This document shows positions 1 through 64,000 of a stretch of DNA of 64,000 bases, one piece after another. Position 1 is the first letter of the stretch. Every line of letters starts with the position of its first letter. Source of the stretch: Alphaproteobacteria bacterium (GTDB lineage: Bacteria > Pseudomonadota > Alphaproteobacteria > UBA6615). A program made the translations under genes and the position numbers. The stretch covers positions 330,978 to 394,977 of the forward strand of contig CBDFKJ010000006.1 of NCBI GenBank assembly GCA_965248805.1. The letters are read 5' to 3'. Under the pieces are notes generated by a model. That model was not told where the DNA came from and searched no databases. It was given only the letters and a program-made list of their open reading frames with translations.

Positions 1-456
1 AAAGGCGACATAGACGAAGCCAGCCCAAGTGGCCACGTAGGTAAAGTCCGAGACCCACAGCCTGTTCGGTGCCGGAGCGTGGAACTGGCGATTGACCTTG
101 TCGAGCGGGCAAGGCGCGGCCTGGTCGCTGACTGTCGTGCGGATCGGCTTGCCGCGGATCACCCCTTGCAAGCCCATCTCCCGCATCAGCCGCTCAACAG
201 TGCAGCGAGCGACATCGAAGCCTTCCCGCTGCAATTGTCGCCACACCTTGCGAACGCCGTAGACACGGAAGTTCTCTTTGAAGACGCGTCGGACCTCGAC
301 CTTGAGAGCCATATCCCGTTTCGCCCGTGCCGACAGCCTGGCCGGATCGCGCCGCCTGGCCACATGGTCGTAGTAGGTCGACGGGGCGATCGGCAGCACC
401 TTGCAGATCGGCTCGACCCCGTGCGCCTCGCGGTGATCGCCGATGAACGCGATCAT
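1..456 (-). CDS. IS3-family transposase OrfB (integrase core), N-terminal part only, truncated by the window edge
   Basis: Own translation of the minus strand from the ATG at 456: [103 protein letters not shown]...[22 protein letters not shown]. It overlaps the OrfA end as in a -1 frameshift arrangement. It is not in the ORF track because it runs off the edge. Confidence 0.8.
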
Positions 457-779
457 GGCTTGAACCGGCGGTCGAGCTCCGCCTGGGCAAAATAGGCGCT
501 CGCCTTGCGCAGGATCTCGTTGACCTGCCGGAGGTCGCGGTTCTCCCGCTCCAGGGCTTTCAGCCGCTCGGCGACCTCGCTGGGGACGCCGGCGCGCACG
601 CCGCTATCGCGCTCGAACCTCTTCACCCACTCATTGAGTGTCTGCGCCGTGCAGCCGATCTTCCCAGCTATCGAGGAAACAGCCGCCCAACGCGAGGCGT
701 GTTCGCCCTCGTGATCCACAACCATCCGCACCGCACGGGCGCGAACCTCAGAAGAAAACCTGTTCCTTGTCTTGCTCAT
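453..779 (-). CDS. IS3-family transposase OrfA (HTH/leucine-zipper part)
   Basis: [20 protein letters not shown]...[36 protein letters not shown] is a typical IS3 OrfA. GGAG lies 8 nt upstream of the ATG at 779. The ORF-track start at 800 is probably too long. Confidence 0.85.
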
Positions 780-1139
780 AATGGGGCTCCACTTTCTCAA
801 GAGTTGGAGCCTCCGCCAAACCCGGAGCGGTTCAGTTTTACCCGTTCAACGCCTTCCGCTCATTGCTCGGAATCGCAGGAGAGGCCGAGGCTCCAACCTA
901 CGCCGAGCTATATTCCGGCGAGTGGAAGCATCCTACATGTAGTGGGTGTACGAATTAACCGGATAGGCACGGTTCAATCTTCATCGCGGTTCCCACTGCT
1001 AATAGAGGATGCGAAGTACATATTTCTATTTATGCAAGCACGGATATACCGCTCGCGTCAAATGCGAGTAGCAAGGTCGGCCCCGGCTGGTTAGCGGGTG
1101 GAGTGCGGACCGCAGAGCTTTCGCACGAACCTGGGCGTC

Positions 1140-1998
1140 CTAGTGGATTGATTCCAACGTTTGGAACCCTCGGTTTCGGGCTGCGATGATGTCGTCGGGG
1201 TCGGCTTTCGATATGAATGGCTGTGGGTTGGCCGCATTGTATTCGCGGACGAAGCGGTTGATTGCGGCCTGGAGATCGACGACGGAATGGAAGACGCCGT
1301 GCTTGAGCCGCCGCCGGGTGAGTTTTGCGAAGAAGCCCTCGACGGCATTGAGCCACGAGCAGGAGGTCGGTGTGAAGTGGAAAGTCCAGCGCGGATGGCG
1401 GGCGAGCCAGGCGCGGACCTTGTCCTTGTTGTGCGCCGCGTAGTTGTCGACGATCGCGTGGATGGCCTTGTCCGCCGGCACCGTGCGCTCGATGCGGTTG
1501 AGGAAGCGGATGAACTCCTGATGGCGGTGGCGCTGCATGTTCTGGCCGATCACCGTTCCGTCCAGAACGTTGAGCGCCGCAAACAGCGTGGTCGTGCCGT
1601 GCCGTTTGTAGTCATGGGTCATGGTGCCGGCGCGTCCCTTCTTCATCGGCAGACCGGCGGTCGAGCGCCTGGATCTGTGACTTCTCATCGATCGACAACA
1701 CCACCGCATGGGCCGGCGGGTCGACATACAGGCCGACGATATCGGTGAGTTTCTCGGCGAAGGCAGGGTCGGTCGACAGCTTGAAGTTGCGCCAGCGGTG
1801 CGGGCTGAGACCGTGAGCCTTCCAGATCGCCTGCACCGTCGAGGCGGCAATACCGGCCGCCCTGGCCATCGCGCGCAACGTCCAGTGGGTCGCCTCAAAC
1901 GGCGGCGGTTGCTGCGTCAGGCGCACGATCTCGGCGACACGATCGAGCGGGACCGGCGCCTTGCCGGGCGGACACCACAGCAAAATACGGAATCCCAA
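1140..1998 (-). CDS. IS630-family DDE transposase encoded in two reading frames (frame change near 1650); start codon uncertain
   Basis: The upstream frame gives ...[34 protein letters not shown]...[16 protein letters not shown]. The downstream frame gives [29 protein letters not shown]...VDNYAAHNK...[13 protein letters not shown] (DDE-type). There is no in-frame ATG inside the element, only TTG candidates at 1998 and 1983. The stop TAG uses flank base 1140. Confidence 0.7.
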
Positions 1999-2029
1999 TT
2001 CGGACTCTTTCGTTCCGATCCCTCCACTA
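1141..2029 (-). mobile_element. IS630-family insertion sequence, copy A (889 bp)
   Basis: Imperfect terminal inverted repeats TAGTGGATTGATTCCAACG (1141..) and TAGTGGAGGGATCGGAACG (reverse complement of ..2029). Flanks reconstruct a C-TA-G target at both ends. Identical to copy B (9011..9899) except for 3 clustered substitutions. Confidence 0.85.
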
Positions 2030-2440
2030 GTCCCGGTCCGTGATCCGGCTGCGGGCCTGCTTCGTTGCACCCCGCCGTCGTTTCGACTCCAACCGGCGGC
2101 CTTTGGCGCCGGCCGAGGGTCGGGTCGGGCGGCGCGGTGTGGGCGCGGTCGCCGCCTGACGCAGGAGGGCCAGCAGGCGCTCGAGGGCATCGGCGCGGTT
2201 GCGTTCCTGGCTGCGGAACCGCCGCGCGTGCAGCACCAGCGTGCCGTCGCGGCCGAGCCGGCGGCCCGCCAATGTCCTCAGCCGCGCGTGCACGTCATCG
2301 GGCAAGACCGCGGTGTCGAAGCGGAGCTCGACGGCGGTCGCGACCTTGTTCACATTTTGCCCGCCCGGACCCGGTGCGCGCACGAAGCGCCAAGTCAGCG
2401 CCGCCTCGGCGATCGCTAGTGAATCCGTGATTCTGATCAT
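2027..2440 (-). CDS. arfB: Alternative ribosome-rescue factor ArfB (peptidyl-tRNA hydrolase, GGQ family)
   Basis: MIRITDSLAIAEAALTWRFVRAPGPGGQNVNKVATAVELRFD... has the GGQ motif and a basic C-terminal tail (KRRRGATKQARSRI). It is 137 aa from the ATG at 2440. Its stop codon TAG coincides with the IS630 CTAG target. Confidence 0.85.
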   Translation of the reverse strand: MIRITDSLAIAEAALTWRFVRAPGPGGQNVNKVATAVELRFDTAVLPDDVHARLRTLAGRRLGRDGTLVLHARRFRSQERNRADALERLLALLRQAATAPTPRRPTRPSAGAKGRRLESKRRRGATKQARSRITDRD

Positions 2441-2568
2441 GTCTGCCACGTGGTCGCCAGCTGCAATCCATTCAACCTTGACTGAGAACAAATCGTGAAT
2501 ATGCTGTTGTTGCCTAAATGTTCAGGATGACACCGGCGCTACATTTCGTTAGGTATGCGCGCCTCGCG

Positions 2569-2580
2569 ACAACATGTTGT
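2569..2580. promoter_or_regulatory. Perfect 12-bp palindrome ACAACATGTTGT upstream of nrdA (possible NrdR-box-like site)
   Basis: Read directly. It is centred about 75 bp upstream of the nrdA ATG. It resembles only part of the 16-bp NrdR box consensus as I recall it. Confidence 0.3.
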
Positions 2581-2608
2581 GGCTTATGCCCAATATCCAC
2601 GCTAGGCG

Positions 2609-2628
2609 TTATCCACACCTGTGGATAA
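2609..2628. promoter_or_regulatory. Two inverted perfect DnaA-box 9-mers, TTATCCACA cc TGTGGATAA
   Basis: TTATCCACA (2609..2617) and its reverse complement (2620..2628) form a 20-bp palindrome ending 20 bp upstream of the nrdA start. A weaker AATATCCAC sits at 2592..2600. Confidence 0.5.
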
Positions 2629-2648
2629 CTCACAATCAAGGGGGCGAT

Positions 2649-4559
2649 ATGGACGGTTCGGGGGGCTTTCTCAGCGGTGCGGGACTTGTGGATGAGGCCA
2701 CCATCAACCGTCGTCAGAACGAGGTGGGAGTGCGAATCGTCATCGAGCCGGAACGCGATGCGTTTCTGACCACCTTCGGCCGCGCCACGTTGGAGGACCG
2801 CTATCTGCTACCCGGCGAATCGATCCAGGACCTGTTCGCCCGCGTGGCGATGCATTTCGCCGACGATTCCGCCCACGCCCAACGCCTCTACGACTACATC
2901 TCCAACCTGTGGTTCATGCCGGCGACGCCGGTCCTGTCCAACGGCGGCACCGCGCGCGGGCTGCCGATTTCCTGCTTCCTCAACGAGGCCGGCGACAGTC
3001 TGGAGGGCATCGTCGATCTCTGGAACGAAAACGTGTGGCTGGCGGCGCGCGGCGGCGGCATCGGCAGCTATTGGGGCAATCTGCGCTCGATCGGCGAAAA
3101 GGTCGGCATGAACGGCAAGACCTCCGGCGTGGTGCCGTTCATTCGCGTCATGGATTCGCTGACGCTGGCCATCTCGCAAGGCTCGCTCCGGCGCGGCTCG
3201 GCGGCGGTCTATTTACCCGTCAGCCATCCCGAGATCGAGGAGTTTGTCGAGCTACGCCGGCCGACCGGCGGCGATCCCAACCGCAAGGCCATGAACCTGC
3301 ATCACGGCGTGTTGGTGCCCGACGAATTCATGCGCGCGGTCGAGGCCGACGCCGAGTGGCCGCTGACGAGTCCCAAGGAGGGCGCGGTCATCCGCACGGT
3401 CTCCGCGCGCGCCCTGTGGATCCGCATCCTCACCTCGCGCATCGAGACCGGCGAGCCCTACATTGTCTTCATCGATACGGTGAACCGCCACGTGCCCGAG
3501 CATCACAAGCTCGCAGGCCTCACCGTCAAGACCTCGAACCTGTGCAGCGAGATCACGTTGCCCACGGGTCCGGACCATCACGGCCATGAGCGTACCGCGG
3601 TCTGTTGCCTGTGCTCGCTCAATCTCGAGACCTTCCTGGAGTGGCGCGACCACCCGACCTTCATCGAGGATGTGATGCGTTTCCTCGACAATGTGATCGA
3701 GGACTTCATCCGCCGCGCGCCGAGCGAATTTGCCCGCGCCCGCTATGCCGCGGCGCGCGAGCGTTCCGTCGGTTTGGGCGTCATGGGCTTTCACTCCTTC
3801 CTGCAGGACCGCATGGTGCCGTTCGAGTCGGCGATGGCCAAGGCATGGAACGTCAACATGTTCCGCCACATCCGCGCCCAGGCCGACCGCGCCAGCCGGA
3901 CGTTGGCGGCCGAGCGCGGCGCCTGCCCCGACGCCGCCGACTACGGTGTCGAGGAGCGCTTTTCCAACAAGATGGCGATTGCGCCGACCGCCTCGATCTC
4001 GATCATCTGCGGCGGCGCCTCGCCGGGCATCGAGCCGATCGCCGCCAACAGCTTTACCCACAAGACGCTGTCGGGCTCGTTTACCGTGCGCTCGAAGGCG
4101 TTGCGGCGCGTGCTCGCCGACAAGGGCCGCGACACCGACACCGTGTGGTCGTCGATCACCGCCCATGAAGGCTCGGTGCAACATCTGGACTTCCTGTCGG
4201 ATGACGAGAAGGATGTCTACAAGACCGCCTTCGAACTCGACCAGCGCTGGCTGATCACCCACGCCGCCGACCGCACACCGCACGTTTGCCAGTCGCAATC
4301 GCTGAACGTTTTCCTGCCCGCCGACGTGCAAAAGCGCGATCTGCACCAGATCCATTTCCAGGCGTGGAAGAAGGGCGTGAAGAGCCTCTACTACCTGCGC
4401 TCGAAGTCGTTGCAGCGTTCCGAATCCGTCGCTTGGACGGCACCCGCCGCCAGCGCCGCCGCGAGCGCCGCCACCGATATACCGGTGGTTGGCCACACGC
4501 CGGCGGTCGAGGTCTCTGCCGCCCGCGTCGACTACGAGGAGTGCCTGGCGTGTCAATGA
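2649..4559 (+). CDS. nrdA: Ribonucleoside-diphosphate reductase alpha subunit, class I, no N-terminal ATP-cone
   Basis: 636 aa from the ATG at 2649, with AAGGGGG upstream. Motifs: PVLSNGG, ISCFLNE, KTSNLCSEITLPTG, C-terminal redox pair CLACQ. The paired R2 gene lies downstream. Confidence 0.9.
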   Translation: MDGSGGFLSGAGLVDEATINRRQNEVGVRIVIEPERDAFLTTFGRATLEDRYLLPGESIQDLFARVAMHFADDSAHAQRLYDYISNLWFMPATPVLSNGGTARGLPISCFLNEAGDSLEGIVDLWNENVWLAARGGGIGSYWGNLRSIGEKVGMNGKTSGVVPFIRVMDSLTLAISQGSLRRGSAAVYLPVSHPEIEEFVELRRPTGGDPNRKAMNLHHGVLVPDEFMRAVEADAEWPLTSPKEGAVIRTVSARALWIRILTSRIETGEPYIVFIDTVNRHVPEHHKLAGLTVKTSNLCSEITLPTGPDHHGHERTAVCCLCSLNLETFLEWRDHPTFIEDVMRFLDNVIEDFIRRAPSEFARARYAAARERSVGLGVMGFHSFLQDRMVPFESAMAKAWNVNMFRHIRAQADRASRTLAAERGACPDAADYGVEERFSNKMAIAPTASISIICGGASPGIEPIAANSFTHKTLSGSFTVRSKALRRVLADKGRDTDTVWSSITAHEGSVQHLDFLSDDEKDVYKTAFELDQRWLITHAADRTPHVCQSQSLNVFLPADVQKRDLHQIHFQAWKKGVKSLYYLRSKSLQRSESVAWTAPAASAAASAATDIPVVGHTPAVEVSAARVDYEECLACQ

Positions 4560-4655
4560 CGCAGGGGATTTGGAGCACTAAGTATGAATTGACCTTGCCC
4601 CCTGGAGATCTCCCGCTTTGGAGTTAGGTCTGTTTCCTGACGGAGGAGACGGACG

Positions 4656-4920
4656 ATGAAGCGGAGCCGATTTTCGGAAGAACAGATCATCGGGATATTG
4701 AAGGAACAGCGCGGGGATGTCGGCGGCCGAGCTGTGCCGCAGGCACGGGATATCGGATGCGACGTTCTACACGTGGCGGTCGAAGTACGGCGGCATGGAG
4801 GTGTCGGACGCGAAGCGGCTGAAGGCGATGGAGGACGAGAACCGGAAGCTGAAGAAGCTGCTGGCGGAGCAGATGTTGGATAACGCGACGCTGAAAGAGA
4901 TGCTGGCAAAAAACTTCTGA
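4656..4920 (+). pseudogene. IS407-like transposase OrfA, frameshifted near 4705-4716
   Basis: MKRSRFSEEQIIGILKEQ... in one frame continues as [67 protein letters not shown] in another. Confidence 0.8.
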
Positions 4921-4943
4921 CGCCCGGATCGAGGAGGAAAGCC

Positions 4944-5776
4944 GTGAACTGGGCGATAACAGACAAGAGCTATTCGCAGCGCCGGGCGTGTTCGCTGGTC
5001 GGCCTGGACCGGAAGAGCTTCCGCTATGTGTCGAGGCGGCCTGATGATGACACCATCCGCAAACGACTGCATGAGCTTGCATCGCGGCGCCGTCGCTTCG
5101 GCTATCGCCGTCTGCATATCCTGCTGCGGCGCGAGGGTGTCGAGATGAACCACAAGAAGCTGTACCGGCTGTACAGGGAAGAGCGCTTAACGGTTCGCAA
5201 ACGCGGCGGCCGCAAGCGGGCGCTGGGGACCCGGGCGCCGATGGCGATCCCGCGAGGGCCGAACCAGCGCTGGTCGTTGGACTTCGTGTCGGATGCGCTC
5301 ATGGACAGCCGGCGGTTCCGCATCCTGTGCGTGATCGACGACTTCAGCCGGGAGTGTCTGGCCACGGCGGTGGACAACTCGATCTCCGGCGTCCGTGTCG
5401 CACGCGAGCTGGATCGGATCGCCGAGATGCGCGGCTATCCCTGCATGGTGGTCAGCGACAACGGCACCGAGCTGACATCGAACGCGATCCTGCGCTGGCA
5501 GGAGGAACGCGGTGTCGAGTGGCACTACATCGCACCCGGCAGGCCGATGCAGAACGGCCTGGTGGAATCATTCAACGGGAGGCTGCGCGACGAATGTCTG
5601 AACGAGCACCTGTTCGACAGCTACGGCCAGGCGAAGAAGATCGTCGAACCTGGCGCCACGACTACAACACCGATCGGCCCCATACGAGCCTCGACGGGCT
5701 CACTCCGATGCAGTATGCAACCCGGTCCCAACAGGGCCACAACCGGAACAGATTCTACTCAGCTGTGGGGGCATAA
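4944..5776 (+). pseudogene. IS407-like transposase OrfB (DDE integrase core), frameshifted near 5645
   Basis: ...[10 protein letters not shown]...[54 protein letters not shown]...AKKIVE then changes frame to [23 protein letters not shown]... Confidence 0.8.
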
Positions 5777-5802
5777 CGGGGGCAAGGTCACTCCGAGACG
5801 CG

Positions 5803-6212
5803 ATGGAAGGTGCGGCCAGAAACAATTTGAGATTGTTGGCGCAAATCATTCACGGCATGGTAGAAAATAAGGCTCTACACGCGTCAGATTTTAACCGCTA
5901 CGCCTCCATCCTGGCGCCGTTGTCGTTTGATGAACTGAACATCCTTGGCCTCATGGCACGCAATGGAGGGCACTGCTACGAATCGGCCAAAGCAAGCAGA
6001 TATTGCAGGCGCTTATGAGAACAGGTCTAGTGTGTTTCACGCAGGGATTGGAATCGGAATACAAAGAAAGAGAGCCGGACTTAGAACAAGATCACACGAC
6101 AGACACAATCAAGTGGATTGAGAGTGACTTCTGGACAAATTACGAATTTACGGACCTCATGGCGGAAATACTTCAATATACAAATAACTTTGGCCCGACG
6201 GATTTGAGGTAA
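5803..6212 (+). pseudogene. AT-rich fragment with two abutting ORFs (possible frameshifted gene remnant of foreign origin)
   Basis: GC is visibly lower than in the surroundings. ORFs 5803..6018 and 6003..6212 overlap in different frames. I recognise no family. Confidence 0.3.
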
Positions 6213-6264
6213 TGATGCTCAACAAGCCAATTGTTTTTCAGTCCCACCACCGAGAGCTTGCACC

Positions 6265-7224
6265 ATGCCGCTCCTAGACGCCCGCATCGCCTATAAGCCG
6301 CTGGAGTATCCGTGGGCGTATGACGCCTGGCTGATGCAGCAGCGCGTGCACTGGCTGCCGGAGGAGGTGCCGCTGGCCGACGACGTCAAGGACTGGCACC
6401 GGCGACTGACGGGCGCCGAGCGCAACCTGCTCACGCACATCTTCCGCTTCTTCACCCAGTCCGATGTCGAGGTGAACAACTGCTACATGAAGCACTATGC
6501 GCAGGTGTTCAAACCCACCGAAGTGCAGATGATGCTGGCGGCATTCTCCAATATGGAGACCATCCACATCGCCGCCTACTCGCACCTGCTCGACACCATC
6601 GGCATCCCCGAGGCCGAATACGCGGCGTTCCTCAACTACGAAGAGATGCGCGCCAAGTACGACTACCTGCACGAGTTCAACGCAGACACCAAGACCGACA
6701 TCGCCAAGACGCTGGCCATGTTCGGCGGCTTTACCGAGGGATTGCAGCTGTTCGCCTCGTTCGCGATCCTGCTCAACTTCCCGCGCTTCGGCAAGATGAA
6801 GGGCATGGGCCAGATCGTGTCCTGGTCGGCACGCGACGAGTCGCTGCACACCAACGCCATCATTCGCCTGTTCCGCACCTTCATCGCCGAGAACCCGGAG
6901 ATCTGGACCGATGACCTGCGGCGCGACATCACCATCGCCTGCGAGCATGTGGTGACGCTGGAGGATGCGTTCATCGACCTCGCCTTCGAGCTCGGCGGCG
7001 TCCACGGGCTGCAAGCCGGGGAGGTCAAACGCTACATCCGTTACATCGCCGACCGCCGCCTGGCGCAGCTCGGCCTGCAGCCGCTTTACCGGCTGGAGGA
7101 GAACCCGTTGCCGTGGATGGAGGAGATCCTCAACGGCGTCGAGCACGCCAATTTCTTCGAAAACCGTGCCACCGAATACTCCAAGGCCGCGACCCAAGGT
7201 TCCTGGGAGGATGCGTTCGACTAG
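6265..7224 (+). CDS. nrdB: Ribonucleoside-diphosphate reductase beta subunit (R2)
   Basis: 319 aa with the ferritin-like R2 layout: FFTQSDVEVNN, AFSNMETIHIAAYSHLLDT (candidate radical Tyr in AAYSH), FGGFTEGLQLFASFAILL, SWSARDESLHT. Confidence 0.9.
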   Translation: MPLLDARIAYKPLEYPWAYDAWLMQQRVHWLPEEVPLADDVKDWHRRLTGAERNLLTHIFRFFTQSDVEVNNCYMKHYAQVFKPTEVQMMLAAFSNMETIHIAAYSHLLDTIGIPEAEYAAFLNYEEMRAKYDYLHEFNADTKTDIAKTLAMFGGFTEGLQLFASFAILLNFPRFGKMKGMGQIVSWSARDESLHTNAIIRLFRTFIAENPEIWTDDLRRDITIACEHVVTLEDAFIDLAFELGGVHGLQAGEVKRYIRYIADRRLAQLGLQPLYRLEENPLPWMEEILNGVEHANFFENRATEYSKAATQGSWEDAFD

Positions 7225-7266
7225 GCTCCCGAGGGGAGTGACCGGCTGCTTTGAAGGAGGCTGCCT

Positions 7267-7509
7267 ATGGTCGGGAAAGGGTCCTACAAGGGGTATGAGA
7301 TACAGGCTGTGCCATATCATCTGATCGATCGGGACGGTTGGACCATCGACATCTACATTTCACGTCATTCGGGGAGCCATACCCGGATCCGAAAATTCGG
7401 CAACACCGATACGTGCGGGACCAAGCTGGAGGCGATCACGCGCTCCCTCGAATTCGGCGAGCGGATCATCGATGGCCAACTGTTGAGCTGCTCAGTCGCC
7501 GATCTATAG
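7267..7509 (+). CDS. Hypothetical small protein (80 aa)
   Basis: ORF only, with plausible composition. No recognised motif. Confidence 0.35.
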   Translation: MVGKGSYKGYEIQAVPYHLIDRDGWTIDIYISRHSGSHTRIRKFGNTDTCGTKLEAITRSLEFGERIIDGQLLSCSVADL

Positions 7510-7537
7510 CCCTACGGCGCTCTAGGTCGTTATCAAG

Positions 7538-7864
7538 CTAGGCTGGGCGCGGCGCGAACAGGATGACGGCCATGCCGATGAGGCAAATGGCGGCGCCGAT
7601 GACGTCCCAGCGATCGGGACGTGACCCCTCAACGAGCCACAACCAAGCCAGCGACGCGGCGATATAGACGCCACCATAGGCGGCATAGGCGCGCCCGGCT
7701 AAGGCGCTGTCGACCAGCGTCAGGAGATAGGCAAACAGCGCCAGCGCGGCCATGCCGGGGATCAGCCACGCGGCCGAGTGGTCCAGGCGCAGCCACGCCC
7801 AAAAGGCGAAACAGCCGGCGATCTCGGCAACCGCCGCACCGATATAGGCGAGGATCGATATCAC
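7538..7864 (-). CDS. ynfA: YnfA/UPF0060-family small inner-membrane protein
   Basis: 108 aa with four hydrophobic spans. [14 protein letters not shown] and [17 protein letters not shown] are typical of YnfA. GTG start, with AGGA 8-11 nt upstream. Confidence 0.8.
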
Positions 7865-7879
7865 GCCGTCATCCTACAA

Positions 7880-8909
7880 GGCTCAATTCGCGAAGCGTAT
7901 GCGTAGTGGTAGACTGTTCCCCGATTGGCGTGGGAGATCAGGCAGATGGATCGCGAGCGGTTTCGCGACTGGTTTTCGCATGTTGATGAGTTGACGGCGG
8001 CGCAGCGCAAGGAGGTCGCGGCGGTGTTGTCGGAGCTGTCGGAGGGCGCAGCCTCGCTGGCGGCGATCGAACTGGGCGTGGACGACGAGCGGTGCTGTCC
8101 TCATTGCGGCGGCGGCGGGGCGGTGTCGCGGGGCAAGGCACGCGGTCTGCGTCGCTTATCGCTGCAAGGCCTGTGGGAAGACATTCGGCGCGCTCACCGG
8201 CACGGCGCTGTCGGGCCTGCACCACAAGGAGCGCTGGCTGGCCTTCGGCGCGTCGCTTGCCGAAGGCGAGACGATACGAGAGGCTGCCGAGCGCTGCGGG
8301 ATTGCGCCGAGCACGGCGTTTCGCTGGCGCCACCGCTTTCTGGAGGCGGTTCGGCAAGCGCCGGACCGGCTTGCCGGGATCGTCGAGGCCGACGAGACCT
8401 TCGTTCTTGAGAGCCGGAAGGGAGAGCGGAAGCTGGACCGCAAGCCGCGCCGGCGCGGCGGCAAGGCCCGCAAACGCGGCCTCTCGCGCGAGCAGGTGCC
8501 GGTCCTGGTCGCCGCCGACCGAGCCGGCGCGACCCTCAGCCATACCCTGCCCGCTCTCAACGCAGACAGCGTGAAGGAGGCGCTGGAGCCGGTCGTCGCC
8601 CGCGATGCCTTGCTCGTCTCCGACGCCAACCGCTGCTATCCGCCCGTCGCGGCGGCGCTCGACATCCCTCACGAGAGCATCAACGGCGCCGCCGGCGAGC
8701 GGGTCCGCGGCGCCCTGCACATCCAGACGGTCAACAGCCGCCACAGCCAGATCAAGGGCTTCCTGCGAGGCTTCCACGGCATCGCTACCAAGTACCTCGA
8801 CAGCTATCTCAGGTGGTTCCATCTCATCGAACTCGGCGACCGGCCGTCCCCGAGAGCCTGTCTCCAAGCGGCGATAGCTAAACCATGCCTACGGTTTGCG
8901 AATTGAGCC
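7880..8909 (+). mobile_element. IS1595-family insertion sequence with 8-bp target-site duplication
   Basis: IRs GGCTCAATTCGC at 7880 and, reverse-complemented, ending at 8909. Direct repeat TCCTACAA at 7872..7879 and 8910..8917. Confidence 0.85.
7946..8906 (+). pseudogene. IS1595-family (ISXO2-like) transposase, frameshifted near 8155-8160
   Basis: MDRERFRDWFSHVDELTAAQRKEV...CPHCGGGGAVSRGKARGLRR then changes frame to YRCKACGKTFGALTGTALSGLHHKERWLAF...IVEADETFVLESRKG...VPVLVAADRAG...VSDANRCYPP...IQTVNSRHSQIKGFLRGFHGIATKYLDSYLRWFH. An extra T in CGCTTATCGC would explain it. Confidence 0.8.
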
Positions 8910-9009
8910 TCCTACAAACCGATAAGGCGCATCGGCCACCTGCCACATCACGCCCGTCACCTGGCCCGCAACGCACTATCTCTGATCAATGCGTAACCGC
9001 TCGATGAGT

Positions 9010-9868
9010 CTAGTGGATTGATTCCAACGTTTGGAACCCTCGGTTTCGGGCTGCGATGATGTCGTCGGGGTCGGCTTTCGATATGAATGGCTGTGGGTTG
9101 GCCGCATTGTATTCGCGGACGAAGCGGTTGATTGCGGCCTGGAGATCGACGACGGAATGGAAGACGCCGTGCTTGAGCCGCCGCCGGGTGAGTTTTGCGA
9201 AGAAGCCCTCGACGGCATTGAGCCACGAGCAGGAGGTCGGTGTGAAGTGGAAAGTCCAGCGCGGATGGCGGGCGAGCCAGGCGCGGACCTTGTCCTTGTT
9301 GTGCGCCGCGTAGTTGTCGACGATCGCGTGGATGGCCTTGTCCGCCGGCACCGTGCGCTCGATGCGGTTGAGGAAGCGGATGAACTCCTGATGGCGGTGG
9401 CGCTGCATGTTCTGGCCGATCACCGTTCCGTCCAGAACGTTGAGCGCCGCAAACAGCGTGGTCGTGCCGTGCCGTTTGTAGTCATGGGTCATGGTGCCGG
9501 CGCGTCCCTTCTTCATCGGCAGACCGGCGGTCGAGCGCCTGGATCTGTGACTTCTCATCGATCGACAACACCACCGCATGGGCCGGCGGGTCGACATACA
9601 GGCCGACGATATCGGTGAGTTTCTCGGCGAAGGCAGGGTCGGTCGACAGCTTGAAGTTGCGCCAGCGGTGCGGGCTGAGACCGTGAGCCTTCCAGATCGC
9701 CTGCACCGTCGAGGCGGCAATACCGGCCGCCCTGGCCATCGCGCGCAACGTCCAGTGGGTCGCCTCAAACGGCGGCGGTTGCTGCGTCAGGCGCACGATC
9801 TCGGCGACACGATCGAGCGGGACCGGCGCCTTGCCGGTCGCATACCACAGCAAAATACGGAATCCCAA
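9010..9868 (-). CDS. IS630-family DDE transposase in two reading frames (as copy A)
   Basis: The 252-aa DDE-frame ORF is identical to copy A. The N-terminal frame differs at WYATGK versus WCPPGK. Confidence 0.7.
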
Positions 9869-9899
9869 TTCGGACTCTTTCGTTCCGATCCCTCCACTA
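9011..9899 (-). mobile_element. IS630-family insertion sequence, copy B (889 bp)
   Basis: Same termini and orientation as copy A (offset 7870). It differs only at 9838, 9841 and 9843 (versus 1968, 1971, 1973). Flanked by C-TA...TA-G. Confidence 0.85.
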
Positions 9900-9967
9900 G
9901 TGTATCGCGATCCTGCCGAGGACGCCATCGGCCATTATTTGCCTATATTTATCAGTAAGTTACGACC

Positions 9968-10002
9968 GGTGGGACAGTTACCCGGCAGCAGGTGGGACAG
10001 TT
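9968..10002 (+). promoter_or_regulatory. Two direct copies of GGTGGGACAGTT (candidate integrase arm-type sites, attL side)
   Basis: Copies at 9968..9979 and 9991..10002, 23 bp apart, immediately downstream of the integrase stop. GGTGGGAC recurs at 50868..50875 near the other prophage end. Confidence 0.4.
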
Positions 10003-10008
10003 TTCTGT

Positions 10009-11082
10009 TCATCGGGCGTTCCGATCCCTGGGTACGAGCAGGTGCATGGCCTCGGCCGCGAGCCGCCTGCGATCAACGGCCTTGGTGTAGTGCACCGCCT
10101 GTTGCGAGGTCTCCCAACCGTAGATCGCCATCAATTGACGCTCCGTAGCGCCGTTGACAGCGGCGATTGTGGCGCCGGCTTTGCGAAGCCCATGTGCCGA
10201 GCAATGAGGCAGGCCGACTTCATCGCACCATTTGCGGAAGCGGTTGCCGAAGCCGTTGGCCGTGAAAGGCTTGCCATAGACCGTGACCAGATAGCTCAGG
10301 TGGCCGGACAGCGTCGCATCGAGCACGGCGCGTAATTCAGGCAGGATCGGAAGCTCGCGATGCTTAGGCGCGTTCTCCCGTCCCTTGGCCTCGATGAAGC
10401 ACACGAATCCGTTCTTCTCCATCTGCGGACCTAGCCGCACAACGTCGGAGCGGCGGACGCCGGTGAACAGCAACAATGCCATCGCGAGCCTCGGCGTAGT
10501 GCCGACCGGGTGGCGTGCCTCGTATCGGTTCACTTCATCCGCCGTCCATGTGTGGAAGCCGTCCGGGTTGTTGCTCTTGAGCTTGCCGATGTCGCGAGCG
10601 GGGTTCGCCTCCAGGAGTTCGACATCGGGCGATGTAGCCCATTTGAAAAGATGACGCAGCGCCTTGATGCGATTGTTCGCCGCGTCGGGAGTGGCTATCT
10701 TTTCGTCGCGGAGCTGGCGGATGTGACGCGCCCTCATCAACGCGAAGGGCTTGTCTCCGTGGCGCTCGCGTATCTGATCGAGGATGCGGCGGCGCTGCTT
10801 GCGGGTGGTGTCGCCAAGCGACCGAAACTCCGCCGAGCCGTAGTATTGCACGATGAGCCAGCCGAGCGAAACGGTAGGATCATTGGGCTTCTCGGACCTG
10901 ACTGACACACGGTATGCCACCCGATACTCTGCCAGGAACTCATCGCTGCCCGGCGCTTGCCGCAGCCTGGTTTTCTTGCCGAAACGCCGGAAATAGACAC
11001 GGACGTTACCGTGGCGGTCCACGTCCTCCACGACGTACCGCAAGTCCGATGTGCCCGAGCCATCCCTCATTCTCACTTTCAT
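10009..11082 (-). CDS. int: Tyrosine-type site-specific integrase
   Basis: 357 aa. The C-terminal catalytic region reads ...LLLFTGVRRSDVVRL...CSAHGLRKAGATIAAVNGATERQLMAIYGWETSQQAVHYTK (R...HxxR...Y pattern). Confidence 0.9.
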   Translation of the reverse strand: MKVRMRDGSGTSDLRYVVEDVDRHGNVRVYFRRFGKKTRLRQAPGSDEFLAEYRVAYRVSVRSEKPNDPTVSLGWLIVQYYGSAEFRSLGDTTRKQRRRILDQIRERHGDKPFALMRARHIRQLRDEKIATPDAANNRIKALRHLFKWATSPDVELLEANPARDIGKLKSNNPDGFHTWTADEVNRYEARHPVGTTPRLAMALLLFTGVRRSDVVRLGPQMEKNGFVCFIEAKGRENAPKHRELPILPELRAVLDATLSGHLSYLVTVYGKPFTANGFGNRFRKWCDEVGLPHCSAHGLRKAGATIAAVNGATERQLMAIYGWETSQQAVHYTKAVDRRRLAAEAMHLLVPRDRNAR

Positions 11083-11327
11083 GCCAGCGCCGCCTCGTCC
11101 CAGGGATTGGCTTCCTCGGAGTCTGGCAAGCCGTCAAAAGCGATGTCAAGTTCGCGCCGGTCCCATACCTTGCGGGCGTTGATCGGCTTTGGCTTCGGCA
11201 TCCGGCCGTCCTTGACCATCTGATCGAACAGCGATGGCGAAACCCCGACGTAGGCGGACGCCGTCAGACGCGATAGGCCACGCGGCCAGTCCGGCAGATC
11301 GCGCAGGTCGGCGCGCGCGGCGGTCAT
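11079..11327 (-). CDS. Excisionase/AlpA-like small DNA-binding protein
   Basis: 82 aa with LSRLTASAYVGVSPSLFDQMVKDGRMPKPKPINARKVWDRRELDIAF (MerR/AlpA-like HTH). 4-nt overlap with int. Confidence 0.7.
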   Translation of the reverse strand: MTAARADLRDLPDWPRGLSRLTASAYVGVSPSLFDQMVKDGRMPKPKPINARKVWDRRELDIAFDGLPDSEEANPWDEAALA

Positions 11328-11372
11328 CTCGCATCGCGTGGCTCAAACCACCGCGCCTCGGGGCCACATGAA

Positions 11373-11627
11373 TCACCAAGGGAGGGCAAAGCAGTGTTGT
11401 TGCGGTTGGATGCAGAGCCAATACTCGGGGTTTTTGGGCGGTAATACCATGTGGTAGCGACGATCACCCTCCTTCTCCAACGATTGTGGGTGGTTGCATG
11501 TTGCCCAGAACCATCGACGCCCATCGAGGCGCGCAAGCAGTCCGGGTTTTGGCTCACAGTACCGGCACTTGCGGCATGAGACGATCGTCTGCGCCTGGGC
11601 GCGGGTGATGTCGAGGCGCGCGGTCAT
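11373..11627 (-). CDS. Hypothetical Cys-rich small phage protein
   Basis: MTARLDITRAQAQTIVSCRKCRYCEPKPG...WATCNHPQ. Start chosen at the internal ATG to avoid overlap with the upstream gene. Confidence 0.4.
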   Translation of the reverse strand: MTARLDITRAQAQTIVSCRKCRYCEPKPGLLARLDGRRWFWATCNHPQSLEKEGDRRYHMVLPPKNPEYWLCIQPQQHCFALPW

Positions 11628-11671
11628 CGCCCAAATCCCGTCGCTGAGACACGCGAGGCGTTCATGGCCAC

Positions 11672-11896
11672 TCAACCCACCCCGGAAGGCTCGGGTGGCA
11701 CTCCAGCCGTCGTGCACGACGCGGAAACGGCATTCCATTCGCGGATCACTCTGTCGCCATCGCTCATGAGCGCATCAATGAACTTCCGTTTCGCGGAGTT
11801 GAACTGGTTGCGGCACCCGGCCGAGCAGAACCGCTTGGCATAGGCGCCGCGCCTTGCCGGCGCGAACTCCACCGTGCACCAGGGGCATTCCGTCAT
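11672..11896 (-). CDS. Hypothetical small zinc-ribbon-like phage protein
   Basis: MTECPWCTVEFAPARRGAYAKRFCSAGCRNQF... (CxxC...CxxxC). ATGA overlap with the upstream gene. Confidence 0.5.
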   Translation of the reverse strand: MTECPWCTVEFAPARRGAYAKRFCSAGCRNQFNSAKRKFIDALMSDGDRVIREWNAVSASCTTAGVPPEPSGVG

Positions 11897-12852
11897 TGCG
11901 GGTACTCGTCCCACGTCCTGCGGTCCAGGTGGCGGCCAGCGAGACGCTTACCGACATGGGCCATCGCCGGCTGACACCGGCCCCACGGATGACGCACGGC
12001 GCCAGGCACGACGTCGGCGCGGAACGCGGCATCGTTCGGCACCCACGTGCCCCATTGCTTGAAGAAGAACGGCACGCCAACCGCCTGGCATTGATCGCGG
12101 AGCCCTCGCGCCCACTCGGGGTGCATGGGCCGCGCGCCCGAACCAGACTCGCCTCCGACGATGACCCAATGGATCGGCGATGGCACGCCGTCCGGCACAT
12201 CTACCGGGCCGTCCATGTCGAATATTGCCACCTGCGCCAGCAGCGGCTCCGCCGAGACAAACCGCACCGCGGCCGGCGTTTCCAGCAACGGCGGGATGCG
12301 CTCGTTTGCCCGCACCTGATCCTCAACCGACGTGCCCAGCCAGACGTTAGGAAGAGGCCATACGATTGATTTGCAGTATTTGCCGGGCTTCGCGGCCCGC
12401 ACTGTCATGCAAACTCGAATGGCCTCGGCCGGGTATCCCTGATCATCAGTTTCGGTCCTTCGATCGATATACTCGCGCATCCGCGACGGCCTCTTGGTCA
12501 GCACCTGAAACGTATGTTGCGGACATAAAGCCATCACCGCGAACACGCCGTCGATCCACTCGTCGGGCACGGCCTCGTGAAACAGGTCGCCGTGTGCGCA
12601 GACGAAAACTCGCCTCGGCTCCCGCCAGTGAAGCGGTTGATCGAGCCATTCCTCGTTCAGCCGGACCTCGCCCGTCCAAACCGGCCCGGCCTTGCTTGGT
12701 ATTGTGAGGCCCTTTCGGCTCGGGTGCCCGCGGAGGCGGCCGCCGGCGAGCTTCATCGCATAGCAGTTGGTGCAGCCGGGCGAGACCACCGAGCAACCCG
12801 TGATCGGATTCCACGTTGCGTCGGTCCACTCGATCTTGGTGCCGTCAGCCAT
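11893..12852 (-). CDS. Phage Gp37/Gp68-family (DUF5131-like) protein
   Basis: MADGTKIEWTDATWNPITGCSVVSPGCTNCYAMK...VFVCAHGDLFHE...NVWLGTSVEDQ...VSAEPLL...WVIVGGESG...VPFFFKQWG matches my recollection of this family. Start at the internal ATG 12852. Confidence 0.7.
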   Translation of the reverse strand: MADGTKIEWTDATWNPITGCSVVSPGCTNCYAMKLAGGRLRGHPSRKGLTIPSKAGPVWTGEVRLNEEWLDQPLHWREPRRVFVCAHGDLFHEAVPDEWIDGVFAVMALCPQHTFQVLTKRPSRMREYIDRRTETDDQGYPAEAIRVCMTVRAAKPGKYCKSIVWPLPNVWLGTSVEDQVRANERIPPLLETPAAVRFVSAEPLLAQVAIFDMDGPVDVPDGVPSPIHWVIVGGESGSGARPMHPEWARGLRDQCQAVGVPFFFKQWGTWVPNDAAFRADVVPGAVRHPWGRCQPAMAHVGKRLAGRHLDRRTWDEYPQ

Positions 12853-13150
12853 CGCATTCGTCGATCGTGTCGCGTGCAGAGCGCGCCGCCGGCGCAAGCT
12901 CGTAGCGCTGGACGGGCTGCGGCTGGGACCGCTCCCCGAGCGCCCGCGCGATGTCTTCGGTGGTCGGTGTGAGGCAATAGACCGATGCGGGTGAATAGAA
13001 CTGCGTGGCGACAATGCTGTCGGCGGTGTGAACATCGAGGCGGAGGAACGAAGCGCCGGCGATCTCCTGCTCGGTGACGTATCCGGCCAGGCGCCGATGG
13101 CCCATCAGCTCCAGGATGGCCCAGTCTTCAAACTTCATTTTTGCGGTCAT
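12845..13150 (-). CDS. Hypothetical phage protein (101 aa)
   Basis: ORF with ATGA coupling to recT. No recognised motif. Confidence 0.5.
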   Translation of the reverse strand: MTAKMKFEDWAILELMGHRRLAGYVTEQEIAGASFLRLDVHTADSIVATQFYSPASVYCLTPTTEDIARALGERSQPQPVQRYELAPAARSARDTIDECDG

Positions 13151-14220
13151 CCTGCACCCGCTTTCAGTTTCTTGCGGCGCGCGGACTCGGCTTGCTTGAG
13201 CGTCGCCTGCTGATCGTCCGACAGTGCTTCGTAGTGCCCACGGTTCTCCGTCTTGAAGTCTGAGATGGCGATGCCGGTGGGCGCGCTCGCGTAGGCACCC
13301 ATCGCTCGTGTGACGAACGCTTCGGCCGGCGATGGCTTATGGCTGGTGGGCGAGGCGGATGATTCAGGCTGGGCCGGGGCAGCGTCGCCCTCATCCTGAC
13401 CGGATTGTGTGGTCGCATCGTCCTCCGACTTGACCTCGCCCATGGGCTCGCTGGCAGGCTCCGGCTCACCGCCGTGCGCAATGTCCGCCATGTGCGCGTC
13501 CTGCGCCTCTTGCTCGGCTGCGAAATCGGCGCGCTTGGGCGGCTCGGGCGGCGTGATGTTGCGCATCTCCTGGCCGGTGCGCGCCTCCATCTCCTCAGCC
13601 GTCAATTCGCCTCCCAGCGCCTCGGGGAACGCCTTGCGCAGCGCCGCGGCTTCGGCACATTTCTCCAGCATGTAGGACGGCGACGTGCGCCAGCGCTCGT
13701 TCGGGCAATCCGAGAAGCGGCTTTCGCGCGCGTAGAATTCATCGAAATACACGCGCGGCCCTGGGAACGAACAGCGCTGCCCTTCGATCATGCGATACAC
13801 GGTCATCTGCGCCCACTCCGGTGCTTTGACCGTGACCTCCTTGTCCTCGCCCTTCTTGGGCCGGTGCCAGAACTTCAGGTCGTTTTTGGGGCCGAACGCC
13901 GTCGGGTCGGCGCCCGCATAACCCTTGGTGCGGGACGCCTCGATGCGGTGTGAGGCGATGCCCGGCCACACGCCTTCCACATAGCGTTTCTGTTCGCTGC
14001 TCCAGACGGGAACGATGTGAACCACGCGCTTGAAGGGGTCCATCTGCTTGGCGTGGCAGTAACTAAGGGCCAGCATGACGCCCTCGGCGGTCTGCGCCGA
14101 AGGCCAGATCGCATCGACCAGCGCGCGCCAACTCGCCTCATCGACTCCATACCGCTCTCCCAAGGTCGGGTGATAAGGCAAACGCGTTGGCGATACGCTC
14201 AGTTGCTGTCGCGCGGACAT
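13147..14220 (-). CDS. recT: RecT/Bet-family single-strand annealing recombinase
   Basis: ...MLALSYCHAKQMDPFKRVVHIVP...SHRIEASRTKGYAG...YMLEKCAEAAALRKAFPEALGG... followed by an acidic low-complexity tail. Start at ATG 14220 with AGGAGAGA upstream. Confidence 0.8.
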   Translation of the reverse strand: MSARQQLSVSPTRLPYHPTLGERYGVDEASWRALVDAIWPSAQTAEGVMLALSYCHAKQMDPFKRVVHIVPVWSSEQKRYVEGVWPGIASHRIEASRTKGYAGADPTAFGPKNDLKFWHRPKKGEDKEVTVKAPEWAQMTVYRMIEGQRCSFPGPRVYFDEFYARESRFSDCPNERWRTSPSYMLEKCAEAAALRKAFPEALGGELTAEEMEARTGQEMRNITPPEPPKRADFAAEQEAQDAHMADIAHGGEPEPASEPMGEVKSEDDATTQSGQDEGDAAPAQPESSASPTSHKPSPAEAFVTRAMGAYASAPTGIAISDFKTENRGHYEALSDDQQATLKQAESARRKKLKAGAG

Positions 14221-14228
14221 GATCTCTC

Positions 14229-15041
14229 CTAGCTGACGACCGTGGTCGTCTGTTCCTCCAGTTCGGCGCCGGGCACCTCCGCGCCATTGCGCAGCGCGAC
14301 GCTGATGGCGTCCTCGTTCGGCGCGCAGTAGGCGCGGGGAATCGCGCTCGGGTCGGTGATCTTCACGCGATAGGCCGTGCGCGGATAAACGGTCGCACCA
14401 AGGTCGGTGGTGATGCGCGCGAGGCCAGCGCGAGTGCGCCAAGCGTGCAGCGCGTAGAGCAGCTTCGTCTTGGCCACGCCCATCGGTGTGAGCCGCGTCT
14501 TGTACGGCAGCTCGGCTTCGGCCTGCGCCTGCTTGTGCGGCGCGGCAGCCTCTTTCCGGGCGTCGTCGAGGCGCTTGGCCAGCACCGTCATCTGCTTCAC
14601 CAGATCGATCGCAACATGCGCATCGTCGATGGTGGCGACCCGGCCAGCGCTGTCGGCGCGCTCGATGAGCCGCTCTGCCTTAATGAGATCGTCGGACGGC
14701 GGCATGTTATGGCCGGTCCAATCAACGGGCCGTGTCGGCGTCGCCTTCGCGTCCAGCGGTCGATGTTCGGCAGCGTGCGCCTGGTCGGCCAGCATGTAGT
14801 CGTAGCTGGCTTGATCGATCGGGTGCTTGGCGAGATAGGGCCACATCTCCAGGACCTCGATCTGGTCCGTGATCTCGTCGCCGGTGCCGAGCTTGATGTG
14901 CCAGACCGGCAGGTCGAAGGCGTCCTCCAGATAGACGATCTCCGCCGGCACCCACGGCCCGTTGCGCGCCAGCCGCGTCTTGTAGAAACCAGCAATGGGC
15001 TTTGAGGGATCGATCGCCGCCGGCATCTCGTGCACGCTCAT
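14229..15041 (-). CDS. Hypothetical phage protein, C-terminal half Gp157-like (coiled coil)
   Basis: 270 aa, positioned immediately upstream of recT. The C-terminus ...IPRAYCAPNEDAISVALRNGAEVPGAELEE resembles siphovirus Gp157 proteins as I recall them. No nuclease motif seen. Confidence 0.5.
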   Translation of the reverse strand: MSVHEMPAAIDPSKPIAGFYKTRLARNGPWVPAEIVYLEDAFDLPVWHIKLGTGDEITDQIEVLEMWPYLAKHPIDQASYDYMLADQAHAAEHRPLDAKATPTRPVDWTGHNMPPSDDLIKAERLIERADSAGRVATIDDAHVAIDLVKQMTVLAKRLDDARKEAAAPHKQAQAEAELPYKTRLTPMGVAKTKLLYALHAWRTRAGLARITTDLGATVYPRTAYRVKITDPSAIPRAYCAPNEDAISVALRNGAEVPGAELEEQTTTVVS

Positions 15042-15631
15042 GCCGCCAGTTCCTGGCGCGCCTGGCGCACCGCATCGATGACGGCGTTGAACTCGCCGGC
15101 ATCGCCGCCCCGATCCGGGTGCTTCTCCTTGATCAGCTCGCGGTAGCGCCGCTCAACATCGACGATGGTCGCCGCGGTGTCCGCGTCGCCGAACAGCACC
15201 TGCCGCCATGGCGGCGCAAGTTGGCCGCTCGCGTCCTTCGGCGGCGGCAGCGCCGCGAAGCCCCGGAAGCCGGCGCGCACGATGTTGAGCCCGCCGTGCC
15301 GCAGCTTCACCCGCTCCGCTTCGATGATGTGGTGTATCGCCTGCAGGTTGTCCGCGATCTTCGGGTAACGATCGACAGCGATGCAGCAGTCGATGTTGTC
15401 CCATGTGAAATATACCGCGGCACCCGGATCGCGCGGATCGTCGCGCAGGAGTGTGGCGTTGCTGCTCACGCACAGGTTCACGATGTCCTTGCGGCTGTCG
15501 TTGGCGAAGGCGCGCAACGACCTGGTGACATTAGCGATGGCCCCCCCGACGCCGGTGCGAAACCGGCTGTAGTCCCGGCTCGTCGTGCGTGGCATGCCTT
15601 GCGGCCAATGCAGCGGGTACGCCTGCGTCAT
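15038..15631 (-). CDS. J-domain (DnaJ-like) phage protein
   Basis: The C-terminal ...VERRYRELIKEKHPDRGGDAGEFNAVIDAVRQA contains the HPD motif. Start at the internal ATG 15631. Confidence 0.7.
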   Translation of the reverse strand: MTQAYPLHWPQGMPRTTSRDYSRFRTGVGGAIANVTRSLRAFANDSRKDIVNLCVSSNATLLRDDPRDPGAAVYFTWDNIDCCIAVDRYPKIADNLQAIHHIIEAERVKLRHGGLNIVRAGFRGFAALPPPKDASGQLAPPWRQVLFGDADTAATIVDVERRYRELIKEKHPDRGGDAGEFNAVIDAVRQARQELAA

Positions 15632-15849
15632 CCGTTCGAGCCTGGACGGATGCGCTCGACACCTGCCAGCCCGAGGTCGGCGACGGCCTGCCGGCATGGG
15701 CGCTCGATCAGCGGATGTGCCGGGTGCTCGGCCTGGCCGGCGAGAAAGCCCGCCGCAGTGGCGCGTGACACGTGGTTCCGCCCGCGCAGCGCTTGAGCGG
15801 CGGTCCAATAGGCGCGCATCAGGGTGTGGAGGGACGCGGGAGCGGTCAT
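15628..15849 (-). CDS. Hypothetical phage protein (73 aa)
   Basis: ORF with 4-nt overlaps to both neighbours. Confidence 0.4.
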   Translation of the reverse strand: MTAPASLHTLMRAYWTAAQALRGRNHVSRATAAGFLAGQAEHPAHPLIERPCRQAVADLGLAGVERIRPGSNG

Positions 15850-16196
15850 GTGTCGTCTCCCGTCGCCCTGGCGATGGCGGCGCGGTTGGCGTCGATCAGG
15901 GCGTTGTACTCGGCCAGTCCTTTGCCTTCCGCTGGGTCAGTAATTTCTCCAGCACTGTTCGTGATGCTGTCGTAGATGACGTCGCGCTCGGCGATCAGCG
16001 TCCGGTTGCTCGCCTTCAGCGCCTCCAGCATCTCGGGCGCGGCCGCGATCAGGCAGGCGTTGGCTTCGACGGTGGTTTTCTCCGAGACATAGCCACACAG
16101 TGCGACGAGATGCGTGTCGCCACTGGCGCTGATGAATTGCGGCTGCCCCCAGTCACTTCGGGTTACGCACCAAGGCGCCGGCGTGTGCTTCGTCAT
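15846..16196 (-). CDS. Hypothetical phage protein, HTPxPW...EANAxLIAAAPE family, paralog 1
   Basis: MTKHTPAPWCV...TTVEANACLIAAAPEMLEALK. Start at the internal ATG. Confidence 0.55.
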   Translation of the reverse strand: MTKHTPAPWCVTRSDWGQPQFISASGDTHLVALCGYVSEKTTVEANACLIAAAPEMLEALKASNRTLIAERDVIYDSITNSAGEITDPAEGKGLAEYNALIDANRAAIARATGDDT

Positions 16197-16555
16197 GCCG
16201 CATCCTCCGTCTTCGCGATGGCGGCGCGGGCGAGGTCGCATAGCGTCTTCGTCGTCGCTTCATCGGCGCCGGTAAGTTGCAGCCACCGCAGCCGCTTGGT
16301 TTCATCCCATGGGTCGCCGCTGTGAAAGAGGATAAGTGCCTCGGCAACGTCGCGTAGGTTCGGCGCGGCGGCGATAAGGCGGGCGTTGGCTTCGCTTTCA
16401 GCCGCCTGCGAACGTCGCGCAAAAGCGTGCGGCATTTCGCATATCAGTGTGCGCTCGCCTGAAGTAACGTCCTTGCAAACTGTAAATCGCCCGTTCGGTC
16501 CGAAAGAACTGCGGTTAAGTTCAGCAATCCAAGGTCCAGGCGTGTGCGCAGCCAT
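16193..16555 (-). CDS. Hypothetical phage protein, HTPxPW...EANAxLIAAAPE family, paralog 2
   Basis: MAAHTPGPWIA...AESEANARLIAAAPNLRDVAEAL. It is a tandem paralog of the downstream gene. Confidence 0.55.
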   Translation of the reverse strand: MAAHTPGPWIAELNRSSFGPNGRFTVCKDVTSGERTLICEMPHAFARRSQAAESEANARLIAAAPNLRDVAEALILFHSGDPWDETKRLRWLQLTGADEATTKTLCDLARAAIAKTEDAA

Positions 16556-16863
16556 CACGCCGCCTCTTTCGAGCACGAGAATGCCGCGCCCATCGCTAGC
16601 GCGTATTCCGCCTCACGCTGGCGCTCGAACCACTCTCTGCGCAGCATCACCTCGCCGTCGACGCTCACCGCGTCCCACTCGGCGCTGACGCCCAGCAGGC
16701 GCTCGCCCGGCTTGAGCCACGACCACGCGTGGACCTGGGCTAGCGCTTCGCCCGCCGATGCGGCCCAGAACGGCGTGACCTCAAGGTCGCCGTCGAGGTT
16801 GATCCAGTCGACGTAGTAGCGCTTCGGGAGACGGTCGATGTCGTGGTCGAAGGTGGCGAGCAT
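16555..16863 (-). CDS. Hypothetical phage protein, first gene of the leftward early operon
   Basis: ATG at 16863, preceded by GGAGAAACCC. The ORF-track start at 16875 is a TTG. Confidence 0.5.
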   Translation of the reverse strand: MLATFDHDIDRLPKRYYVDWINLDGDLEVTPFWAASAGEALAQVHAWSWLKPGERLLGVSAEWDAVSVDGEVMLRREWFERQREAEYALAMGAAFSCSKEAA

Positions 16864-16913
16864 GGGTTTCTCCAACGGGTGCCGCTGTGTGCGGTGCGAA
16901 GGAGAGAATAAAG

Positions 16914-16958
16914 TGTGATGTATCTCATCGTCAACGACAAAAAGTGAGTATTGTCACA
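16914..16958. promoter_or_regulatory. Pair of 14-bp operator-like sites (TGTGA-N4-TCTCA and TGAGT-N4-TCACA) upstream of the leftward early operon
   Basis: TGTGATGTATCTCA at 16914..16927 and TGAGTATTGTCACA at 16945..16958, centres 31 bp apart. The same half-site pattern occurs next to the repressor gene. Confidence 0.5.
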
Positions 16959-17016
16959 CACACTAAATGGAGTTTGTGCTACATCACCGTTGGCCACATG
17001 GAAGGTGTGATCGTCA

Positions 17017-17661
17017 TCACTCCCGCCGGCGCGCCGGCGCAGTAGAGGTCAAGAACCGCATTAGATCGCCATCGGCGAACAATTGCGCAAGTACAGAGGA
17101 CACCCCCGCGTTCATCCGCTCGTTTATCTCGTTGCCGTCGGCGGTAATACTTACCGGTTCTCCTGTTTCGTCATAATAATAGACGCGTACGATCTCATCT
17201 GCTGTAGAGACGCTCCGGGCCTGCGCCTTAATCGAAATAAACACGTTCTCTGTACCCAACCAAAAACCCATCTGTATGTTCCATTGAAACGATCGCAGAG
17301 AGATCACAACTTGTGCATCAACAGGATCATCTTCAGGCAAGAGAGCGAACCCACGAGCCCGGAATCCCTGAACAATCTGCTGTCGAAAATAAGTGATCAA
17401 CTGCCGGGGCGAGATGTTCACGCCCGCTGTGCCCACGCCGGGTTTGCCAACGACTCGCTGCTCTCTGTCGTCGATAACCAACACTGCAAGTCTCACGCCA
17501 TCTCCAAGGTCGTCCTGCACAACCGGATCGGGTACGTCTGCCGTCAATTCAAGCTCGTGGGGCGTCCACCCCCCACACCCTGCCATCCCCAACGCACCGA
17601 CCAGCATCAGGACGAGCAAAACTGCCTCCAATGCGCCGCCCATCCCAGCGTGCCGTCTCAT
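17017..17661 (-). CDS. Lipoprotein (YajG-like?), co-oriented directly downstream of the repressor
   Basis: MRRHAGMGGALEAVLLVLMLVGALGMAGCGG: basic n-region, hydrophobic core, lipobox-like MAGC. AAGGGA lies 5 nt before the ATG at 17661. The body is visibly lower in GC than its neighbours. Confidence 0.65.
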   Translation of the reverse strand: MRRHAGMGGALEAVLLVLMLVGALGMAGCGGWTPHELELTADVPDPVVQDDLGDGVRLAVLVIDDREQRVVGKPGVGTAGVNISPRQLITYFRQQIVQGFRARGFALLPEDDPVDAQVVISLRSFQWNIQMGFWLGTENVFISIKAQARSVSTADEIVRVYYYDETGEPVSITADGNEINERMNAGVSSVLAQLFADGDLMRFLTSTAPARRRE

Positions 17662-17683
17662 TCCATCCCTTTTCGTCACCTGC

Positions 17684-18328
17684 TCACCGCGCCGTCCGGG
17701 CGATCCAAACGATCAGATGAACCGCCTGCACATCCTCCACGGGCCACTCGATCTCCTTTGGAGGATTGAATTGGGAGCAAACCACGGCCTTCGCGCCGCT
17801 GCGGACCAACGTCTTTATGTAGCCCTCACCATTACAAAGCTGTACGACCACGTCGTCTCCGACGACCGGCGGCCGGTTCGGATGGACATAACAGAGTTCG
17901 CCATTGCGAATGCGCGGCTGCTGGCTTTCGCCGTGCATGTACACGGCATAGGCGTCCACAACGTTGCGAAGCGACGCTGGGCGTTCAACTCGATCCACGA
18001 TTGATCCGTTGTCAAAGAAGAAACCGTCTTCGCCGCCGCGGCCATGGCCTAACACCGGGACATCCGCGGCACCCGTTTCGGGCCGGACTTCGGCAAGGCG
18101 GGCGGTCCCCTCGACCGGCGCGTGTGCATCGCCATCTTCCATCAGCGCCCAAACAGGACGGCGAAGCGTCCTGGCGATCTTTACCAAAGTGTCGTTGCGA
18201 GGGTTCTTCGAACGCCCCTTGAGAATATCGTGAACGGCGTTCTCGTTCAGCCCAGAATCCCGCGCCAAACGCTTCGGGTTGGTACCTTCCGCTTCCATAA
18301 AAGCCTGAATGCGCTCGGCAACGCCCAT
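17684..18328 (-). CDS. cI/LexA-like phage repressor (XRE-type HTH plus S24 peptidase domain)
   Basis: The N-terminal HTH reads GTNPKRLARDSGLNENAVHDILKGRSKNPRNDTLVKIARTL. The C-terminal part has YMHGESQQPRIRNGE (Ser) and GEGYIKTL (Lys). Confidence 0.85.
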   Translation of the reverse strand: MGVAERIQAFMEAEGTNPKRLARDSGLNENAVHDILKGRSKNPRNDTLVKIARTLRRPVWALMEDGDAHAPVEGTARLAEVRPETGAADVPVLGHGRGGEDGFFFDNGSIVDRVERPASLRNVVDAYAVYMHGESQQPRIRNGELCYVHPNRPPVVGDDVVVQLCNGEGYIKTLVRSGAKAVVCSQFNPPKEIEWPVEDVQAVHLIVWIARTAR

Positions 18329-18329
18329 G

Positions 18330-18401
18330 TGTGAACGGTCACACTGCTAAGCTGGAAGATGCAAGTGAGAAATATGCATTGACAATATGAGATCATTCAC
18401 A
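18330..18401. promoter_or_regulatory. Divergent immunity promoter/operator region
   Basis: TGTGAACGGTCACA lies at 18330..18343, starting 2 nt from the repressor ATG. TGAGATCATTCACA lies at 18388..18401. TTGACA at 18379..18384 faces rightward. Confidence 0.5.
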
Positions 18402-18414
18402 CATTTGTCTCGCT

Positions 18415-18636
18415 ATGACAGATCAGTCGACTTTTCTGAGCGAGGTCGAATCGTTCCTGGTGCGGGAAGGATTGGCCCCAACCACATTCGGCGAACTGGC
18501 ACTGGGTGATCGTCATTTCGTCCGCCAGATCCGCGCTGGCCGCCGATGTTGGCCCGAAACAATTGAAAAAGTACGTGCCTTCATGGTGCGGCACACCTCC
18601 GCCGACTTCCTGGACCAGTCGCAGGACGCAGCGTGA
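18415..18636 (+). CDS. Cro-position small protein (73 aa)
   Basis: Divergent from the repressor and first gene of the rightward operon. No recognised motif. Confidence 0.5.
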   Translation: MTDQSTFLSEVESFLVREGLAPTTFGELALGDRHFVRQIRAGRRCWPETIEKVRAFMVRHTSADFLDQSQDAA

Positions 18637-18863
18637 TGGCAGAGCCTGACACACACACGGTTCCGGCTAGTGCGGTTCGTCGTCTGGAGGATCGAGTCGT
18701 GTCTCGGCCTCTTGCGCCAAGAGCCGTAGAGAGTCGGAAAGTTGTCGTGCTTGAGCGGCGGTCATTTGAAACGTCAGAGATTGCGACTCTCCCGGTCGCC
18801 GTGACCCGCTGCGGCGTTGGCGCGCAGGACTTCGTCGACGAGGCGGAGGGGGAGGCGGCGTGA
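18636..18863 (+). CDS. Hypothetical small phage protein
   Basis: The start overlaps the upstream stop (GTGATG). Confidence 0.35.
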   Translation: MAEPDTHTVPASAVRRLEDRVVSRPLAPRAVESRKVVVLERRSFETSEIATLPVAVTRCGVGAQDFVDEAEGEAA

Positions 18864-19048
18864 TGGAGGAAACGACCAAGGTCGACCTACGGGGAAGTCC
18901 AAACCTAGCTAACCTCAACATGGCCGAGCGATCTCTGATCTGGGAGACGGCGGCGCGATTGCACCCGTTGGACGCGGGTGTTGACACATTCGCCGACACT
19001 GTGGCCGCGGTTGCCTCAATCTATTTGGCGTTTCGGGACGGCAAATGA
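18863..19048 (+). CDS. Hypothetical small phage protein
   Basis: The start overlaps the upstream stop (GTGATG). A GGAGGGGGAGG stretch lies upstream. Confidence 0.35.
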   Translation: MEETTKVDLRGSPNLANLNMAERSLIWETAARLHPLDAGVDTFADTVAAVASIYLAFRDGK

Positions 19049-19389
19049 CTATCGCCGTGCCGCCCTCTTTGCCTCTTCGTATCATCGGAGGTGTCTCGCC
19101 CCTCTGCGGGCGAGCGTCGAATGACTATGACGCGGCACCGAACAAGTTTCCGTCAGCCTGCCTCCGATCGCGGCGCCGGGGCCTCGCTGCGCACAAAGCT
19201 GACCCTCGTGACTAGGAACCACCGCCCACGGTTGACGGACGCCGGTAGGCGTTTGGCGGTAAGGGCAGCCAGGCCCCTCACTCTTACGGACGACGATTTC
19301 CACAGTCGCACCGTAGCCGCACCGGCCGCGCCGGTCGTGGCCAATCGCCGGTGCCGGAATGGACACGATAACCGCGTGGGAGGCGGGAG

Positions 19390-19884
19390 ATGACCAAGCG
19401 CCGTGACGTCGGCTCGGTCGACGAAGAGGTCCTGGCCTGCATCAACGCTCATGCGCCCAACGACATTCATGAGGCGACCGGCAAGACGGCCGGCCTGTTC
19501 CGCAAGGTCAGCGATCCCGACAGCAGCTACCAGTTGCACTTCATCGACGCCGTGCGTCTGGCAGCGCTGGACATGCGCCACGGCCGCGAGCCGCGGCTGC
19601 TGATCTGCATGGAGCGGTTGGCGCGCGCGCACGCCGAGGATCTGGGCGGCGCGGTGCCGTCCAGCGCCGATCTCGGCCGGCTGGTGCATCACGCCGGCGC
19701 CGAGCTGGGCCAAGTGCACAGCGCCATCCTGGAAATGGACGCCGACGGCTGCCGCCACGCCGAGGAACTGCACATCGTCAAGCGGCAGACCGCCGACGTG
19801 CAGCGCATGTGCGAACGCATCCAACAAGCGTGCGACCGCGACCTGGCGGTGCACCGGCGGCTGCACTCGGTGGCGGCGGAATGA
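19390..19884 (+). CDS. Hypothetical phage early protein (164 aa)
   Basis: ATG preceded by GGGAGGCGGGAG. Plausible composition. Confidence 0.55.
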   Translation: MTKRRDVGSVDEEVLACINAHAPNDIHEATGKTAGLFRKVSDPDSSYQLHFIDAVRLAALDMRHGREPRLLICMERLARAHAEDLGGAVPSSADLGRLVHHAGAELGQVHSAILEMDADGCRHAEELHIVKRQTADVQRMCERIQQACDRDLAVHRRLHSVAAE

Positions 19885-20079
19885 ATGCCCGCGCACACCG
19901 CGAGGGACGGGCGCGGGCCCCGCGCGAACGCTCAGGCGCAAAGGTCAAGCCGGTGCCATCATCGGGCGCCACAATCGGGGATGGCGCAGCACACCAAGCG
20001 GTCATGCAGAGCCCCGCATCGGCTTGTCGGACTAATCAGGGCCAATGGCCGCAATCCCCATAGCGTTCCTCATCGGATA

Positions 20080-20111
20080 GACGGCGCCCGCACCTCCACG
20101 TGGGCGCCGTC
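20080..20111 (+). terminator. Strong stem-loop between early genes (possible terminator)
   Basis: GACGGCGCCC (20080..20089), a 12-nt loop, then GGGCGCCGTC (20102..20111), followed only by TT. Confidence 0.35.
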
Positions 20112-20132
20112 TTGCACTGAAAGGGCATTCAC

Positions 20133-20480
20133 ATGGCCAAGAAACTGAAAGGCAACGGCGCCGGCGCACCTGGTGTCGGGCACAACGTCGGCGAACTGAA
20201 GCGCGATCTGATGCTGGCGGCGCAAGAGATCGCCCGGATCGACGAGCAGATCGCCGAACTTAGGGCCGAGAAGAACCAGATCAAGCAGGCCAAGGTGAAG
20301 GCCCACGGCGTCAAGCTGGCCGACTTCAACACCGTGGCGCGCTGGCGGAGTCTCGAAAACAAGGATCGCAACGAGACCATCGACAACATCCGGCTGTGCT
20401 GCGAGGCGCTGGGGATCGGCGGCCAGGGCGAGTTCTTCCCGACGCCGGCGGTCGTGGCCGGGGCCGAAGCCCGCGCCTGA
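20133..20480 (+). CDS. GapR/DUF2312-like small coiled-coil DNA-binding protein
   Basis: ...ELKRDLMLAAQEIARIDEQIAELRAEKNQIKQAKVKAHGVKLADFNTVARWRSLE...NIRLCCEALGI resembles the UPF0335/GapR family as I recall it. Confidence 0.5.
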   Translation: MAKKLKGNGAGAPGVGHNVGELKRDLMLAAQEIARIDEQIAELRAEKNQIKQAKVKAHGVKLADFNTVARWRSLENKDRNETIDNIRLCCEALGIGGQGEFFPTPAVVAGAEARA

Positions 20481-21001
20481 TGGCCGCGCCGCGCGACGTG
20501 CTGGCCCTCGATCTGGCGACCCACACCGGGTGGGCGCGTTGGCGATCCGGCGGTGAGGTCCGGTTCGGCACGATAGCCCTGCCGAAGTCTGGCCCCGACA
20601 TCGGCCGCTTCCTGGCCGCGTTCGATGACCGGCTGGTCTCGGTGCTCGCCGTCGCGCCCGACGTCGTGGTGTTCGAGGCCCCTTGGATCGGCCCGAACAC
20701 GCATCAGGACACCGCGCGCAAGCTGATGTGCCTGGCGGGCATGCTGGAGTTCGTCTGCAATCGCGCGGCCATCCCCTGTCGCGAGGTCAACAACGCCGCC
20801 GTGCGTAAGCATTTCTGCGGCAAGGGCCGGGCGCCTCGCAAGGAAATGAAACGTCTCGTGACGCAGGCCTGCCGAGCGCGCGGCTGGCAGCCTGCCAACG
20901 ACGATGAGGCCGACGCGCTGGCCGTGCTCGATTTCGCGGCGCACGTCTACAGGCTCGATGTGCCGTGGCCGTGCGGGGCGTTGTTCGGAAAAGCGGCGTG
21001 A
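20480..21001 (+). CDS. RuvC-like Holliday-junction resolvase (phage type)
   Basis: VLALDLATHTGWA (first acidic residue), VVVFEAPW, and ANDDEADALAVL near the C-terminus. ATGA-type overlap with the upstream gene. Confidence 0.65.
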   Translation: MAAPRDVLALDLATHTGWARWRSGGEVRFGTIALPKSGPDIGRFLAAFDDRLVSVLAVAPDVVVFEAPWIGPNTHQDTARKLMCLAGMLEFVCNRAAIPCREVNNAAVRKHFCGKGRAPRKEMKRLVTQACRARGWQPANDDEADALAVLDFAAHVYRLDVPWPCGALFGKAA

Positions 21002-21672
21002 TGGCACAGAACACGTCCGCGGCCGTGATGGCACGACGACACGAGCCACCGGACTCGCTCGACTACTTCCCGACGCCGCCGTGGGCGACGCGGGCGCTGT
21101 GCGAGCATCTGGACCTCTGGGCCAGCAGGATCGGGCAGGAGTCCGCATGGGACCCAGCATGCGGCGAGGGTCACATGGCCCGCCCGTTGGCCGAGTACTT
21201 CGCGCGCGTCGAGGCGTCCGACACTCACGACTACGGGCTGGGCCATCCCGTTGGTGACTTCCTTGCCGGCGAGCTCTTGCCGTCCTGGGAACCTGCCAAA
21301 ACGGTCGATTGGATCATCACGAACCCACCGTTCAACCGGGCCGCGGCGTTCGCCAAGCGCGGCCTGGAATTGGCGAAGACCGGCGTTTGTCTGCTCGTGC
21401 GCACGGCCTTCCTCGAAGGCATCGATCGATACGCCACGCTGTTCGAACCGCACCCGCCGGAGTGGATCTGCCAATTCACCGAACGCGTGCCGATGCTCAA
21501 AGGCAGGCTTTCGCGGACCGCGGCGAGCGCCACAGCCTATTGCTGGATCGTCTGGCTCTGTCCCGCCGAGGCCATCAGCCGATACGGACCTGGGTTCGTT
21601 TGGCTGCCGCCTTGCCGCAGACGTCTTGAGCGCGACGACGACTACGCCCCGCAGCTCACCGGGGCCGCGTGA
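21001..21672 (+). CDS. N6-adenine DNA methyltransferase
   Basis: YFPTPPW, WDPACGEGHMARPL (SAM-binding-like) and DWIITNPPF (NPPF motif IV). Confidence 0.75.
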   Translation: MAQNTSAAVMARRHEPPDSLDYFPTPPWATRALCEHLDLWASRIGQESAWDPACGEGHMARPLAEYFARVEASDTHDYGLGHPVGDFLAGELLPSWEPAKTVDWIITNPPFNRAAAFAKRGLELAKTGVCLLVRTAFLEGIDRYATLFEPHPPEWICQFTERVPMLKGRLSRTAASATAYCWIVWLCPAEAISRYGPGFVWLPPCRRRLERDDDYAPQLTGAA

Positions 21673-21687
21673 GCGCGGAGTGAGCAT

Positions 21688-22503
21688 GTGGCCGAGTTCC
21701 CAGCGCTTCCCCTTTGGACCGACGCATACCTAGGCGACACCGTGCACCTGACGACAATCGAGCACGGTGCGTATCTGTTGCTGCTGATGACCGCGTGGCG
21801 GGCAAGGTCGCATGACCTGCCGGATGACGATCGCATGCTCGCCAGATATTGCAGGTTGACCGTCGGCCAATGGCGGCGAATCCGGCCTACCTTAGAACCG
21901 TTCTGGATGGTCGCAAACGGGCGGTGGTCGAACCGCAGGCTGCTCGACGAACTCGATGCTGTCAGACAGGCCCGTGCCCAGCGGTCAGATGCGGGCAGAG
22001 CTAGTGCATTAAAAAGAAAGCATAGAGGGTCAACGGGCGTACCAACGAAACTTCAACGGGAGGGCAACACCCTACCCATACCCATAGTAGGGAAGGAGCT
22101 TGTTGGTAACACCGAGTCTGAATCTGAAGATCGGAGTCCTGATGGGAAGATAGCCGTTTCGCCAAAACGAAACGGCCACGACCAGGTCGAAGCTGCGTTC
22201 GATGCCTGGAACGCGTTTGCGCAGACCCACGGGTTGCCCACGGTGCAGAAACGCACCACGGCCAGACGCGCCGCACTGCGGCGGAGGCTGGCGGACGGGG
22301 GCGGCCTTGACGGCTGGCAGGCAGCGCTCGACAAGGCCGCGTCCATCCCGTGGATGCTCGGCGAAAACCCTCGCGGGTGGCGGCTCAACCTCACCACGCT
22401 GGTTCGCGAGGAATTCTTCGCCAAGCTCATGGAGGGCGCCTACGACAAGGCCACAGGACTCTCTGCGGCACAGGCATGGCTCGCCAAGCAGAGCGCGCCA
22501 TGA
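21688..22503 (+). CDS. DUF1376 (YdaU-like) domain protein, replication-module associated
   Basis: LWTDAYLGDTVHLTTIEHGAYLLLLMTAWR...DDDRMLARYCRLT..W. It has an AT-rich central linker and a GTG start. Confidence 0.6.
   Translation: MAEFPALPLWTDAYLGDTVHLTTIEHGAYLLLLMTAWRARSHDLPDDDRMLARYCRLTVGQWRRIRPTLEPFWMVANGRWSNRRLLDELDAVRQARAQRSDAGRASALKRKHRGSTGVPTKLQREGNTLPIPIVGKELVGNTESESEDRSPDGKIAVSPKRNGHDQVEAAFDAWNAFAQTHGLPTVQKRTTARRAALRRRLADGGGLDGWQAALDKAASIPWMLGENPRGWRLNLTTLVREEFFAKLMEGAYDKATGLSAAQAWLAKQSAP
21995..22020 (+). repeat. Copy 1 of the GCAGAGCTAGTRCATTRAAA repeat (inside the DUF1376-like gene)
   Basis: GCAGAGCTAGTGCATTAAAAAGAAAG. It encodes (G)RASALKRK in frame. Confidence 0.7.
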
Positions 22504-23153
22504 CGGCGCTCGACCACTACGACGACCGCGCCGCGGCACTGGTGGCCGTCGACCACACGATCGCCAAGCTCATGGCGCTGTACGACGACATGACCGCGGC
22601 GAAGGCGGATGCGGCTAAGCCGGTGTTCGTCGAGGCCTTGGTGGGCGACGGAAGACCGCGCTTCTCGGCCGAGACGATCGCCAAGGGACTACGCGACGTG
22701 CTCACCGGGTGGCGGCGGCAGAAGGCACCACAAGCCGCCGACATCGCCGCCGCATGTGCTGGATACCACCGGCAAACACCAACCTCGCCGGCCATCGCGG
22801 CAACACCCAATCGCCGCCCGCGCTGCGACCTGTGCGGCGCTGAGCGCCGTGACGATGGCACCTACGCGCAAGGCACGCTTGGGCTCTACCGCGACGCCGG
22901 TCCCGGCGCCGCCAACCCGTGGGAGCGCGATGAGCACGCCTGCGGCCACAGCCGCGCCTGGCTGCATGGGCGCAACGCCCAGGGCTGGTCAACGTTGTCG
23001 CAGCTCCCAGCCCATGAGCGCCACGTCGCTGTCGGCGGACCTGAGCTCGCCGGACCGCTCGCAACGATCGGCTCGGCGACAAGATGGGCAGAGGGCGAGG
23101 TTTGCAATGACGCAACCTACGGTGCGCGTAACTTTTGGGGCGCACGATCGTGA
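22500..23153 (+). CDS. Hypothetical phage protein (217 aa)
   Basis: ATGA overlap with the upstream gene. No recognised motif. Confidence 0.5.
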   Translation: MTALDHYDDRAAALVAVDHTIAKLMALYDDMTAAKADAAKPVFVEALVGDGRPRFSAETIAKGLRDVLTGWRRQKAPQAADIAAACAGYHRQTPTSPAIAATPNRRPRCDLCGAERRDDGTYAQGTLGLYRDAGPGAANPWERDEHACGHSRAWLHGRNAQGWSTLSQLPAHERHVAVGGPELAGPLATIGSATRWAEGEVCNDATYGARNFWGARS

Positions 23154-23180
23154 GCAGAGCTAGTACATTGAAACATTGGA
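23154..23180 (+). repeat. Copy 2 of the repeat, starting immediately after the stop at 23153
   Basis: GCAGAGCTAGTACATTGAAACATTGGA. Followed by a perfect hairpin, TCTACGCGG-aaatc-CCGCGTAGA, at 23191..23213. Confidence 0.7.
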
Positions 23181-23248
23181 CGAAATCACATCTACGCGGA
23201 AATCCCGCGTAGATACAAAGGGACGCCGATACAGCACTTTCAAATGGC

Positions 23249-23440
23249 ATGCAGGCTATGTGGATCATTGATAAAGCGCGCCGAAGGCACAAGGAAACCA
23301 GGTTGTGGTGGGAAAGGCACGTGCGTCCCTTTTTGCCAGACGATGAGGTTGAGTGGAAAGACGTTCCGATGTTCGAGCGGTTTGTGACACTACCCAGAAT
23401 GAAGCGGAAATCGGACATCATCCGGAGCAGCACAAGGTAA
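23249..23440 (+). CDS. Hypothetical basic 63-aa ORF in the AT-rich cassette
   Basis: ORF only. An alternative overlapping 47-aa Cys-rich frame lies at 23244..23387 (MACRLCGSLIKRAEGTRKPGCGGKGTCVPFC...). Confidence 0.25.
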   Translation: MQAMWIIDKARRRHKETRLWWERHVRPFLPDDEVEWKDVPMFERFVTLPRMKRKSDIIRSSTR

Positions 23441-23454
23441 ATGGGCCGCGGGGC

Positions 23455-23480
23455 GCAGAGCTAGTACATTGAAAAAGAAG
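23455..23480 (+). repeat. Copy 3 of the repeat
   Basis: GCAGAGCTAGTACATTGAAAAAGAAG. Identical to copy 2 over 20 nt. Followed by the hairpin GAAGGCACA-aag-TGTGCCTTC at 23477..23497. Confidence 0.7.
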
Positions 23481-23665
23481 GCACAAAGTGTGCCTTCTGT
23501 CTAAAATGTCCCATAAATATGCATCAGATTATGCAGGAAAATGGGACATCCTGAGCACCTGGGCGACCGGCACTGGCATTGCCGAACGCGCCCAAGCGCT
23601 AGGCGTGGCGGGAGCCGCCCTGGCGCTCAACCGGCAAAACGGACTGGAATTTTGCGGTATGAAGG

Positions 23666-24073
23666 ATGAAGGGCGCCAATGCCTATGCGGCGGCCGACGA
23701 CGTGCTCGCCGATCTCATGCTGGCCGGCCGGGCGCTGAGGCATCTGCCACCGGAGCGCCTCGATCGCGCCGTGGCCTGGTGGCCAAGCATCGTCCGCGAC
23801 ACCAGCGAGGCATACGGCTACCACGCAGCGGTAGCGCCGCGTCTGCGCGCGACGCTCGACGAAATCAACGCACTCGATCGTGTGCTGGACGCGGCCTGGG
23901 TCTTGGACGGAAGCGAGCGCCGGCTTGTGCTGGCGCGGGCAATGGGCTTCTCCTGGCGGCGCATCATGCGCCAGCGCAGACGGCGTGGCGACGGGCTGCG
24001 GCACGAAAGCCTCAAGCGCCAGTTCAGGGATTGCGTTCTGCGCATGGCGGTTGAGTACGGCCAGGCAGACTGA
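23666..24073 (+). CDS. Hypothetical regulator-like phage protein (135 aa, C-terminal HTH-like segment)
   Basis: ...SERRLVLARAMGFSWRRIMRQ...SLKRQFRDCVLRMA resembles a sigma-70 region-4/LuxR-type HTH. An upstream ORF from 23506 in another frame abuts it. Confidence 0.5.
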   Translation: MKGANAYAAADDVLADLMLAGRALRHLPPERLDRAVAWWPSIVRDTSEAYGYHAAVAPRLRATLDEINALDRVLDAAWVLDGSERRLVLARAMGFSWRRIMRQRRRRGDGLRHESLKRQFRDCVLRMAVEYGQAD

Positions 24074-24185
24074 TTTGTGGCTTCGGCTCGCGTCGAGTTT
24101 TTTTTCGCTTGCGGGAAACACGGGAAACAGATATTGGGCTGTTTCTCATCAGGTTGGGCGTTGTGTGTTTCATGCCCGTACCAAT

Positions 24186-24219
24186 CCCGCCCGGTTCCCC
24201 TGCCGCGGCGGGTTTTTTT
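24186..24219 (+). terminator. Rho-independent terminator-like hairpin with T7 tract
   Basis: CCCGCC (24186..24191) pairs with GGCGGG (24207..24212), then TTTTTTT (24213..24219). A T8 run at about 24097..24104 also follows the preceding gene. Confidence 0.4.
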
Positions 24220-24396
24220 GTTCCCAACCATGGGAGACGCGACATGAACCGAGCAGCCGTCAAGGTCTTGGTTGGGTTCGCCGCCGGCGTGATCTGTTGC
24301 CAGACGGCGAACGCAGCCATCGAAGCTAGTGCGGGCGGATAGACCACGGTCGGGTACCCCCTGGCCGCGCCGGGGCAGAACCGGCAGCCCGCTCCA

Positions 24397-24753
24397 TCAG
24401 AGCGATCCGTGCTCGCCGATCACTACGCCGAGCTCGGCGGCAAACCACTCGGCCAGCATCGTGCGATGGCACCAGTTCGAGGGGCTGAACGGAGGTTGCT
24501 CCCAGCAGAGCAACACGGGCTCGGCGCCGCCGGCCAGAGCGTGCAGCTCGTCCCACACCGTCTGAGCATCGAGCGGGCCGAGGATGTCGCGGAAGTAGAT
24601 TTCGCGATATTGAGACTCGGGCATGCGCATCATCTCGCGGGTCGGCACGAGCGCCGTATAGGTGCGGTAGCCGGCGGGCGTTCCACGCGGCGCCCAGCGT
24701 GCGATAGAGATCCGGCCGGGGCCGGTGTAGGTCTTGAAGCTGGCGGTCTTCAT
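24397..24753 (-). CDS. DUF488-family protein
   Basis: MKTASFKTYTGPGRISIARWAPRG...PVLLCWEQPPFSPSNWCHRTMLAEWF has the conserved LLC-x-E...CHR pattern. Its ATG shares one base with the upstream stop (TGATG). Confidence 0.7.
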   Translation of the reverse strand: MKTASFKTYTGPGRISIARWAPRGTPAGYRTYTALVPTREMMRMPESQYREIYFRDILGPLDAQTVWDELHALAGGAEPVLLCWEQPPFSPSNWCHRTMLAEWFAAELGVVIGEHGSL

Positions 24754-25904
24754 CAGGCTGCTCCCATGTACACGACTTCACCGAAGGGCGGCTCACTCAC
24801 ATATCCCGGCGCGGTCGTCGTCACCCAAAGGGTAGGATACGCCGGCTCGTCGGGATAGCTGGAGCAGCGCAAGTCGGTCAGATAGACCACACATGCCGGA
24901 TTGACGTCGGCCTCGTCGAGCCACTCGAACGGAGGCCGAAAATTCGTCCCGCCGCCGCCGCGCGGGTGCAGCTCAATCGGCAGGTCATGCGGCGAAAACG
25001 TCTCCGCGTTGCGCAGCCGCGAATCGCAATAGAGCACGTGGATTTCTTCCGGCATGCAGTCTTCGAGGATGCTCGTGAGCTCGGCCGCGAACTGGTTCAT
25101 CTCGGACTGCGAGACGCTGCCGCTGGTGTCGATGGCAACCGCTATCGGCGGCATCTGCTCCGACCGGCACGAGGGCAGGTAGACGCCTTGATGCACAAAG
25201 CGCCGGTTGGGCGGGGTCCAGCGGTATTCCTGCTTCGCGGACATTTCGACGAAGCGGCGGAGTATCTCGCGCCAGTCGGCCTTCGGGCGCAGCACTTCGT
25301 CGACCAGGCGCGCAAGGTCGCCGGGTAGCTTGCCTGCGTTCTTGGCGATGGTTGCGGACTGGGCCACCGCCTGACGCCACTCGGCTTCGGCGGACGCCAG
25401 TTCGGCCGGCGACGGGTTGCCGTTGTCGCCGGGGGCATCCATGACGCCGCCGCAGCGGCCGGGATCGGGGCAGTTGCCGTCCTGTCCGCCACCGCCGCCG
25501 CCGGACTGAGCCGGCGGCAGGCGGTTGTAGATGGCTTCGGCGCTCAAACCCGAATAGTTCGGGTCGAGTAACGCCCCTTCGGGCAACGTAAAGCCGTTGT
25601 CGATCAAGACGGGGTTGATCGCGTAGTCCGCGGCCGTGTTCCACCGTTCGGCATCGCGTTGACCGCGGCGGGTATGGTGATTGCAGGCCGGGTGCATGAC
25701 CTCGTGAGCGAGCACGCCCACGAGTTCGTCCATGCTGAGTCCGTCAACGAACGAAGGGTTGAAGTAAACGTCGCGGCCGTTCGTCGCCATCGTCTCGATG
25801 TTGGGGTTTTCGATCAGGCCCATGCGCAGGGCCAGCGAGCCGAAGAACGGCTGCGATAGGACCAGACGGGTCCGCGCCTTGGTGAGTTTCGTTCTGGTTT
25901 CCAT
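24753..25904 (-). CDS. Putative zinc metallopeptidase (HExxH) fused to a VWA-like domain
   Basis: The N-terminal part has VLAHEVMHPACNHH. The C-terminal part has IAVAIDTSGSVS (DxSxS MIDAS-like) and GGGGTNF. GGAG RBS. Confidence 0.75.
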   Translation of the reverse strand: METRTKLTKARTRLVLSQPFFGSLALRMGLIENPNIETMATNGRDVYFNPSFVDGLSMDELVGVLAHEVMHPACNHHTRRGQRDAERWNTAADYAINPVLIDNGFTLPEGALLDPNYSGLSAEAIYNRLPPAQSGGGGGGQDGNCPDPGRCGGVMDAPGDNGNPSPAELASAEAEWRQAVAQSATIAKNAGKLPGDLARLVDEVLRPKADWREILRRFVEMSAKQEYRWTPPNRRFVHQGVYLPSCRSEQMPPIAVAIDTSGSVSQSEMNQFAAELTSILEDCMPEEIHVLYCDSRLRNAETFSPHDLPIELHPRGGGGTNFRPPFEWLDEADVNPACVVYLTDLRCSSYPDEPAYPTLWVTTTAPGYVSEPPFGEVVYMGAA

Positions 25905-25915
25905 GTCTCGTCTCC

Positions 25916-26779
25916 TTAAGCGACGTAGCCGGACATCGCGCCGAGGATCTGCTCAGCGTCGTTCGCCTGCTGCTCGCGGGCGGCCTCGTCGAAGTCCTTC
26001 GAGTTCGGCCGCAGCACGGACGGATCGTTGCGGCAGAGCTTTGCCGCTACGTCCTGGCGCATCCGCTCAAGCTCCGGGTCGTCCGCGATATTGAGTTTCG
26101 GCAGCAGGTCGACCAGTTCGCGCAAATTGCCGACCAGCGTGTCGTGGAAACGGTTGTCCGTGTCGGACAGCCGCTCGGTCATGTGCTCTACCGACTTGTG
26201 GAGGCGCTTCCAGCACTCGTCGGTCGCATCATGGAGGATGTTGCGGGTCCGGCTCTCGATGTCTGCCTGGATGCGCTGGACCTCGGAGGCGTTGAGACTG
26301 ACCCGGAAATCGGCCTGATCGGGCAGCGGGCTCACTATGGTCTCGAAGGCGAACCGCGAGCGGATCTGGTGGACTTCGGGGTAATCGTTCGGGTCGAACA
26401 TGCCGTTGAGCGCCGCCTTCGCATCGTTCACATACTGGACGTAGTTGCGCTCGAACGCGTCGGCCGCTGCGTCGAACGCGGTCTTGAAGTCGCGCTGCTG
26501 GTCCATGTACTCGAAATACGCCGCCGCCGGCAGGATACGGGCGCCCCAATCTTCCCACGACAGCGTGTGCTCGTAGTGGTGGGTCCGGGCCTGGTTCGCG
26601 ACCTTCGTCACGTCGGCCAGCGCGGCCTTTGCGATCAGGCTCTTGTTCCAGCGGCCGGCGTCGGTGCTCGCGTTGTGGTGATCGAGGACTTCCCGTGTCA
26701 CCTTCTTGTCGAACTTGCGGCCCGACCAGACGTTGATCGCCTGGCGCACCAGCATGGCTTTCTCGGTCAGATTGCTCAT
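25916..26779 (-). CDS. Hypothetical helical protein (287 aa) between the ATPase and the VWA protein
   Basis: No motif recognised with certainty; I vaguely recall a DUF family that accompanies CobS/CobT-like or MoxR/VWA pairs. ATGA overlap with the upstream ATPase gene. Confidence 0.55.
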   Translation of the reverse strand: MSNLTEKAMLVRQAINVWSGRKFDKKVTREVLDHHNASTDAGRWNKSLIAKAALADVTKVANQARTHHYEHTLSWEDWGARILPAAAYFEYMDQQRDFKTAFDAAADAFERNYVQYVNDAKAALNGMFDPNDYPEVHQIRSRFAFETIVSPLPDQADFRVSLNASEVQRIQADIESRTRNILHDATDECWKRLHKSVEHMTERLSDTDNRFHDTLVGNLRELVDLLPKLNIADDPELERMRQDVAAKLCRNDPSVLRPNSKDFDEAAREQQANDAEQILGAMSGYVA

Positions 26780-27786
26780 GACATCACCTCATGATGCTCG
26801 GACACCCACTCGATGTAGGCGCGGGTGTTGGCCACCGCCGGGTCGCGGTCGAGCGCGTCCTTGACCAGCAGCACGCTGAACTCGTCGGGCAACCGGTTCG
26901 CGTAGGTCACCACCCGGTCCATGTTGCCTTCGGTCGCCTTGCGGGCCAGCGCGGTCGAGATCGCATAGAGCGTCGCCGCTTCCTCGGGGATCGCCGCGCT
27001 GTCCGGGCTCATCAGGATCATGTCCGGGCTCTGGATCGAGCGGGCGATCTTGAGGAAGCCCATGAACTCGGCCGCCGCGCCCTCGCCGACAGCGCCGGCG
27101 ATCAGCGGATACTCGATACCGTTGGTGACGGTGCCGGAGCCGACGATGTTGCTCACGAACTCCCACGACCGGGGCGTCGGGAAAGCTTTCTCCGAACGCT
27201 TCGGGTCGAAGTCGTGCAGCAACTCGTCACGGAAGCGCAGGAAGGCGACAACCTCGGTGGCGATGCCGTGCTTGGTCGCCCACTTGGTCCAGTCGTCGAG
27301 GTCGACGCCGAAGTCGAGATGCACGAACCGGTTGGTGAGCGGAGAGGGCATGCGGTGGACGACACCGCGGTCGCTCTCGCGGTTGCCGGCCGCGATGATG
27401 GTCCAGCCGGCGGGCAGCTCGTATTCGCCCAGCTTGCGATCAAGGATCAGTTGATAGCAGGCCGCCTGGGTCAGCTGCGGCGCCGCCGTCAGCTCGTCCA
27501 GGAACAGGATGCCCTTGCCCTCGCGGGGCAGGAACTCGGGCACCGCCCAATGGGCGCGGCCGTCGCCGTTGATGTGCGGCAGGCCGCGCAGATCGACCGG
27601 GTCCAACAGAATCGCCCGGACGTCGCGCAGCTCCAGGCCGTTCTCGTCTGCGATCTGCTTGACGACCGCCGACTTGCCGACGCCGGGAGGCCCCCAGATC
27701 ATGATCGGCTGCTTGATGCCGACCAGGATGCTCAGGGCTTCGGACACCTGCGATGGTTTGAGGGTGTAGTTTGAGGTTATAGTCAT
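26776..27786 (-). CDS. MoxR-like AAA+ ATPase
   Basis: Walker A is IMIWGPPGVGKS and Walker B is ILFLDELT; also IIAAGNRESDRG and PSPLTNRF. AAGGAG lies 7 nt upstream of the ATG at 27786, so the ORF-track start at 27846 is too long. Confidence 0.8.
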   Translation of the reverse strand: MTITSNYTLKPSQVSEALSILVGIKQPIMIWGPPGVGKSAVVKQIADENGLELRDVRAILLDPVDLRGLPHINGDGRAHWAVPEFLPREGKGILFLDELTAAPQLTQAACYQLILDRKLGEYELPAGWTIIAAGNRESDRGVVHRMPSPLTNRFVHLDFGVDLDDWTKWATKHGIATEVVAFLRFRDELLHDFDPKRSEKAFPTPRSWEFVSNIVGSGTVTNGIEYPLIAGAVGEGAAAEFMGFLKIARSIQSPDMILMSPDSAAIPEEAATLYAISTALARKATEGNMDRVVTYANRLPDEFSVLLVKDALDRDPAVANTRAYIEWVSEHHEVMS

Positions 27787-27952
27787 TTTGCTTGCTCCTT
27801 TTCGCAGAGGGGTTGGCAATGAGCCCTGGGCGCCGTCGTCTCCCAAACTTAGGGCGCCCGGGGCTCTACTGTTTTGACAAGTACTATTCTATATAATTAC
27901 TTACAGACGTCAAGTAAAAAGCAATACAAACAACGACTTAAGCTGTTATTAC
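27787..27952. promoter_or_regulatory. AT-rich divergent intergenic region between the antisense operon and the late genes
   Basis: Inverted repeat GAGCCCTGGGCGCC / GGGCGCCCGGGGCTC at 27821..27866. Consensus hexamers TTGACA (27874..27879) and TATAAT (27892..27897) lie on the + strand but are only 12 bp apart. Confidence 0.4.
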
Positions 27953-28276
27953 ATGAACCAGGACACGAGGGAGTCGGCGGCGGCCCGCGGCTACGGCAGG
28001 CGTTGGCGCAAGGCGCGCAAGACGTTCCTCGCCCGCCATTCGCTGTGTGCCATGTGCCAGGCCGAAGGCCGCGTCATCGCAGCGACGCTGGTCGACCACA
28101 TCGTGCCGCATCGAGGCGACCAGGCGCTGTTCTGGGACCGCCGCAACTGGCAGCCGCTGTGCGACAGCCATCACGGATCGGCCAAGCAGCGGCACGAGGC
28201 GCGCGGCTACAGCAATGCCGTAGGGCCGAACGGCTGGCCCCTGGACCCGCTCCACCCCGCCAACAGAAGGGGATAG
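27953..28276 (+). CDS. HNH endonuclease (terminase-associated type)
   Basis: CAMCQAEGR...VDHIVPHRGD...NWQPLCDSHHGSAKQ. Confidence 0.8.
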   Translation: MNQDTRESAAARGYGRRWRKARKTFLARHSLCAMCQAEGRVIAATLVDHIVPHRGDQALFWDRRNWQPLCDSHHGSAKQRHEARGYSNAVGPNGWPLDPLHPANRRG

Positions 28277-28370
28277 GGGGAGTCCAAACTAGAGCCGGTC
28301 GGCGCGTAGACCGGCGTTGGAGGTTTCTCGTCTCGCGAACGAAATTAACTAGGGGGGGGTGCGTTCACTC

Positions 28371-29705
28371 ATGTTCGTCGGTTCGGTGCCGCGCCCGGTG
28401 GTCGATCAGATCCTGCGGACGGTCGATTTTGGGGCCTGGGGCAGCGTCCATGTGTGCTGCTCGGGCTCGTTCCGCGTGGACCGCGCGATCAAGGCCGGTT
28501 ATCCGGCGTGCCGGGTGATCTCGAACGACGTGTCGCTGTTCTCGGTGGCGCTGGGGCACCTGCTGACAGGCCGGCCCGTCGATGTCCGCTTCACCGGCAG
28601 GCTCGCGTTCATCGAGGGACGCATCGGCGGCGCGCCGGCCGAGCGCGTGGCGGCGGTGATGGTCGCCGTGGACATGGCGCGGTACCGCGGCAAGAACGAG
28701 TGGGCGCAAACCCACTTCGCACACTACGAGACGGCGTTTGCGGACTTCCTCGGGCGCGCACTAGAGCGCCTGGACGCGATGCTCGCCGGTCCACGGCCTG
28801 ACGGGTTCGTCGCCGGCGACTTCCGGCAAATGCCGGCGCTGGCGCGCAAGGCCGGCGGCGGTATCGTGGCCTTTCCGCCAACGTACAAGGGCGGCTACGA
28901 GCGGCTGTTTCGCTTCGTCGACGACAACACCGAGTGGCGGCGGCCGGCTTACGAGGTTTGGGACCCGGCGGACCTGGCAACCTGGGTGCGCGGCATTCAC
29001 GACCAGGGTCTGCCGTACTGCGTCTTCTCCGATCACCTGCTCGAAGATGGCGCGTTGTGTCCGGTGACCGGCTACTGCAACGACGGTCGGCGCACGGTCT
29101 ACACATACGCAAGCGCCGGCGGCTCATCGCTGCGGGCAACGCACCACCGCTCGACGCCGTTCCTGTACGAAGCGGTCGACCCTGCGGCACTGACGTCGCA
29201 CACGAAGGTCGACCTTGTTCAGACGGACTCGGCGAAGCTGAACTTTCTGAAAGACCGCTATCTGTCCAAGGGCATCGCCCATGTATCGGGCGGCTTGAAC
29301 TTCCTCGTCTACCTCGACGAGAAGCTGGCGGGAGCTTTCATCTACCAGCGCTCGAAGTTCGGGGACACGAGCGCGATCTATCTGTTGAGCGACTTCGCCA
29401 TCTGCCGACACCGCAGGATGTCGAAACTGATCGCGCTGCTCGCTACCAGTCACGTGCCGGTGTCGATCTTCGAGCGGCGCGAGCTGGTCCGGGTCGCCCG
29501 GCTCTACACCACGGCGTTCACCGACAAGCCGGTGTCGATGAAGTACCGCGGCGTCTTCACGCTCGCGGCCCGCGGAGAGGGGATGCTGAACTATGAAAGC
29601 GAAGTCAGACGCCGGTCTCCACAAGCGCTCTACGAAGGCTGGTATCGGCGCTGGGCTCAAGACGCGGGCCGTCACCAAGGAACTGCGCGGGCTGAAGCTG
29701 CTTGA
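28371..29705 (+). CDS. Dam-like N6-adenine methyltransferase-like protein with an unknown C-terminal domain of roughly 160-170 aa
   Basis: VHVCCSGSFRVDRAI (FxGxG-like) precedes IVAFPPTYKGGYERLF (DPPY-like motif IV). The C-terminal part (LNFLVYLDEKLAGAFIYQRS...) is unrecognised. Confidence 0.55.
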   Translation: MFVGSVPRPVVDQILRTVDFGAWGSVHVCCSGSFRVDRAIKAGYPACRVISNDVSLFSVALGHLLTGRPVDVRFTGRLAFIEGRIGGAPAERVAAVMVAVDMARYRGKNEWAQTHFAHYETAFADFLGRALERLDAMLAGPRPDGFVAGDFRQMPALARKAGGGIVAFPPTYKGGYERLFRFVDDNTEWRRPAYEVWDPADLATWVRGIHDQGLPYCVFSDHLLEDGALCPVTGYCNDGRRTVYTYASAGGSSLRATHHRSTPFLYEAVDPAALTSHTKVDLVQTDSAKLNFLKDRYLSKGIAHVSGGLNFLVYLDEKLAGAFIYQRSKFGDTSAIYLLSDFAICRHRRMSKLIALLATSHVPVSIFERRELVRVARLYTTAFTDKPVSMKYRGVFTLAARGEGMLNYESEVRRRSPQALYEGWYRRWAQDAGRHQGTARAEAA

Positions 29706-30342
29706 GAAGAACGCCCGCTACATGCAGCCGGCGCAGTTCGAGCGTCTGGTGGACAATCTTCGTAAGGACGGCTGCCTGACCACGGCGCCGCTGATCCACG
29801 AAGACACGGTGCTGAGCGGCAACCACCGGGTTCAGGCGGCGATCGCGGCCGGCATCGAGGTTGCGGACTGCATCGAGATCATCTCGCCGCTCACGGCCGA
29901 GCAGCGGGTTGCGATCCAGCTCTCGCACAACGCCATCGAAGGTGAGGACGATCCCAACACGCTGCGCGAGCTGTATGACGCGCTTGGCTTCGATGCCAAG
30001 ACCTACTCCGGGTTGACCGACGACATGTTCGACAAGGCGTCGCCGGTGGATATCGCGAGCCTCGCGGTCGGAGCGCCGGAGTATCACGAGATGTCCGTGC
30101 AGTTCCTGCCGGCCGAGGCGGAACAGTTCGAAGCGGCGCTGGCCCGCATCGAGCGGAAGTCCAACCGCGCCGGCACCGTGCACGTCGCGCGTTTCGAGGA
30201 CTTCGATGTGATCTTCGATGCCGTGATCGCGGTCAAGGAACGGGAGGACGTGCACAACTCGGCGATCGCGCTGCGGCGCATGGCGGAGCTGGCGCTGGAG
30301 CGTCTTGAGACGCTCGCGGAGACCGACGGTGCGCGGACGTAA
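29593..30342 (+). CDS. ParB/Srx N-terminal-domain protein
   Basis: LKLLEKNARYMQPAQFERLVDNLRKDG...VLSGNHRVQAAIAAG (GxxR motif). The only upstream in-frame start gives a 113-nt overlap with the preceding gene. Confidence 0.65.
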   Translation: MKAKSDAGLHKRSTKAGIGAGLKTRAVTKELRGLKLLEKNARYMQPAQFERLVDNLRKDGCLTTAPLIHEDTVLSGNHRVQAAIAAGIEVADCIEIISPLTAEQRVAIQLSHNAIEGEDDPNTLRELYDALGFDAKTYSGLTDDMFDKASPVDIASLAVGAPEYHEMSVQFLPAEAEQFEAALARIERKSNRAGTVHVARFEDFDVIFDAVIAVKEREDVHNSAIALRRMAELALERLETLAETDGART

Positions 30343-30757
30343 GCCGAAGACCGGCCACATCACGCTGGTCCACAACCAGGACGTCATCGTCCCGGATTAT
30401 CTAAGCGGAGCGGCGCGCAAGGAGTATGTCCGCGTGGCCCGCCTGCTCACGCGCCTGGACCAGTGGTCCGACCTGTTCGTGTCCGAGCTCGCGATCTACG
30501 CCGAGGCGTTCGCGGACTGGCGTGAAGCCAGCGAGCATCTGGAGAGAACCGGCAAGATCATCAAGTCACCGTCCGACTTTCCGATCCAGAACCCGTGGCT
30601 GGCGATCCGCAACAAGGCCCGCGAGACGATGATGAAGGCGGCGGCCGACATGGGGCTCAACCTGGTCAGCCTGGCGCGGTCGCAGGCGCCTTCGGCGAGA
30701 AAGGGCTACGGTGCCGCGCAGGAACAGTCCGAGGCCACGGAGTTCTTCGAGCACTGA
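30329..30757 (+). CDS. Terminase small subunit (P27 family-like)
   Basis: VRGRKPKTGHITLV... has the typical P27-family N-terminus, and the gene sits directly before the large subunit. GTG start at 30329. Confidence 0.7.
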   Translation: MRGRKPKTGHITLVHNQDVIVPDYLSGAARKEYVRVARLLTRLDQWSDLFVSELAIYAEAFADWREASEHLERTGKIIKSPSDFPIQNPWLAIRNKARETMMKAAADMGLNLVSLARSQAPSARKGYGAAQEQSEATEFFEH

Positions 30758-32483
30758 TCCGGTCACGGCCTACGCGCGCGCGGTCACGCGCAAGCGCAAG
30801 CCGATCGCCGCCGGCCCTCATGTCCGGGCGGCCTGCGCGCGCCACCTGCGGGACCGGAAGGAGGGACAGGCGCGCGGGCTGGTCTGGGACGTCGGTGCGG
30901 CCGACCGGGCGATCCGGTTCTTCCGGGTGGTGCTGCGGCTCAACAGCGGGGAGTACGAGGGCCGGCCGTTCGAGCTCCTGCCCTGGCAGTGCTTCGTCGT
31001 CGGCTCGGTGTTCGGCTGGAAGCGCGGCGACGGCACCAGGCGCTTTCGCCGGGTCTACATCGAGGCCGGCAAGGGCTGCGGCAAGTCGCCGCTCGCCGGC
31101 GGCGTCGGGCTCTTGATGCTGTGCGCCGATGGCGAGATACGGGCCGAGGTGTACTCGGCGGCCTACAACCAGGCCCAGGCCGAGATCCTGTTCCGCGATG
31201 CGGTGGCGATGGTCGAGCAGTCGCCTGAGCTGTCCGCCCGGCTGCAGGTCCACGGCGAAAAGCGCAAGACCCGGATCGACTACCTGGCCACGCGCTCGTG
31301 GTTCCAGCCGATCTCGTCGGAGCGCCAGGGGCGGGGCAAGTCGGGGCCGAAGCCGCATTGTGCGCTGCTCGACGAGATCCACGAGCACCCGACCAACGCG
31401 ACGGTCGAGTTCCTCGACGCCGGAGTGAAACACCGCAGGCAGCCGTTGACGTTCATGATCACCAACAGCGGCTCCGACCGCGAAACAGTCTGTTGGGAGT
31501 ACCACGACTACGCCTGCAAGATCGCCGCCGGTGCGCTCAAAGACGACAGTTTCTTCGGTTACGTCTGCGCGCTCGATGACGGCGACGATCCGTTTAAGGA
31601 CGAAGGCTGCTGGATCAAGGCCAACCCGAGCCTGCCGGGGGTGCCGGGCTACGGCTATTTGCGCGATCAGGTGCAGGCGGCGCGCGGCATCCCGTCGAAG
31701 CAGTACGTGGTCAGGCGCCTCAACTTCTGCGAATGGACGGAATCGGCCGAGGGCTGGCTGCCGCCTGAGATCTGGTTCCCGGCGCAGGCGGCGCTGGATA
31801 TCTCGGAGTATGAGGGCTTGCCCTGCTATGGCGGCCTCGACCTCGCGATATCGAGCGATCTGACGGCGCTGGTGCTGGCGTTCGAGACCGGGCACCGGAA
31901 GTGGGACGTATTCTCGTTCTTCTGGATGCCGGGCGACCGGCTGCTGGAGCTTCAGGACCGCGACAACATGACGCCGCGCTACCAGCAATGGCGCGACGAA
32001 GGCCATCTGTTCGCGCCGCCGGGCAAGGTGATCGACTACGAGCATGCGGCGCGTCTGATCGTCGATGTCTGCCTTCGCTTCGACGTGAGGGCCATCGCCT
32101 ATGACCGGGCCAAGCTGGAACTGCTGGCGGCCGAGCTCGACAAGTCGGGCGCGACGGTGCCGCTGGTCGAGCACGGCCAGGGGTTCTACAGGGCGCAGAA
32201 GACCGGGCTCTGGATGCCGGGATCGATCGAGGAAACGGAGGCGGCATTGATCGAGCAGCGGCTGCGCATCCACGAGAACCCGGTCATGAACTGGTGCGTT
32301 GCCAGCGCGAACTGCGTCCCGAGCTCGATCGAGCCTTCCGACAGGCGCTTTGACAAGCGCAAGTCGTCCGGGCGGATCGACGGCGCGGTGGCGTTGGTCG
32401 AGGCGATCGGCGCGGCCTGCCATGCGGATTCGCTGGTGCCGCCGCCGAGCGTCTATCAGACGCGCGGCCTGCGGGTGATCTGA
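30711..32483 (+). CDS. Terminase large subunit
   Basis: 590 aa with VYIEAGKGCGKSPLAGG (Walker A-like), ALLDEIHEH (Walker B-like) and YGGLDLAISSDLTAL (nuclease domain). Confidence 0.9.
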   Translation: MPRRNSPRPRSSSSTDPVTAYARAVTRKRKPIAAGPHVRAACARHLRDRKEGQARGLVWDVGAADRAIRFFRVVLRLNSGEYEGRPFELLPWQCFVVGSVFGWKRGDGTRRFRRVYIEAGKGCGKSPLAGGVGLLMLCADGEIRAEVYSAAYNQAQAEILFRDAVAMVEQSPELSARLQVHGEKRKTRIDYLATRSWFQPISSERQGRGKSGPKPHCALLDEIHEHPTNATVEFLDAGVKHRRQPLTFMITNSGSDRETVCWEYHDYACKIAAGALKDDSFFGYVCALDDGDDPFKDEGCWIKANPSLPGVPGYGYLRDQVQAARGIPSKQYVVRRLNFCEWTESAEGWLPPEIWFPAQAALDISEYEGLPCYGGLDLAISSDLTALVLAFETGHRKWDVFSFFWMPGDRLLELQDRDNMTPRYQQWRDEGHLFAPPGKVIDYEHAARLIVDVCLRFDVRAIAYDRAKLELLAAELDKSGATVPLVEHGQGFYRAQKTGLWMPGSIEETEAALIEQRLRIHENPVMNWCVASANCVPSSIEPSDRRFDKRKSSGRIDGAVALVEAIGAACHADSLVPPPSVYQTRGLRVI

Positions 32484-33865
32484 TGAGCCGGTTCGCGGAC
32501 GCGATGGTTGTTCTGTTCGGCGGCGAGGTCCGGGCGGAAGAAAGGCCGAGCGGCGAGGTCCGGACGGAAGAAAGGCCGAGCGGCGAGGTCCGCGCGCACA
32601 CGGGGCCGAGCGGCCACCCGCGCGATCCCGTCATCGCCTCATGGCTGGGCGCCGGCGCGGTAAGCGCTTCGAGACAGCCGGTCACCGTGCGGACGGCGCT
32701 GCAAGCCTCGGCCGTGTTCGCCTGCGTGCGCAACACGGCGGAGACGATCGCCTCGCTGCCGTGTCTGCTCAAGCGCGTGACACGCGACGACGCGGGACGC
32801 CGGCGCAGCGAGGAAGCGACGGAACACCCGCTGCATAGCGTGCTGCTGCACGCGCCGAACGGCTGGCAGACCGCCTTCGACTTCTGGGAGATGGTCGTCG
32901 AGCACCTGCAACTGCGCGGCAACCACTATTCGCGGATCGTCCGCAACGGCGCCGGCCGGACGGTAGCGCTGGAGCCGATGCACCCCGACCGGGTGCGGCC
33001 CTTCTGGACGCGGGACCGGCGGCCGGCCTACGAGCACCAGCCCGAGACCGGCGCGCGCGAGATCCTGCTCGCCGGCGAGGTGTTCCACGTCCGCGGGCCA
33101 TTGCAGGGCGACGGCCTGATGGGCATGACGCCGATCGCGATCCACCGCGAGACGATCGGCATGGCGCTAGCCAGCCGCGACTACGGCGCGCGCTTCTTCG
33201 CGAACGACGCTCGTCCGCGCGGCGTGCTGGAGGTGGACGGAGTTCTGGGCGAGGAAGCGTTCAATCGCCTCAGGGCGAGCTGGCGGGGAACCTACGCCGG
33301 GGAGAACCGGCACGGGGTCGCGATCCTGGAGCAGAATGCAAAGTTCCACAGCATCGGCATGACGAACGAGGACGCGCAGTACCTGGAAACACGCGGCTAC
33401 ACGGATCTTGAGATCGCGCGGCTGTACCGGGTGCCGCCGTACAAGATCGGCATTCTCGAAAAATCGACGCTCAACAATGTCGAGCAGCAGAACCGGGCCT
33501 GGGTCACCGATACCCTGGTGCCGCTCGCACGCCGCATCGAGGACGCGATCAAGCGCGATCTGATGACGCCGCAGGGGCGGCTCCAATTCGCCGCGATGCT
33601 GGACTTCGGCGAACTGCTGCGCGGCGACGTGAAGGTGCAATCCGAGGCCCACGCAAAGGGCATCCAGTGGGGCTGGTACTCGCCCAACGATGTGCGCGAG
33701 CGCATCGGCGAGAACCCGATCGGTCCGGAAGGTGACGTCTATGTCAGCCCGGTCAACATGCAGCCGATGGCGGCGTTGATGGATGCGATGAAGGCCGGCG
33801 GTACGCCGGACGAGCCCGAACCGGAGCCCGAGCCCGAACCGGAGGACGACGAAGATGAGGAATGA
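32483..33865 (+). CDS. Portal protein (HK97 family)
   Basis: 460 aa positioned after terL, with ...FACVRNTAETIASLP..., ...FHSIGMTNEDAQYLETRGYTDLEIARLYRVPPYKIG... and an acidic C-terminus. Confidence 0.85.
   Translation: MSRFADAMVVLFGGEVRAEERPSGEVRTEERPSGEVRAHTGPSGHPRDPVIASWLGAGAVSASRQPVTVRTALQASAVFACVRNTAETIASLPCLLKRVTRDDAGRRRSEEATEHPLHSVLLHAPNGWQTAFDFWEMVVEHLQLRGNHYSRIVRNGAGRTVALEPMHPDRVRPFWTRDRRPAYEHQPETGAREILLAGEVFHVRGPLQGDGLMGMTPIAIHRETIGMALASRDYGARFFANDARPRGVLEVDGVLGEEAFNRLRASWRGTYAGENRHGVAILEQNAKFHSIGMTNEDAQYLETRGYTDLEIARLYRVPPYKIGILEKSTLNNVEQQNRAWVTDTLVPLARRIEDAIKRDLMTPQGRLQFAAMLDFGELLRGDVKVQSEAHAKGIQWGWYSPNDVRERIGENPIGPEGDVYVSPVNMQPMAALMDAMKAGGTPDEPEPEPEPEPEDDEDEE
32521..32610 (+). 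repeat. Three tandem 30-bp repeats in the portal 5' region
   Basis: CGGCGAGGTCCGGGCGGAAGAAAGGCCGAG x2, then a diverged third unit. They encode GEVRAEERPS / GEVRTEERPS / GEVRAHTGPS. Confidence 0.85.
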
Positions 33866-34433
33866 CCGCGAGCGCCGCGCACTGCATGGCGCCGAGCTGC
33901 GCGCCGAGCCCTCCGAGGGCGCGCAGCCGGTGATCATCGGTCACGCGGCGGTGTTCGACAGCCTGAGCGAAGATCTGGACGGCTTCCGTGAACGGATCGC
34001 GCCCGGCGCCTTCGCCGCCACCATCGCCGAGGACGATATCCGCGCGCTGTTCAACCACAGTTCCGACCAGGTGCTGGGCCGCAACCGCGCCGGCACGCTT
34101 CGTCTCGCCGAGGACGACACCGGCCTGTCGGTTCGTATCGAGCCGCCCGACACGAACGCCGCGCGAGATGTGGTGACTCTGATCGGGCGCGGCGATGTCA
34201 GCGGCATGTCGATCAGTTTTCGGACGCTCACCGACGAATGGAACATCGAGGACGGCGAGCCGGTGCGCACGCTCCGGGCCGTTCGCCTTTTTGACGTCTC
34301 GCCGGTGACATTCCCGGCCTACGCGCAAACCGATGTCGCGGTGCGCTCGCTCGAAGCCTTCCGCGAGACCCTCAAGCCGCCGGTGCCGTGGCGGCGCAAT
34401 CTCGCCCGCCGGCGCCTTGCCCTGCTCACATAA
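33855..34433 (+). CDS. HK97-family prohead protease
   Basis: ...IGHAAVFDS...ERIAPGAF...ALFNHSSDQVLG...DVSGMSISF...LFDVSPVTFPAY. Confidence 0.85.
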   Translation: MRNDRERRALHGAELRAEPSEGAQPVIIGHAAVFDSLSEDLDGFRERIAPGAFAATIAEDDIRALFNHSSDQVLGRNRAGTLRLAEDDTGLSVRIEPPDTNAARDVVTLIGRGDVSGMSISFRTLTDEWNIEDGEPVRTLRAVRLFDVSPVTFPAYAQTDVAVRSLEAFRETLKPPVPWRRNLARRRLALLT

Positions 34434-34548
34434 GGCGCTCGGCAAAACCCCATTCACGGCCGGCACATCGCCGGCCTTCTTGTTGGCGACCACCGCACCG
34501 GGTGCCGGTGGCGCGATCCTTCCTGTACCCGAAACACGGAGCTGACCC

Positions 34549-35784
34549 ATGAAACTCAACGAACTCTTGGAGAAGCGGGCCAAGGTGGTCGCCGACGCCC
34601 GAGCCATCCTCGACGCGGCCCAGGCGGAGAGCCGCGATCTCTCGGACGAGGAATCCGCCAAGTACGACGCCGTGATGGCGGAGGCCGGCAAGCTCGCCGA
34701 CAAGATCAAGCGCGAGCAGCAGTTGCTGGAGCAGGAACGCGCCATCGCCGCCCAGGACGCTCCGGAGAACCGGGGTGCCGGCAACGCCGGCGACGAGACC
34801 CGCGACCGGCCGACGCTGGCCCTTGACGGCTTCCGGTCATGGCTTCGCGGTGGCGCCGCCGGTGCCTTGCGAGTGGACCCCGACGGCTTTCAGGAGTTCC
34901 GCGACCTGTCCGCCGGTGTCGATACCGAAGGCGGGTTCCTGGTCACGCCCGAGCGCTTCGTCACCTCGCTGATCAAAAAAATCGACGACATGGTCTACAT
35001 CCGCGGGTGGGCCACGGTGCAGATGGTTGCGGGAGCGTCGAGCCTCGGGGCGCCGTCGCTCGACGCCGACCCGGACGATGCGGACTGGACGACCGAGTTC
35101 GGGACCGGCCGGGAAGACGACGCGATGAAGTTCGGCAAGCGCGAGCTGCATCCGCACCCGCTGGCCAAGCGGATCAAGATCTCCAACGACCTGATTCGCC
35201 GCTCGGTCCTGCCGTCGGAGAGCATTGTCCGCGACCGCCTGGCCTATAAGTTCGCGATCACACAAGAGAAGGCGTTCCTGCTCGGACATGGCGCCAACCA
35301 GCCGCTCGGCGTGTTCGTGGCGTCCGATGACGGCATCAGCACCAGGCGCGACGTGAGCGCGGATAACGATGCCGCGGCGGTCACCTTCGACGGTCTGCAG
35401 AACGCCAAGTTTGCTCTGAAGGCCGGGCACCGCCGCAACGCGCGCTGGATGTTCCACCGCGACGGGATCAAGCAGCTCAGCAAGATCAAGGACGCAGACG
35501 GGCGCTATATCTGGCAGGAGTCGCACCGGGTCGGTGAGCCGGACCGTCTGCTGGGGCTGCCGTACTTCGAATCGGAGTTCGTGCCCAACACGTTCACGAC
35601 CGGGACCTATGTCGGGATCCTGGGCGACTTCTCCTACTACTGGATCGCCGACGACATCCAGCTGCAGATGCAGCGCCTCGCCGAGCTGTACGCCGAGACC
35701 AATCAGATCGGGATCATCGCGCGAGCGGCCACCGACGCCATGCCGGTGCTCGAAGAAGCCTTCGTGCGCGTCCAGCTGGGCTGA
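34549..35784 (+). CDS. Major capsid protein (HK97 family)
   Basis: 411 aa. The N-terminal delta-domain-like coiled coil is MKLNELLEKRAKVVADARAILDAA..., and the position after the protease fits. Confidence 0.85.
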   Translation: MKLNELLEKRAKVVADARAILDAAQAESRDLSDEESAKYDAVMAEAGKLADKIKREQQLLEQERAIAAQDAPENRGAGNAGDETRDRPTLALDGFRSWLRGGAAGALRVDPDGFQEFRDLSAGVDTEGGFLVTPERFVTSLIKKIDDMVYIRGWATVQMVAGASSLGAPSLDADPDDADWTTEFGTGREDDAMKFGKRELHPHPLAKRIKISNDLIRRSVLPSESIVRDRLAYKFAITQEKAFLLGHGANQPLGVFVASDDGISTRRDVSADNDAAAVTFDGLQNAKFALKAGHRRNARWMFHRDGIKQLSKIKDADGRYIWQESHRVGEPDRLLGLPYFESEFVPNTFTTGTYVGILGDFSYYWIADDIQLQMQRLAELYAETNQIGIIARAATDAMPVLEEAFVRVQLG

Positions 35785-35841
35785 GGCATCCGCACCGGCG
35801 TGAGGCCGGGCTGAGCTAGCACCCTAAAGGAGACACCGAAG

Positions 35842-36276
35842 ATGCAATCTTTGTTGAGCAACACCGAGATCGCCCGCGTCATGGACGCCAAGGCCGCGGG
35901 CACAACGGTCGAAAACGGTACGGCCGTCGACATGCAGAACTTCGAGGGCGTGATGTTCATCGCCGCCCTCGGCACGCTGACCGCCGATCAGGAGACCTCA
36001 ATCAAGGCGCAGCAGGCCACGGCCCCGGACGGCGCCTTCACCGACCTGGACGGAACGAGGGTCGGCGACGCGGAGGATGACGACGACAACCAGTTGCTGA
36101 TCCTCGACGTCAAGCACCTGACCGAACGCTACGTGCGCTGCGTGGTCAGCCGCGGGACCGCCGACGCGGTGATCGACGGTATGATCGCGATCCGGTACGG
36201 GCCGCGCAAGAAGCCGACGACGCAGGGATCGACGGTCTCTGCGTCCAAGGCGGTCGACGGTCCGGCCGAGTCCTAA
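35842..36276 (+). CDS. Hypothetical head-associated protein (144 aa)
   Basis: Good RBS (AAGGAGACACCGAAG ATG) and position after the capsid gene. Confidence 0.5.
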   Translation: MQSLLSNTEIARVMDAKAAGTTVENGTAVDMQNFEGVMFIAALGTLTADQETSIKAQQATAPDGAFTDLDGTRVGDAEDDDDNQLLILDVKHLTERYVRCVVSRGTADAVIDGMIAIRYGPRKKPTTQGSTVSASKAVDGPAES

Positions 36277-36282
36277 GCGCTC

Positions 36283-36510
36283 ATGGACGACCGGGTCATC
36301 GCGCGGCTCGCCGACCGCCTGGAGCGCGTCGCGGATCGCCAGCATGAGCATGAGCGGCAGTGCGCCGAACGGAACGAACGCGACGCCGGACGGTTCGGGC
36401 GTCTTGAGACAGCCGTCTCGCGCAACACCAAGCTGCTGTGGGCCATCGTGCTCGGCATCGTCGGCCTGGCCCTTCAGGCCGCATGGCGCGGTTGGCCGGC
36501 GCCATCGTGA
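36283..36510 (+). CDS. Small C-terminally membrane-anchored protein (possible lysis accessory)
   Basis: Coiled N-terminal part followed by one TM segment, LLWAIVLGIVGLALQAAW. Overlaps the endolysin start. Confidence 0.45.
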   Translation: MDDRVIARLADRLERVADRQHEHERQCAERNERDAGRFGRLETAVSRNTKLLWAIVLGIVGLALQAAWRGWPAPS

Positions 36511-36911
36511 CCTACCGGTTCTCCGACACATCCGGCGCCAGGCTCGCGACGTGTGACGCGCGCCTTCAGGATCTGTTCGGTGAGGTCATCGGGCACGTCG
36601 ACTGCACGATCATAGAGGGCCACCGCGATGAGGCCCGGCAGAACGAGATGTTCCGCACGGGCAAGAGCCAACTCCGTTGGCCGCAAGGCAAGCACAACGT
36701 ACTGCCGTCGCTGGCCGTCGATGCCGCGCCCTATCCGATCGACTGGGGCGACCGCGAACGGGCGACGCTGTTTGCCGGCCTGGTCCTGGGCCTCGCGCAC
36801 GCCCGCGGCCTGCGTCTGCGTTGGGGCGGCGATTGGAACGGCGACTGGCAGGTGAAGGACAACCACTTCGACGATCTCTGGCACTTCGAGTTGATGGAGG
36901 AAGACGCATGA
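36507..36911 (+). CDS. M15-family peptidoglycan peptidase (endolysin)
   Basis: ...TIIEGHRDEARQNEMF...HNVLPSLAVDAAP...GGDWNGDWQVKDNHFDDLWHFEL has the H..D...H metal-ligand pattern. GTG start overlapping the upstream stop. Confidence 0.75.
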   Translation: MTYRFSDTSGARLATCDARLQDLFGEVIGHVDCTIIEGHRDEARQNEMFRTGKSQLRWPQGKHNVLPSLAVDAAPYPIDWGDRERATLFAGLVLGLAHARGLRLRWGGDWNGDWQVKDNHFDDLWHFELMEEDA

Positions 36912-37459
36912 TCGGAGCACTGCTCGGGCTGGCGCAGTTCGCGCCGGCAATCATCAGTCTGTTCGACAGCGACGATAAGTCGACGGCGGCCAAGGCGGCC
37001 AAGGCGGTTTCCGAGACCGCACGCGCGATCACCGGTTCAGGATCGGATGACGACGCGCTCGCTGTTCTCAAGACCGATCCCGAAAAGATGCTGGCCTACC
37101 AGGCCGCCATCAACGCGCATGCAGCCACCATGTATGCGAGCGAGACCAAACGGCTGATCGCGATCAATGAGACAATCCGCCGCGAGGCCGCGAGCAGCGA
37201 TCGCTACGTGCGGCGCTGGCGGCCGACCATGGGCTACGCTGTCACGTTCTCCTGGATGTTCACGGTGTTGGCCATCGTCTATGCGATCATCGCGACACCG
37301 GAACAGGCGCCGGCCGTGATCGCATCGGTGGGGTCGCTAAGCTCGATCTGGACGGTGGCGCTCGCGGTGCTCGGGCTCTCCGTTCACAAGCGCAGCCAGG
37401 ACAAGCAGCCGCCGCGGACCGGCGCACTCTCGACGCTCGTCAAACGACTGACCCAATGA
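36908..37459 (+). CDS. Holin, 3-TM type (as in GTA/alphaproteobacterial phages)
   Basis: MIGALLGLAQFAPAIISLF..., ...RRWRPTMGYAVTFSWMFTVLAIVYAII..., ...VGSLSSIWTVALAVLGL. ATGA overlap with the endolysin. Confidence 0.65.
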   Translation: MIGALLGLAQFAPAIISLFDSDDKSTAAKAAKAVSETARAITGSGSDDDALAVLKTDPEKMLAYQAAINAHAATMYASETKRLIAINETIRREAASSDRYVRRWRPTMGYAVTFSWMFTVLAIVYAIIATPEQAPAVIASVGSLSSIWTVALAVLGLSVHKRSQDKQPPRTGALSTLVKRLTQ

Positions 37460-37471
37460 GGTGACCAAATC

Positions 37472-37693
37472 ATGCGCATCAGAATGTTGACGACAATTGC
37501 CGGCCCGACGCTCGCCGCGTCCGCCGGTCAAGAAATCGAAGTCGACGTCGAGACCGCGACCGCACTGCTCGACGGTGGCTTCGCCGAAGCTCTGAAGGCC
37601 GAGGCCGAGACCGCGGCGGTCGAGGCGGCGCCGGAGAAGACGACCGCGCCAGCGCCGAAGCGCCGCGCCGCGCGCAAGCCACGGGCGAAGTAG
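37472..37693 (+). CDS. Hypothetical small structural-module protein (73 aa)
   Basis: ORF with an Ala/Glu-rich, basic C-terminus. Confidence 0.45.
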   Translation: MRIRMLTTIAGPTLAASAGQEIEVDVETATALLDGGFAEALKAEAETAAVEAAPEKTTAPAPKRRAARKPRAK

Positions 37694-37702
37694 TCCTTTG
37701 TG

Positions 37703-38290
37703 ATGCAGATCCGCTACGCGCTGACGGAGGTGACGGCGCCGGCCAAGGAGCCGCTGACGGGCGACGAGGCGAAGCTCCATCTCCGCGTCGAGGACGACGA
37801 ACATGACGAACTGATCGCTCTCAAGATCGCGGCGGCGCGGCGCGAGGCCGAGACGTTCATGGGACGCTCTCTCATCACACAGACCTGGGACATGGATCTC
37901 GACCGCTTTCCGGCCTGGGTGATCGAGGTGCCCCGTCCGAGGCTTCTGTCGGTCGAAAGCATCAAGCACGTCGACACCGACGGCGTTCTACGGACACTCG
38001 ATGCCAGCGGATACCGCGTCGACGCCAAGCGCGAGCCGGGGAGGATCACGCCGGCCTATGGCGAGACTTGGCCGGTTACACGCGCCGTGACGAACGCGGT
38101 CACGGTGCGGTTCAAGGCCGGCTACGGCGATGAGGCGAAGACGGTGCCCGCGGACATCCGCCAGGCGCTGCTACTCATCGTCGGCCGCTTCTACGCGCAC
38201 CGCGAGGACGTCCGCGACGGCATGCCGGCGACCGAACTGCCGCTAGGCGCGCAGCACCTGCTCAGGCCCTACATGGTCCCTCGGGTGTGA
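37703..38290 (+). CDS. Head-tail connector protein (gp6-like)
   Basis: ...PLTGDEAKLHLRVEDDEHDELIALKIAAARREAETFMGRSLITQTW... Confidence 0.7.
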   Translation: MQIRYALTEVTAPAKEPLTGDEAKLHLRVEDDEHDELIALKIAAARREAETFMGRSLITQTWDMDLDRFPAWVIEVPRPRLLSVESIKHVDTDGVLRTLDASGYRVDAKREPGRITPAYGETWPVTRAVTNAVTVRFKAGYGDEAKTVPADIRQALLLIVGRFYAHREDVRDGMPATELPLGAQHLLRPYMVPRV

Positions 38291-38320
38291 GTACTTGGGC
38301 GCTTAAGAACGGTATGCATC

Positions 38321-38635
38321 ATGCTCGCTGGCAAGCTCGACCGCCGGATCACGATCCAGCGCAAGACGATCACATACAACGCGCTCAATGAGCCCGTAGA
38401 GGACTGGAACGGCCTGGCGACGGTGTGGGCGCAGAAGCTCGGCCAGACCGGCCAGGAATTCTTTGCCAACGATCAGGTGCTGTCGGAATACAAGGTCATC
38501 TTTCGTATCCGCTGGCGCCGCGATCTCAAGGACACCGACCGCGTGATGTTCGAGGGTCGCGCCCACGACATCCATTCGATCCGCGAGCTCGGCCGCCGCG
38601 TCGGGCTCGAACTGCAGACCGTCACGCAGGATTAG
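38321..38635 (+). CDS. Head-closure / head-tail adaptor protein
   Basis: MLAGKLDRRITIQRKT...WNGLATVWAQK...SEYKVIFRIRWR...HDIHSI. Confidence 0.7.
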   Translation: MLAGKLDRRITIQRKTITYNALNEPVEDWNGLATVWAQKLGQTGQEFFANDQVLSEYKVIFRIRWRRDLKDTDRVMFEGRAHDIHSIRELGRRVGLELQTVTQD

Positions 38636-39193
38636 ATGCCGCTCAAGACATATGGATCGGCGCGGTTGGTCGGCGCCGATGCGATGGTGCGCGTGCTGCG
38701 CAGCATGCCGAAGGAAGTCAGCGACAAAGTTGTAGCGTCCGCCGTTCGCGCCGGCGCGGCCGTCGTGCGCAAGGAGGCGATCGCGCGGGCGCCCGTGCGC
38801 TCGGGCGGCAGGCCCAAGCGCTTGAAGACGAAGAAGACGGGCGTGACCCTGCGAGCGCTCTACGGCGCGATCGTCGAGGGCGGGTCCGCGATGCGCTATC
38901 CCGGCAACCTGAAGAAATCCGTTCGTGCCCTGCGCACGCGCAAGACAGAGCACGACGTGACCTATCTGTTGGGGCCGACCGGGCGGGCGTTTTACGGCCT
39001 GTTCCTGGAGTTCGGAACGTCGCGGCAGGCGAAACGGCCATGGCTGCGTCCGGCTTTCGAGGCGACGGCGGACAAGGCGCTCGCCACGATCGGCAAGACG
39101 CTCGGCACGAAGATCGAACAGGCGGCGAAGAAGCTCGCCGGGCGGTTCCGCGATAGCGGGCTGGGGCGAAAACGTGGGAGGCGGCGATGGTAG
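38636..39193 (+). CDS. HK97 gp10-family tail-completion protein
   Basis: ...LKKSVRAL...LGPTGRAFYGLFLEFGTSRQAKRPWLRPAFE... Confidence 0.7.
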   Translation: MPLKTYGSARLVGADAMVRVLRSMPKEVSDKVVASAVRAGAAVVRKEAIARAPVRSGGRPKRLKTKKTGVTLRALYGAIVEGGSAMRYPGNLKKSVRALRTRKTEHDVTYLLGPTGRAFYGLFLEFGTSRQAKRPWLRPAFEATADKALATIGKTLGTKIEQAAKKLAGRFRDSGLGRKRGRRRW

Positions 39194-39591
39194 AAGAAGA
39201 ACTCATCACGCGGCTGCTCGGCTTCGCCGACCTGGCCGCATTCACCGGCCAGCGCGTCTACTTTGTCGCTCGCCCGCAAGGGGACGCGCTGCCTTCAGTC
39301 ACCCTGCAGTTGGTCGGTGGGGGCCGGCGCGAAAGCGCGATGGGCGGCGACACCGGCTATGTGCGCCACTTGTGGCGGGCGAGCGCCTGGGCCGCGTCCT
39401 ACCTTGAAGCGCGCGATGTCTCGGAACAGGTCCGGCTTGCCTTGCAACGCTGGCCGGTCACGGACGCTGCTTACAGCGGCGTGATCGAAGACATCTACGC
39501 CGGCGACGAAGAAGACGGCTACGACCCGGAGACCGAGGCCCATATGCGCGCGCGCGTTTTCGAGATCGTTTACCGGGAGCAACCGACATGA
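39187..39591 (+). CDS. Tail terminator-like protein (DUF3168-like)
   Basis: Position and size (134 aa), plus ...RVYFVARPQGDALPSVTLQLV... Confidence 0.55.
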   Translation: MVEEELITRLLGFADLAAFTGQRVYFVARPQGDALPSVTLQLVGGGRRESAMGGDTGYVRHLWRASAWAASYLEARDVSEQVRLALQRWPVTDAAYSGVIEDIYAGDEEDGYDPETEAHMRARVFEIVYREQPT

Positions 39592-40283
39592 GCATTGCGC
39601 ACGACCACAAGGTCTGGCTCGGCGGCCACGACTTCAGCGGCGTCATGAACGCACTGGGCCTGGAGCTGACGCTTGAAGCGCACGACGCGACCACGTTCGA
39701 CGACGGCACGCGGCGGTCGGTGACCGGCCTGCGCGCCGTCCGCGCCGAGCACCAAGGCTACTTCGATGCCGAGACCGTCGACGCGCGCCTGTTCGATGCC
39801 GTGGATCTCGACGGCGAGATTATGACGGTCGCGGTCGCCGGCGCGGGTGAGGGGACGCTCGCCTATAGTTTCCCGGCGGCGATCGCCCAGTACAGCCCCG
39901 GCGCCACGGTCGGCGAGCAGCTCGCGTTCTCGGTCTCGGCCGAGGCGTCGGGCGACAATGCCGACGTGCTGCGCGGGACCATCCTGCACAATGCCGCTCG
40001 CACAGCGTCGGGCACCAGGCCCGCGCGCAACCTCGGCGCCGTGCCGGCCGGCCGCAGTCTCTATGCGGCGTTGCATGTGCTTGAGGCGTCCGGCGGCGAT
40101 ACCGCGATCGACGTGAGCATCGCATCGGGTGCGACCACGCTCGCATTCGACAGCGCGCCGGTCATCGGCAGCCAATGGAAGAAGCTGGCCGGCCCGCTGA
40201 CGGGTTCGAGCTACCGCGCTGAGTGGATCATCGCCGGCACCGCGCCGCGGTTCCGCTTCGCCGTCATCGCCGGCGTCGTCTGA
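39588..40283 (+). CDS. Tail tube-like protein (231 aa)
   Basis: Its N-terminal part aligns by eye with the next gene (VWLGGHDFSG...LEAHDATTFDDGTRRSVTGL versus VSINGVDLSD...RESHDDTTMGDDTRSMTLGL). Confidence 0.55.
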   Translation: MSIAHDHKVWLGGHDFSGVMNALGLELTLEAHDATTFDDGTRRSVTGLRAVRAEHQGYFDAETVDARLFDAVDLDGEIMTVAVAGAGEGTLAYSFPAAIAQYSPGATVGEQLAFSVSAEASGDNADVLRGTILHNAARTASGTRPARNLGAVPAGRSLYAALHVLEASGGDTAIDVSIASGATTLAFDSAPVIGSQWKKLAGPLTGSSYRAEWIIAGTAPRFRFAVIAGVV

Positions 40284-40305
40284 CGCTCAACACAAGGAGA
40301 ACTTC

Positions 40306-40710
40306 ATGATCCTCAAGAACGCCTTCGTCTCCATCAACGGCGTGGATCTGTCCGATCACATCCAGGAGGTCAACCTGGAGATCGGCCGCGAGAGCCACGA
40401 CGACACGACGATGGGCGACGACACCAGGTCGATGACGCTCGGGCTCAAGACCTGGTCACTGTCGCTGACACTCAAACAGAACTTCGCCGCGGGCAAGGTC
40501 GATGCGACACTGTTCGCCGTCTACAACGCCGGCGATGCGGTGCCGGTCATCGTCCGGGTCGACAAGGGCGCGAAATCGGCCGGCAATCCCGAGTTCACCG
40601 GCGACGCGGTGCTCGAAAGCTATACGCCGCTCGGTCAGTCGGTCGGCGACTTCGCGACAGCGCCGATGCAGTTCGCGGCCGCCGGCGATCTCACCCGCGC
40701 GATCGCGTGA
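40306..40710 (+). CDS. Major tail (tube) protein (134 aa)
   Basis: AAGGAG RBS, position upstream of the chaperone pair, and paralogy to the previous gene. Confidence 0.6.
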   Translation: MILKNAFVSINGVDLSDHIQEVNLEIGRESHDDTTMGDDTRSMTLGLKTWSLSLTLKQNFAAGKVDATLFAVYNAGDAVPVIVRVDKGAKSAGNPEFTGDAVLESYTPLGQSVGDFATAPMQFAAAGDLTRAIA

Positions 40711-40721
40711 CGGGGGCCGGC

Positions 40722-41102
40722 ATGGCTGCAACCAAAACCCCAAAGACCCTCGACGCGGCGGCGATCCTCGGCGCGGCGAAGTCACCGCCGCAGGCCGTCC
40801 ATGTTCCGTCGCTCGGCGGCATCGTCCACGTCCGCGAGATGACGGTGGGCGAGCGCGACGAGTACGAGATGCAGCTGGCGGGCACCCGTACGGACGAAGC
40901 CAGCGCCAAGCGCCGCATCGTGCGGTCGTCACTGCTGGTGCGCGCGCTCTGCGATGCCGACGGTAAGCGGCTGTTCATCGACGACCAGGCCGAGGAGCTC
41001 GCCGGCACCCTCGGCGCCCGTGCAGCGGACCGGTTGTTTTCCGTAGCGCGGCGTCTCAACGGGATCGGTGCCGACGCCGTCGAGGAACTTGAGGGAAACT
41101 GA
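40722..41102 (+). CDS. Tail assembly chaperone (gpG analogue)
   Basis: 126 aa, directly upstream of the tape measure gene. It ends ...EELEGN on the slippery GGGAAAC. Confidence 0.7.
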   Translation: MAATKTPKTLDAAAILGAAKSPPQAVHVPSLGGIVHVREMTVGERDEYEMQLAGTRTDEASAKRRIVRSSLLVRALCDADGKRLFIDDQAEELAGTLGARAADRLFSVARRLNGIGADAVEELEGN

Positions 41103-41311
41103 CGCGGCGGCCGAGCCGCCGGTTCCTGTTCTCTCTGGCTCGCGAGCTCGGCAAGACCGTGCACGAACTCGAAACCGGGATGGGCGCGCGCGAACTCGCC
41201 GAATGGGTCGCGGTGCTGCGCATCGAACGGCGCGAGGCCGATGAAGCCCAGCGCCGCCGGAGCCTCGAAGACGGCGTGCGCAGCAATCTGAGCAGAAAGC
41301 GGAGGCGCTAG
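40722..41311 (+). CDS. Tail assembly chaperone, -1 frameshift product (gpGT analogue)
   Basis: A slip at G GGA AAC (41093..41099) opens the -1 frame KLTRRPSRRFLFSLARELGKTVHELETGMGARELAEWVAVLRIERREADE...RKRRR, ending at TAG 41309..41311, 2 nt before the tape-measure ATG. Confidence 0.65.
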
Positions 41312-41313
41312 AC

Positions 41314-43701
41314 ATGGCACAGACCGTCGCCGCGCTGGTAACGGAACTGTCTGCGAACCATGCGGAGTTCCGGCGCGACATGGGCAAGGCCGCCGATGCC
41401 GTCAACTCATCGCGAGCGCGCATCAACCGCGAACTGGGCAAGATCGACAGGGGCTTCGGGCGACTGCGGAAGTCGGTCGGCCGGTCGATCAAATCGGCGC
41501 TCAGCTTCCGTGCCATCGTCGCCGCGGCGGCCGGGTCGGCCGGCTTGGGACTGTTGATCAAGAGTTCCCTGGATGCCGCCGACAGTATCGCCAAGATCGC
41601 CGACAAGGCGGGCGTCTCGACCGACTTCCTGCAGGAACTCCGCTTTGCCGGTTCGCAGACCGGCGTCGCCGGGCGCGATATCGACGATGCGTTCACGCGG
41701 CTGAACCGCCGGCTTGGTCTGTTCGTCACCAACGGCGGCGGCCCGGCGGCGGTCGGTTTCAAGGAACTCGGCATCAGCGCGCGCGACGCCGCCGGCGCCG
41801 TCCGCTCGACCGAGTCCGTGTTCGACGAGATCGTGGCCAAGCTGGAGACCTACGAGAACACGGCGCAGCAGGCCGCGATCGCCTCTGCGTTCTTCGGCGA
41901 GGACGCCGGACCGCGGCTGGTCAACCTGCTGTCGAAGGGCTCCGCCGGCGTTGACGAGCTGCGCCGGAAGGCCCGCGATCTCGGCATCGTGCTCGACGAG
42001 CAGCTGTTGCGGAAATCCGAGCAGGCCAACGACCAGCTCGATGCGCTCGCCAGAACCCTGAAGGCGCAAGTCTTGACGGCCGTGATCGAGAACGCCGACC
42101 AGATCAAGGATTTTGCGACGGTCCTACAGGACAAACTGCCCGGAGCGCTCAGAACAACGATAACGCTCGTCAAGGAGCTGGCCGACAATCTTGCCCTCGT
42201 CGGCCTCGTCATCGCCGGCTTTAGCGGCGCGAGTGCGGGTGCCAGGATCGGTGCAACGTTCGGACCCAAGGGCGCGCTCGTCGGCGGTGTGGCCGGCGCG
42301 GCGGCGGCCGTCGGCAGCACGTTTCTCGCGATGGAGTACCTCAAGAGCCTCACGGACGCGGCCGAAGAAAATATCGACGTAAGGGTCGCCGAGATCCAGG
42401 CCAAGATCGCCAAGCTGGACAGAGTCTCCGGTGTCGCGAGGGCCAACGCTCAGGGGCAAATCAAGAATCTGAACGCGGAACTGGAAACCCTAAAGGCCGC
42501 GAAGGAAGAGCTTTCCGAGCGCGCAGTTTTGCAGCCTGGAGGCGGCACGCCGACGCTGGCCGCGATCACCGCGACCCCGGCAACGGACCCCGGCGGGAAC
42601 GTCATCAAGGGCCTGCGGTTTGAATTGGAGCAGCTCCATCGGACGAGTCAGGAACGCGAGCTGTACAACCGGTTGCGGCAGGCGGGCGTCGCCATCGGTA
42701 CCGAGGAAGGGAGACAGATCAAGGAACTGGTCAGCGACCTCCAGGCGAAAAAGGCCGCCGATCAGCTGGCCGCCGAAGCGACAAGGGATCATCAAGCCGC
42801 CATCCAGGAGACCAAGCGCGAGATCGAGTCTCTGGTCGACGCGACACGCACCCCCCTCGAACGTTTCCACAAATCCTTCCTGGATCTCACCAAACTCGCC
42901 GGCGAGTCGCCGGACGTGTGGAAAGCGGCCGGCCGCGCCATGTCTCAGGCAGCGAAAGAGGCGGCCGAATGGGACAAGGAGATCGCGGCCGGCGGCGACG
43001 ACTTGCAGAAGTTCAACGCCGAGATCGAGCGCCTCAACGACCTGGTCATGCGCGGCAGGATCAGCTGGGACGATTACCGCCGCAGCCTCCGGCGGGCGCA
43101 AGACCACTTCGATGAAGCCGCCGAACGGTCGCGCGAGCTCAAGCGGCTATCGGAGGAACTCGGCAACACCCTTGGCGGCGCGTTCGAGGACGCGATCCTG
43201 TCGGGCCGAAAGCTCGGCGAGGTGCTGCGGTCTCTGGCCCAAGACATCATGGGCCTGATCATCCGAAGCCAGATCACCGCGCCGTTGTCCGACGGCCTCG
43301 GCGACGCTCTGGGAGGCGTGCTGCGCGCAATTCTTGGTGGTTCGACGCCGGCGCTCCCGGCGGGTTCGCCGACGATACCTGTGAAAATCGAGCGGCTGCC
43401 GCCGATCGGCCCGCGAGCCCGAGGCGGGCCGGTTCAGGCGAACAACCTCTATCTCGTCGGTGAAGAGGGGAAGGAGCTGTTCGAGCCTCGAACGGCGGGC
43501 CGGGTCGTCCCGAATTCCGAGCTCGGCGCCGGCTCGATAGATGTCGATATCAATTTCGTCAATCAGGGTACGCCGAAGCGCGAGGTCGACCGCGATGTGC
43601 GCTTCGACGGCGAGCGCTGGGTGCTCTCCCTGGTCGCCGACGATATCGAGACCAACGGCAAGGTCGCCAAGGCAATCGACGCCCGCCAGATGGCGTTCTG
43701 A
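41314..43701 (+). CDS. Tail tape measure protein
   Basis: 795 aa, helical/coiled, at the canonical position. Confidence 0.85.
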   Translation: MAQTVAALVTELSANHAEFRRDMGKAADAVNSSRARINRELGKIDRGFGRLRKSVGRSIKSALSFRAIVAAAAGSAGLGLLIKSSLDAADSIAKIADKAGVSTDFLQELRFAGSQTGVAGRDIDDAFTRLNRRLGLFVTNGGGPAAVGFKELGISARDAAGAVRSTESVFDEIVAKLETYENTAQQAAIASAFFGEDAGPRLVNLLSKGSAGVDELRRKARDLGIVLDEQLLRKSEQANDQLDALARTLKAQVLTAVIENADQIKDFATVLQDKLPGALRTTITLVKELADNLALVGLVIAGFSGASAGARIGATFGPKGALVGGVAGAAAAVGSTFLAMEYLKSLTDAAEENIDVRVAEIQAKIAKLDRVSGVARANAQGQIKNLNAELETLKAAKEELSERAVLQPGGGTPTLAAITATPATDPGGNVIKGLRFELEQLHRTSQERELYNRLRQAGVAIGTEEGRQIKELVSDLQAKKAADQLAAEATRDHQAAIQETKREIESLVDATRTPLERFHKSFLDLTKLAGESPDVWKAAGRAMSQAAKEAAEWDKEIAAGGDDLQKFNAEIERLNDLVMRGRISWDDYRRSLRRAQDHFDEAAERSRELKRLSEELGNTLGGAFEDAILSGRKLGEVLRSLAQDIMGLIIRSQITAPLSDGLGDALGGVLRAILGGSTPALPAGSPTIPVKIERLPPIGPRARGGPVQANNLYLVGEEGKELFEPRTAGRVVPNSELGAGSIDVDINFVNQGTPKREVDRDVRFDGERWVLSLVADDIETNGKVAKAIDARQMAF

Positions 43702-44081
43702 TGGCGGCCTGGCCCGAGTATGCGGCGGTCGCGGCCGACGGCTACAGCGCCGGCCAGGACGGCGATGTCGCCCGCACGCCGTTCGCGGACGGCCTGGTGC
43801 GCCAGGAGAAGCGATTCACCGCGGCGCTCAGCGTGCGCCGTCTCACCGCCTATCTGGCCGACGACGATGCATATGTGCGCTTTCGCACCTGGGCCACCGA
43901 GGACGCTCACCGCTGGTTCGCCTGGGCCGACCCCGAAGACGGTCTGGTGCGCGAGGTGCGGGTGCGCGGCGGCGCCGGCGGCATCCAATACCAGGCGCTC
44001 GGCACCGGCAGTCGCCGGCGTTGGGTCCTGACTTGCGAGCTGGAGGGCTACATGAGCCGAACCATAGAGACGGGAGTCTGA
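43701..44081 (+). CDS. Minor tail protein (gpM position)
   Basis: 126 aa. Its start overlaps the tape-measure stop. Confidence 0.5.
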   Translation: MAAWPEYAAVAADGYSAGQDGDVARTPFADGLVRQEKRFTAALSVRRLTAYLADDDAYVRFRTWATEDAHRWFAWADPEDGLVREVRVRGGAGGIQYQALGTGSRRRWVLTCELEGYMSRTIETGV

Positions 44082-44083
44082 TC

Positions 44084-44461
44084 ATGGGACTAAAGACCGA
44101 AGGCGAGAAACTGTGTTTCCAGGGCGGGCTGTTGTCGGCCACGGTGCATGTGGCCTTGCACACCGCCGACCCGGCGGCCGCCAACGAACTCAGCGGCAAC
44201 AACTACGCCCGCGTCGCCGTGAATGCCGCGGATTGGACCATCAATGCGGGAAACGGGAGAGCCTCGAACACGAACGACATCCGGTTCCCCACGCGCACGG
44301 CTACCTGGAGCAAGCCGACGCATGTCGGCCTGTGGGACGCCGCCACGGGCGGCGACTTGCTGCTGTCCCTCGCCCTCGATGAGGCCGTGCCGGCGCCTTC
44401 ACCTTCGATCGACGTGGCCTTCGACGCCGGCACGCTCATCTTCAATTTGAAGACCGACTAA
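44084..44461 (+). CDS. Hypothetical tail-module protein (125 aa)
   Basis: MGLKTEGEKLCFQGGLLSATVHVALHTADPAAANELSGNNYARVAV... ATG at 44084. Confidence 0.5.
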   Translation: MGLKTEGEKLCFQGGLLSATVHVALHTADPAAANELSGNNYARVAVNAADWTINAGNGRASNTNDIRFPTRTATWSKPTHVGLWDAATGGDLLLSLALDEAVPAPSPSIDVAFDAGTLIFNLKTD

Positions 44462-44467
44462 CCGCGG

Positions 44468-45805
44468 ATGCCGGTTCGCCGTCTACGTCTGGCCGCTACC
44501 TTCACCGGCGGCCGACTCAAAGGCAGCGCACCGCTTCGGCTTCGGCGCCGCCTGCCTCTGGCCGCTACCTTCAGAGGCGCGGCGCTGGCAGGCAGTGCCC
44601 CGCTTCGGCTGCGGCGCCGTCTACGTCTGGCCGCTACCTTCAAAGGCGGCCGACTCAGAGGCAGCGCACCGCTGCGGCTGCGATTGCCTCTCGCCGCTAC
44701 CTTCACCGGCGCGGCGCTGGCAGGCAGTGCCCCGCTTCGGCTGCGGCGCCGTCTACGTCTCGCCGCCACCTTCAGAGGCGCGGCGCTGGCAGGCAGAGCC
44801 CCGCTGCGGCTGCGGCGCCGCCTGCCTCTGGCCGCTACCTTCAGAGGCGCGGTACTGGCCGGCAGAGCCCCGCTTCGGCTTCGGCGCCGTCTACGTCTGG
44901 CCGCTATCTTCAAAGGCGGTCGGCTCAGAGGCAGAGCCCCGCTGCGGCTGCGATTGCGTCTTGCAGCTACCTTCACCGACGCGGCGCTGGCAGGCAGTGC
45001 CCCGCTTCGGCTGCGGCGCCGTCTACGTCTCGCCGCCACCTTCAGAGGCGCGGCGCTGGCAGGCAGAGCCCCGCTGCGGCTGCGGCGCCGCCTGCCTCTG
45101 GCCGCTACCTTCAGAGGCGCGGTACTGGCCGGCAGAGCCCCGCTTCGGCTTCGGCGCCGTCTACGTCTGGCCGCTATCTTCAAAGGCGGTCGGCTCAGAG
45201 GCAGAGCCCCGCTGCGGCTGCGATTGCGTCTTGCAGCTACCTTCACCGACGCCGCGCTGACCGGCAGCGCCCCGCTGCGGCTGCGACTGCGTCTCGCCGC
45301 TACCTTCACCGGCGCCGCGCTGACCGGTAGCGCCCCGCTTCAGCTGCTCCTGAAGCACCGTTACGACCGCGCCTTGCGCGCCAGCTCGCCGCTCGACCGG
45401 GTGCTCACCGCGCTGGAGATCCGCCATCCCGCGATCGTCGAGCCGGTGCGTGTGGTCAACGACGCCGACGATCACACCATCGAGGGCGAACGCTACGTGC
45501 GCCTGCGCTTCGGCGCCCGGTTCGCCGACGACGTCGAGGGCCGGGAACCGCGGGCTGAGCTGGTGATCGACAATGTCGGGCGCGAGCTGACGCAATGGAT
45601 CGAGGCGGCGGGCGGCGGGGTCGGCGCCACCGTGCGCGTGATGCAGGTGGTCGACGACATGCCGGAATGGGAGATGACCATGGACGTCGCCCATATCCGC
45701 CTCGATCAGGAACGCGTGACCGCCCGGCTCGGCTTCGACCCGCTGCTCGGCCGCGCCGCCGTGACACTGCGCCACGATCCGCAAACCAGCCCAGGGCTGT
45801 TCTGA
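44468..45805 (+). CDS. DUF1833-like minor tail protein (gpL position) with a repeat-encoded N-terminal extension; true start uncertain
   Basis: The C-terminal ~150 aa (...LTALEIRHPAIVEPVRVVNDADDHTIEGERYVRLRFGARFADDVEGREPRAELVIDNVGRELTQWIEAA...) looks DUF1833-like. The N-terminal ~290 aa are (LRLAATFxGxxLxGxAPLRLR[RR])x13. Confidence 0.55.
   Translation: MPVRRLRLAATFTGGRLKGSAPLRLRRRLPLAATFRGAALAGSAPLRLRRRLRLAATFKGGRLRGSAPLRLRLPLAATFTGAALAGSAPLRLRRRLRLAATFRGAALAGRAPLRLRRRLPLAATFRGAVLAGRAPLRLRRRLRLAAIFKGGRLRGRAPLRLRLRLAATFTDAALAGSAPLRLRRRLRLAATFRGAALAGRAPLRLRRRLPLAATFRGAVLAGRAPLRLRRRLRLAAIFKGGRLRGRAPLRLRLRLAATFTDAALTGSAPLRLRLRLAATFTGAALTGSAPLQLLLKHRYDRALRASSPLDRVLTALEIRHPAIVEPVRVVNDADDHTIEGERYVRLRFGARFADDVEGREPRAELVIDNVGRELTQWIEAAGGGVGATVRVMQVVDDMPEWEMTMDVAHIRLDQERVTARLGFDPLLGRAAVTLRHDPQTSPGLF
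44483..45349 (+). repeat. Array of 13 tandem repeats of 69 or 63 bp, with a 270-bp higher-order duplication
   Basis: Unit starts: 44483, 44552, 44621, 44684, 44753, 44822, 44891, 44954, 45023, 45092, 45161, 45224, 45287. Segment 44684..44953 nearly equals 44954..45223. Confidence 0.95.
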
Positions 45806-46194
45806 TGCACTGGGCCGAAGCCTACGTCGGCCGTGCCTACGTCGAGGGCAGCTTCGACTGCGCGCACCTGGTGGCCAAGGTGCTGCGCGAGCGGTTCGGG
45901 CGTGACATCGCGCTGCCGTCCCATGCCACGGGTGTCCGCGGCCGCGACGCCCAGATCGCCGCGCTCAAGGGCACGTTCGCCGCTGAGACCGTCACGCCCA
46001 TAGAAGGCGACGGCGTTCTGATGCGCGCCGCCGGGCGCCGCCGCGGCCTCGGCCACCATATCGGCATCTGGTGCGATATCGCCGGCACACCGCACGTGCT
46101 GCACTGCCTCAAGGGCATCGGCGCCTGCCTGCACCCGCTGCGGGCACTCGGCCGCCACGGCCTCGAAACGACAGGGGTGTACCGGTGGCTCTGA
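45805..46194 (+). CDS. NlpC/P60-family tail peptidase (gpK analogue)
   Basis: ...GSFDCAHLVAKVLRERFG...HHIGIW...VLHCL (Cys-His pattern). Confidence 0.7.
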   Translation: MHWAEAYVGRAYVEGSFDCAHLVAKVLRERFGRDIALPSHATGVRGRDAQIAALKGTFAAETVTPIEGDGVLMRAAGRRRGLGHHIGIWCDIAGTPHVLHCLKGIGACLHPLRALGRHGLETTGVYRWL

Positions 46195-49100
46195 GCGCCG
46201 GCGCGCGCCGAGGCGTTGCGCCTGATCCGGGTTTCGTTGCGGCGGGGCAAAGCCCCGTTGCACGACCGGTGCATCGGCCCTGCACGGCGCTTGCACGGCA
46301 CGGCGGGATCACCGCCGATCTGTGGCCGCACCCGCTGACCGCCGAGCGCCGCGAGACCCGCATTCGCGCGCTCGCGCCCGGCGCCACGCTGGCCGATCTG
46401 GTCGCCGCCGAATGGCCCGCGGGCGAGATCGCCGCGGCCGTCAACGGCCGGCCGGTGCCGCGCGAGGCCTGGCGCGCCACGGTGCTTGCCGAAGGCGACA
46501 TCGTCACGCTCCGCGCCGCCATGCACGGCGGCGGCGATGATTCCGATCCCCTCCGCACGATGCTCCAGCTCGCCATCGTGGTGGCCTCGATCGCACTCCC
46601 CCATCTGGCGCCGGCGGGCTGGGGGCTTGTGACCGCGGCCGGCGGGCTCACCCTCAAGGGCGCGCTCATCAGCGGCGCCATCAGCCTCGTCGGCGGCCTG
46701 ATCGTCAATGCCCTCGCTCCGCCGCGCCTGCCCAGGGCGCCCGACGCCGGCACCGCCGCGGCGGCGGCCGAACCGGTCTACTCGCTCGCCGGCGGCGCCA
46801 ACCGGGCGCGCCTCTACGGTCCGCTGCTCCTGGTGCTCGGCACCCACCGCGTCTTTCCCGACTTGGGCGCCGCCGAATACACCGAGTTCGCCGGCGACGA
46901 CCAGTACCTGCTCCAGATCTTCCACTTCGGCCTCGGCGCGCTCGACATCGGCGGGCTCAGGATCGGCGACACGCCGCTCGGCAACTTCGATGAGGTGGAG
47001 ACCGAGTTCGGCGATGCGCAGGGACGGGTGACGCTGGTCGCCGGCAATGTCGACAGCGAAGCCGGCGCCGCGCTCGACGACACCGACTGGATCGAGCGCA
47101 CCACCGCCGCGGATACCAAGCGGATCGGCATCGACCTCGCCGGGACGCTGTTCCGGGTCTCCGATCAGGGCGGCGCTACGCGCCACACCGTCACCGTCGA
47201 GATCGAGTACTGGCCGCAAGGCAACGAGAGCCTGAAGACAAGCCACACCGTCACCCTGTCGAACGGCGACACCACGCCCTATCGCAAGACGCTCGCCTAT
47301 GGTCTTGCCGCGGCCGGCACCTGGACCGTGCGCGTGCGCCGCACGAGCGCGCCCTCATCGAACGAGCGCATCCACGAAGCCATCACCTGGACGGCGCTCA
47401 GGTCCTACCAGCCCGACACCGGCGACTATGCCGGTCAGACCCGGTTGGCGCTGAAGATCCGCGCCTCGGGCCAGCTCTCGGGCCGGCTCGATCGGCTGTC
47501 GGCGACGGTCGGGCAGAAGATCCCGGTCTGGGACGGAACCCAATGGAGCGCGCCGCAGGTCTCCGGCAATCCCGCCTGGCTGTTCCGCTGGTATGCCCGC
47601 GGCATCCATATCGCAGGCAAGCCGGTCGCCGGCGCCGGTCTCGCCGAAACCCGCATCGACGACGAGACCATCAAGGCCTGGGGCGCCTGGTGCGACGCGC
47701 AGGGACTGCGCTGCGACTACGTCATCGACCGCCGGACCACCCATGCCGAGGTGCTGACGCTGATCGCCCAGTGCGGGCGCGCCAATCCGAGTTGGCAGAG
47801 CGGCCGCCTCGGCGTGGTGTGGGATGAGGCGGACAAGCCCGCGACCGCCCTGATCACGCCCGGCAACATCGTCGCCGGGAGCTTCGAGATCGACTACGCC
47901 GGCGGCCAGACGGCCGGCGAGATCGCCTGCCGCTACATCGACCCCGATCTCGATTGGCAATACAACACCGTGCGCCGGGCGGTCCCCCGAGCCGCGCCCG
48001 GTGGCCATACCGCGACCCTGACGCTGGCCGGCGTCACCTCGCGCAGCCAGGCCGCGGCCGAATGCAACCTCCAGGCCGCCCGCCAGCTCTACCACCGCCG
48101 CCGTCTCAAGTGGGAGATGGGCGCCGAGGGCCTGGCCGTCGCCCGCGGCGATGTCGTTCACCTGACCGACGCCCTGATCGACGGCGGCGTCTCCGGGCGG
48201 CTCCACGGCGGCACTGCAGACCGCCTCCGGCTCAATCGGCCCGTCACCCTCTCCGGCGCCGACGACTACCTGCTATTGCGCCTGCCCGACGGCACACTCC
48301 ACAATACCGCCGTCAACCACCCCGACGGCGCCGGCGGCGCCGGCGAGACCGATACCCTGGTGCTCGCCGAACCGTTGCCGGACGCGCCCGATACCCTCGG
48401 CGCCCTCGGCGCCAGCCCGCTCGATACGCTGTGGCGGTTCTACCCCGGCGACGCGCCGCCGGCTCGGGTGCGCATCGTCGCCATGGAGCCCACCGCCGAG
48501 GGTCGCGTGCGCATCGAGGCCATCGACGAGGTCGAGGCCTATTACCGCGCCGCCACGAGCGATCTGACGGTGCCGTTGCCGATGGTCGGGCACCGCCCGC
48601 CCCGGGTGCTGCACATCGCGCTCTCCGAGACCCTGATCCGCATCAGCAACGGCTTTGCCGTCGAGGTCGCCGCCAGCCTCACCGTCGCCGGCGACTGGCG
48701 CGGCGGCATCGTCCGCGCAGCGCTCGACGGCGGCCCGTTGCAGACAGTGGACAGGCTGATCGACGGCGCCACCGAAGCCTCGTGGCGCGTGCCGCCGTCG
48801 GGCAGGCTCACGATCACCGTCATTCCCGGCACCGAGGCAGCGCCCGCCGGCGCGCCGTTCACCGTCGATTACACTATCCGCGGCAAGCTGGCGCCGCCGG
48901 GCAATGTCGCCGACTTCCTGGTCGATGCCCTGGGTGACGGCACACGGCGCTTCCGCTGGACCCCGCCGGCCGATCCCGATCTCGCCGGCTACCGCATCCG
49001 CCATGCCGAGGCGGTCGTCGGTGCAGCGGCGCCCACCTGGGACGCCATGACGCCGCTGCATAACGGGTTGCTCACCTCGTCGCCCCACGAGACCGTCGAT

Positions 49101-49892
49101 CCCGGCGCCGGCCGCTGGACCTTCGCCATCCGCGCCGAGGACACCTCGGGCCTGCTCTCGGCCGCGGCCGCCGTCATCATCGCCGAGCTGCCCGATCCCC
49201 GCCTCGGCGACGCCTTTCTGTGGGAATGCCCTTCCGCCCGAGGCTGGCCCGGCACGATCGAGAGCGCCGTGCGCTCCGACGACGGCCGGGACGCGCTGGA
49301 GGGCGCCGGCGCCTACACCTGGGCCGACCTCGCCACCTGGAACGCCTGGACCTCGTGGGCGCTTGGCGACGGCGACGACGGCGCCACCGCCATGACCTAC
49401 ACCACCGAGCCCATCGACATCGGCGCCGAGGTACCGTTCTCGATCGCCTGGGAGGCCGAGACGGCCGGAAACGTGACGCTGCAGTACCGCACCGCCGACA
49501 CCGCTTCCGGGCTGGCCACCGCCACCTGGCAGGATAACGCGGCGGCCATGCTCATAACCGCGCGCCACCTGCAGCTGCGCTGGCAACTGACCGGCGACGG
49601 CGCCACCATGCTTAGCCTCGACCACCTCTGCTACACCCTGCTCGGCACCGCCGCCGAGCAGAAGTTCCTCGACGCCGATACCAGCGACTGGAGCGGTTCG
49701 GCGAGCGGCGGGCGCGAGGTGCCGACCACGCTCGCGCGCGTCACCGATATCGACCTCACCCTGCAATCGGTCGGCGCCGGCTGGTCGTGGGTGCTCGACA
49801 ACAAGAACGATCCCACCCGCATCAAGATCTTCGACGGCAGCGGCAATGCCGCCGACGCCACCGTCGACGCCGTCCTGCACGGCATCGCCTGA
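46185..49892 (+). CDS. Host-specificity / tail-tip protein (gpJ/TipJ-like) with an N-terminal gpI-like segment
   Basis: About 1236 aa from the GTG at 46185 (start uncertain). The N-terminal ubiquitin-like plus hydrophobic region (IVTLRAAMHGGG...LQLAIVVASIALP...ISLVGGLIVNALAPP) is followed by a large J-like body. Confidence 0.75.
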   Translation: MALSAGARRGVAPDPGFVAAGQSPVARPVHRPCTALARHGGITADLWPHPLTAERRETRIRALAPGATLADLVAAEWPAGEIAAAVNGRPVPREAWRATVLAEGDIVTLRAAMHGGGDDSDPLRTMLQLAIVVASIALPHLAPAGWGLVTAAGGLTLKGALISGAISLVGGLIVNALAPPRLPRAPDAGTAAAAAEPVYSLAGGANRARLYGPLLLVLGTHRVFPDLGAAEYTEFAGDDQYLLQIFHFGLGALDIGGLRIGDTPLGNFDEVETEFGDAQGRVTLVAGNVDSEAGAALDDTDWIERTTAADTKRIGIDLAGTLFRVSDQGGATRHTVTVEIEYWPQGNESLKTSHTVTLSNGDTTPYRKTLAYGLAAAGTWTVRVRRTSAPSSNERIHEAITWTALRSYQPDTGDYAGQTRLALKIRASGQLSGRLDRLSATVGQKIPVWDGTQWSAPQVSGNPAWLFRWYARGIHIAGKPVAGAGLAETRIDDETIKAWGAWCDAQGLRCDYVIDRRTTHAEVLTLIAQCGRANPSWQSGRLGVVWDEADKPATALITPGNIVAGSFEIDYAGGQTAGEIACRYIDPDLDWQYNTVRRAVPRAAPGGHTATLTLAGVTSRSQAAAECNLQAARQLYHRRRLKWEMGAEGLAVARGDVVHLTDALIDGGVSGRLHGGTADRLRLNRPVTLSGADDYLLLRLPDGTLHNTAVNHPDGAGGAGETDTLVLAEPLPDAPDTLGALGASPLDTLWRFYPGDAPPARVRIVAMEPTAEGRVRIEAIDEVEAYYRAATSDLTVPLPMVGHRPPRVLHIALSETLIRISNGFAVEVAASLTVAGDWRGGIVRAALDGGPLQTVDRLIDGATEASWRVPPSGRLTITVIPGTEAAPAGAPFTVDYTIRGKLAPPGNVADFLVDALGDGTRRFRWTPPADPDLAGYRIRHAEAVVGAAAPTWDAMTPLHNGLLTSSPHETVDPGAGRWTFAIRAEDTSGLLSAAAAVIIAELPDPRLGDAFLWECPSARGWPGTIESAVRSDDGRDALEGAGAYTWADLATWNAWTSWALGDGDDGATAMTYTTEPIDIGAEVPFSIAWEAETAGNVTLQYRTADTASGLATATWQDNAAAMLITARHLQLRWQLTGDGATMLSLDHLCYTLLGTAAEQKFLDADTSDWSGSASGGREVPTTLARVTDIDLTLQSVGAGWSWVLDNKNDPTRIKIFDGSGNAADATVDAVLHGIA

Positions 49893-49917
49893 CGCTCAAA
49901 CGAAGGAGAGAGGCTCC

Positions 49918-50571
49918 ATGGCCTGGCCCACCGACGACCTCGCCACCGACCACTTCGATGCCGGCACCGACAGCCCGGCCGACGCCCGGCCCGTGATCAA
50001 GAAGGCAATCGACTACCTCAAGGCGATTATGGCGGCGCTGGGTGTCGCAGGCGGCATGTGCGAGCTCAACGCCAACGCCAAGGTGCCCGACGGCCGCATC
50101 GGCCGCGGCGCCGCAGACGGCGTCGCGCCCCTCGACGCAAACGCCAAGGTGCCCGCCACCCACCTGCCGGACGCCACCACCGACGCCGCCGGCGCCCTCA
50201 GCCTCGCAACCGATGCCGAGGCCGAGAACGCCTCCGGGCCCGGCGTCCTCCAGGCCCGCCAGATCGCTCTGCGCACCGCGACCACAGGCCGGGCCGGCGC
50301 CGCCGAGCTTGCCACGACCGCGGAAGCGCTCTCCGGACAAGACCAGACGCGCGCCATGACGCCCTCCGCCACCAAGGCGGCCATCGACGCCGCCATCGCC
50401 GCCGTGCCCGGCGGTATTACAAGCGTCCGTGTCGCGAACACGACCGGCCCCAACCAGGGACAAGGCACCGTTCTTGATAGAGAGACATACGCGCTCCAAA
50501 CAAGCGTCAGTAGCGGGATCGTCACCGTCACCTTGGTCAAGACCAATCACTATGTGGACGACGATCCCTGA
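49918..50571 (+). CDS. Tail fibre-like protein
   Basis: AAGGAGAGAGG RBS. Repeated fibre-type motifs (LATDAEAENASGPGVLQARQIA, LATTAEALSGQDQTRAMTPSATKAAIDAA). Confidence 0.65.
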   Translation: MAWPTDDLATDHFDAGTDSPADARPVIKKAIDYLKAIMAALGVAGGMCELNANAKVPDGRIGRGAADGVAPLDANAKVPATHLPDATTDAAGALSLATDAEAENASGPGVLQARQIALRTATTGRAGAAELATTAEALSGQDQTRAMTPSATKAAIDAAIAAVPGGITSVRVANTTGPNQGQGTVLDRETYALQTSVSSGIVTVTLVKTNHYVDDDP

Positions 50572-50590
50572 TATTTCGGAGGGCATTGGC

Positions 50591-50615
50591 AACTTTCCGA
50601 TATTTTCGGAAAGTT
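50591..50615 (+). terminator. Perfect AT-rich hairpin just after the last structural gene
   Basis: AACTTTCCGA (50591..50600), loop tattt, then TCGGAAAGTT (50606..50615). An A-run rather than a T-run follows. Confidence 0.3.
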
Positions 50616-50654
50616 CAAAAAACTCTTCCGGAATTATAAGTTATGGGCTTGACG

Positions 50655-50689
50655 AAGACTTTTGTCCCGATTCTGAAAGACTTTTGTCC
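50655..50689 (+). promoter_or_regulatory. Two direct copies of AAGACTTTTGTCC (candidate arm-type sites, attR side)
   Basis: Copies at 50655..50667 and 50677..50689, 22 bp apart. The reverse complement GGACAAAAGTCTT shares GGACA with the attL-side repeat. Confidence 0.35.
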
Positions 50690-50955
50690 GCTTACATCCG
50701 GGGAAGCAAAATCCCACCGGGGCGCTGCAGCGCTCGACGCTGAGGCGCAGGGTCAACCGCGAGGAGCAGGGGGGGCACGGTGCCGGCCGAGTTCCGGTGC
50801 TGGGTGTGGCGGGCGTAGCGTTTTCTCGGTCGGTTCTCCGCGACCGTCGGTGGATTCGGGGCGAATCGGTGGGACGCTCGCCGCCGGAAACCTAAGGATT
50901 GTATAGAACTACAGGCTGCCCCACTTTCCGCTAACCGATTGATATCTATGACTCG

Positions 50956-51258
50956 GTGAATTTCTGCCGAGGCTCACACCCTACCGGGGGGCTGGCCCTG
51001 CGCGTCCTTGCCCTAATGGCTGCCGCGGGCATGGGCGCCTGCGCCATTACCGACCGCTACGACGCCGCCCAAATCATCAGCGCCAGCGATTCCGAGGTGG
51101 CGGTCCTCGTCGGCACGCGGCGCAACCCGAACCCGATCGCGTCCGAACACTGTGCCACGGTCGGCAGGACCTCGGTGCTCGACAGCTACGAGGTGGCAGA
51201 GACAACGGGACTCGGACCGACCGCGTTCGTCTACCGCTTTCGCTGCGTCGACCGGTGA
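50956..51258 (+). CDS. Small lipoprotein (host side)
   Basis: ...LALRVLALMAAAGMGACAITD (lipobox-like GMGAC). GTG start. Confidence 0.5.
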   Translation: MNFCRGSHPTGGLALRVLALMAAAGMGACAITDRYDAAQIISASDSEVAVLVGTRRNPNPIASEHCATVGRTSVLDSYEVAETTGLGPTAFVYRFRCVDR

Positions 51259-51299
51259 TCCGCCCGCGAGCGCAACGACCGGACGTTCGACTCTTATCC

Positions 51300-51482
51300 C
51301 TACGCTCGATGGCCGGAGCCGCGAATCAATATGATCGTGAGCAACCCCTGTGCCACGATGAACGCGGAGGCCACCCAAAGGTAGGGCTCAACGTCATCAG
51401 ACCGGCCCACATGAACGGCGTGCAACACACCCAGAGCGACGAGTAGGACTGCTCCAAAGAGCACGATTCTGTTCAATGTCAT
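51300..51482 (-). CDS. Small two-TM membrane protein (60 aa)
   Basis: MTLNRIVLFGAVLLVALGVLHAV...LWVASAFIVAQGLLTIILI. Confidence 0.4.
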   Translation of the reverse strand: MTLNRIVLFGAVLLVALGVLHAVHVGRSDDVEPYLWVASAFIVAQGLLTIILIRGSGHRA

Positions 51483-51854
51483 GGAAATGGCTCGCTCCGG
51501 GCTGTCTCTCCGAAGCAATCAAACCTGCGGTCTCCCAGCGGGCGGCGCAAGGTCTGCCCTAAGCAGCGGTTCCACGCGGCGGTAAGGTGCGCCTCAGCCG
51601 GCGGCGATCACGACGGCAACGCCCCAGGCAATCAGCGCGGTACCGCTGACACGGCCAATCGGCACGCCATGGGGCGTCAGCTTCTCACCCGCACGAACGC
51701 GAGCAGCAAGGCGCGGAAATTGCGCTGCGAACGGTCTTGGTGCTACCACTACAATCAGCTCCGACGGGTCGTTTTAGGACTCACGGGTCAATTGCATATC
51801 CTGGGGCGGAACACGCGGCCGATGCCGCCCGGAGTCGTCCATGGAGATGCAGTC

Positions 51855-53193
51855 ATGACTCGCAAAGATGCCCGCGGCGAGCCCACTTCAGCGACAACCG
51901 CGCCGGCGATCGAGGCCTTTGAGACTGCGCTCGGCCAATTCCATGCCTACCGCGGCGACCCGGTAGCAACCATCGACAGTGCGCTCGATGCGGACCCGGA
52001 CTTCGTCATGGGCCATGGTTTCCGTGCCGAGCTTCATATTTCCCTCTGGGAAAGGAGTGTCCTGCCCGAGATCCAAAAGAGTCTCGGCCGCCTGTCCGAG
52101 CTGGAGGCAAATGAGCGCGAGCGGGCGCACATCGCCGCAATCCGCGCCTGGTTCGGGGGCGACTGGGAAGGCTTCCGCGCGCGCCTCGACCGGCTGCTGG
52201 CCGAGCATCCGCGTGATGCGCTCGCGCTGCAGATCGGACACCTCTCCGACTTCTACCGCGGAGACCGGGACAACCTGCGGGCTCGCAATGCGCGGGCCCT
52301 GCCGGCCTGGTCGCCGGAGACGCCGGGGTACGGTTTCGTGCACGGCATGCTCGCTTTTGGCCAGGAAGAATGTGGCGACTACGGGCGCGCCGAAGAGAGC
52401 GGGCGGCACGCCATCGAGCTGGAGGCGGACGACTTGCTGGGCTCAACACGCCGTCGCGCACGTCATGGAGATACAGGCCCGTCAGGCCGAGGGCATCGCC
52501 TTCATGGAGTCCCGCCAGGACCATTGGGCACAGGACGACAACGCCTTCGCGTTCCACAACTGGTGGCACACGGCGCTCTTCTACCTCGACCAGGGGGACG
52601 CCGTGAAGGCACTGGCGCTCCACGACAGCAGGGTCCGACCCGAGGCGTCGGAGATCCAACTCGAAATGCTCGACGCCACCGCGTTGCTCTGGCGCCTGCA
52701 CCTGCGCGGCATCGATGTCGGCGATCGCTGGCAGGAGCTGGCGGCGACCTATGATCGGATCGCCGACGACGGCTTCTACGCCTTCAACGACATGCACGCC
52801 ATGATGAGCTACGTTGCATCAGGGCGTGCCGCGGCGGCGGCGCGCCTGCTGGCCGCGGTCAAGCGGGCGGCGGAGACCGAAGGCACCAACGGTGGTATGA
52901 CGCGGGCCGTGGGCCTGCCCATCGTGCGGGCGGTCGAGGCTTTCGGTCGCGAACGCTATGGTGAAGCGGTCGAACTCCTTCTGCCGGTCCGTTACCGCGC
53001 GCATGCCTTCGGAGGCAGTCACGCCCAGCGCGACATCGTGCATCGGACGCTACTGGAAGCAGCGCTTCGCGACGGGCAGTATGCCCTCGCCTACGCGCTC
53101 GCCAGTGAGCGCACGGCGCTGAAGTCACATTGTGCCTTCAGCTGGCAACTCCGCCGGCGTGCGAGCGACGGGCGTGAAGCAATCGCAGTCTAG
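51855..53193 (+). pseudogene. TPR-containing protein (TTC38-like family), frameshifted near 52425-52440
   Basis: Frame 1 reads MTRKDARGEPTSA...GDYGRAEESGRHAIELEADD. It continues in another frame as WAQHAVAHVMEIQARQAEGIAFMESRQDHWAQDDNAFAFHNWWHTALFYLD... Confidence 0.7.
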
Positions 53194-53330
53194 CAGCCGG
53201 CGAAGCCTTTCAAAGCGCGGATCGCCAAAGTAGCCTTCATCGAGAGTTCGGACGGCTTGGCAGTGGCCGAGCACGGGCGGCGCATGGAGCGCCCGCGGGT
53301 GGGGCTCGGTGAGGTAGACAATTCCGAATA

Positions 53331-54107
53331 ATGGTCGCCGGTCCCGCCGAAGAACGCATCAAGCGGGTCCTGCGCGAGATCGCCGCGGAGTATCCAGCCG
53401 ACCTGCGCAGCGGTCAGCGGGCGGACATCGATCGTATCGCGTTCAACATCGGTCTGGTCGTCGCACGAACGCGCGAGGACGCACGCGTGTGCGACATCGG
53501 CGGCGGCGTCGGCATGTTCTCAGTCGGATGTGCAGCGCTCGGCATGACGGCGCATCTCGTCGATGACTTCAACGATACCGTCAACAAACTGCACGGCGAA
53601 GATATGCTCGCCCTGCACAAACAACGGGGCGTGCACGTCATTCGGTGCGATGTGGTCTCCGAGCCTCTCGACCTCGAAACGGACTCATTTGACGCCATCA
53701 CCTCGTTCGACAGCATGGAGCACTGGCACAATTCGCCGAAGTCCCTGTTCCATCGGCTGACAGGCGCGCTGGCGCCGGGCGGGATTTTCGTCCTGGGCGT
53801 GCCGAATTGCGTCAATTTGCGCAAGCGTCTCTCCGTACCTCTTGGCTCCGGCAAATGGAGTTCGATGGACGACTGGTACGAGGAGCCCGTCTTCCGCGGG
53901 CATGTGCGCGAGCCCGACGTCGCGGATTTGCAATACATCGCGCGCGACCTGGGGCTCCGGAACGTCGAGATCATCGGCCGGAACTGGCTCGGCTATCATT
54001 CACGCATCGGGCTCGTGCGCCGCGCCATGCCGCTTGCGGATCGGCTCTTGAGTCGCTTTCCGACACTCTGCGCCGACCTTTACATGATTGGCCGGAAGCC
54101 GGCGTGA
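53331..54107 (+). CDS. Class I SAM-dependent methyltransferase
   Basis: VCDIGGGVGMFSVGCAALG (motif I), with DAITSFDSMEHW downstream. Confidence 0.7.
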   Translation: MVAGPAEERIKRVLREIAAEYPADLRSGQRADIDRIAFNIGLVVARTREDARVCDIGGGVGMFSVGCAALGMTAHLVDDFNDTVNKLHGEDMLALHKQRGVHVIRCDVVSEPLDLETDSFDAITSFDSMEHWHNSPKSLFHRLTGALAPGGIFVLGVPNCVNLRKRLSVPLGSGKWSSMDDWYEEPVFRGHVREPDVADLQYIARDLGLRNVEIIGRNWLGYHSRIGLVRRAMPLADRLLSRFPTLCADLYMIGRKPA

Positions 54108-54125
54108 TCGAGGCGGCCGAGCCTA

Positions 54126-55274
54126 TCAGGTTCGCTTGAACTGCTTGGCAAGGGCCAGACCCTGATCCTGGTACTTGGAACCAATCGACGGGCCATAGAC
54201 TTTCGCCGGCATCTCGCTCAACGGCTCGTAGATCAGTCGCCCGACGATCTGGCCGTCCTCCAGCAGGAACGGTACCTCGTGTGAGCGCACCTCGAGCACC
54301 GCCCGCGTGCCTTCGATTTCACCTTCGGCGCCGTGGCCGAAACCGGGGTCGAAGAACCCGGCGTAGTGGACGCGAAACTCGCCGACCGAAGGGTCGTAGG
54401 CCACCATTTCAGCGGCGTGGTCCGGCGGCACGCGGATCTTCTCCTTCGAGACAAACAAGTGGAAGGCGTCCGGTTCCAGCACAACCGAGTTGTCATGCGA
54501 CGTTAGAATTACATCCCAATAGTCTGGCATGTCGTAGTAATCCAACTTGGCAATCTCGATGATCGAACTGTGCTGGCGGGCGCGATAGCCGGCGACATTG
54601 CTGCCCTCGACGCCGGCCAGATCGATGCCGACCCGCAGCCCGCCTTCGATGTGCGCGGGCGCCGGCGCATCTTCCCGGTAGACCAGGCCGCGGTCGGCGT
54701 CGAGGCGCGCCAGAGTCGGCCCCGAATAGGCCGGCGCGCCCCGGGAGAAGCGCAGCTGGTTCAGGCAATCACCGGCGCGGGCCAGCACCGTAAACGTGCG
54801 CGGAGCGATCTCGACATAGAGCTGCCCGCGGTAGCCCTTGGCGACCTGATCGAACACCGCGCTGTAGTCGGTGATGAGACGGGTAAAGACATCCAGCCGG
54901 CCGGTGCTGCTTTTGGCATTGGCGCGCGCGGAGATGCCCTTCGGCAGCTGCAGCGATTCTTGCAGCGGTACAACGTAGACGCAGCCCCGCTCCAGCACCG
55001 CGCCTGCGCTCAGATCCATGGTGTGCATCTTCAGGGTATCGATCTTGCGCGCGACCGGCGCCCGCTCGCCGGGCAGAAAGCTCGCCCGTACGCGGTGGGC
55101 GACATTGCCCAGGCGCAGGTCCAGGCTCGCCGGCTGGATCTGTTCCTCGCCGATCGGCGCGTCTGCGCGCACCGCGCCGCGTTCGATCAGCGCCGTGATT
55201 CGCTGTGACGGCAAGATACCGCCGCGGGTCGCGACCGACACGTCGGCATCCGGAAACAGAGCGGCCCCCGTCAT
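54126..55274 (-). CDS. dcd: 2'-deoxycytidine 5'-triphosphate deaminase, long two-domain form
   Basis: 382 aa with ...QIQPASLDLRLG...ANAKSSTGRLDVFTR...FHLFVSKEKIRVPPDHAAEM... Confidence 0.7.
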   Translation of the reverse strand: MTGAALFPDADVSVATRGGILPSQRITALIERGAVRADAPIGEEQIQPASLDLRLGNVAHRVRASFLPGERAPVARKIDTLKMHTMDLSAGAVLERGCVYVVPLQESLQLPKGISARANAKSSTGRLDVFTRLITDYSAVFDQVAKGYRGQLYVEIAPRTFTVLARAGDCLNQLRFSRGAPAYSGPTLARLDADRGLVYREDAPAPAHIEGGLRVGIDLAGVEGSNVAGYRARQHSSIIEIAKLDYYDMPDYWDVILTSHDNSVVLEPDAFHLFVSKEKIRVPPDHAAEMVAYDPSVGEFRVHYAGFFDPGFGHGAEGEIEGTRAVLEVRSHEVPFLLEDGQIVGRLIYEPLSEMPAKVYGPSIGSKYQDQGLALAKQFKRT

Positions 55275-55298
55275 GGCACCGCCTTTCCGACTGCCGCG

Positions 55299-55751
55299 CT
55301 AAAAAGGAATGTCGTCGTCGAGATCGACCGGACCACCACCGCCAGACGGCGGGCCCTCGCGTCCCGGCTCTCCGCGGTCGCCCTCGTCGCTGACGTCGCC
55401 GCGGCCATCAAGCATGATCAACTGACCGCGGAAGCGACGCAGCACGACTTCGGTGGAGTAGCGATCCTGCCCCGACTGATCGGTCCACTTGCGGGTTTGC
55501 AGCTCGCCCTCCAGATACACCTTTCGGCCCTTCTGTAGGTAGCGCTCGGCGACACCGACGATGTTCTGATCGAATACCACGACCCGGTGCCACTCGGTGC
55601 GCTCCTGCATGTCGCCGGTGCCCTTGTCGCGCCAGCGCTCCGACGTCGCGACCGACAGATTGGCCACCTTGTCGCCGGACTGCATGGACCGGATTTCCGG
55701 ATCGCGGCCCAGATTGCCGACCAGGATTACTTTGTTGACGCTGCCCGCCAT
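55299..55751 (-). CDS. ssb: Single-stranded DNA-binding protein
   Basis: [21 protein letters not shown]...TEWHRVVVF... with the C-terminal DLDDDIPF tip. Start at the internal ATG 55751. Confidence 0.9.
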
Positions 55752-55940
55752 TTTCCGCGGCTCCGTTTTGAGTCGTGCCAAATTGGCATAGACCACCAAC
55801 CGTGCCAACCGCCGAGGCCCCGGTTTACCCACATTTCGGGTAGGCACCGGGCCGATGTCAGGCATAGCAATTTGCTCACCGAATCGCCATCCTAGAGCCT
55901 CATTGGGCGCGGCGATTGGCGCCGATGGTGGGACCCGATC

Positions 55941-58799
<2,859 letters not shown>

Positions 58800-58812
58800 T
58801 CGGGCAGCCGGA

Positions 58813-59989
58813 TTGAGCACGGCATCTGCGGGACCCCGGGCCGCAGAGCTGACCGACTGGCTGCTGGATCAGGGCCGCCAGATCAGGCGCACCCGTGACC
58901 TGCTCTCCGCGTTGTGCCGAAAGATGAACGACGCCGGTGTGCCGGTGTGGCGCTCCACGATCCACATCCGCCAGCTGCATCCGGAATTGTTCGGGCGCAC
59001 CTATTTATGGACCGAAGACATGAAGACGGCGCAGCAGATCCCGAGACGCTTCGGCGTCCAGGATACTGCCTTCTTCCGTGACAGCCCCATCGCCCTAATC
59101 TACGACGGCGGGCCGGCAATGCGCCGCCGGCTCGCGGGAGCGCAGGCGCAGATCGACTTTCCGATCCTCGCCGAACTGCAGGCCGACGGCGCCAGCGACT
59201 ACACGGCCCATCCGGTTCGCTTCGGCACCGGCGATCAGATGGCGATCACCTTCGCGACCCGGCGCCCGGATGGCTTTGCGGACCGCGATCTGGCGCTGAT
59301 CGACGCCATTCTGCCGGCGCTTTCCCCGTTGCTGGAACTGCGACAGGTGTACCTCAACGCCGAGGCATTGCTCGACACTTATGTCGGGCACGACGCCGGC
59401 GCGCGCATTCTGTCGGGCGACATTCACCGCGGCGATCCTGTGGATGTGCGACATCCGCGACTTCACGCGAACGAGCGAGGCATTACCCAGGGACACCCTA
59501 ATCGGGCTGCTCAACGATTTCTTCGACTGCATGGCCGAGCCGGTCCATGCGCATGGCGGCGAAGTGCTGAAATTCATGGGTGACGCCATGCTGGCGATCT
59601 TTCGCCTGGACGCGGACGCTGCCGCGCAAGGGCACCACGCGCTGGCGGCGGCGCGCGAAGCAACTTCGCGGGTCGACGACCTCAACCAACGCCGTACCGA
59701 GGCCAGGGAGGACGCGATCCGCTACGGTCTGGCGCTGCGTGTTGGCGAAGTGATCTATGGCAATATCGGTGCATCGAACCGCCTGGACTTCACGGTCATC
59801 GGACTCGCCGTTAACCGGGTCGCCCGGCTGGAGACGCTGCGGACGACGCTCGATTGCGGTCTGGTGCTGTCGGCGGACTTCGTGGCCCAATTCCCCGGCG
59901 ACTACGTCTCGCTGGGCCACCACCAATTGCGCGGGATCGCCGCGCCGGAGGAAGTGTTCGCGCCGCGGTCGTTGGCAAGCCCCTCTTGA
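58813..59989 (+). pseudogene. Class III adenylate/guanylate cyclase with N-terminal sensor domain, frameshifted near 59420-59440
   Basis: Frame 1 ends ...GARILSGDIHRGD. The catalytic domain continues in another frame as AAILWMCDIRDFTRTSE...GGEVLKFMGDAMLAIF...GEVIYGNIGASNRLDFTVIGLAVNRVARLE. Confidence 0.7.
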
Positions 59990-60013
59990 GCGGGCAAAAC
60001 TGAGGGCACGATA

Positions 60014-61375
60014 ATGGACAACATGGAGCCGATCCACGTCATCGGCGGCGGACTGGCCGGCTGCGAGGCCGCGTGGCAGATCGCGCGCGCCGGCGGGCGC
60101 GTGATCCTGCATGAAATGCGCCCCGGGACATCGACTCCCGCGCATCAAACCGACCAACTCGCGGAGTTGGTGTGCTCGAACTCCTTCCGTTCCGACGACG
60201 CCGAGTACAACGCGGTCGGGCTGCTCCATGCCGAGATGCGCGCCTGCGACTCCCTCATCATGGCCTGCGGTGACTGTCACAAGGTGCCGGCGGGCGGTGC
60301 GCTCGCGGTCGACCGCAACGGATTCGCGGCAGAGGTGGGGGAACGTCTCAGCACACACAAGCGTGTCGCGATCGAGCGCGGCGAGGTCGCCGGACTGCCG
60401 CCCGCGGACTGGCCGTCGGTCATCGTCGCGACCGGACCCCTGACCTCGGCCGGCCTAAGTGCGGCGATCCTGGCGCTCACCGGCGAAGCGAACCTCGCCT
60501 TCTTCGATGCCATCGCGCCGATCGTTTACAAGGAGTCGATCGACTTCGACGTGGCCTGGTTTCAGTCGCGCTACGACAAGGGCGGGCCGGCCGGCGACGG
60601 CCGCGACTACATCAACTGCCCGCTAAGCCGGGACGAATATCTCGGCTTCATCGACGCGCTTCGGTCGGCTGAAAAGACCGTCTTCCGCGAGTGGGAGATG
60701 GATACGCCCTACTTCGAGGGCTGCCTGCCGATCGAAGTGATGGCCGAGCGCGGTATCGACACGCTGCGCTTCGGGCCGATGAAACCGGTTGGATTGACCG
60801 ATCCGCGCACCGGCGCACGGTCCCACGCGGTCGTGCAGCTGCGTCAGGACAACGCGCTCGGCACCCTCTACAACATCGTCGGCTTCCAGACCAAGCTGAA
60901 GTATGGGGCGCAGACGGAAGTGTTTCGCCGCATCCCCGGCCTGGCGAATGCCGAGTTCGCGCGCCTCGGCGGCGTGCATCGCAACACCTTCATCAACAGC
61001 CCCAAGCTGCTCGACGGGGAGCTGCGCTTGAAAGCCATGCCGCGCCTGCGCTTCGCAGGGCAAATGACCGGCGTCGAAGGCTATGTCGAAAGCGCCGCCA
61101 TCGGCCTTCTCGCCGGTCGCTTCGCCGCGGCAGAGCGCACCCGGACGACGATTGCCCCTCCGCCGCCAACCACCGCGCTTGGCGCCCTGATCGGTCACAT
61201 CACCGGCGGCGCCGACGCCCAGACCTTTCAGCCGATGAATGCCAACTTCGGCCTGTTCCCGCCTCTGCCCGGCCGCCTGCGGGGTCGCGAGCGCAGACGC
61301 GCCGTCACCCAGCGTGCTCGCGCGGATCTCGACGCGTGGCTCACCGATCAGGGCACGCTAGTAGCCGCCGAATAG
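60014..61375 (+). CDS. trmFO: Methylenetetrahydrofolate--tRNA-(uracil-5-)-methyltransferase TrmFO
   Basis: ...[22 protein letters not shown]...[14 protein letters not shown]...[15 protein letters not shown]... Confidence 0.9.
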
Positions 61376-62185
61376 CGCCGACCACAGCACGCGCCGCATT
61401 CGCCCGCGCGCGACCGGGGACAGCCGAAACGGATCGAACCGCGCGCGATCCAACTCGGCGAGACCCGCGTCCGCGGCGCGCGCCAGCAGCAAGACCGGCC
61501 GCCCGGCGGGCGGCATGGCGGGACGCAGCGACCGGGCCGTCGCGAGATGGGCCGCAGCCTGCGCGCAGATCGACTCGACCACCCACGCAAATGATTTGCA
61601 TTGCGCCGCAGGATCCAGCCCGACCTCGCGCATCATCGCTTCCGGGAAGAAGACTAGCTGCCTGGAGCCCGGCAAGGCCGCCGAGCGAACGATGCGCAGC
61701 AAGGCCCGCGCTGCGCCGATGTGCCTGACGGCCAGTATCGGTAGATCGTCACCTATGCCCAGCGACCGCATCAAGAGTTCGGACAGCGCACCGCCGCCGA
61801 CGTAGGCATGGTCATCGAGTTCAGCGAGTGTCGCCGGCGGCGTCTCTTCCAACTCGCGTGCATAGGCGTCGAGCAACGAGCCGAACTGAGCCTGCGGCAG
61901 GTCGCCCGCGCCGATGGCTTCTGCCAACGGCTCCAAGACGGGGTGCGTCGACGGCACGCCCGCGTAGATCCGGTCGATGGAGTCGCGCCACCACTGCAGC
62001 CGCATCTGGCCCAGCAGCGGCTCGCTGACCGACTCGCCAATGCGCGCGACCTCCGCATTGAACGCCAACAGCGCGAACAGCGCCTCCCGCGACGCGGCTG
62101 GGGCGAACAAGGCGCACAAGTAGCCTTCGCGGTCGAGACGCCGCGTCTGCTGCGCGCAATAGGAAAGCCGGCCCACGCCAAACAT
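61358..62185 (-). CDS. Squalene/phytoene synthase-family protein
   Basis: ...[21 protein letters not shown]...[31 protein letters not shown]... Start taken at the internal ATG. Confidence 0.55.
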
Positions 62186-62261
62186 GGCGCGGAGACTATT
62201 CGCTCGCGCCCCTGCAGGCGAGCACATGGCGTCGGCAGCACAGCCCGGCTAGGCTGCGGCC

Positions 62262-63524
62262 GTGAGCGGGCGCCTGCACATCATCGGGGCCGGGTTGGCC
62301 GGACTCGCCTGCGCCGTTACGGCAGCACAGGCCGGCGTCGCCGTTAGCATCTACGAGGCCGCCCGCCGCGCCGGCGGCCGTTGCCGCTCGTTCCACGACG
62401 CCACGATCGATCGGCTGATCGACAACGGCAACCACATCATCCTGGGCGGCAACCGTGCCGCCTTCAGCTATCTGCAGACCATCGACGCCCGCGACCGCCT
62501 GATGGCCGTGGAGCCACCGGCATTTCCGTTCAGAGATCTGCGCGACGGCGCCGAGTGGCGATTGGTCGCGGGCTTGAGCGGCCTGCCAGGACTGCTGTCG
62601 AAAGGCCATGGCCCGGGCGGCAGTCTGCGCGATTTGGTGCGACTTGTGCGTCTGGCAATGGCCGGACCCGGCGCCACGGTCGCAGATATCTTGGGGGCCG
62701 ACGGAGCGCTGTACGAACGCGTCTGGACGCCCCTGACCGTGGCGGCCCTCAACACCCAACCGGAAGCCGCCTCCGCCCGGCTGTTGTGGACCGGCCTCTC
62801 TCGGATCGTGTTGCGCGGCCCGGCCGCGTCGCAGCCTTTTATCGCGCGCAAGGGCCTGGGCGACGCTTTGATCGAGCCCGCGGTGCACTACCTCGAACGA
62901 CAAGGCGGCACGTTGCGGTTCGGCACGCGCGTGACCCGTCTCGGATTCGACGACGAGCGCCTGTCGGCGATCGAGACGGCCAATGAACAGATCACTCTCG
63001 ATCGGGATGACACGGCGGTAGCGGCGGTTCCGCCAGCGGGCGCCAACGCTTTGCTGCCTGGCCTGCGCGCACCCGAGGCGTCGTGCGCCATCGTCAACGC
63101 ACACTTTCGCCTGGCCGCACCCGCTTCACTCCCGCGCAGCGCGCCCTTGCTCGGGCTCGTGGGCGGCACCGCGGAGTGGATATTTGCGCGCGGCACCGTG
63201 GTGTCGGTGACGGTGAGCGCCGCGGACGCCTTGGCAGTCCGCAGCAACGAGGCCGTCGCCGAGATGCTGTGGGCCGACGTTGCCGGCGCCCTGGCTCTAC
63301 CGCCAGCGCCCATGCCGCCGGTGCGTATCATCAAGGAAAAGCGCGCGACGCCCGCGCAAACGCCCTACTTCGCGCTCAGCCGCCCAGGATGCGAGACGCC
63401 GTGGCCCAACCTGTGGCTCGCCGGCGATTGGACCGACACCGGGCTGCCGGCGACCATCGAAAGCGCCATTGCTTCCGGCCAGCGCGCGGCGCACGTCGCC
63501 GTCGAGGCCATGAGGCGCGGCTGA
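62262..63524 (+). CDS. FAD-dependent oxidoreductase, HpnE-like (hydroxysqualene dehydroxylase family)
   Basis: LHIIGAGLAGLACAV (dinucleotide fold), ...GGRCRSF...IDNGNHIILG..., ...LWLAGDWTDTGLPATIESAIASG. GTG start. Confidence 0.65.
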   Translation: MSGRLHIIGAGLAGLACAVTAAQAGVAVSIYEAARRAGGRCRSFHDATIDRLIDNGNHIILGGNRAAFSYLQTIDARDRLMAVEPPAFPFRDLRDGAEWRLVAGLSGLPGLLSKGHGPGGSLRDLVRLVRLAMAGPGATVADILGADGALYERVWTPLTVAALNTQPEAASARLLWTGLSRIVLRGPAASQPFIARKGLGDALIEPAVHYLERQGGTLRFGTRVTRLGFDDERLSAIETANEQITLDRDDTAVAAVPPAGANALLPGLRAPEASCAIVNAHFRLAAPASLPRSAPLLGLVGGTAEWIFARGTVVSVTVSAADALAVRSNEAVAEMLWADVAGALALPPAPMPPVRIIKEKRATPAQTPYFALSRPGCETPWPNLWLAGDWTDTGLPATIESAIASGQRAAHVAVEAMRRG

Positions 63525-63600
63525 GCGGGCGGACATTGTATCGACTCCATACGTCGGTATAACGTGCCGCTCAAATTTCTATCGGCAAGCGAGGGCCAAC

Positions 63601-63711
63601 ATGAAAAATCCGCTGGAGTCACTGCAGACGACGATCATTCTGGGGATCGTCCTGACCGTGATCATGATCCTGGTCGTTGAAGCGATTCCGCCGGCCACCA
63701 TGACGCCGTAG
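63601..63711 (+). CDS. Possible 36-aa single-TM peptide
   Basis: MKNPLESLQTTIILGIVLTVIMILVVEAIPPATMTP lies immediately upstream of the next membrane-protein gene. It is below the ORF-track size cut-off. Confidence 0.3.
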   Translation: MKNPLESLQTTIILGIVLTVIMILVVEAIPPATMTP

Positions 63712-63738
63712 CACGCATTCAATCGAGGAGGCGAGACC

Positions 63739-64000
63739 ATGGACTTCGGACTGTGGATCGAATTATTGGTGCGCTGGTTCCACGTGCTGAGCGGTGTGAT
63801 GTGGATCGGCCTGCTGTGGTACTTCAATTTCGTCCAGATCCCGACGGTGCCCAAGATCCCCGACGAACTGAAGCCGGCGATAGGCAAGCACATCGCTCCT
63901 GTAGCCTTGTTCTGGTTCCGCTGGGGCGCGGCGTCGACGGTTGTCTGGGGCATAGTTCTCGGGCTGATGGGGGTGTATTCCCTGAACCCGTTGCTGCTCG
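63739..64000 (+). CDS. Membrane protein, N-terminal part (continues beyond the window)
   Basis: GAGGAGG RBS. MDFGLWIELLVRWFHVLSGVMWIGLLWYFNFVQIP... recalls the membrane domain of PuuD-type proteins, but the family is uncertain. Confidence 0.55.
   Translation, partial: MDFGLWIELLVRWFHVLSGVMWIGLLWYFNFVQIPTVPKIPDELKPAIGKHIAPVALFWFRWGAASTVVWGIVLGLMGVYSLNPLLL

Follow-up and report, generated by a model that had tools for sequence, protein, structure and literature searches.

An antisense block of four coupled genes in a lambdoid prophage

We analyzed a 64,000-nucleotide stretch of DNA (the window) and focused on a block of four minus-strand genes that the initial annotation had placed inside a prophage. 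The surrounding element is a real lambdoid prophage, since integrase, RecT, S24 CI-like repressor, DUF1376, TerS, TerL and portal genes were all found. The four open reading frames, their tight junctions and the motifs named earlier were likewise reproduced from the sequence (Table 1). Gene 1 (AAA+) overlaps gene 2 (DUF3150) by ATGA, an 11-nt gap with GGAG inside (TAAGGAGACGAGACATG) separates gene 2 from gene 3 (VWA), and gene 3 overlaps gene 4 (DUF488-like) by CTGATG. The translations contain GPPGVGKS and ILFLDE in gene 1, HEVMH and DTSGS in gene 3, and LLCWE..CHR in gene 4. A longer ORF for gene 1, with a TTG start, extends to 27846. We consider the ATG at 27786 the more likely start, because it is preceded by AAGGAG and aligns with the start codons of relatives.

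Table 1 Features of the antisense block and its surroundings
Feature	Position	Strand	Basis
Two terminator-like hairpins with T-runs	24082..24212 (24082-24097, 24199-24212)	+	hairpin scan
Gene 4, DUF488-like (DUF488-N3a-like) protein, 118 aa	24397..24753	-	homologues, motif
Gene 3, putative zincin (HExxHxxxxH) fused to VWA/MIDAS, 383 aa, N4 gp25 homologue	24753..25904	-	Pfam, PHROG, tblastn
Gene 2, DUF3150-family protein, third triad subunit, 287 aa	25916..26779	-	homologues, structure match
Gene 1, AAA+ ATPase, AAA_5/MoxR clade, 336 aa, N4 gp24 homologue	26776..27786	-	PHROG, Pfam, tblastn
GC-rich conserved hairpin in the 5′-UTR, between promoter and Shine-Dalgarno	27822..27868	-	folding, covariation
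Putative sigma-70-like promoter of the leftward unit	27886..27913	-	TTGACG-16-TAGAAT, 10/12 matches
HNH endonuclease, opening the divergent rightward unit	27953..28276	+	Pfam HNH 3.7e-4, 21.0 bits, slightly under the cut-off of 21.4
DAM-like-phage1 and GNAT-phage-like fusion (DamGNAT)	28359..29705	+	PF22555 9e-43, PF22559 1e-38
ParB-like protein with GNHR motif, preceding the small terminase gene	29593..30342	+	translation

The putative promoter is the sole promoter-like site detected in 23.4-28.5 kb. It lies in an AT-rich, divergent intergenic region common to the leftward unit and the HNH gene, and its -35 and -10 hexamers are kept in the relatives L004, L005 and L106. This conserved site bears out, in this phage clade, the earlier view of a separate antisense unit with its own AT-rich upstream region. 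The 5′-UTR hairpin has a minimum free energy of -37.5 kcal/mol (z = -2.77) and 10 consensus pairs, two of which show compensatory double changes in relatives. The hairpins in the gap at 24074..24396 are present as described earlier, but they serve the plus strand and not the leftward block. Since they lie on that strand, they are predicted to terminate the early operon (DUF6362 gene), which runs rightward towards the block. A search for a minus-strand terminator downstream of gene 4 found none.

Both flanks are transcribed in the direction opposite to the block, which adjoins the packaging module and runs against the late operon. Its synteny is identical in the relatives L004-L006 and in the far more diverged L106, which retains it at 47-66% identity. 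An antisense block with its own conserved promoter-like site has the look of a moron expressed in lysogeny, which runs counter to the interpretation that we favour below.

Genes 1 to 3 form an ATPase/protease-adaptor module

The ATPase matched phrog_1297 over its full length (E 1e-102) and N4 gp24 in tblastn (E 5e-48). It narrowly passed the Pfam cut-offs of AAA (27.2 bits against 21.2) and AAA_5 (25.5 against 22), whereas the MoxR-proper models AAA_3 (18.1 against 27) and bpMoxR (18.6 against 27) stayed below theirs. Where the earlier label was "MoxR-like AAA+", the protein is on these scores best named an AAA_5/MoxR-clade ATPase. Across 12 distant homologues, Walker A, Walker B, the sensor-1 N (of AAGN) and an Arg are all kept. 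The best sequence match in the PDB is Midasin. The ATPase matches 841 isolated-phage records with a host distribution that parallels that of the VWA protein, for which tblastn returned 663, jumbo Pseudomonas phages and Bacillus phage G among them.

The VWA protein combines DUF2201_N (zincin, 4e-62) with DUF2201 (VWA, 6.5e-31), and it matched phrog_1314 (1e-103) and N4 gp25 (E 2e-37). Comparing 11 divergent homologues, we find the MIDAS residues D259/S261/S263, the GGGT (T320) and D344 invariant. H67-E68-x-x-H71 is kept in 10 of the 11, and H76, the putative third ligand, in all. The zincin part is weakly similar to M48 and minigluzincins, and the protein is a putative zincin metallopeptidase with HExxH and a third ligand. 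One homologue (L103) has lost HExxH yet retains MIDAS, so proteolysis is not universally needed.

Gene 2 had been called an unknown helical protein, and the window protein itself gave no match in a Pfam search. However, its homologues at 42-60% identity bear PF11348 (DUF3150), a MinM2 homologue carries the DUF3150 annotation, and the best BFVD match of its AF2 model (pLDDT 93) is a "DUF3150 domain-containing protein" (E 6e-21, TM 0.85). On this basis gene 2 is a member of the DUF3150 family. The model has a mixed alpha/beta and helical fold, for which the PDB gave no fold match.

Elsewhere the triad mostly accompanies replication and recombination genes

Surveying DUF3150-seeded IMG/VR contigs, we find AAA, DUF3150 and VWA genes (the triad) all present on one strand in 63 of 80; the remaining contigs are mostly cut off by contig ends. 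In the window, as in every locus examined, the AAA and VWA genes are near neighbours read from one strand, and the ATPase motifs and MIDAS are kept across all lineages compared. Within 5 kb of the triad, 72% of ORFs on the 80 viral contigs share its orientation. The recurrent neighbours on these contigs are Hjc-like resolvase, Toprim/DnaB, ERF, PolA, RNR, DUF3310 and integrase genes, and none is structural. One locus (L102) has the order Rad52-PDDEXK-AAA-DUF3150-VWA, and in N4, SBP1, CRP-7 and phiFa the AAA/VWA pair is next to a gene for a helicase, a DNA polymerase or MazG. The module normally resides within replication/recombination (early-middle) gene blocks, and mobile elements of every lifestyle carry it: strictly lytic, jumbo and temperate phages, and conjugative plasmids.

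The core pair is already described. Strictly lytic N4-like phages have 14 core genes, and N4 gp24 (ATPase) and gp25 (vWFA), both middle genes in N4, are two of these (PMC4193335; PMC10783043). The window pair shares with these Schitoviridae proteins sequence homology, domains, gene order, strand and PHROG families. The N4-like genes differ in being co-oriented middle genes of strictly lytic phages that have no DUF488-like gene, and an HMM search for a DUF3150 gene in N4-like phages was negative; the window copy belongs to a temperate phage, lies antisense and has its own promoter-like site. A MoxR-type ATPase with a vWA protein carrying an N-terminal metallopeptidase has also been reported in group 2.2 jumbo phages (Iyer et al. 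2021, Viruses 13:63, PMC7824862). That study proposes virion assembly, whereas our neighbourhood data indicate replication/recombination blocks, and it does not mention DUF3150 or the plasmid and temperate-phage copies.

On conjugative Burkholderiales plasmids (MOBH/MPF_T/MPF_F), the same three families recur in unchanged order, with 32-42% identity. There they sit beside a C5-methyltransferase gene or in a long operon between an N6-methylase/PRTRC cassette and T4SS genes, and unlike the window block they have no DUF488-like gene. On Desulfobacterota chromosomes the pair has close cellular homologues, and there the third gene is a different one. Judged from sequence, genes 1 to 3 are a temperate-phage copy of this old ATPase/protease-adaptor module, here with DUF3150.

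Gene 4 travels with DNA-modification genes

Gene 4 scored 18.9 bits against DUF488, below the cut-offs of 22.2 (PF04343) and 27 (PF22751). It resembles DUF488/DUF488-N3a in overall length and in the LLCWE...CHR signature. Homologues exist at 55-90% identity, and several at 55-77% carry precomputed PF22751/PF04343 matches. T3, G11, G13, R14, C83, E85 and C95-H96-R97 are invariant, and so is the LLCxE...CHR motif. To our knowledge, no function is known for the DUF488 family. The gene 4 subgroup is set apart by being phage-borne and linked to Dam-like/GNAT and ParB-like genes; the ParB-like protein of the window gave no Pfam match at 1e-3.

A DUF488-like gene was found in 0 of the 80 triad-bearing viral contigs of the DUF3150-seeded IMG/VR survey, and the AAA-DUF3150-VWA triad in 0 of 39 DUF488-bearing viral contigs. 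In contrast, 28 of the 39 DUF488-seeded loci have DamGNAT next to the DUF488-like gene and divergent from it, and ParB-like homologues adjoin DamGNAT in 27. Because of this reciprocal pattern, gene 4 is not part of the triad system. The DUF488-like gene is divergent from DamGNAT in L106 and L111-L114, and phages with no triad still hold this arrangement. In the closest relatives, one additional gene separates the VWA and DUF488 genes. The gene order here points to co-transcription of gene 4 with the triad, and the comparisons tie it in evolution to the Dam-like/GNAT and ParB-like genes and not to the triad.

The initial annotation had proposed an undescribed four-gene system and a survey of whether its genes travel together and always antisense. 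The four genes do not co-vary; the triad elsewhere is mostly co-oriented with replication/recombination genes, and the pair is N4 gp24/gp25. Conservation in virulent relatives as an essential part of the replication module had been named as evidence against that proposal. That evidence has largely come in, with the pair among the core genes of N4-like phages and the middle genes of N4, but we found no documentation in the literature that N4 gp24/gp25 are essential. The statement that no function had been demonstrated stands, as the literature gave no experimental function for any member.

Discussion

We favour, with a probability of roughly one half, two independent cargo modules on one leftward transcription unit, in which the triad would be a remodeller-protease serving the element and gene 4 a DNA-modification partner. 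The triad is most likely a MoxR/VWA-type ATP-driven remodeller-protease for the element's own establishment or replication, and it probably does not serve to defend the lysogen. The working scheme draws on the analogy with CbbQ-CbbO, NorQ-NorD, RavA-ViaA and Rea1/Midasin, which likewise couple an AAA_5-type motor with a MIDAS-bearing VWA adaptor. The VWA partners of these systems have no fused zincin, the complexes on which they act are known (metabolic or ribosomal), and the similarity of cellular MoxR-VWA pairs to the window ATPase is confined to the AAA core.

By this analogy, the AAA+ protein would form a hexameric motor docked on the VWA protein, whose invariant MIDAS site would hold an acidic residue of the client. 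ATP hydrolysis would pull or remodel the client, the fused zincin might cleave it, and DUF3150 may act as client-choosing adaptor or co-substrate. The weakest step is the client, which would most likely be a host or DNA-bound protein that keeps the arriving element from establishing itself or replicating. Against this scheme, the Desulfobacterota homologues have a different third gene, so that the pair would be a generic chaperone module whose client may vary by lineage. The module's service would be host takeover or anti-restriction and not protection of the lysogen. Gene 4 would be a small enzyme-like protein whose evolutionary partner, on the far side of the divergent promoter, is the DNA-modification module of Dam-like/GNAT and ParB-like genes, the triad having presumably been inserted in this clade between the DUF488-like gene and those genes.

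For group 2.2 jumbo phages, Iyer et al. (2021) proposed that the pair folds or assembles structural proteins, which the zincin would trim; the model for this was ATV p618/p892 and tail development (PMC7824862). The halovirus and ATV precedents, four virion-protein genes near the gp24/25 homologues of roseophage RPP1 (PMC4193335) and the packaging module beside the block in this clade all agree with this proposal. We nevertheless regard it as improbable for the window triad, which runs antisense to the late operon. The N4 genes are middle and not late (PMC4193335), the neighbours on the 80 viral contigs are replication/recombination and not structural genes, and the triad also occurs on conjugative plasmids, which build no virions, and the pair on Desulfobacterota chromosomes.

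Cellular MoxR-VWA pairs are best established in cofactor insertion or enzyme reactivation, as in iron insertion by NorQD and Rubisco reactivation by CbbQO. A chaperone of this kind, with a nucleotide-metabolism or DNA-modification enzyme as candidate client, would fit the invariant MIDAS next to a dispensable zincin (lost in L103), the RNR, MazG and dCTP deaminase genes near some loci, and the ordinary chromosomal contexts of cellular homologues, one of them beside a PKS-like synthase. However, the PKS neighbourhood is not kept among the Desulfobacterota loci, a conserved protease domain is atypical for such chaperones, and no one candidate client enzyme is common to N4-like phages, temperate phages and plasmids. 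Such a role is improbable to a similar degree.

The initial annotation's idea of NTP-dependent defence or superinfection exclusion in the lysogen we judge very unlikely. It was drawn by analogy from the MoxR-vWA-centred ternary conflict systems (Kaur et al. 2020, eLife; PMC7159879), which also join a MoxR-like ATPase and a vWA protein in one operon. An antisense island between the early and late operons, the conserved sigma-70-like site that it has to itself, and synteny held down to the identity seen in L106 would suit it. However, the window's third gene is DUF3150, with no beta-propeller/VMAP or effector gene, and bpMoxR stays under its cut-off. Searching PADLOC-DB v2 and NCBIfam with the four proteins gave only P-loop-level matches (E 2e-4 or worse, far under cut-offs) and no known defence family. 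Moreover, conflict systems occupy the defence islands of multicellular bacteria, whereas here it is the invading elements that carry the module, in replication modules and plasmid transfer regions, and strictly lytic phages have the pair in their core gene set. The four genes of the block, too, do not co-vary as a unit.

Returning to the favoured remodeller-protease, a bolder and unlikely extension is that the triad could be a universal "entry tool", an ATP-driven extractor-protease that strips a host DNA-targeting immune or nucleoid protein from the incoming DNA and cleaves it, and that, separately, the DUF488-like, Dam-like/GNAT and ParB-like proteins could form an undescribed phage DNA-hypermodification pathway. 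If true, the triad would be a new mechanistic class of anti-defence system, common to lytic and temperate phages and conjugative plasmids.

Results

An antisense block of four coupled genes lies in a lambdoid prophage

Reading the ORFs, we found four minus-strand genes where the initial annotation had placed them (see the table). They encode an AAA+ ATPase (gene 1), a DUF3150 protein (gene 2), a zincin-VWA protein (gene 3) and a DUF488-like protein (gene 4). The genes are tightly coupled by an ATGA overlap, an 11-nt gap (TAAGGAGACGAGACATG) and a CTGATG overlap, and all the motifs that had been picked out by eye are present in the translations. The most likely start of gene 1 is an ATG that is preceded by AAGGAG and aligned with the starts in relatives. 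The AT-rich region described upstream of the block is also there, as a divergent intergenic region. Scanning 23.4-28.5 kb, we found a single sigma-70-like site, TTGACG-16-TAGAAT, upstream of the block, and the alignment shows that both hexamers are kept in relatives. A GC-rich hairpin in the 5′-UTR is likewise kept, with two compensatory double changes preserving the pairing; its possible roles are mRNA stability, attenuation or an operator. An Rfam search of the block gave no match. The gap at the other end had been called terminator-rich; terminators do exist there, but they are on the plus strand and end the converging early operon. Between them and the 3′ end of gene 4 is a possible 32-aa hydrophobic ORF (MNRAAVKVLVGFAAGVICC...) with a GGGAGA Shine-Dalgarno sequence, for which we sought a counterpart in relatives and found none.

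The gene content identifies the surrounding element as a genuine lambdoid prophage, with genes for an integrase, RecT, an S24-type CI repressor, DUF1376, DUF6362, HNH, TerS, TerL and portal proteins. It also encodes a Dam-like/GNAT fusion and a ParB-like protein. Performing blastn with the 4-kb block against isolated phages, we obtained no match. For a lysogeny-expressed moron, a more typical candidate than the block is a Lipoprotein_16-family gene, which comes immediately after the CI-like repressor gene and shares its strand. In the late region, one ORF contains 13 tandem copies of a 63/69-nt unit and probably encodes a repetitive tail-fibre-like or collagen-like protein. An ALIL pseudoknot (IS3-family frameshift element, 118.6 bits) and a repeat (300 nt or longer, 100% identity) whose copies are 7870 nt apart probably represent two copies of one IS; the second copy ends about 650 nt ahead of the integrase gene.

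Coordinates of features in the window and in the comparison loci
Locus	Feature	Position	Strand
Window	ALIL pseudoknot	382-498	-
Window	Identical repeat, first copy	1140-1486	
Window	Identical repeat, second copy	9010-9356	
Window	Lipoprotein_16-family gene	17017-17679	-
Window	Possible 32-aa ORF	24244-24342	+
Window	Gene 4, DUF488-like	24397-24753	-
Window	Gene 3, zincin-VWA	24753-25904	-
Window	Gene 2, DUF3150	25916-26779	-
Window	Gene 1, ATPase	26776-27786	-
Window	Gene 1 start, ATG	27786	-
Window	5′-UTR hairpin	27822-27868	-
Window	Dam-like/GNAT fusion gene	28359-29705	+
Window	ParB-like gene	29593-30342	+
Window	Late-region ORF	44468-45805	
Window	Tandem repeats in this ORF	44477-45345	+
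L004-L006, close relatives	Extra gene	about 11150-11430	
L014, Desulfobacterota	Example locus of the pair	8967-11752	
L103-L105	VWA protein with altered zincin motif	10933-12198	
L110, phage N4	gp25	6165-7307	
L156, plasmid pBcn842-1	Triad region	19647-35075	

The ATPase and the zincin-VWA protein form a widespread core pair

Gene 1 matches phrog_1297 (1e-102) and belongs to the AAA_5/MoxR clade; its AAA_3 and bpMoxR scores stay below their cut-offs. Gene 3 combines DUF2201_N (zincin) with DUF2201 (VWA) and matches phrog_1314 (1e-103). Aligning homologues, we found Walker A/B, the sensor-1 Asn and one Arg conserved in the ATPase. In gene 3 the MIDAS (D-x-S-x-S, GGGT, D) is invariant and the zincin motif HExxHxxxxH nearly so, being missing from one homologue. 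The VWA protein of L103-L105 has CIQTLR in place of AHEVMH and an intact MIDAS; thus, proteolysis is dispensable in at least one lineage. Both phrog_1314 and many RefSeq phage records, N4 gp25 among them, label this family "HNH endonuclease". No HNH domain is detectable in it, and the name therefore appears to be an error passed on between annotations. Searching PDB sequences with single proteins and profiles, we obtained nothing for DUF2201, DUF3150 or the DUF488-like protein beyond weak M48, minigluzincin and integrin hints. Functional data were not found in the literature on DUF2201, DUF3150, DUF488, cobS/SXT or anti-defence/leading region/VWA.

Among isolated-phage records, 663 matched the VWA protein and 841 the ATPase, with parallel genus distributions. 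Matches come, for example, from N4-like and jumbo Pseudomonas phages, roseophage CRP-7, Bacillus phage G and Thermus phage phiFa. Genes 1 and 3 have direct homologues in phage N4, gp24 (E 5e-48) and gp25 (E 2e-37), which belong to the core gene set of the strictly lytic N4-like phages and are middle genes in N4 (PMC4193335). The pair shares its orientation with helicase, DNA polymerase, MazG, RNase H and dCTP deaminase genes in N4, SBP1, CRP-7 and phiFa. The pair also occurs on Desulfobacterota chromosomes (L007-L018), with 52-57% (ATPase) and 37-49% (zincin-VWA) identity to the window's proteins. There it is always followed by a conserved gene of about 155 aa, which has no match in a Pfam search, while the flanks vary. 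One such locus is placed after PKS/PUFA-synthase-like genes; we rejected a tie to the synthase because this neighbourhood is not conserved. Across these elements, the two core genes are constant and the third partner differs from lineage to lineage.

DUF3150 joins the core pair in phages and plasmids

The "unknown helical protein" of the initial annotation can be assigned to DUF3150 through its homologues, which carry PF11348, but its own sequence has no Pfam or PHROG match. Its AF2 model (pLDDT 93) had uncharacterised phage DUF3150 proteins as its sole matches in BFVD; in the PDB, a Foldseek search yielded nothing significant (best E 0.14). Scanning IMG/VR with DUF3150, we found 190 contigs and retained the best 80. 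ATPase, DUF3150 and VWA genes, here the triad, are all present in 63 of these 80, always on one strand and in one of two orders; the other 17 are mostly cut by contig ends. The antisense arrangement holds in the window's clade but is not general, as 72% of ORFs within 5 kb are co-oriented with the triad in the best 80 of 190. Recurrent neighbours in the same set are Hjc-like resolvase, Toprim/DnaB primase-helicase, ERF, family-A polymerase, RNR, DUF3310, DUF6378 and integrase genes, and no structural gene recurs within 5 kb. In one IMG/VR locus the gene order is Rad52-PDDEXK-AAA-DUF3150-VWA, with Pol III alpha and primase genes next.

The triad is also found on 62 plasmid records, mostly from Burkholderiales and many conjugative. 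On pBcn842-1, it belongs to one long operon with an N6-methylase/PRTRC cassette on one side and VirB-type T4SS genes on the other. The PRTRC cassette is ParB-related/ThiF-related, the triad is upstream of the T4SS genes, and a Lar restriction-alleviation gene is nearby. On a Simplicispira plasmid, the triad adjoins a C5-methyltransferase gene. SXT/IncC elements may carry a CobS-like/DUF3150/CobT-like set, for which a passing remark in one preprint is the only support; our reading does not draw on it. Among isolated phages, DUF3150 occurs in three records only, and an HMM search of the N4, CRP-7, phiFa, SBP1 and Desulfobacterota loci found no copy. Thus, DUF3150 is an accessory third subunit and not a universal one. 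Compared with the literature searched, a DUF3150-containing triad spanning phages and conjugative plasmids appears to be new.

The DUF488-like gene keeps other company

Gene 4 scores below the Pfam threshold itself, and its homologues are flagged DUF488/DUF488-N3a; T3, G11, G13, R14, C83, E85 and C95-H96-R97 are invariant in their alignment. Many homologues end in QLF, QLGLPW, QLPL or QLGLFG, which resemble beta-clamp-binding motifs; the window's protein has no QLF-type tail. Its predicted structure (pLDDT 91) had no significant Foldseek match in the PDB, and we did not rely on weak Rossmannoid or Cys-phosphatase-like matches (best E 0.6). Apparent "DUF488" mentions in an SGNH review actually concern DUF4886.

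We surveyed whether the four genes travel together, and they do not. The DUF488-like gene is present in none of the best 80 of the 190 DUF3150-seeded contigs. Conversely, when the DUF488-like protein served as the seed in IMG/VR, none of the 39 contigs had the triad. Of these 39, 28 carry the Dam-like/GNAT fusion and 27 the ParB-like gene, usually starting less than 100 nt from the DUF488-like gene on the opposite strand; two loci are co-oriented and adjacent. The linkage, seen in the window and in L117-L152, usually lies just upstream of terminase genes. In triad-free phages the DUF488-like gene is still divergent from the fusion gene, at times alongside RadC, DUF932, DUF6011 and ParB genes, and one chromosomal homologue adjoins an MmeI-type R-M gene. 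Triad and DUF488-like gene co-occur only in the window's clade, namely in L004-L006 (about 91% identity) and L106 (47-66%), where the whole block keeps its antisense position between replication and packaging genes. L004-L006 have an extra acidic-tailed gene of about 95 aa between the VWA and DUF488-like genes, which the window does not. Gene 4 is not part of the triad unit and is unrelated to the module it adjoins. With the Dam-like/GNAT and ParB-like genes it may form an undescribed phage DNA-modification trio, a linkage that appears new against the literature searched.

Discussion

The initial annotation proposed an undescribed four-gene system. Since the core pair is already known from N4 (gp24/gp25) and jumbo phages and gene 4 is unrelated, that proposal fails. 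In the block, a phage module that is known but uncharacterised appears as a temperate-phage, antisense copy with DUF3150, beside an unrelated DUF488-like gene.

CbbQO, NorQD, RavA-ViaA and Rea1 are established MoxR-VWA machines. By analogy, the ATPase would act as a hexameric motor docking on the VWA adaptor, whose MIDAS site would hold a client protein by an acidic residue. The client would then be remodelled through ATP hydrolysis and cut by the fused zincin, with DUF3150 as a possible adaptor or co-substrate. We favour a host or DNA-bound client, because the carriers of the module have in common only that their incoming DNA must be established and replicated, and because the genes around the module include those for replication, recombination, methylases and restriction alleviation.

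Iyer et al. 2021 (PMC7824862) described a pair of MoxR and metallopeptidase-vWA proteins in jumbo phages of group 2.2 and proposed a role in virion assembly. Copies on plasmids and chromosomes speak against this role, as does the middle-gene timing in N4. Lysogen defence, the idea behind the initial annotation, draws its sole support from the antisense orientation and the separate promoter-like site in the window's clade; PADLOC and NCBIfam HMMs returned nothing but P-loop noise for all four proteins. A role confined to virions or to lysogen defence is also made less likely by the spread over lytic phages, temperate phages and plasmids. A chaperone for cofactor insertion or enzyme reactivation is a further rival to the client reading that we favour.

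For more than 10 years, N4 gp24 and gp25 have figured among the core genes without a known function. One module now crosses the boundaries between lytic phage, temperate phage and conjugative plasmid, often with DUF3150 as a third conserved subunit, and this spread narrows its function to a need common to every invading DNA. As a small unit under its own promoter, the prophage copy should be open to deletion, which makes it a convenient genetic handle. The linkage of the DUF488-like gene with the Dam-like/GNAT and ParB-like genes gives this orphan family its first functional context. If the client of the module is a host immune protein, the module would represent a novel type of anti-defence machine.

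Follow-up and report, generated by a model that had tools for sequence, protein, structure and literature searches.

The tandem-repeat array in the window, by which we mean the whole 64,000-nucleotide stretch of DNA analysed here, is, as judged from its sequence, coding, and gives a prophage tail-tip protein a 293-aa arm at its N terminus. The protein in question is of the baseplate hub 1 type and corresponds to lambda gpL and Sf11 gp16. Its arm is probably a rope that carries Gp80-like beads and is fused to the tail-tip hub, which would give three bead-chain fibres per virion. The gene for the putative beads lies directly upstream; it was absent from the original prediction, and it supplies the arm's likely function.

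The hub 1 protein and its repeat array

The 445-aa product shares with known hub 1 proteins (Sf11 gp16, lambda gpL and the DUF1833 proteins of 150–170 aa) the family PF08875, the fold (Foldseek E 9e-9 to 7e-7) and a position flanked by gpM- and gpK-like genes (Table 1). PF08875 (DUF1833) covers aa 302–435 (65 bits for the whole protein, 68.7 bits for the isolated domain; cut-off 21), and the domain encoded at 45347–45805 also matches phrog_396, a family of minor tail proteins, with an E-value of 3e-21. The domain was modelled by AlphaFold2 with a pLDDT of ~90, and Foldseek matched it to Sf11 gp16 (9occ_F, E 9.3e-9), lambda gpL (8iyk_L, E 7e-7) and the T1 tail tip (9l9p_J, E 2e-6); 9occ_F was also matched in a profile search (E 0.003). 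Each Sf11 virion contains 3 copies of gp16 (PMC12724387). Unlike the window protein with its additional repeat arm, known members of the family are single-domain proteins, as are all 29 matches in cultured phages, which align only with aa 312–445.

Both the window and its related loci show the gene order tape measure, M-like, Gp80-like (where present), DUF1833, K-like and J-like. An M-like homologue lies upstream in nearly all related loci, before the DUF1833 gene if this is armless and before the Gp80-like gene if it is armed, and a gene of ~129 aa follows the DUF1833 gene in all of them. In the window, the start of the gpK-position gene (45805) overlaps the stop of the DUF1833 gene, whose own ATG (44468) lies 6 nt past the stop of the Gp80-like gene, as it does in L001, L002 and L044. 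The gpI/gpJ-like product additionally matched a ThiS-like profile over an N-terminal stretch.

Table 1 Features of the tail-tip region of the window.
Feature	Coordinates	Strand	Evidence
gpM-position small tail protein, directly 3' of tape measure gene	43701..44081	+	phrog_384, E 3e-10
Gp80-like protein, 122 aa, proposed fibre bead	44093..44461	+	PF23140, E 1.4e-23
ORF of 445 aa, repeat arm (proposed rope) and DUF1833 baseplate hub 1 domain	44468..45805	+	ORF list, Pfam
Tandem array, 13 units of 69/63 nt	44480..45346	+	consensus RLRLAATFxGxxLxGxAPLRL(RR)
Two copies of 270-bp four-unit block (units 4–7 and 8–11)	44681..45220	+	4 base differences
Linker helix and DUF1833, gpL-like core / baseplate hub 1	45347..45805	+	PF08875, 68.7 bits; phrog_396
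gpK-position minor tail protein	45805..46194	+	phrog_329 (minor tail protein), E 4.6e-5
gpI/gpJ-like tip attachment protein	46071..49892 (ORF limits; start uncertain)	+	PF24801 (FNIII-A_GpJ), PF13550 (Phage-tail_3)

The array exists as originally described. Tandem Repeats Finder reported periods of 69, 201 and 270 nt across 44477–45347, and motif anchoring yielded 13 units with a total of 867 bp within the hub ORF. Unit boundaries were set by the motif GC[CA]GC[TC]A[TC]CTTC, the first unit beginning at 44480; the unit lengths are, in order, 69, 69, 63, 69, 69, 69, 63, 69, 69, 69, 63, 63 and 63 nt, all in the frame of ATG 44468. The two copies of the 270-bp block (44681–44950 and 44951–45220) differ at just 4 positions, and the slightly different register chosen in the original prediction yields the same count. 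The very basic extension of about 290 aa foreseen there corresponds to an arm of 293 aa, of which 69 are Arg and 4 are Lys; its net charge is +71 and its pI 12.

The original prediction held that all three forward frames and one reverse frame are open across the array. This needs correction: the annotated frame alone is stop-free throughout, the other two forward frames containing 2 stops and 1 stop, respectively, and the best reverse frame 1. Third-position GC, by contrast, is as uninformative about the frame as had been stated, with values of 0.79, 0.69 and 0.69 at codon positions 1, 2 and 3. Among the window units, 15 variable columns fall at codon position 3, 3 at position 1 and 8 at position 2. 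Synonymous and non-synonymous differences number 237 and 188 in the sense frame, and 228 and 186 in the antisense frame with the same wobble position, so the two are not separated by this measure. An antisense ORF at 44458–45309 was considered and rejected, as the reverse frames are closed in relatives and the sense frame runs on into DUF1833. The array departs from its surroundings in composition: its GC3 of 0.69 compares with 0.82–0.90 in neighbouring genes, CGT and AGA each account for ~21% of its Arg codons against 2% in reference genes, and its codon-usage score is below zero in every frame. This atypical codon usage could reflect relaxed selection.

Relatives of the armed protein

We found more than 100 DUF1833 proteins of 250–675 aa, from uncultured Alphaproteobacteria, that bear 1–6 or more units of 21–25 aa each directly N-terminal to DUF1833. 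Most of them combine confidently predicted folded N-terminal domains, the repeats and DUF1833 in a single ORF; the window arm differs from these in having no terminal globular domain. The hosts of this clade are mostly marine or sponge-associated Alphaproteobacteria. Pfam, PHROGs and NCBIfam contained no family for the repeat arm or for the N-terminal domains of the relatives. AlphaFold2 gave the arm of the window protein, as a monomer, a pLDDT of ~30, and that of a 556-aa relative, modelled from a 73-sequence alignment, likewise ~30; Foldseek on the latter matched the DUF1833 domain alone and none of its N-terminal globular domains. When the window-type repeats were compared by hhalign with the RGAASAGAA-type repeats of the 556-aa relatives, similarity was undetectable (probability 0.4%), and we make no claim that the two types are homologous. 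A single-protein search for related loci returned nothing from genome contigs or viral contigs, and the DNA pattern of the repeat unit had no match in metagenome contigs.

The arrays of the relatives have a GC3 of 0.86–0.96, normal for coding DNA, and in 12 of the 12 arrays checked the ORF frame is the only one free of stops. Four proteins share the N-terminal start MPVRRLRLAATF with the window protein and carry 3 (P0122), 4 (P0002), 4 (P0123) and 6 (P0121) units, as against 13 in the window; a single unit is present in L015. The arrays of the closest relatives (P0001, P0002, P0121 and P0122) were compared as proteins. This series of same-start relatives, together with the more than 100 family members in which the repeats are in frame, supports the suggestion that the tail-tip protein has an N-terminal arm of variable length. 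Unit number would change by unequal recombination between near-identical units, with the frame always kept, each unit length being divisible by 3.

The same regularity bears on the proposal that the array is a contingency locus. Copy number does change, but gain or loss of units cannot switch the gene on and off because unit lengths are multiples of 3 nt. Phase-variable contingency loci shift the frame or the spacing of a promoter; the units here are all 63 or 69 nt. A comparison with relatives had also been proposed, asking for variation in copy number and for indels that always preserve the frame: the variation is seen, but L004, L012 and L044 have frameshifts inside their arrays.

The Gp80-like putative bead gene and known bead-on-rope fibres

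PF23140, the family of the gene upstream of the hub, represents the podophage GP4 fiber I protein gp80 (Pfam), and aa 14–115 of the 122-aa product match GP4 gp80 in PDB entry 8jou_a (E 4.7e-7), which makes it a homologue of a known fibre bead. PHROGs labels the bead family (phrog_240) a head protein. The window Gp80-like protein has a net charge of -5. In each of the 12 loci compared the bead is acidic and the rope is basic, although bead charge and rope charge are not significantly correlated across loci (rho -0.41, p 0.18).

Rope and bead genes occur together. Among ~45 loci, 21 have both the repeat arm and the Gp80-like gene, in the order M-like, Gp80-like and DUF1833 with repeats, and ~24 have neither, the M-like gene being followed directly by a DUF1833 gene without repeats; there are 0 exceptions. 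Loci lacking both also occur within the same clade (L013, L018, L019, L046 and L047), among which L013 has an N-terminal domain but no repeats, and L018 and L019 have FN3 arms. The best tree requires 6 rope/bead changes, of which well-supported branches force only one, so the co-occurrence may reflect few evolutionary events, with weak phylogenetic independence.

Each 21- or 23-aa unit has two short strand-like segments, RLRLAATF and xLxGxAPLRL, and we propose that it is a docking site for one Gp80-like dimer. The arm, predicted to have no fold of its own, would gain order by contributing strands that complete the beta-sandwiches of the beads, as happens in the solved fibres of GP4, A1002 and Bas63. 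Both the lack of a predicted fold in the lone arm and the opposite charges of bead and rope are consistent with such strand augmentation. With the hub expected in three copies, three side fibres would emanate from a siphophage-type tail tip, each with up to 13 dimers and a length of ~35 nm (scaled from A1002, in which 11 dimers span ~30 nm). Fibre length would be set by repeat number, and the fibres would probably help the virion to attach reversibly to host surfaces. Binding of beads to repeats, its stoichiometry, the geometry of the fibre and its role in adsorption are features that we infer. A pseudo-palindrome in the unit, which might match a two-fold bead dimer, is weak in the window group (p 0.01–0.07) and absent from the other group.

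Besides GP4, A1002 and Bas63, fibres of this kind are cited for VP1 (PMC13730344). A close counterpart of the bead is found in fiber I of the Ralstonia podophage GP4 (PDB 8JOU), where the bead is homologous, its gene adjoins a gene for a repeat-bearing partner, and several dimers per rope are likewise expected. In GP4, however, the rope is a protein in its own right, docked to an Ig-like collar close to the podophage neck, and holds five dimers, whereas in the window it would be fused to a siphophage-type tail-tip hub and comprise 13 units; no sequence similarity was detected between the ropes. A candidate for the GP4 rope is gp79, a neighbour of gp80 with 20-aa and 10-aa periods, which is absent from the PDB sequences that we searched. 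A phmmer search of the arm against those PDB sequences gave no match at E-values up to 10, in a set that may not include the solved rope chains.

As for the rope, the Pseudomonas podophage A1002 offers a parallel. Its nozzle-rope protein gp39 presents 11 docking sites in ~268 aa, one for every ~24 aa; at each site the bound dimer and the rope share an augmented beta-sheet, and the rope ends in an Ig-like domain (PMC13730344). The proposed rope of the window likewise belongs to a core tail protein, the spacing is similar (21–23 aa in the window), and rope and bead genes are adjacent in both systems, here with 21/23-aa tandem units beside the bead gene and periods of 21–25 aa in relatives; the Ig-like domain closes the A1002 rope just as N-terminal globular domains do in relatives of the window protein. 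The A1002 anchor differs in being a split nozzle protein in six copies that serves two bead proteins (fibre dimers gp40 and gp41), while the window has a DUF1833 hub anchor, one bead gene and no terminal domain. The collar protein of Bas63 has an N-terminal rope domain that holds whisker dimers "as beads on a string" (PMC12609058). Here too the rope is an N-terminal extension of a structural protein around which GP4-gp80-like dimers wrap, but there are two dimers only, and the anchor is a neck collar of 12 copies instead of a tail tip.

Alternative explanations and implications

One alternative, also raised in the original prediction, is that the array does not code and that the gene for the DUF1833 protein begins at TTG 45374 or GTG 45401. 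GC3 indeed picks no frame in the window array, there is no clear Shine-Dalgarno sequence at either start, and one gene caller began the L044 homologue at the equivalent position (MRASSPLDRV). That call was made because the upstream part of L044 is frameshifted, however, and homologous repeats with normal GC3 form part of uninterrupted ORFs in dozens of relatives. Short-form relatives start 5–8 residues ahead of an RYxRALRxS motif, and a start at 45374 would truncate the conserved helix with which they open; an 880-bp non-coding gap would, moreover, be unique in this tightly packed operon, and a search for promoter-like or terminator-like sites found none. We regard this explanation as highly improbable. 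The length of the array is a separate matter, in that the array may be real and its count of units an assembly artefact, with the 270-bp block duplicated or collapsed and a true number of 9 or another. Words specific to unit 8 (44955–44979) are missing from the Logan contigs of X1–X4, the four runs in which the locus occurs, but these contigs are evidence of presence, not of absence, and as short unitigs of a mixed population they do not allow units to be counted. At several fixed positions, moreover, these runs do not agree with the window and therefore represent a related variant. Both edges of the array are covered exactly by Logan contigs (44461–44566, 45093–45222 and 45193–45372), and relatives independently show arrays of 3–6 units. 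An artefact is unlikely in our view, yet the 270-bp duplication, and hence the count of 13, is provisional. This explanation touches the count alone and is compatible with a bead-carrying rope.

Two further explanations accept the array as genuine. The arm could be translated and bear no beads, in which case the tail tip would have a pliable, strongly basic spacer or tether that might bind anionic surface polymers electrostatically or, in relatives, hold globular or FN3 domains off the tip. The charge of the arm and the lack of a predicted fold agree with this, and L013, L018 and L019 carry FN3 or beta-rich N-terminal domains without repeats, so the DUF1833 N terminus is able to display other modules. 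A plain linker would nevertheless have no need of a 21–25-aa period with Gly, Ala and hydrophobic positions conserved in distant relatives, and in the window it would join nothing, the N-terminal domain being absent. Nor does a tether explain why the Gp80-like gene is present exactly with the repeats and absent from L013, L018 and L019; we consider it rather doubtful, if the strongest of the competing accounts. Alternatively, the array, translated or not, may be the runaway expansion of a once-functional short rope in a decaying prophage and may now be free of selection. The low GC3, the negative codon-usage scores, the very recent 270-bp duplication and the frameshifted arrays of L004, L012 and L044 would all fit such decay, but the 445-codon ORF and the flanking, tightly packed tail genes are intact, and differences between units still fall mostly at third codon positions. 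This we hold to be distinctly improbable, less credible even than a miscounted array.

The bead-on-rope arrangement thus remains the reading that we prefer. Bead-on-rope fibres have been solved only recently, in the podophages GP4 and A1002 and the myophage Bas63, where they hang from a neck collar or nozzle. From the locus and its relatives it seems that simple gene fusion can join this module to a siphophage-type tail-tip hub. It is possible, if somewhat short of probable, that in a whole clade of uncultured siphophage-type prophages a fusion of the rope with hub 1 shifted a GP4-type fibre to the tail tip from its place at the neck or nozzle, and that its length (1 to 13 or more dimers) is tuned rapidly by in-frame gain and loss of repeats. 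Gene callers and annotators now label such proteins "DUF1833" only; our reading offers a function for their widespread, unannotated N-terminal extension and suggests that a rope may be recognised by sequence, as 21–25-aa tandem units beside a PF23140 gene. The natural series of 1, 3, 4, 6 and 13 units is suited to tests of fibre length against adsorption. If the proposal is true, repeat number would be a rapidly evolving trait of adsorption or host range, directly accessible from genome sequence.

Repeat arm and hub domain of the 445-aa tail protein

Tandem Repeats Finder detected a single array (44477-45347; periods 69, 201 and 270 nt), and anchoring on the conserved GC[CA]GC[TC]A[TC]CTTC motif divided it, from 44480, into units of 69, 69, 63, 69, 69, 69, 63, 69, 69, 69, 63, 63 and 63 nt (867 bp in all), each starting in frame with the ATG at 44468. 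The in-frame array of 63/69-nt units after this ATG in the original prediction was thus confirmed, as was its near-exact duplication of a 270-bp four-unit block. The arm encoded by the array, expected to be a very basic extension of about 290 aa, comprises 293 aa with 69 Arg, a net charge of +71 and a pI of 12. Words specific to unit 8 were absent from four public sequencing runs holding the locus (X1-X4), whose short unitigs represent a related variant; fixed differences from window 44356-46113, e.g. 45394 C>G, 45556 T>C, 45766 A>G and 45784 A>G, indicate that one or more closely related variants of the prophage are present in the sample.

Features of the bead and repeat-arm genes in the window
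Feature	Position	Strand	Details
Gp80-like (bead) gene	44093-44461	+	122 aa; PF23140 E 1.4e-23; 8jou_a E 4.7e-7
Repeat-arm + DUF1833 ORF	44468-45805	+	445 aa
Tandem array	44480-45346	+	13 units of 69 or 63 nt as assembled
Unit block 4-7	44681-44950	+	near-copy of block 8-11
Unit block 8-11	44951-45220	+	4 bases different from block 4-7

Residues 302-435 match PF08875 (DUF1833, 65 bits) and phrog_396 (minor tail protein), and AlphaFold2 modelled the DUF1833 part at pLDDT ~90. Foldseek matched it to Sf11 gp16 (9occ_F, E 9e-9), lambda gpL (8iyk_L) and the T1 tail tip (9l9p_J), and further to T5 pb3, JBD30 and the gene transfer agent (GTA) virion. Sf11 gp16 is named "Baseplate hub 1 protein" and is present in 3 copies per virion (PMC12724387). 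Genes run from the tape measure through a small M-position protein, the 122-aa gene and the 445-aa gene to a K-position and an I/J-like protein; the earlier assignment to the gpL position is correct. In the phage collection, 29 records from cultured phages matched, all to aa 312-445 only at ~30% identity, and their DUF1833 proteins are exclusively single-domain.

Translation of the array

Evidence for coding from within the window array is weak. Only the annotated frame is stop-free throughout; the earlier description of all three forward frames and one reverse frame as open was slightly too generous, since stops interrupt the other forward frames twice and once, respectively, and even the best reverse frame once. 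As had been noted, third-position GC does not single out the annotated frame: GC is 0.79, 0.69 and 0.69 at codon positions 1, 2 and 3 (GC3 of neighbouring genes, 0.82-0.90), and the codon-usage score is below zero in all six frames. Columns varying between units number 15, 3 and 8 at codon positions 3, 1 and 2, respectively, and the antisense frame sharing the wobble position scores as well on them as the sense frame. Units of 63 or 69 nt are always gained or lost in frame; because these lengths fix the frame by themselves, frame preservation alone is no evidence of coding. Among Arg codons, CGT (22%) and AGA (21%) are enriched relative to reference genes of the genome (2% each), and CTT, CTA, GCT and GCA are also raised. 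Amplification of a few founder units would copy such codons many times, and relaxed selection in a decaying prophage may also account for the excess.

Comparison with relatives is decisive. The ORF frame is the sole stop-free frame in 12/12 arrays examined, and relatives' arrays have an ordinary coding composition (GC3 0.86-0.96). In forms with N-terminal domains, two folded domains flank the repeats, so translation must run through them: a 556-aa relative (AlphaFold2, 73-sequence alignment) reached pLDDT ~90 at aa 1-133 and 160-305, and 30-48 in the repeat stretches. The original prediction had also considered a non-coding array with the real start near 45350-45400. Short relatives start 5-8 residues ahead of a conserved RYxRALRxS helix, located at aa 296-306 of the window protein (AlphaFold2), and internal starts do not fit this pattern: TTG 45374 would truncate the helix. 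The sole relative with a gene called from the equivalent internal point, P0124, belongs to locus L044, whose frameshifted upstream part explains that start. Translation of the window array is thus very likely.

Frameshifts inside the array were found in three relatives, L004 (about 3900-3990), L012 (about 3700-3850) and L044 (3760-3900). The L044 frameshift likely reflects decay or sequencing error, since it lies on a 7x-coverage contig and a neighbouring gene is also broken. In L044 the frame breaks where a window-type unit meets units of the type in relative P0005 (VKLAPGAIDGGFAASARLRYRI), a junction that looks like recombination between two types of repeat arm, or rope.

Gp80-like gene and its association with the repeats

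PF23140 is "Podophage GP4 fiber I protein gp80", and the match to 8jou_a, the solved GP4 gp80, is nearly full-length. The stop of this bead gene lies 6 nt upstream of the rope ATG in the same frame (TAA CCG CGG ATG, window 44459-44470). This in-frame distance of 6 nt recurs in L001 (5992-6003), L002 and GP4 gp80/gp79 (L045 2197-2208), but not in L048 or L049, and the L044 junction sequence is identical to that of the window; no evidence of readthrough was found at the bead/rope junction.

Every fetched locus was scanned with bead-protein and M-position-protein profiles, and four more loci were added by exact-protein look-up; L037, whose ORF start lies beyond the locus, was left out of scoring. 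Both features, in the order M-like, Gp80-like and DUF1833 with repeats, occur in 21 loci (the window, L001-L012, L014-L017, L040, L044, L048 and L049). In about 24 loci neither is present, and the M-like gene directly abuts a repeat-free DUF1833 gene without a Gp80-like gene. These include loci of the same clade, with hub domains of 70-75% identity: L013 carries an N-terminal globular domain and L018 and L019 carry FN3 arms, all three without repeats, and L046 and L047 are short forms. No scored locus carries only one of the two features. The association is thus perfect in the scored loci, although the best hub-domain topology (6 joint changes vs 13.4 in shuffles) is poorly resolved and strongly supported branches force just one, so that independence of the changes is not established and the events may be as few as one. 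In a Ruegeria sp. MAG, a short-form locus (M-like then DUF1833; L025-L030) occurs six times on three contigs with identical match statistics, and could be a multi-copy element or a duplicated assembly.

Two further patterns are consistent with a rope carrying such beads. The two bead subfamilies (MGLKTEGEK... and MPIAAAEQNRA...) pair with the two repeat types, and in each of the 12 loci measured an acidic bead (-1 to -16) accompanies a basic rope (+1.7 to +5.3 per unit), although the quantitative correlation between the two charges was not significant. The bead family corresponds to phrog_240, which PHROGs labels "head protein"; RefSeq phage records use the same label, at odds with solved structures, which show a fibre or whisker subunit.

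Length variation and a proposed bead-on-rope model

A whole-protein search returned >120 DUF1833 proteins of 250-675 aa. Their common architecture, read from these proteins and from ORFs of at least 40 MAG loci, comprises 0, 1 or 2 globular N-terminal domains, then 1-6 or more units of 21-25 aa (periods confirmed; e.g. LRLAATLxGxGRLxGRARLRRR, VPLAASFTGDALSASARLRI and RGAASAGAAQARARLRRIPALAI), then DUF1833. A window-unit profile matches the repeats in P0001-P0004, L003, L005 and L012; its match to those in P0012 is weak. The N terminus MPVRRLRLAATF is common to the window protein, with 13 units behind it, and to P0122 (224 aa, 3 units), P0123 (242 aa, 4), P0002 (247 aa, 4) and P0121 (289 aa, 6), in line with the proposed length-variable arm. 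P0002, P0121 and P0122 form one 90%-identity cluster, and the hub domain of P0123 shares 97% identity with that of the window protein. L015 has 1 unit; P0001 (428 aa) has about 6-7 after a different N-terminal part. The suggested contingency locus reduces to length variation, since 63/69-nt units keep the frame and their changes cannot switch the gene on or off.

P0001, from another genome, has a near-identical rope-DUF1833 part behind an unrelated 130-aa N-terminal part (MAGDGRGT...DGWIDVFRAGAHRDSAGRERTWSTDDL...), perhaps the result of a rearrangement, or else an alternative cap domain of the rope. The Dehalococcoidia MAG locus L037 (2-4417) encodes a DUF1833 protein of >1470 aa in which many acidic 25-aa repeats (TNRDAAADLSSGAPAVSAAGDAQAL) are interleaved with several globular domains.

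GP4 is described as having five gp80 dimers on a separately encoded rope protein (PMC13730344). In A1002, the rope domain (residues 243-468, 3-32 and 96-107, about 268 aa; rope ~300 Å) allots about 24 aa to each dimer; rope and dimer together build an augmented beta-sheet, and the rope terminates in an Ig-like domain (PMC13730344). The Bas63 collar protein carries a long N-terminal rope, which completes the incomplete sandwiches of the whisker dimers that surround it "as beads on a string" (PMC12609058). The window arm fits these descriptions in several respects: it extends a core tail protein at its N terminus, adjoins the bead gene and, as in the 556-aa relative, has no fold when modelled alone. 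Its units measure 21-23 aa, close to the A1002 spacing, and each contains two strand-like segments. A globular domain ends the arm in relatives, as in A1002, whereas the window arm lacks one. GP4 gp79 (L045 2206-3183), directly after gp80, is Gly/Ala-rich with periods of 20 and 10 aa over its first ~226 aa (z 5.8 and 4.5); it is a candidate for the GP4 rope protein and is absent from the PDB sequence set.

The bead-on-rope fibres described in these papers sit at the neck collar or nozzle (PMC13730344, PMC12609058). Our literature search found no account of such a fibre on the tail tip of a siphophage or as a fusion to a hub 1 protein, and only passing mention of "DUF1833", in two papers. Building on what the sequences show directly (array and reading frame, hub domain, bead homologue, family architecture and bead/repeat co-occurrence), we propose that one bead dimer docks on each repeat unit. 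Three hub subunits per virion would then each bear one fibre with up to 13 dimers (78 bead monomers in total), about 35 nm long if scaled from A1002 (11 dimers in about 30 nm). Unit number would change as near-identical units recombine unequally, and the 270-bp block, whose two copies differ at 4 bases, would mark the latest such event. A surface-binding role has been speculated for the GP4 and Bas63 fibres (PMC12609058); those proposed here would probably serve reversible surface binding.
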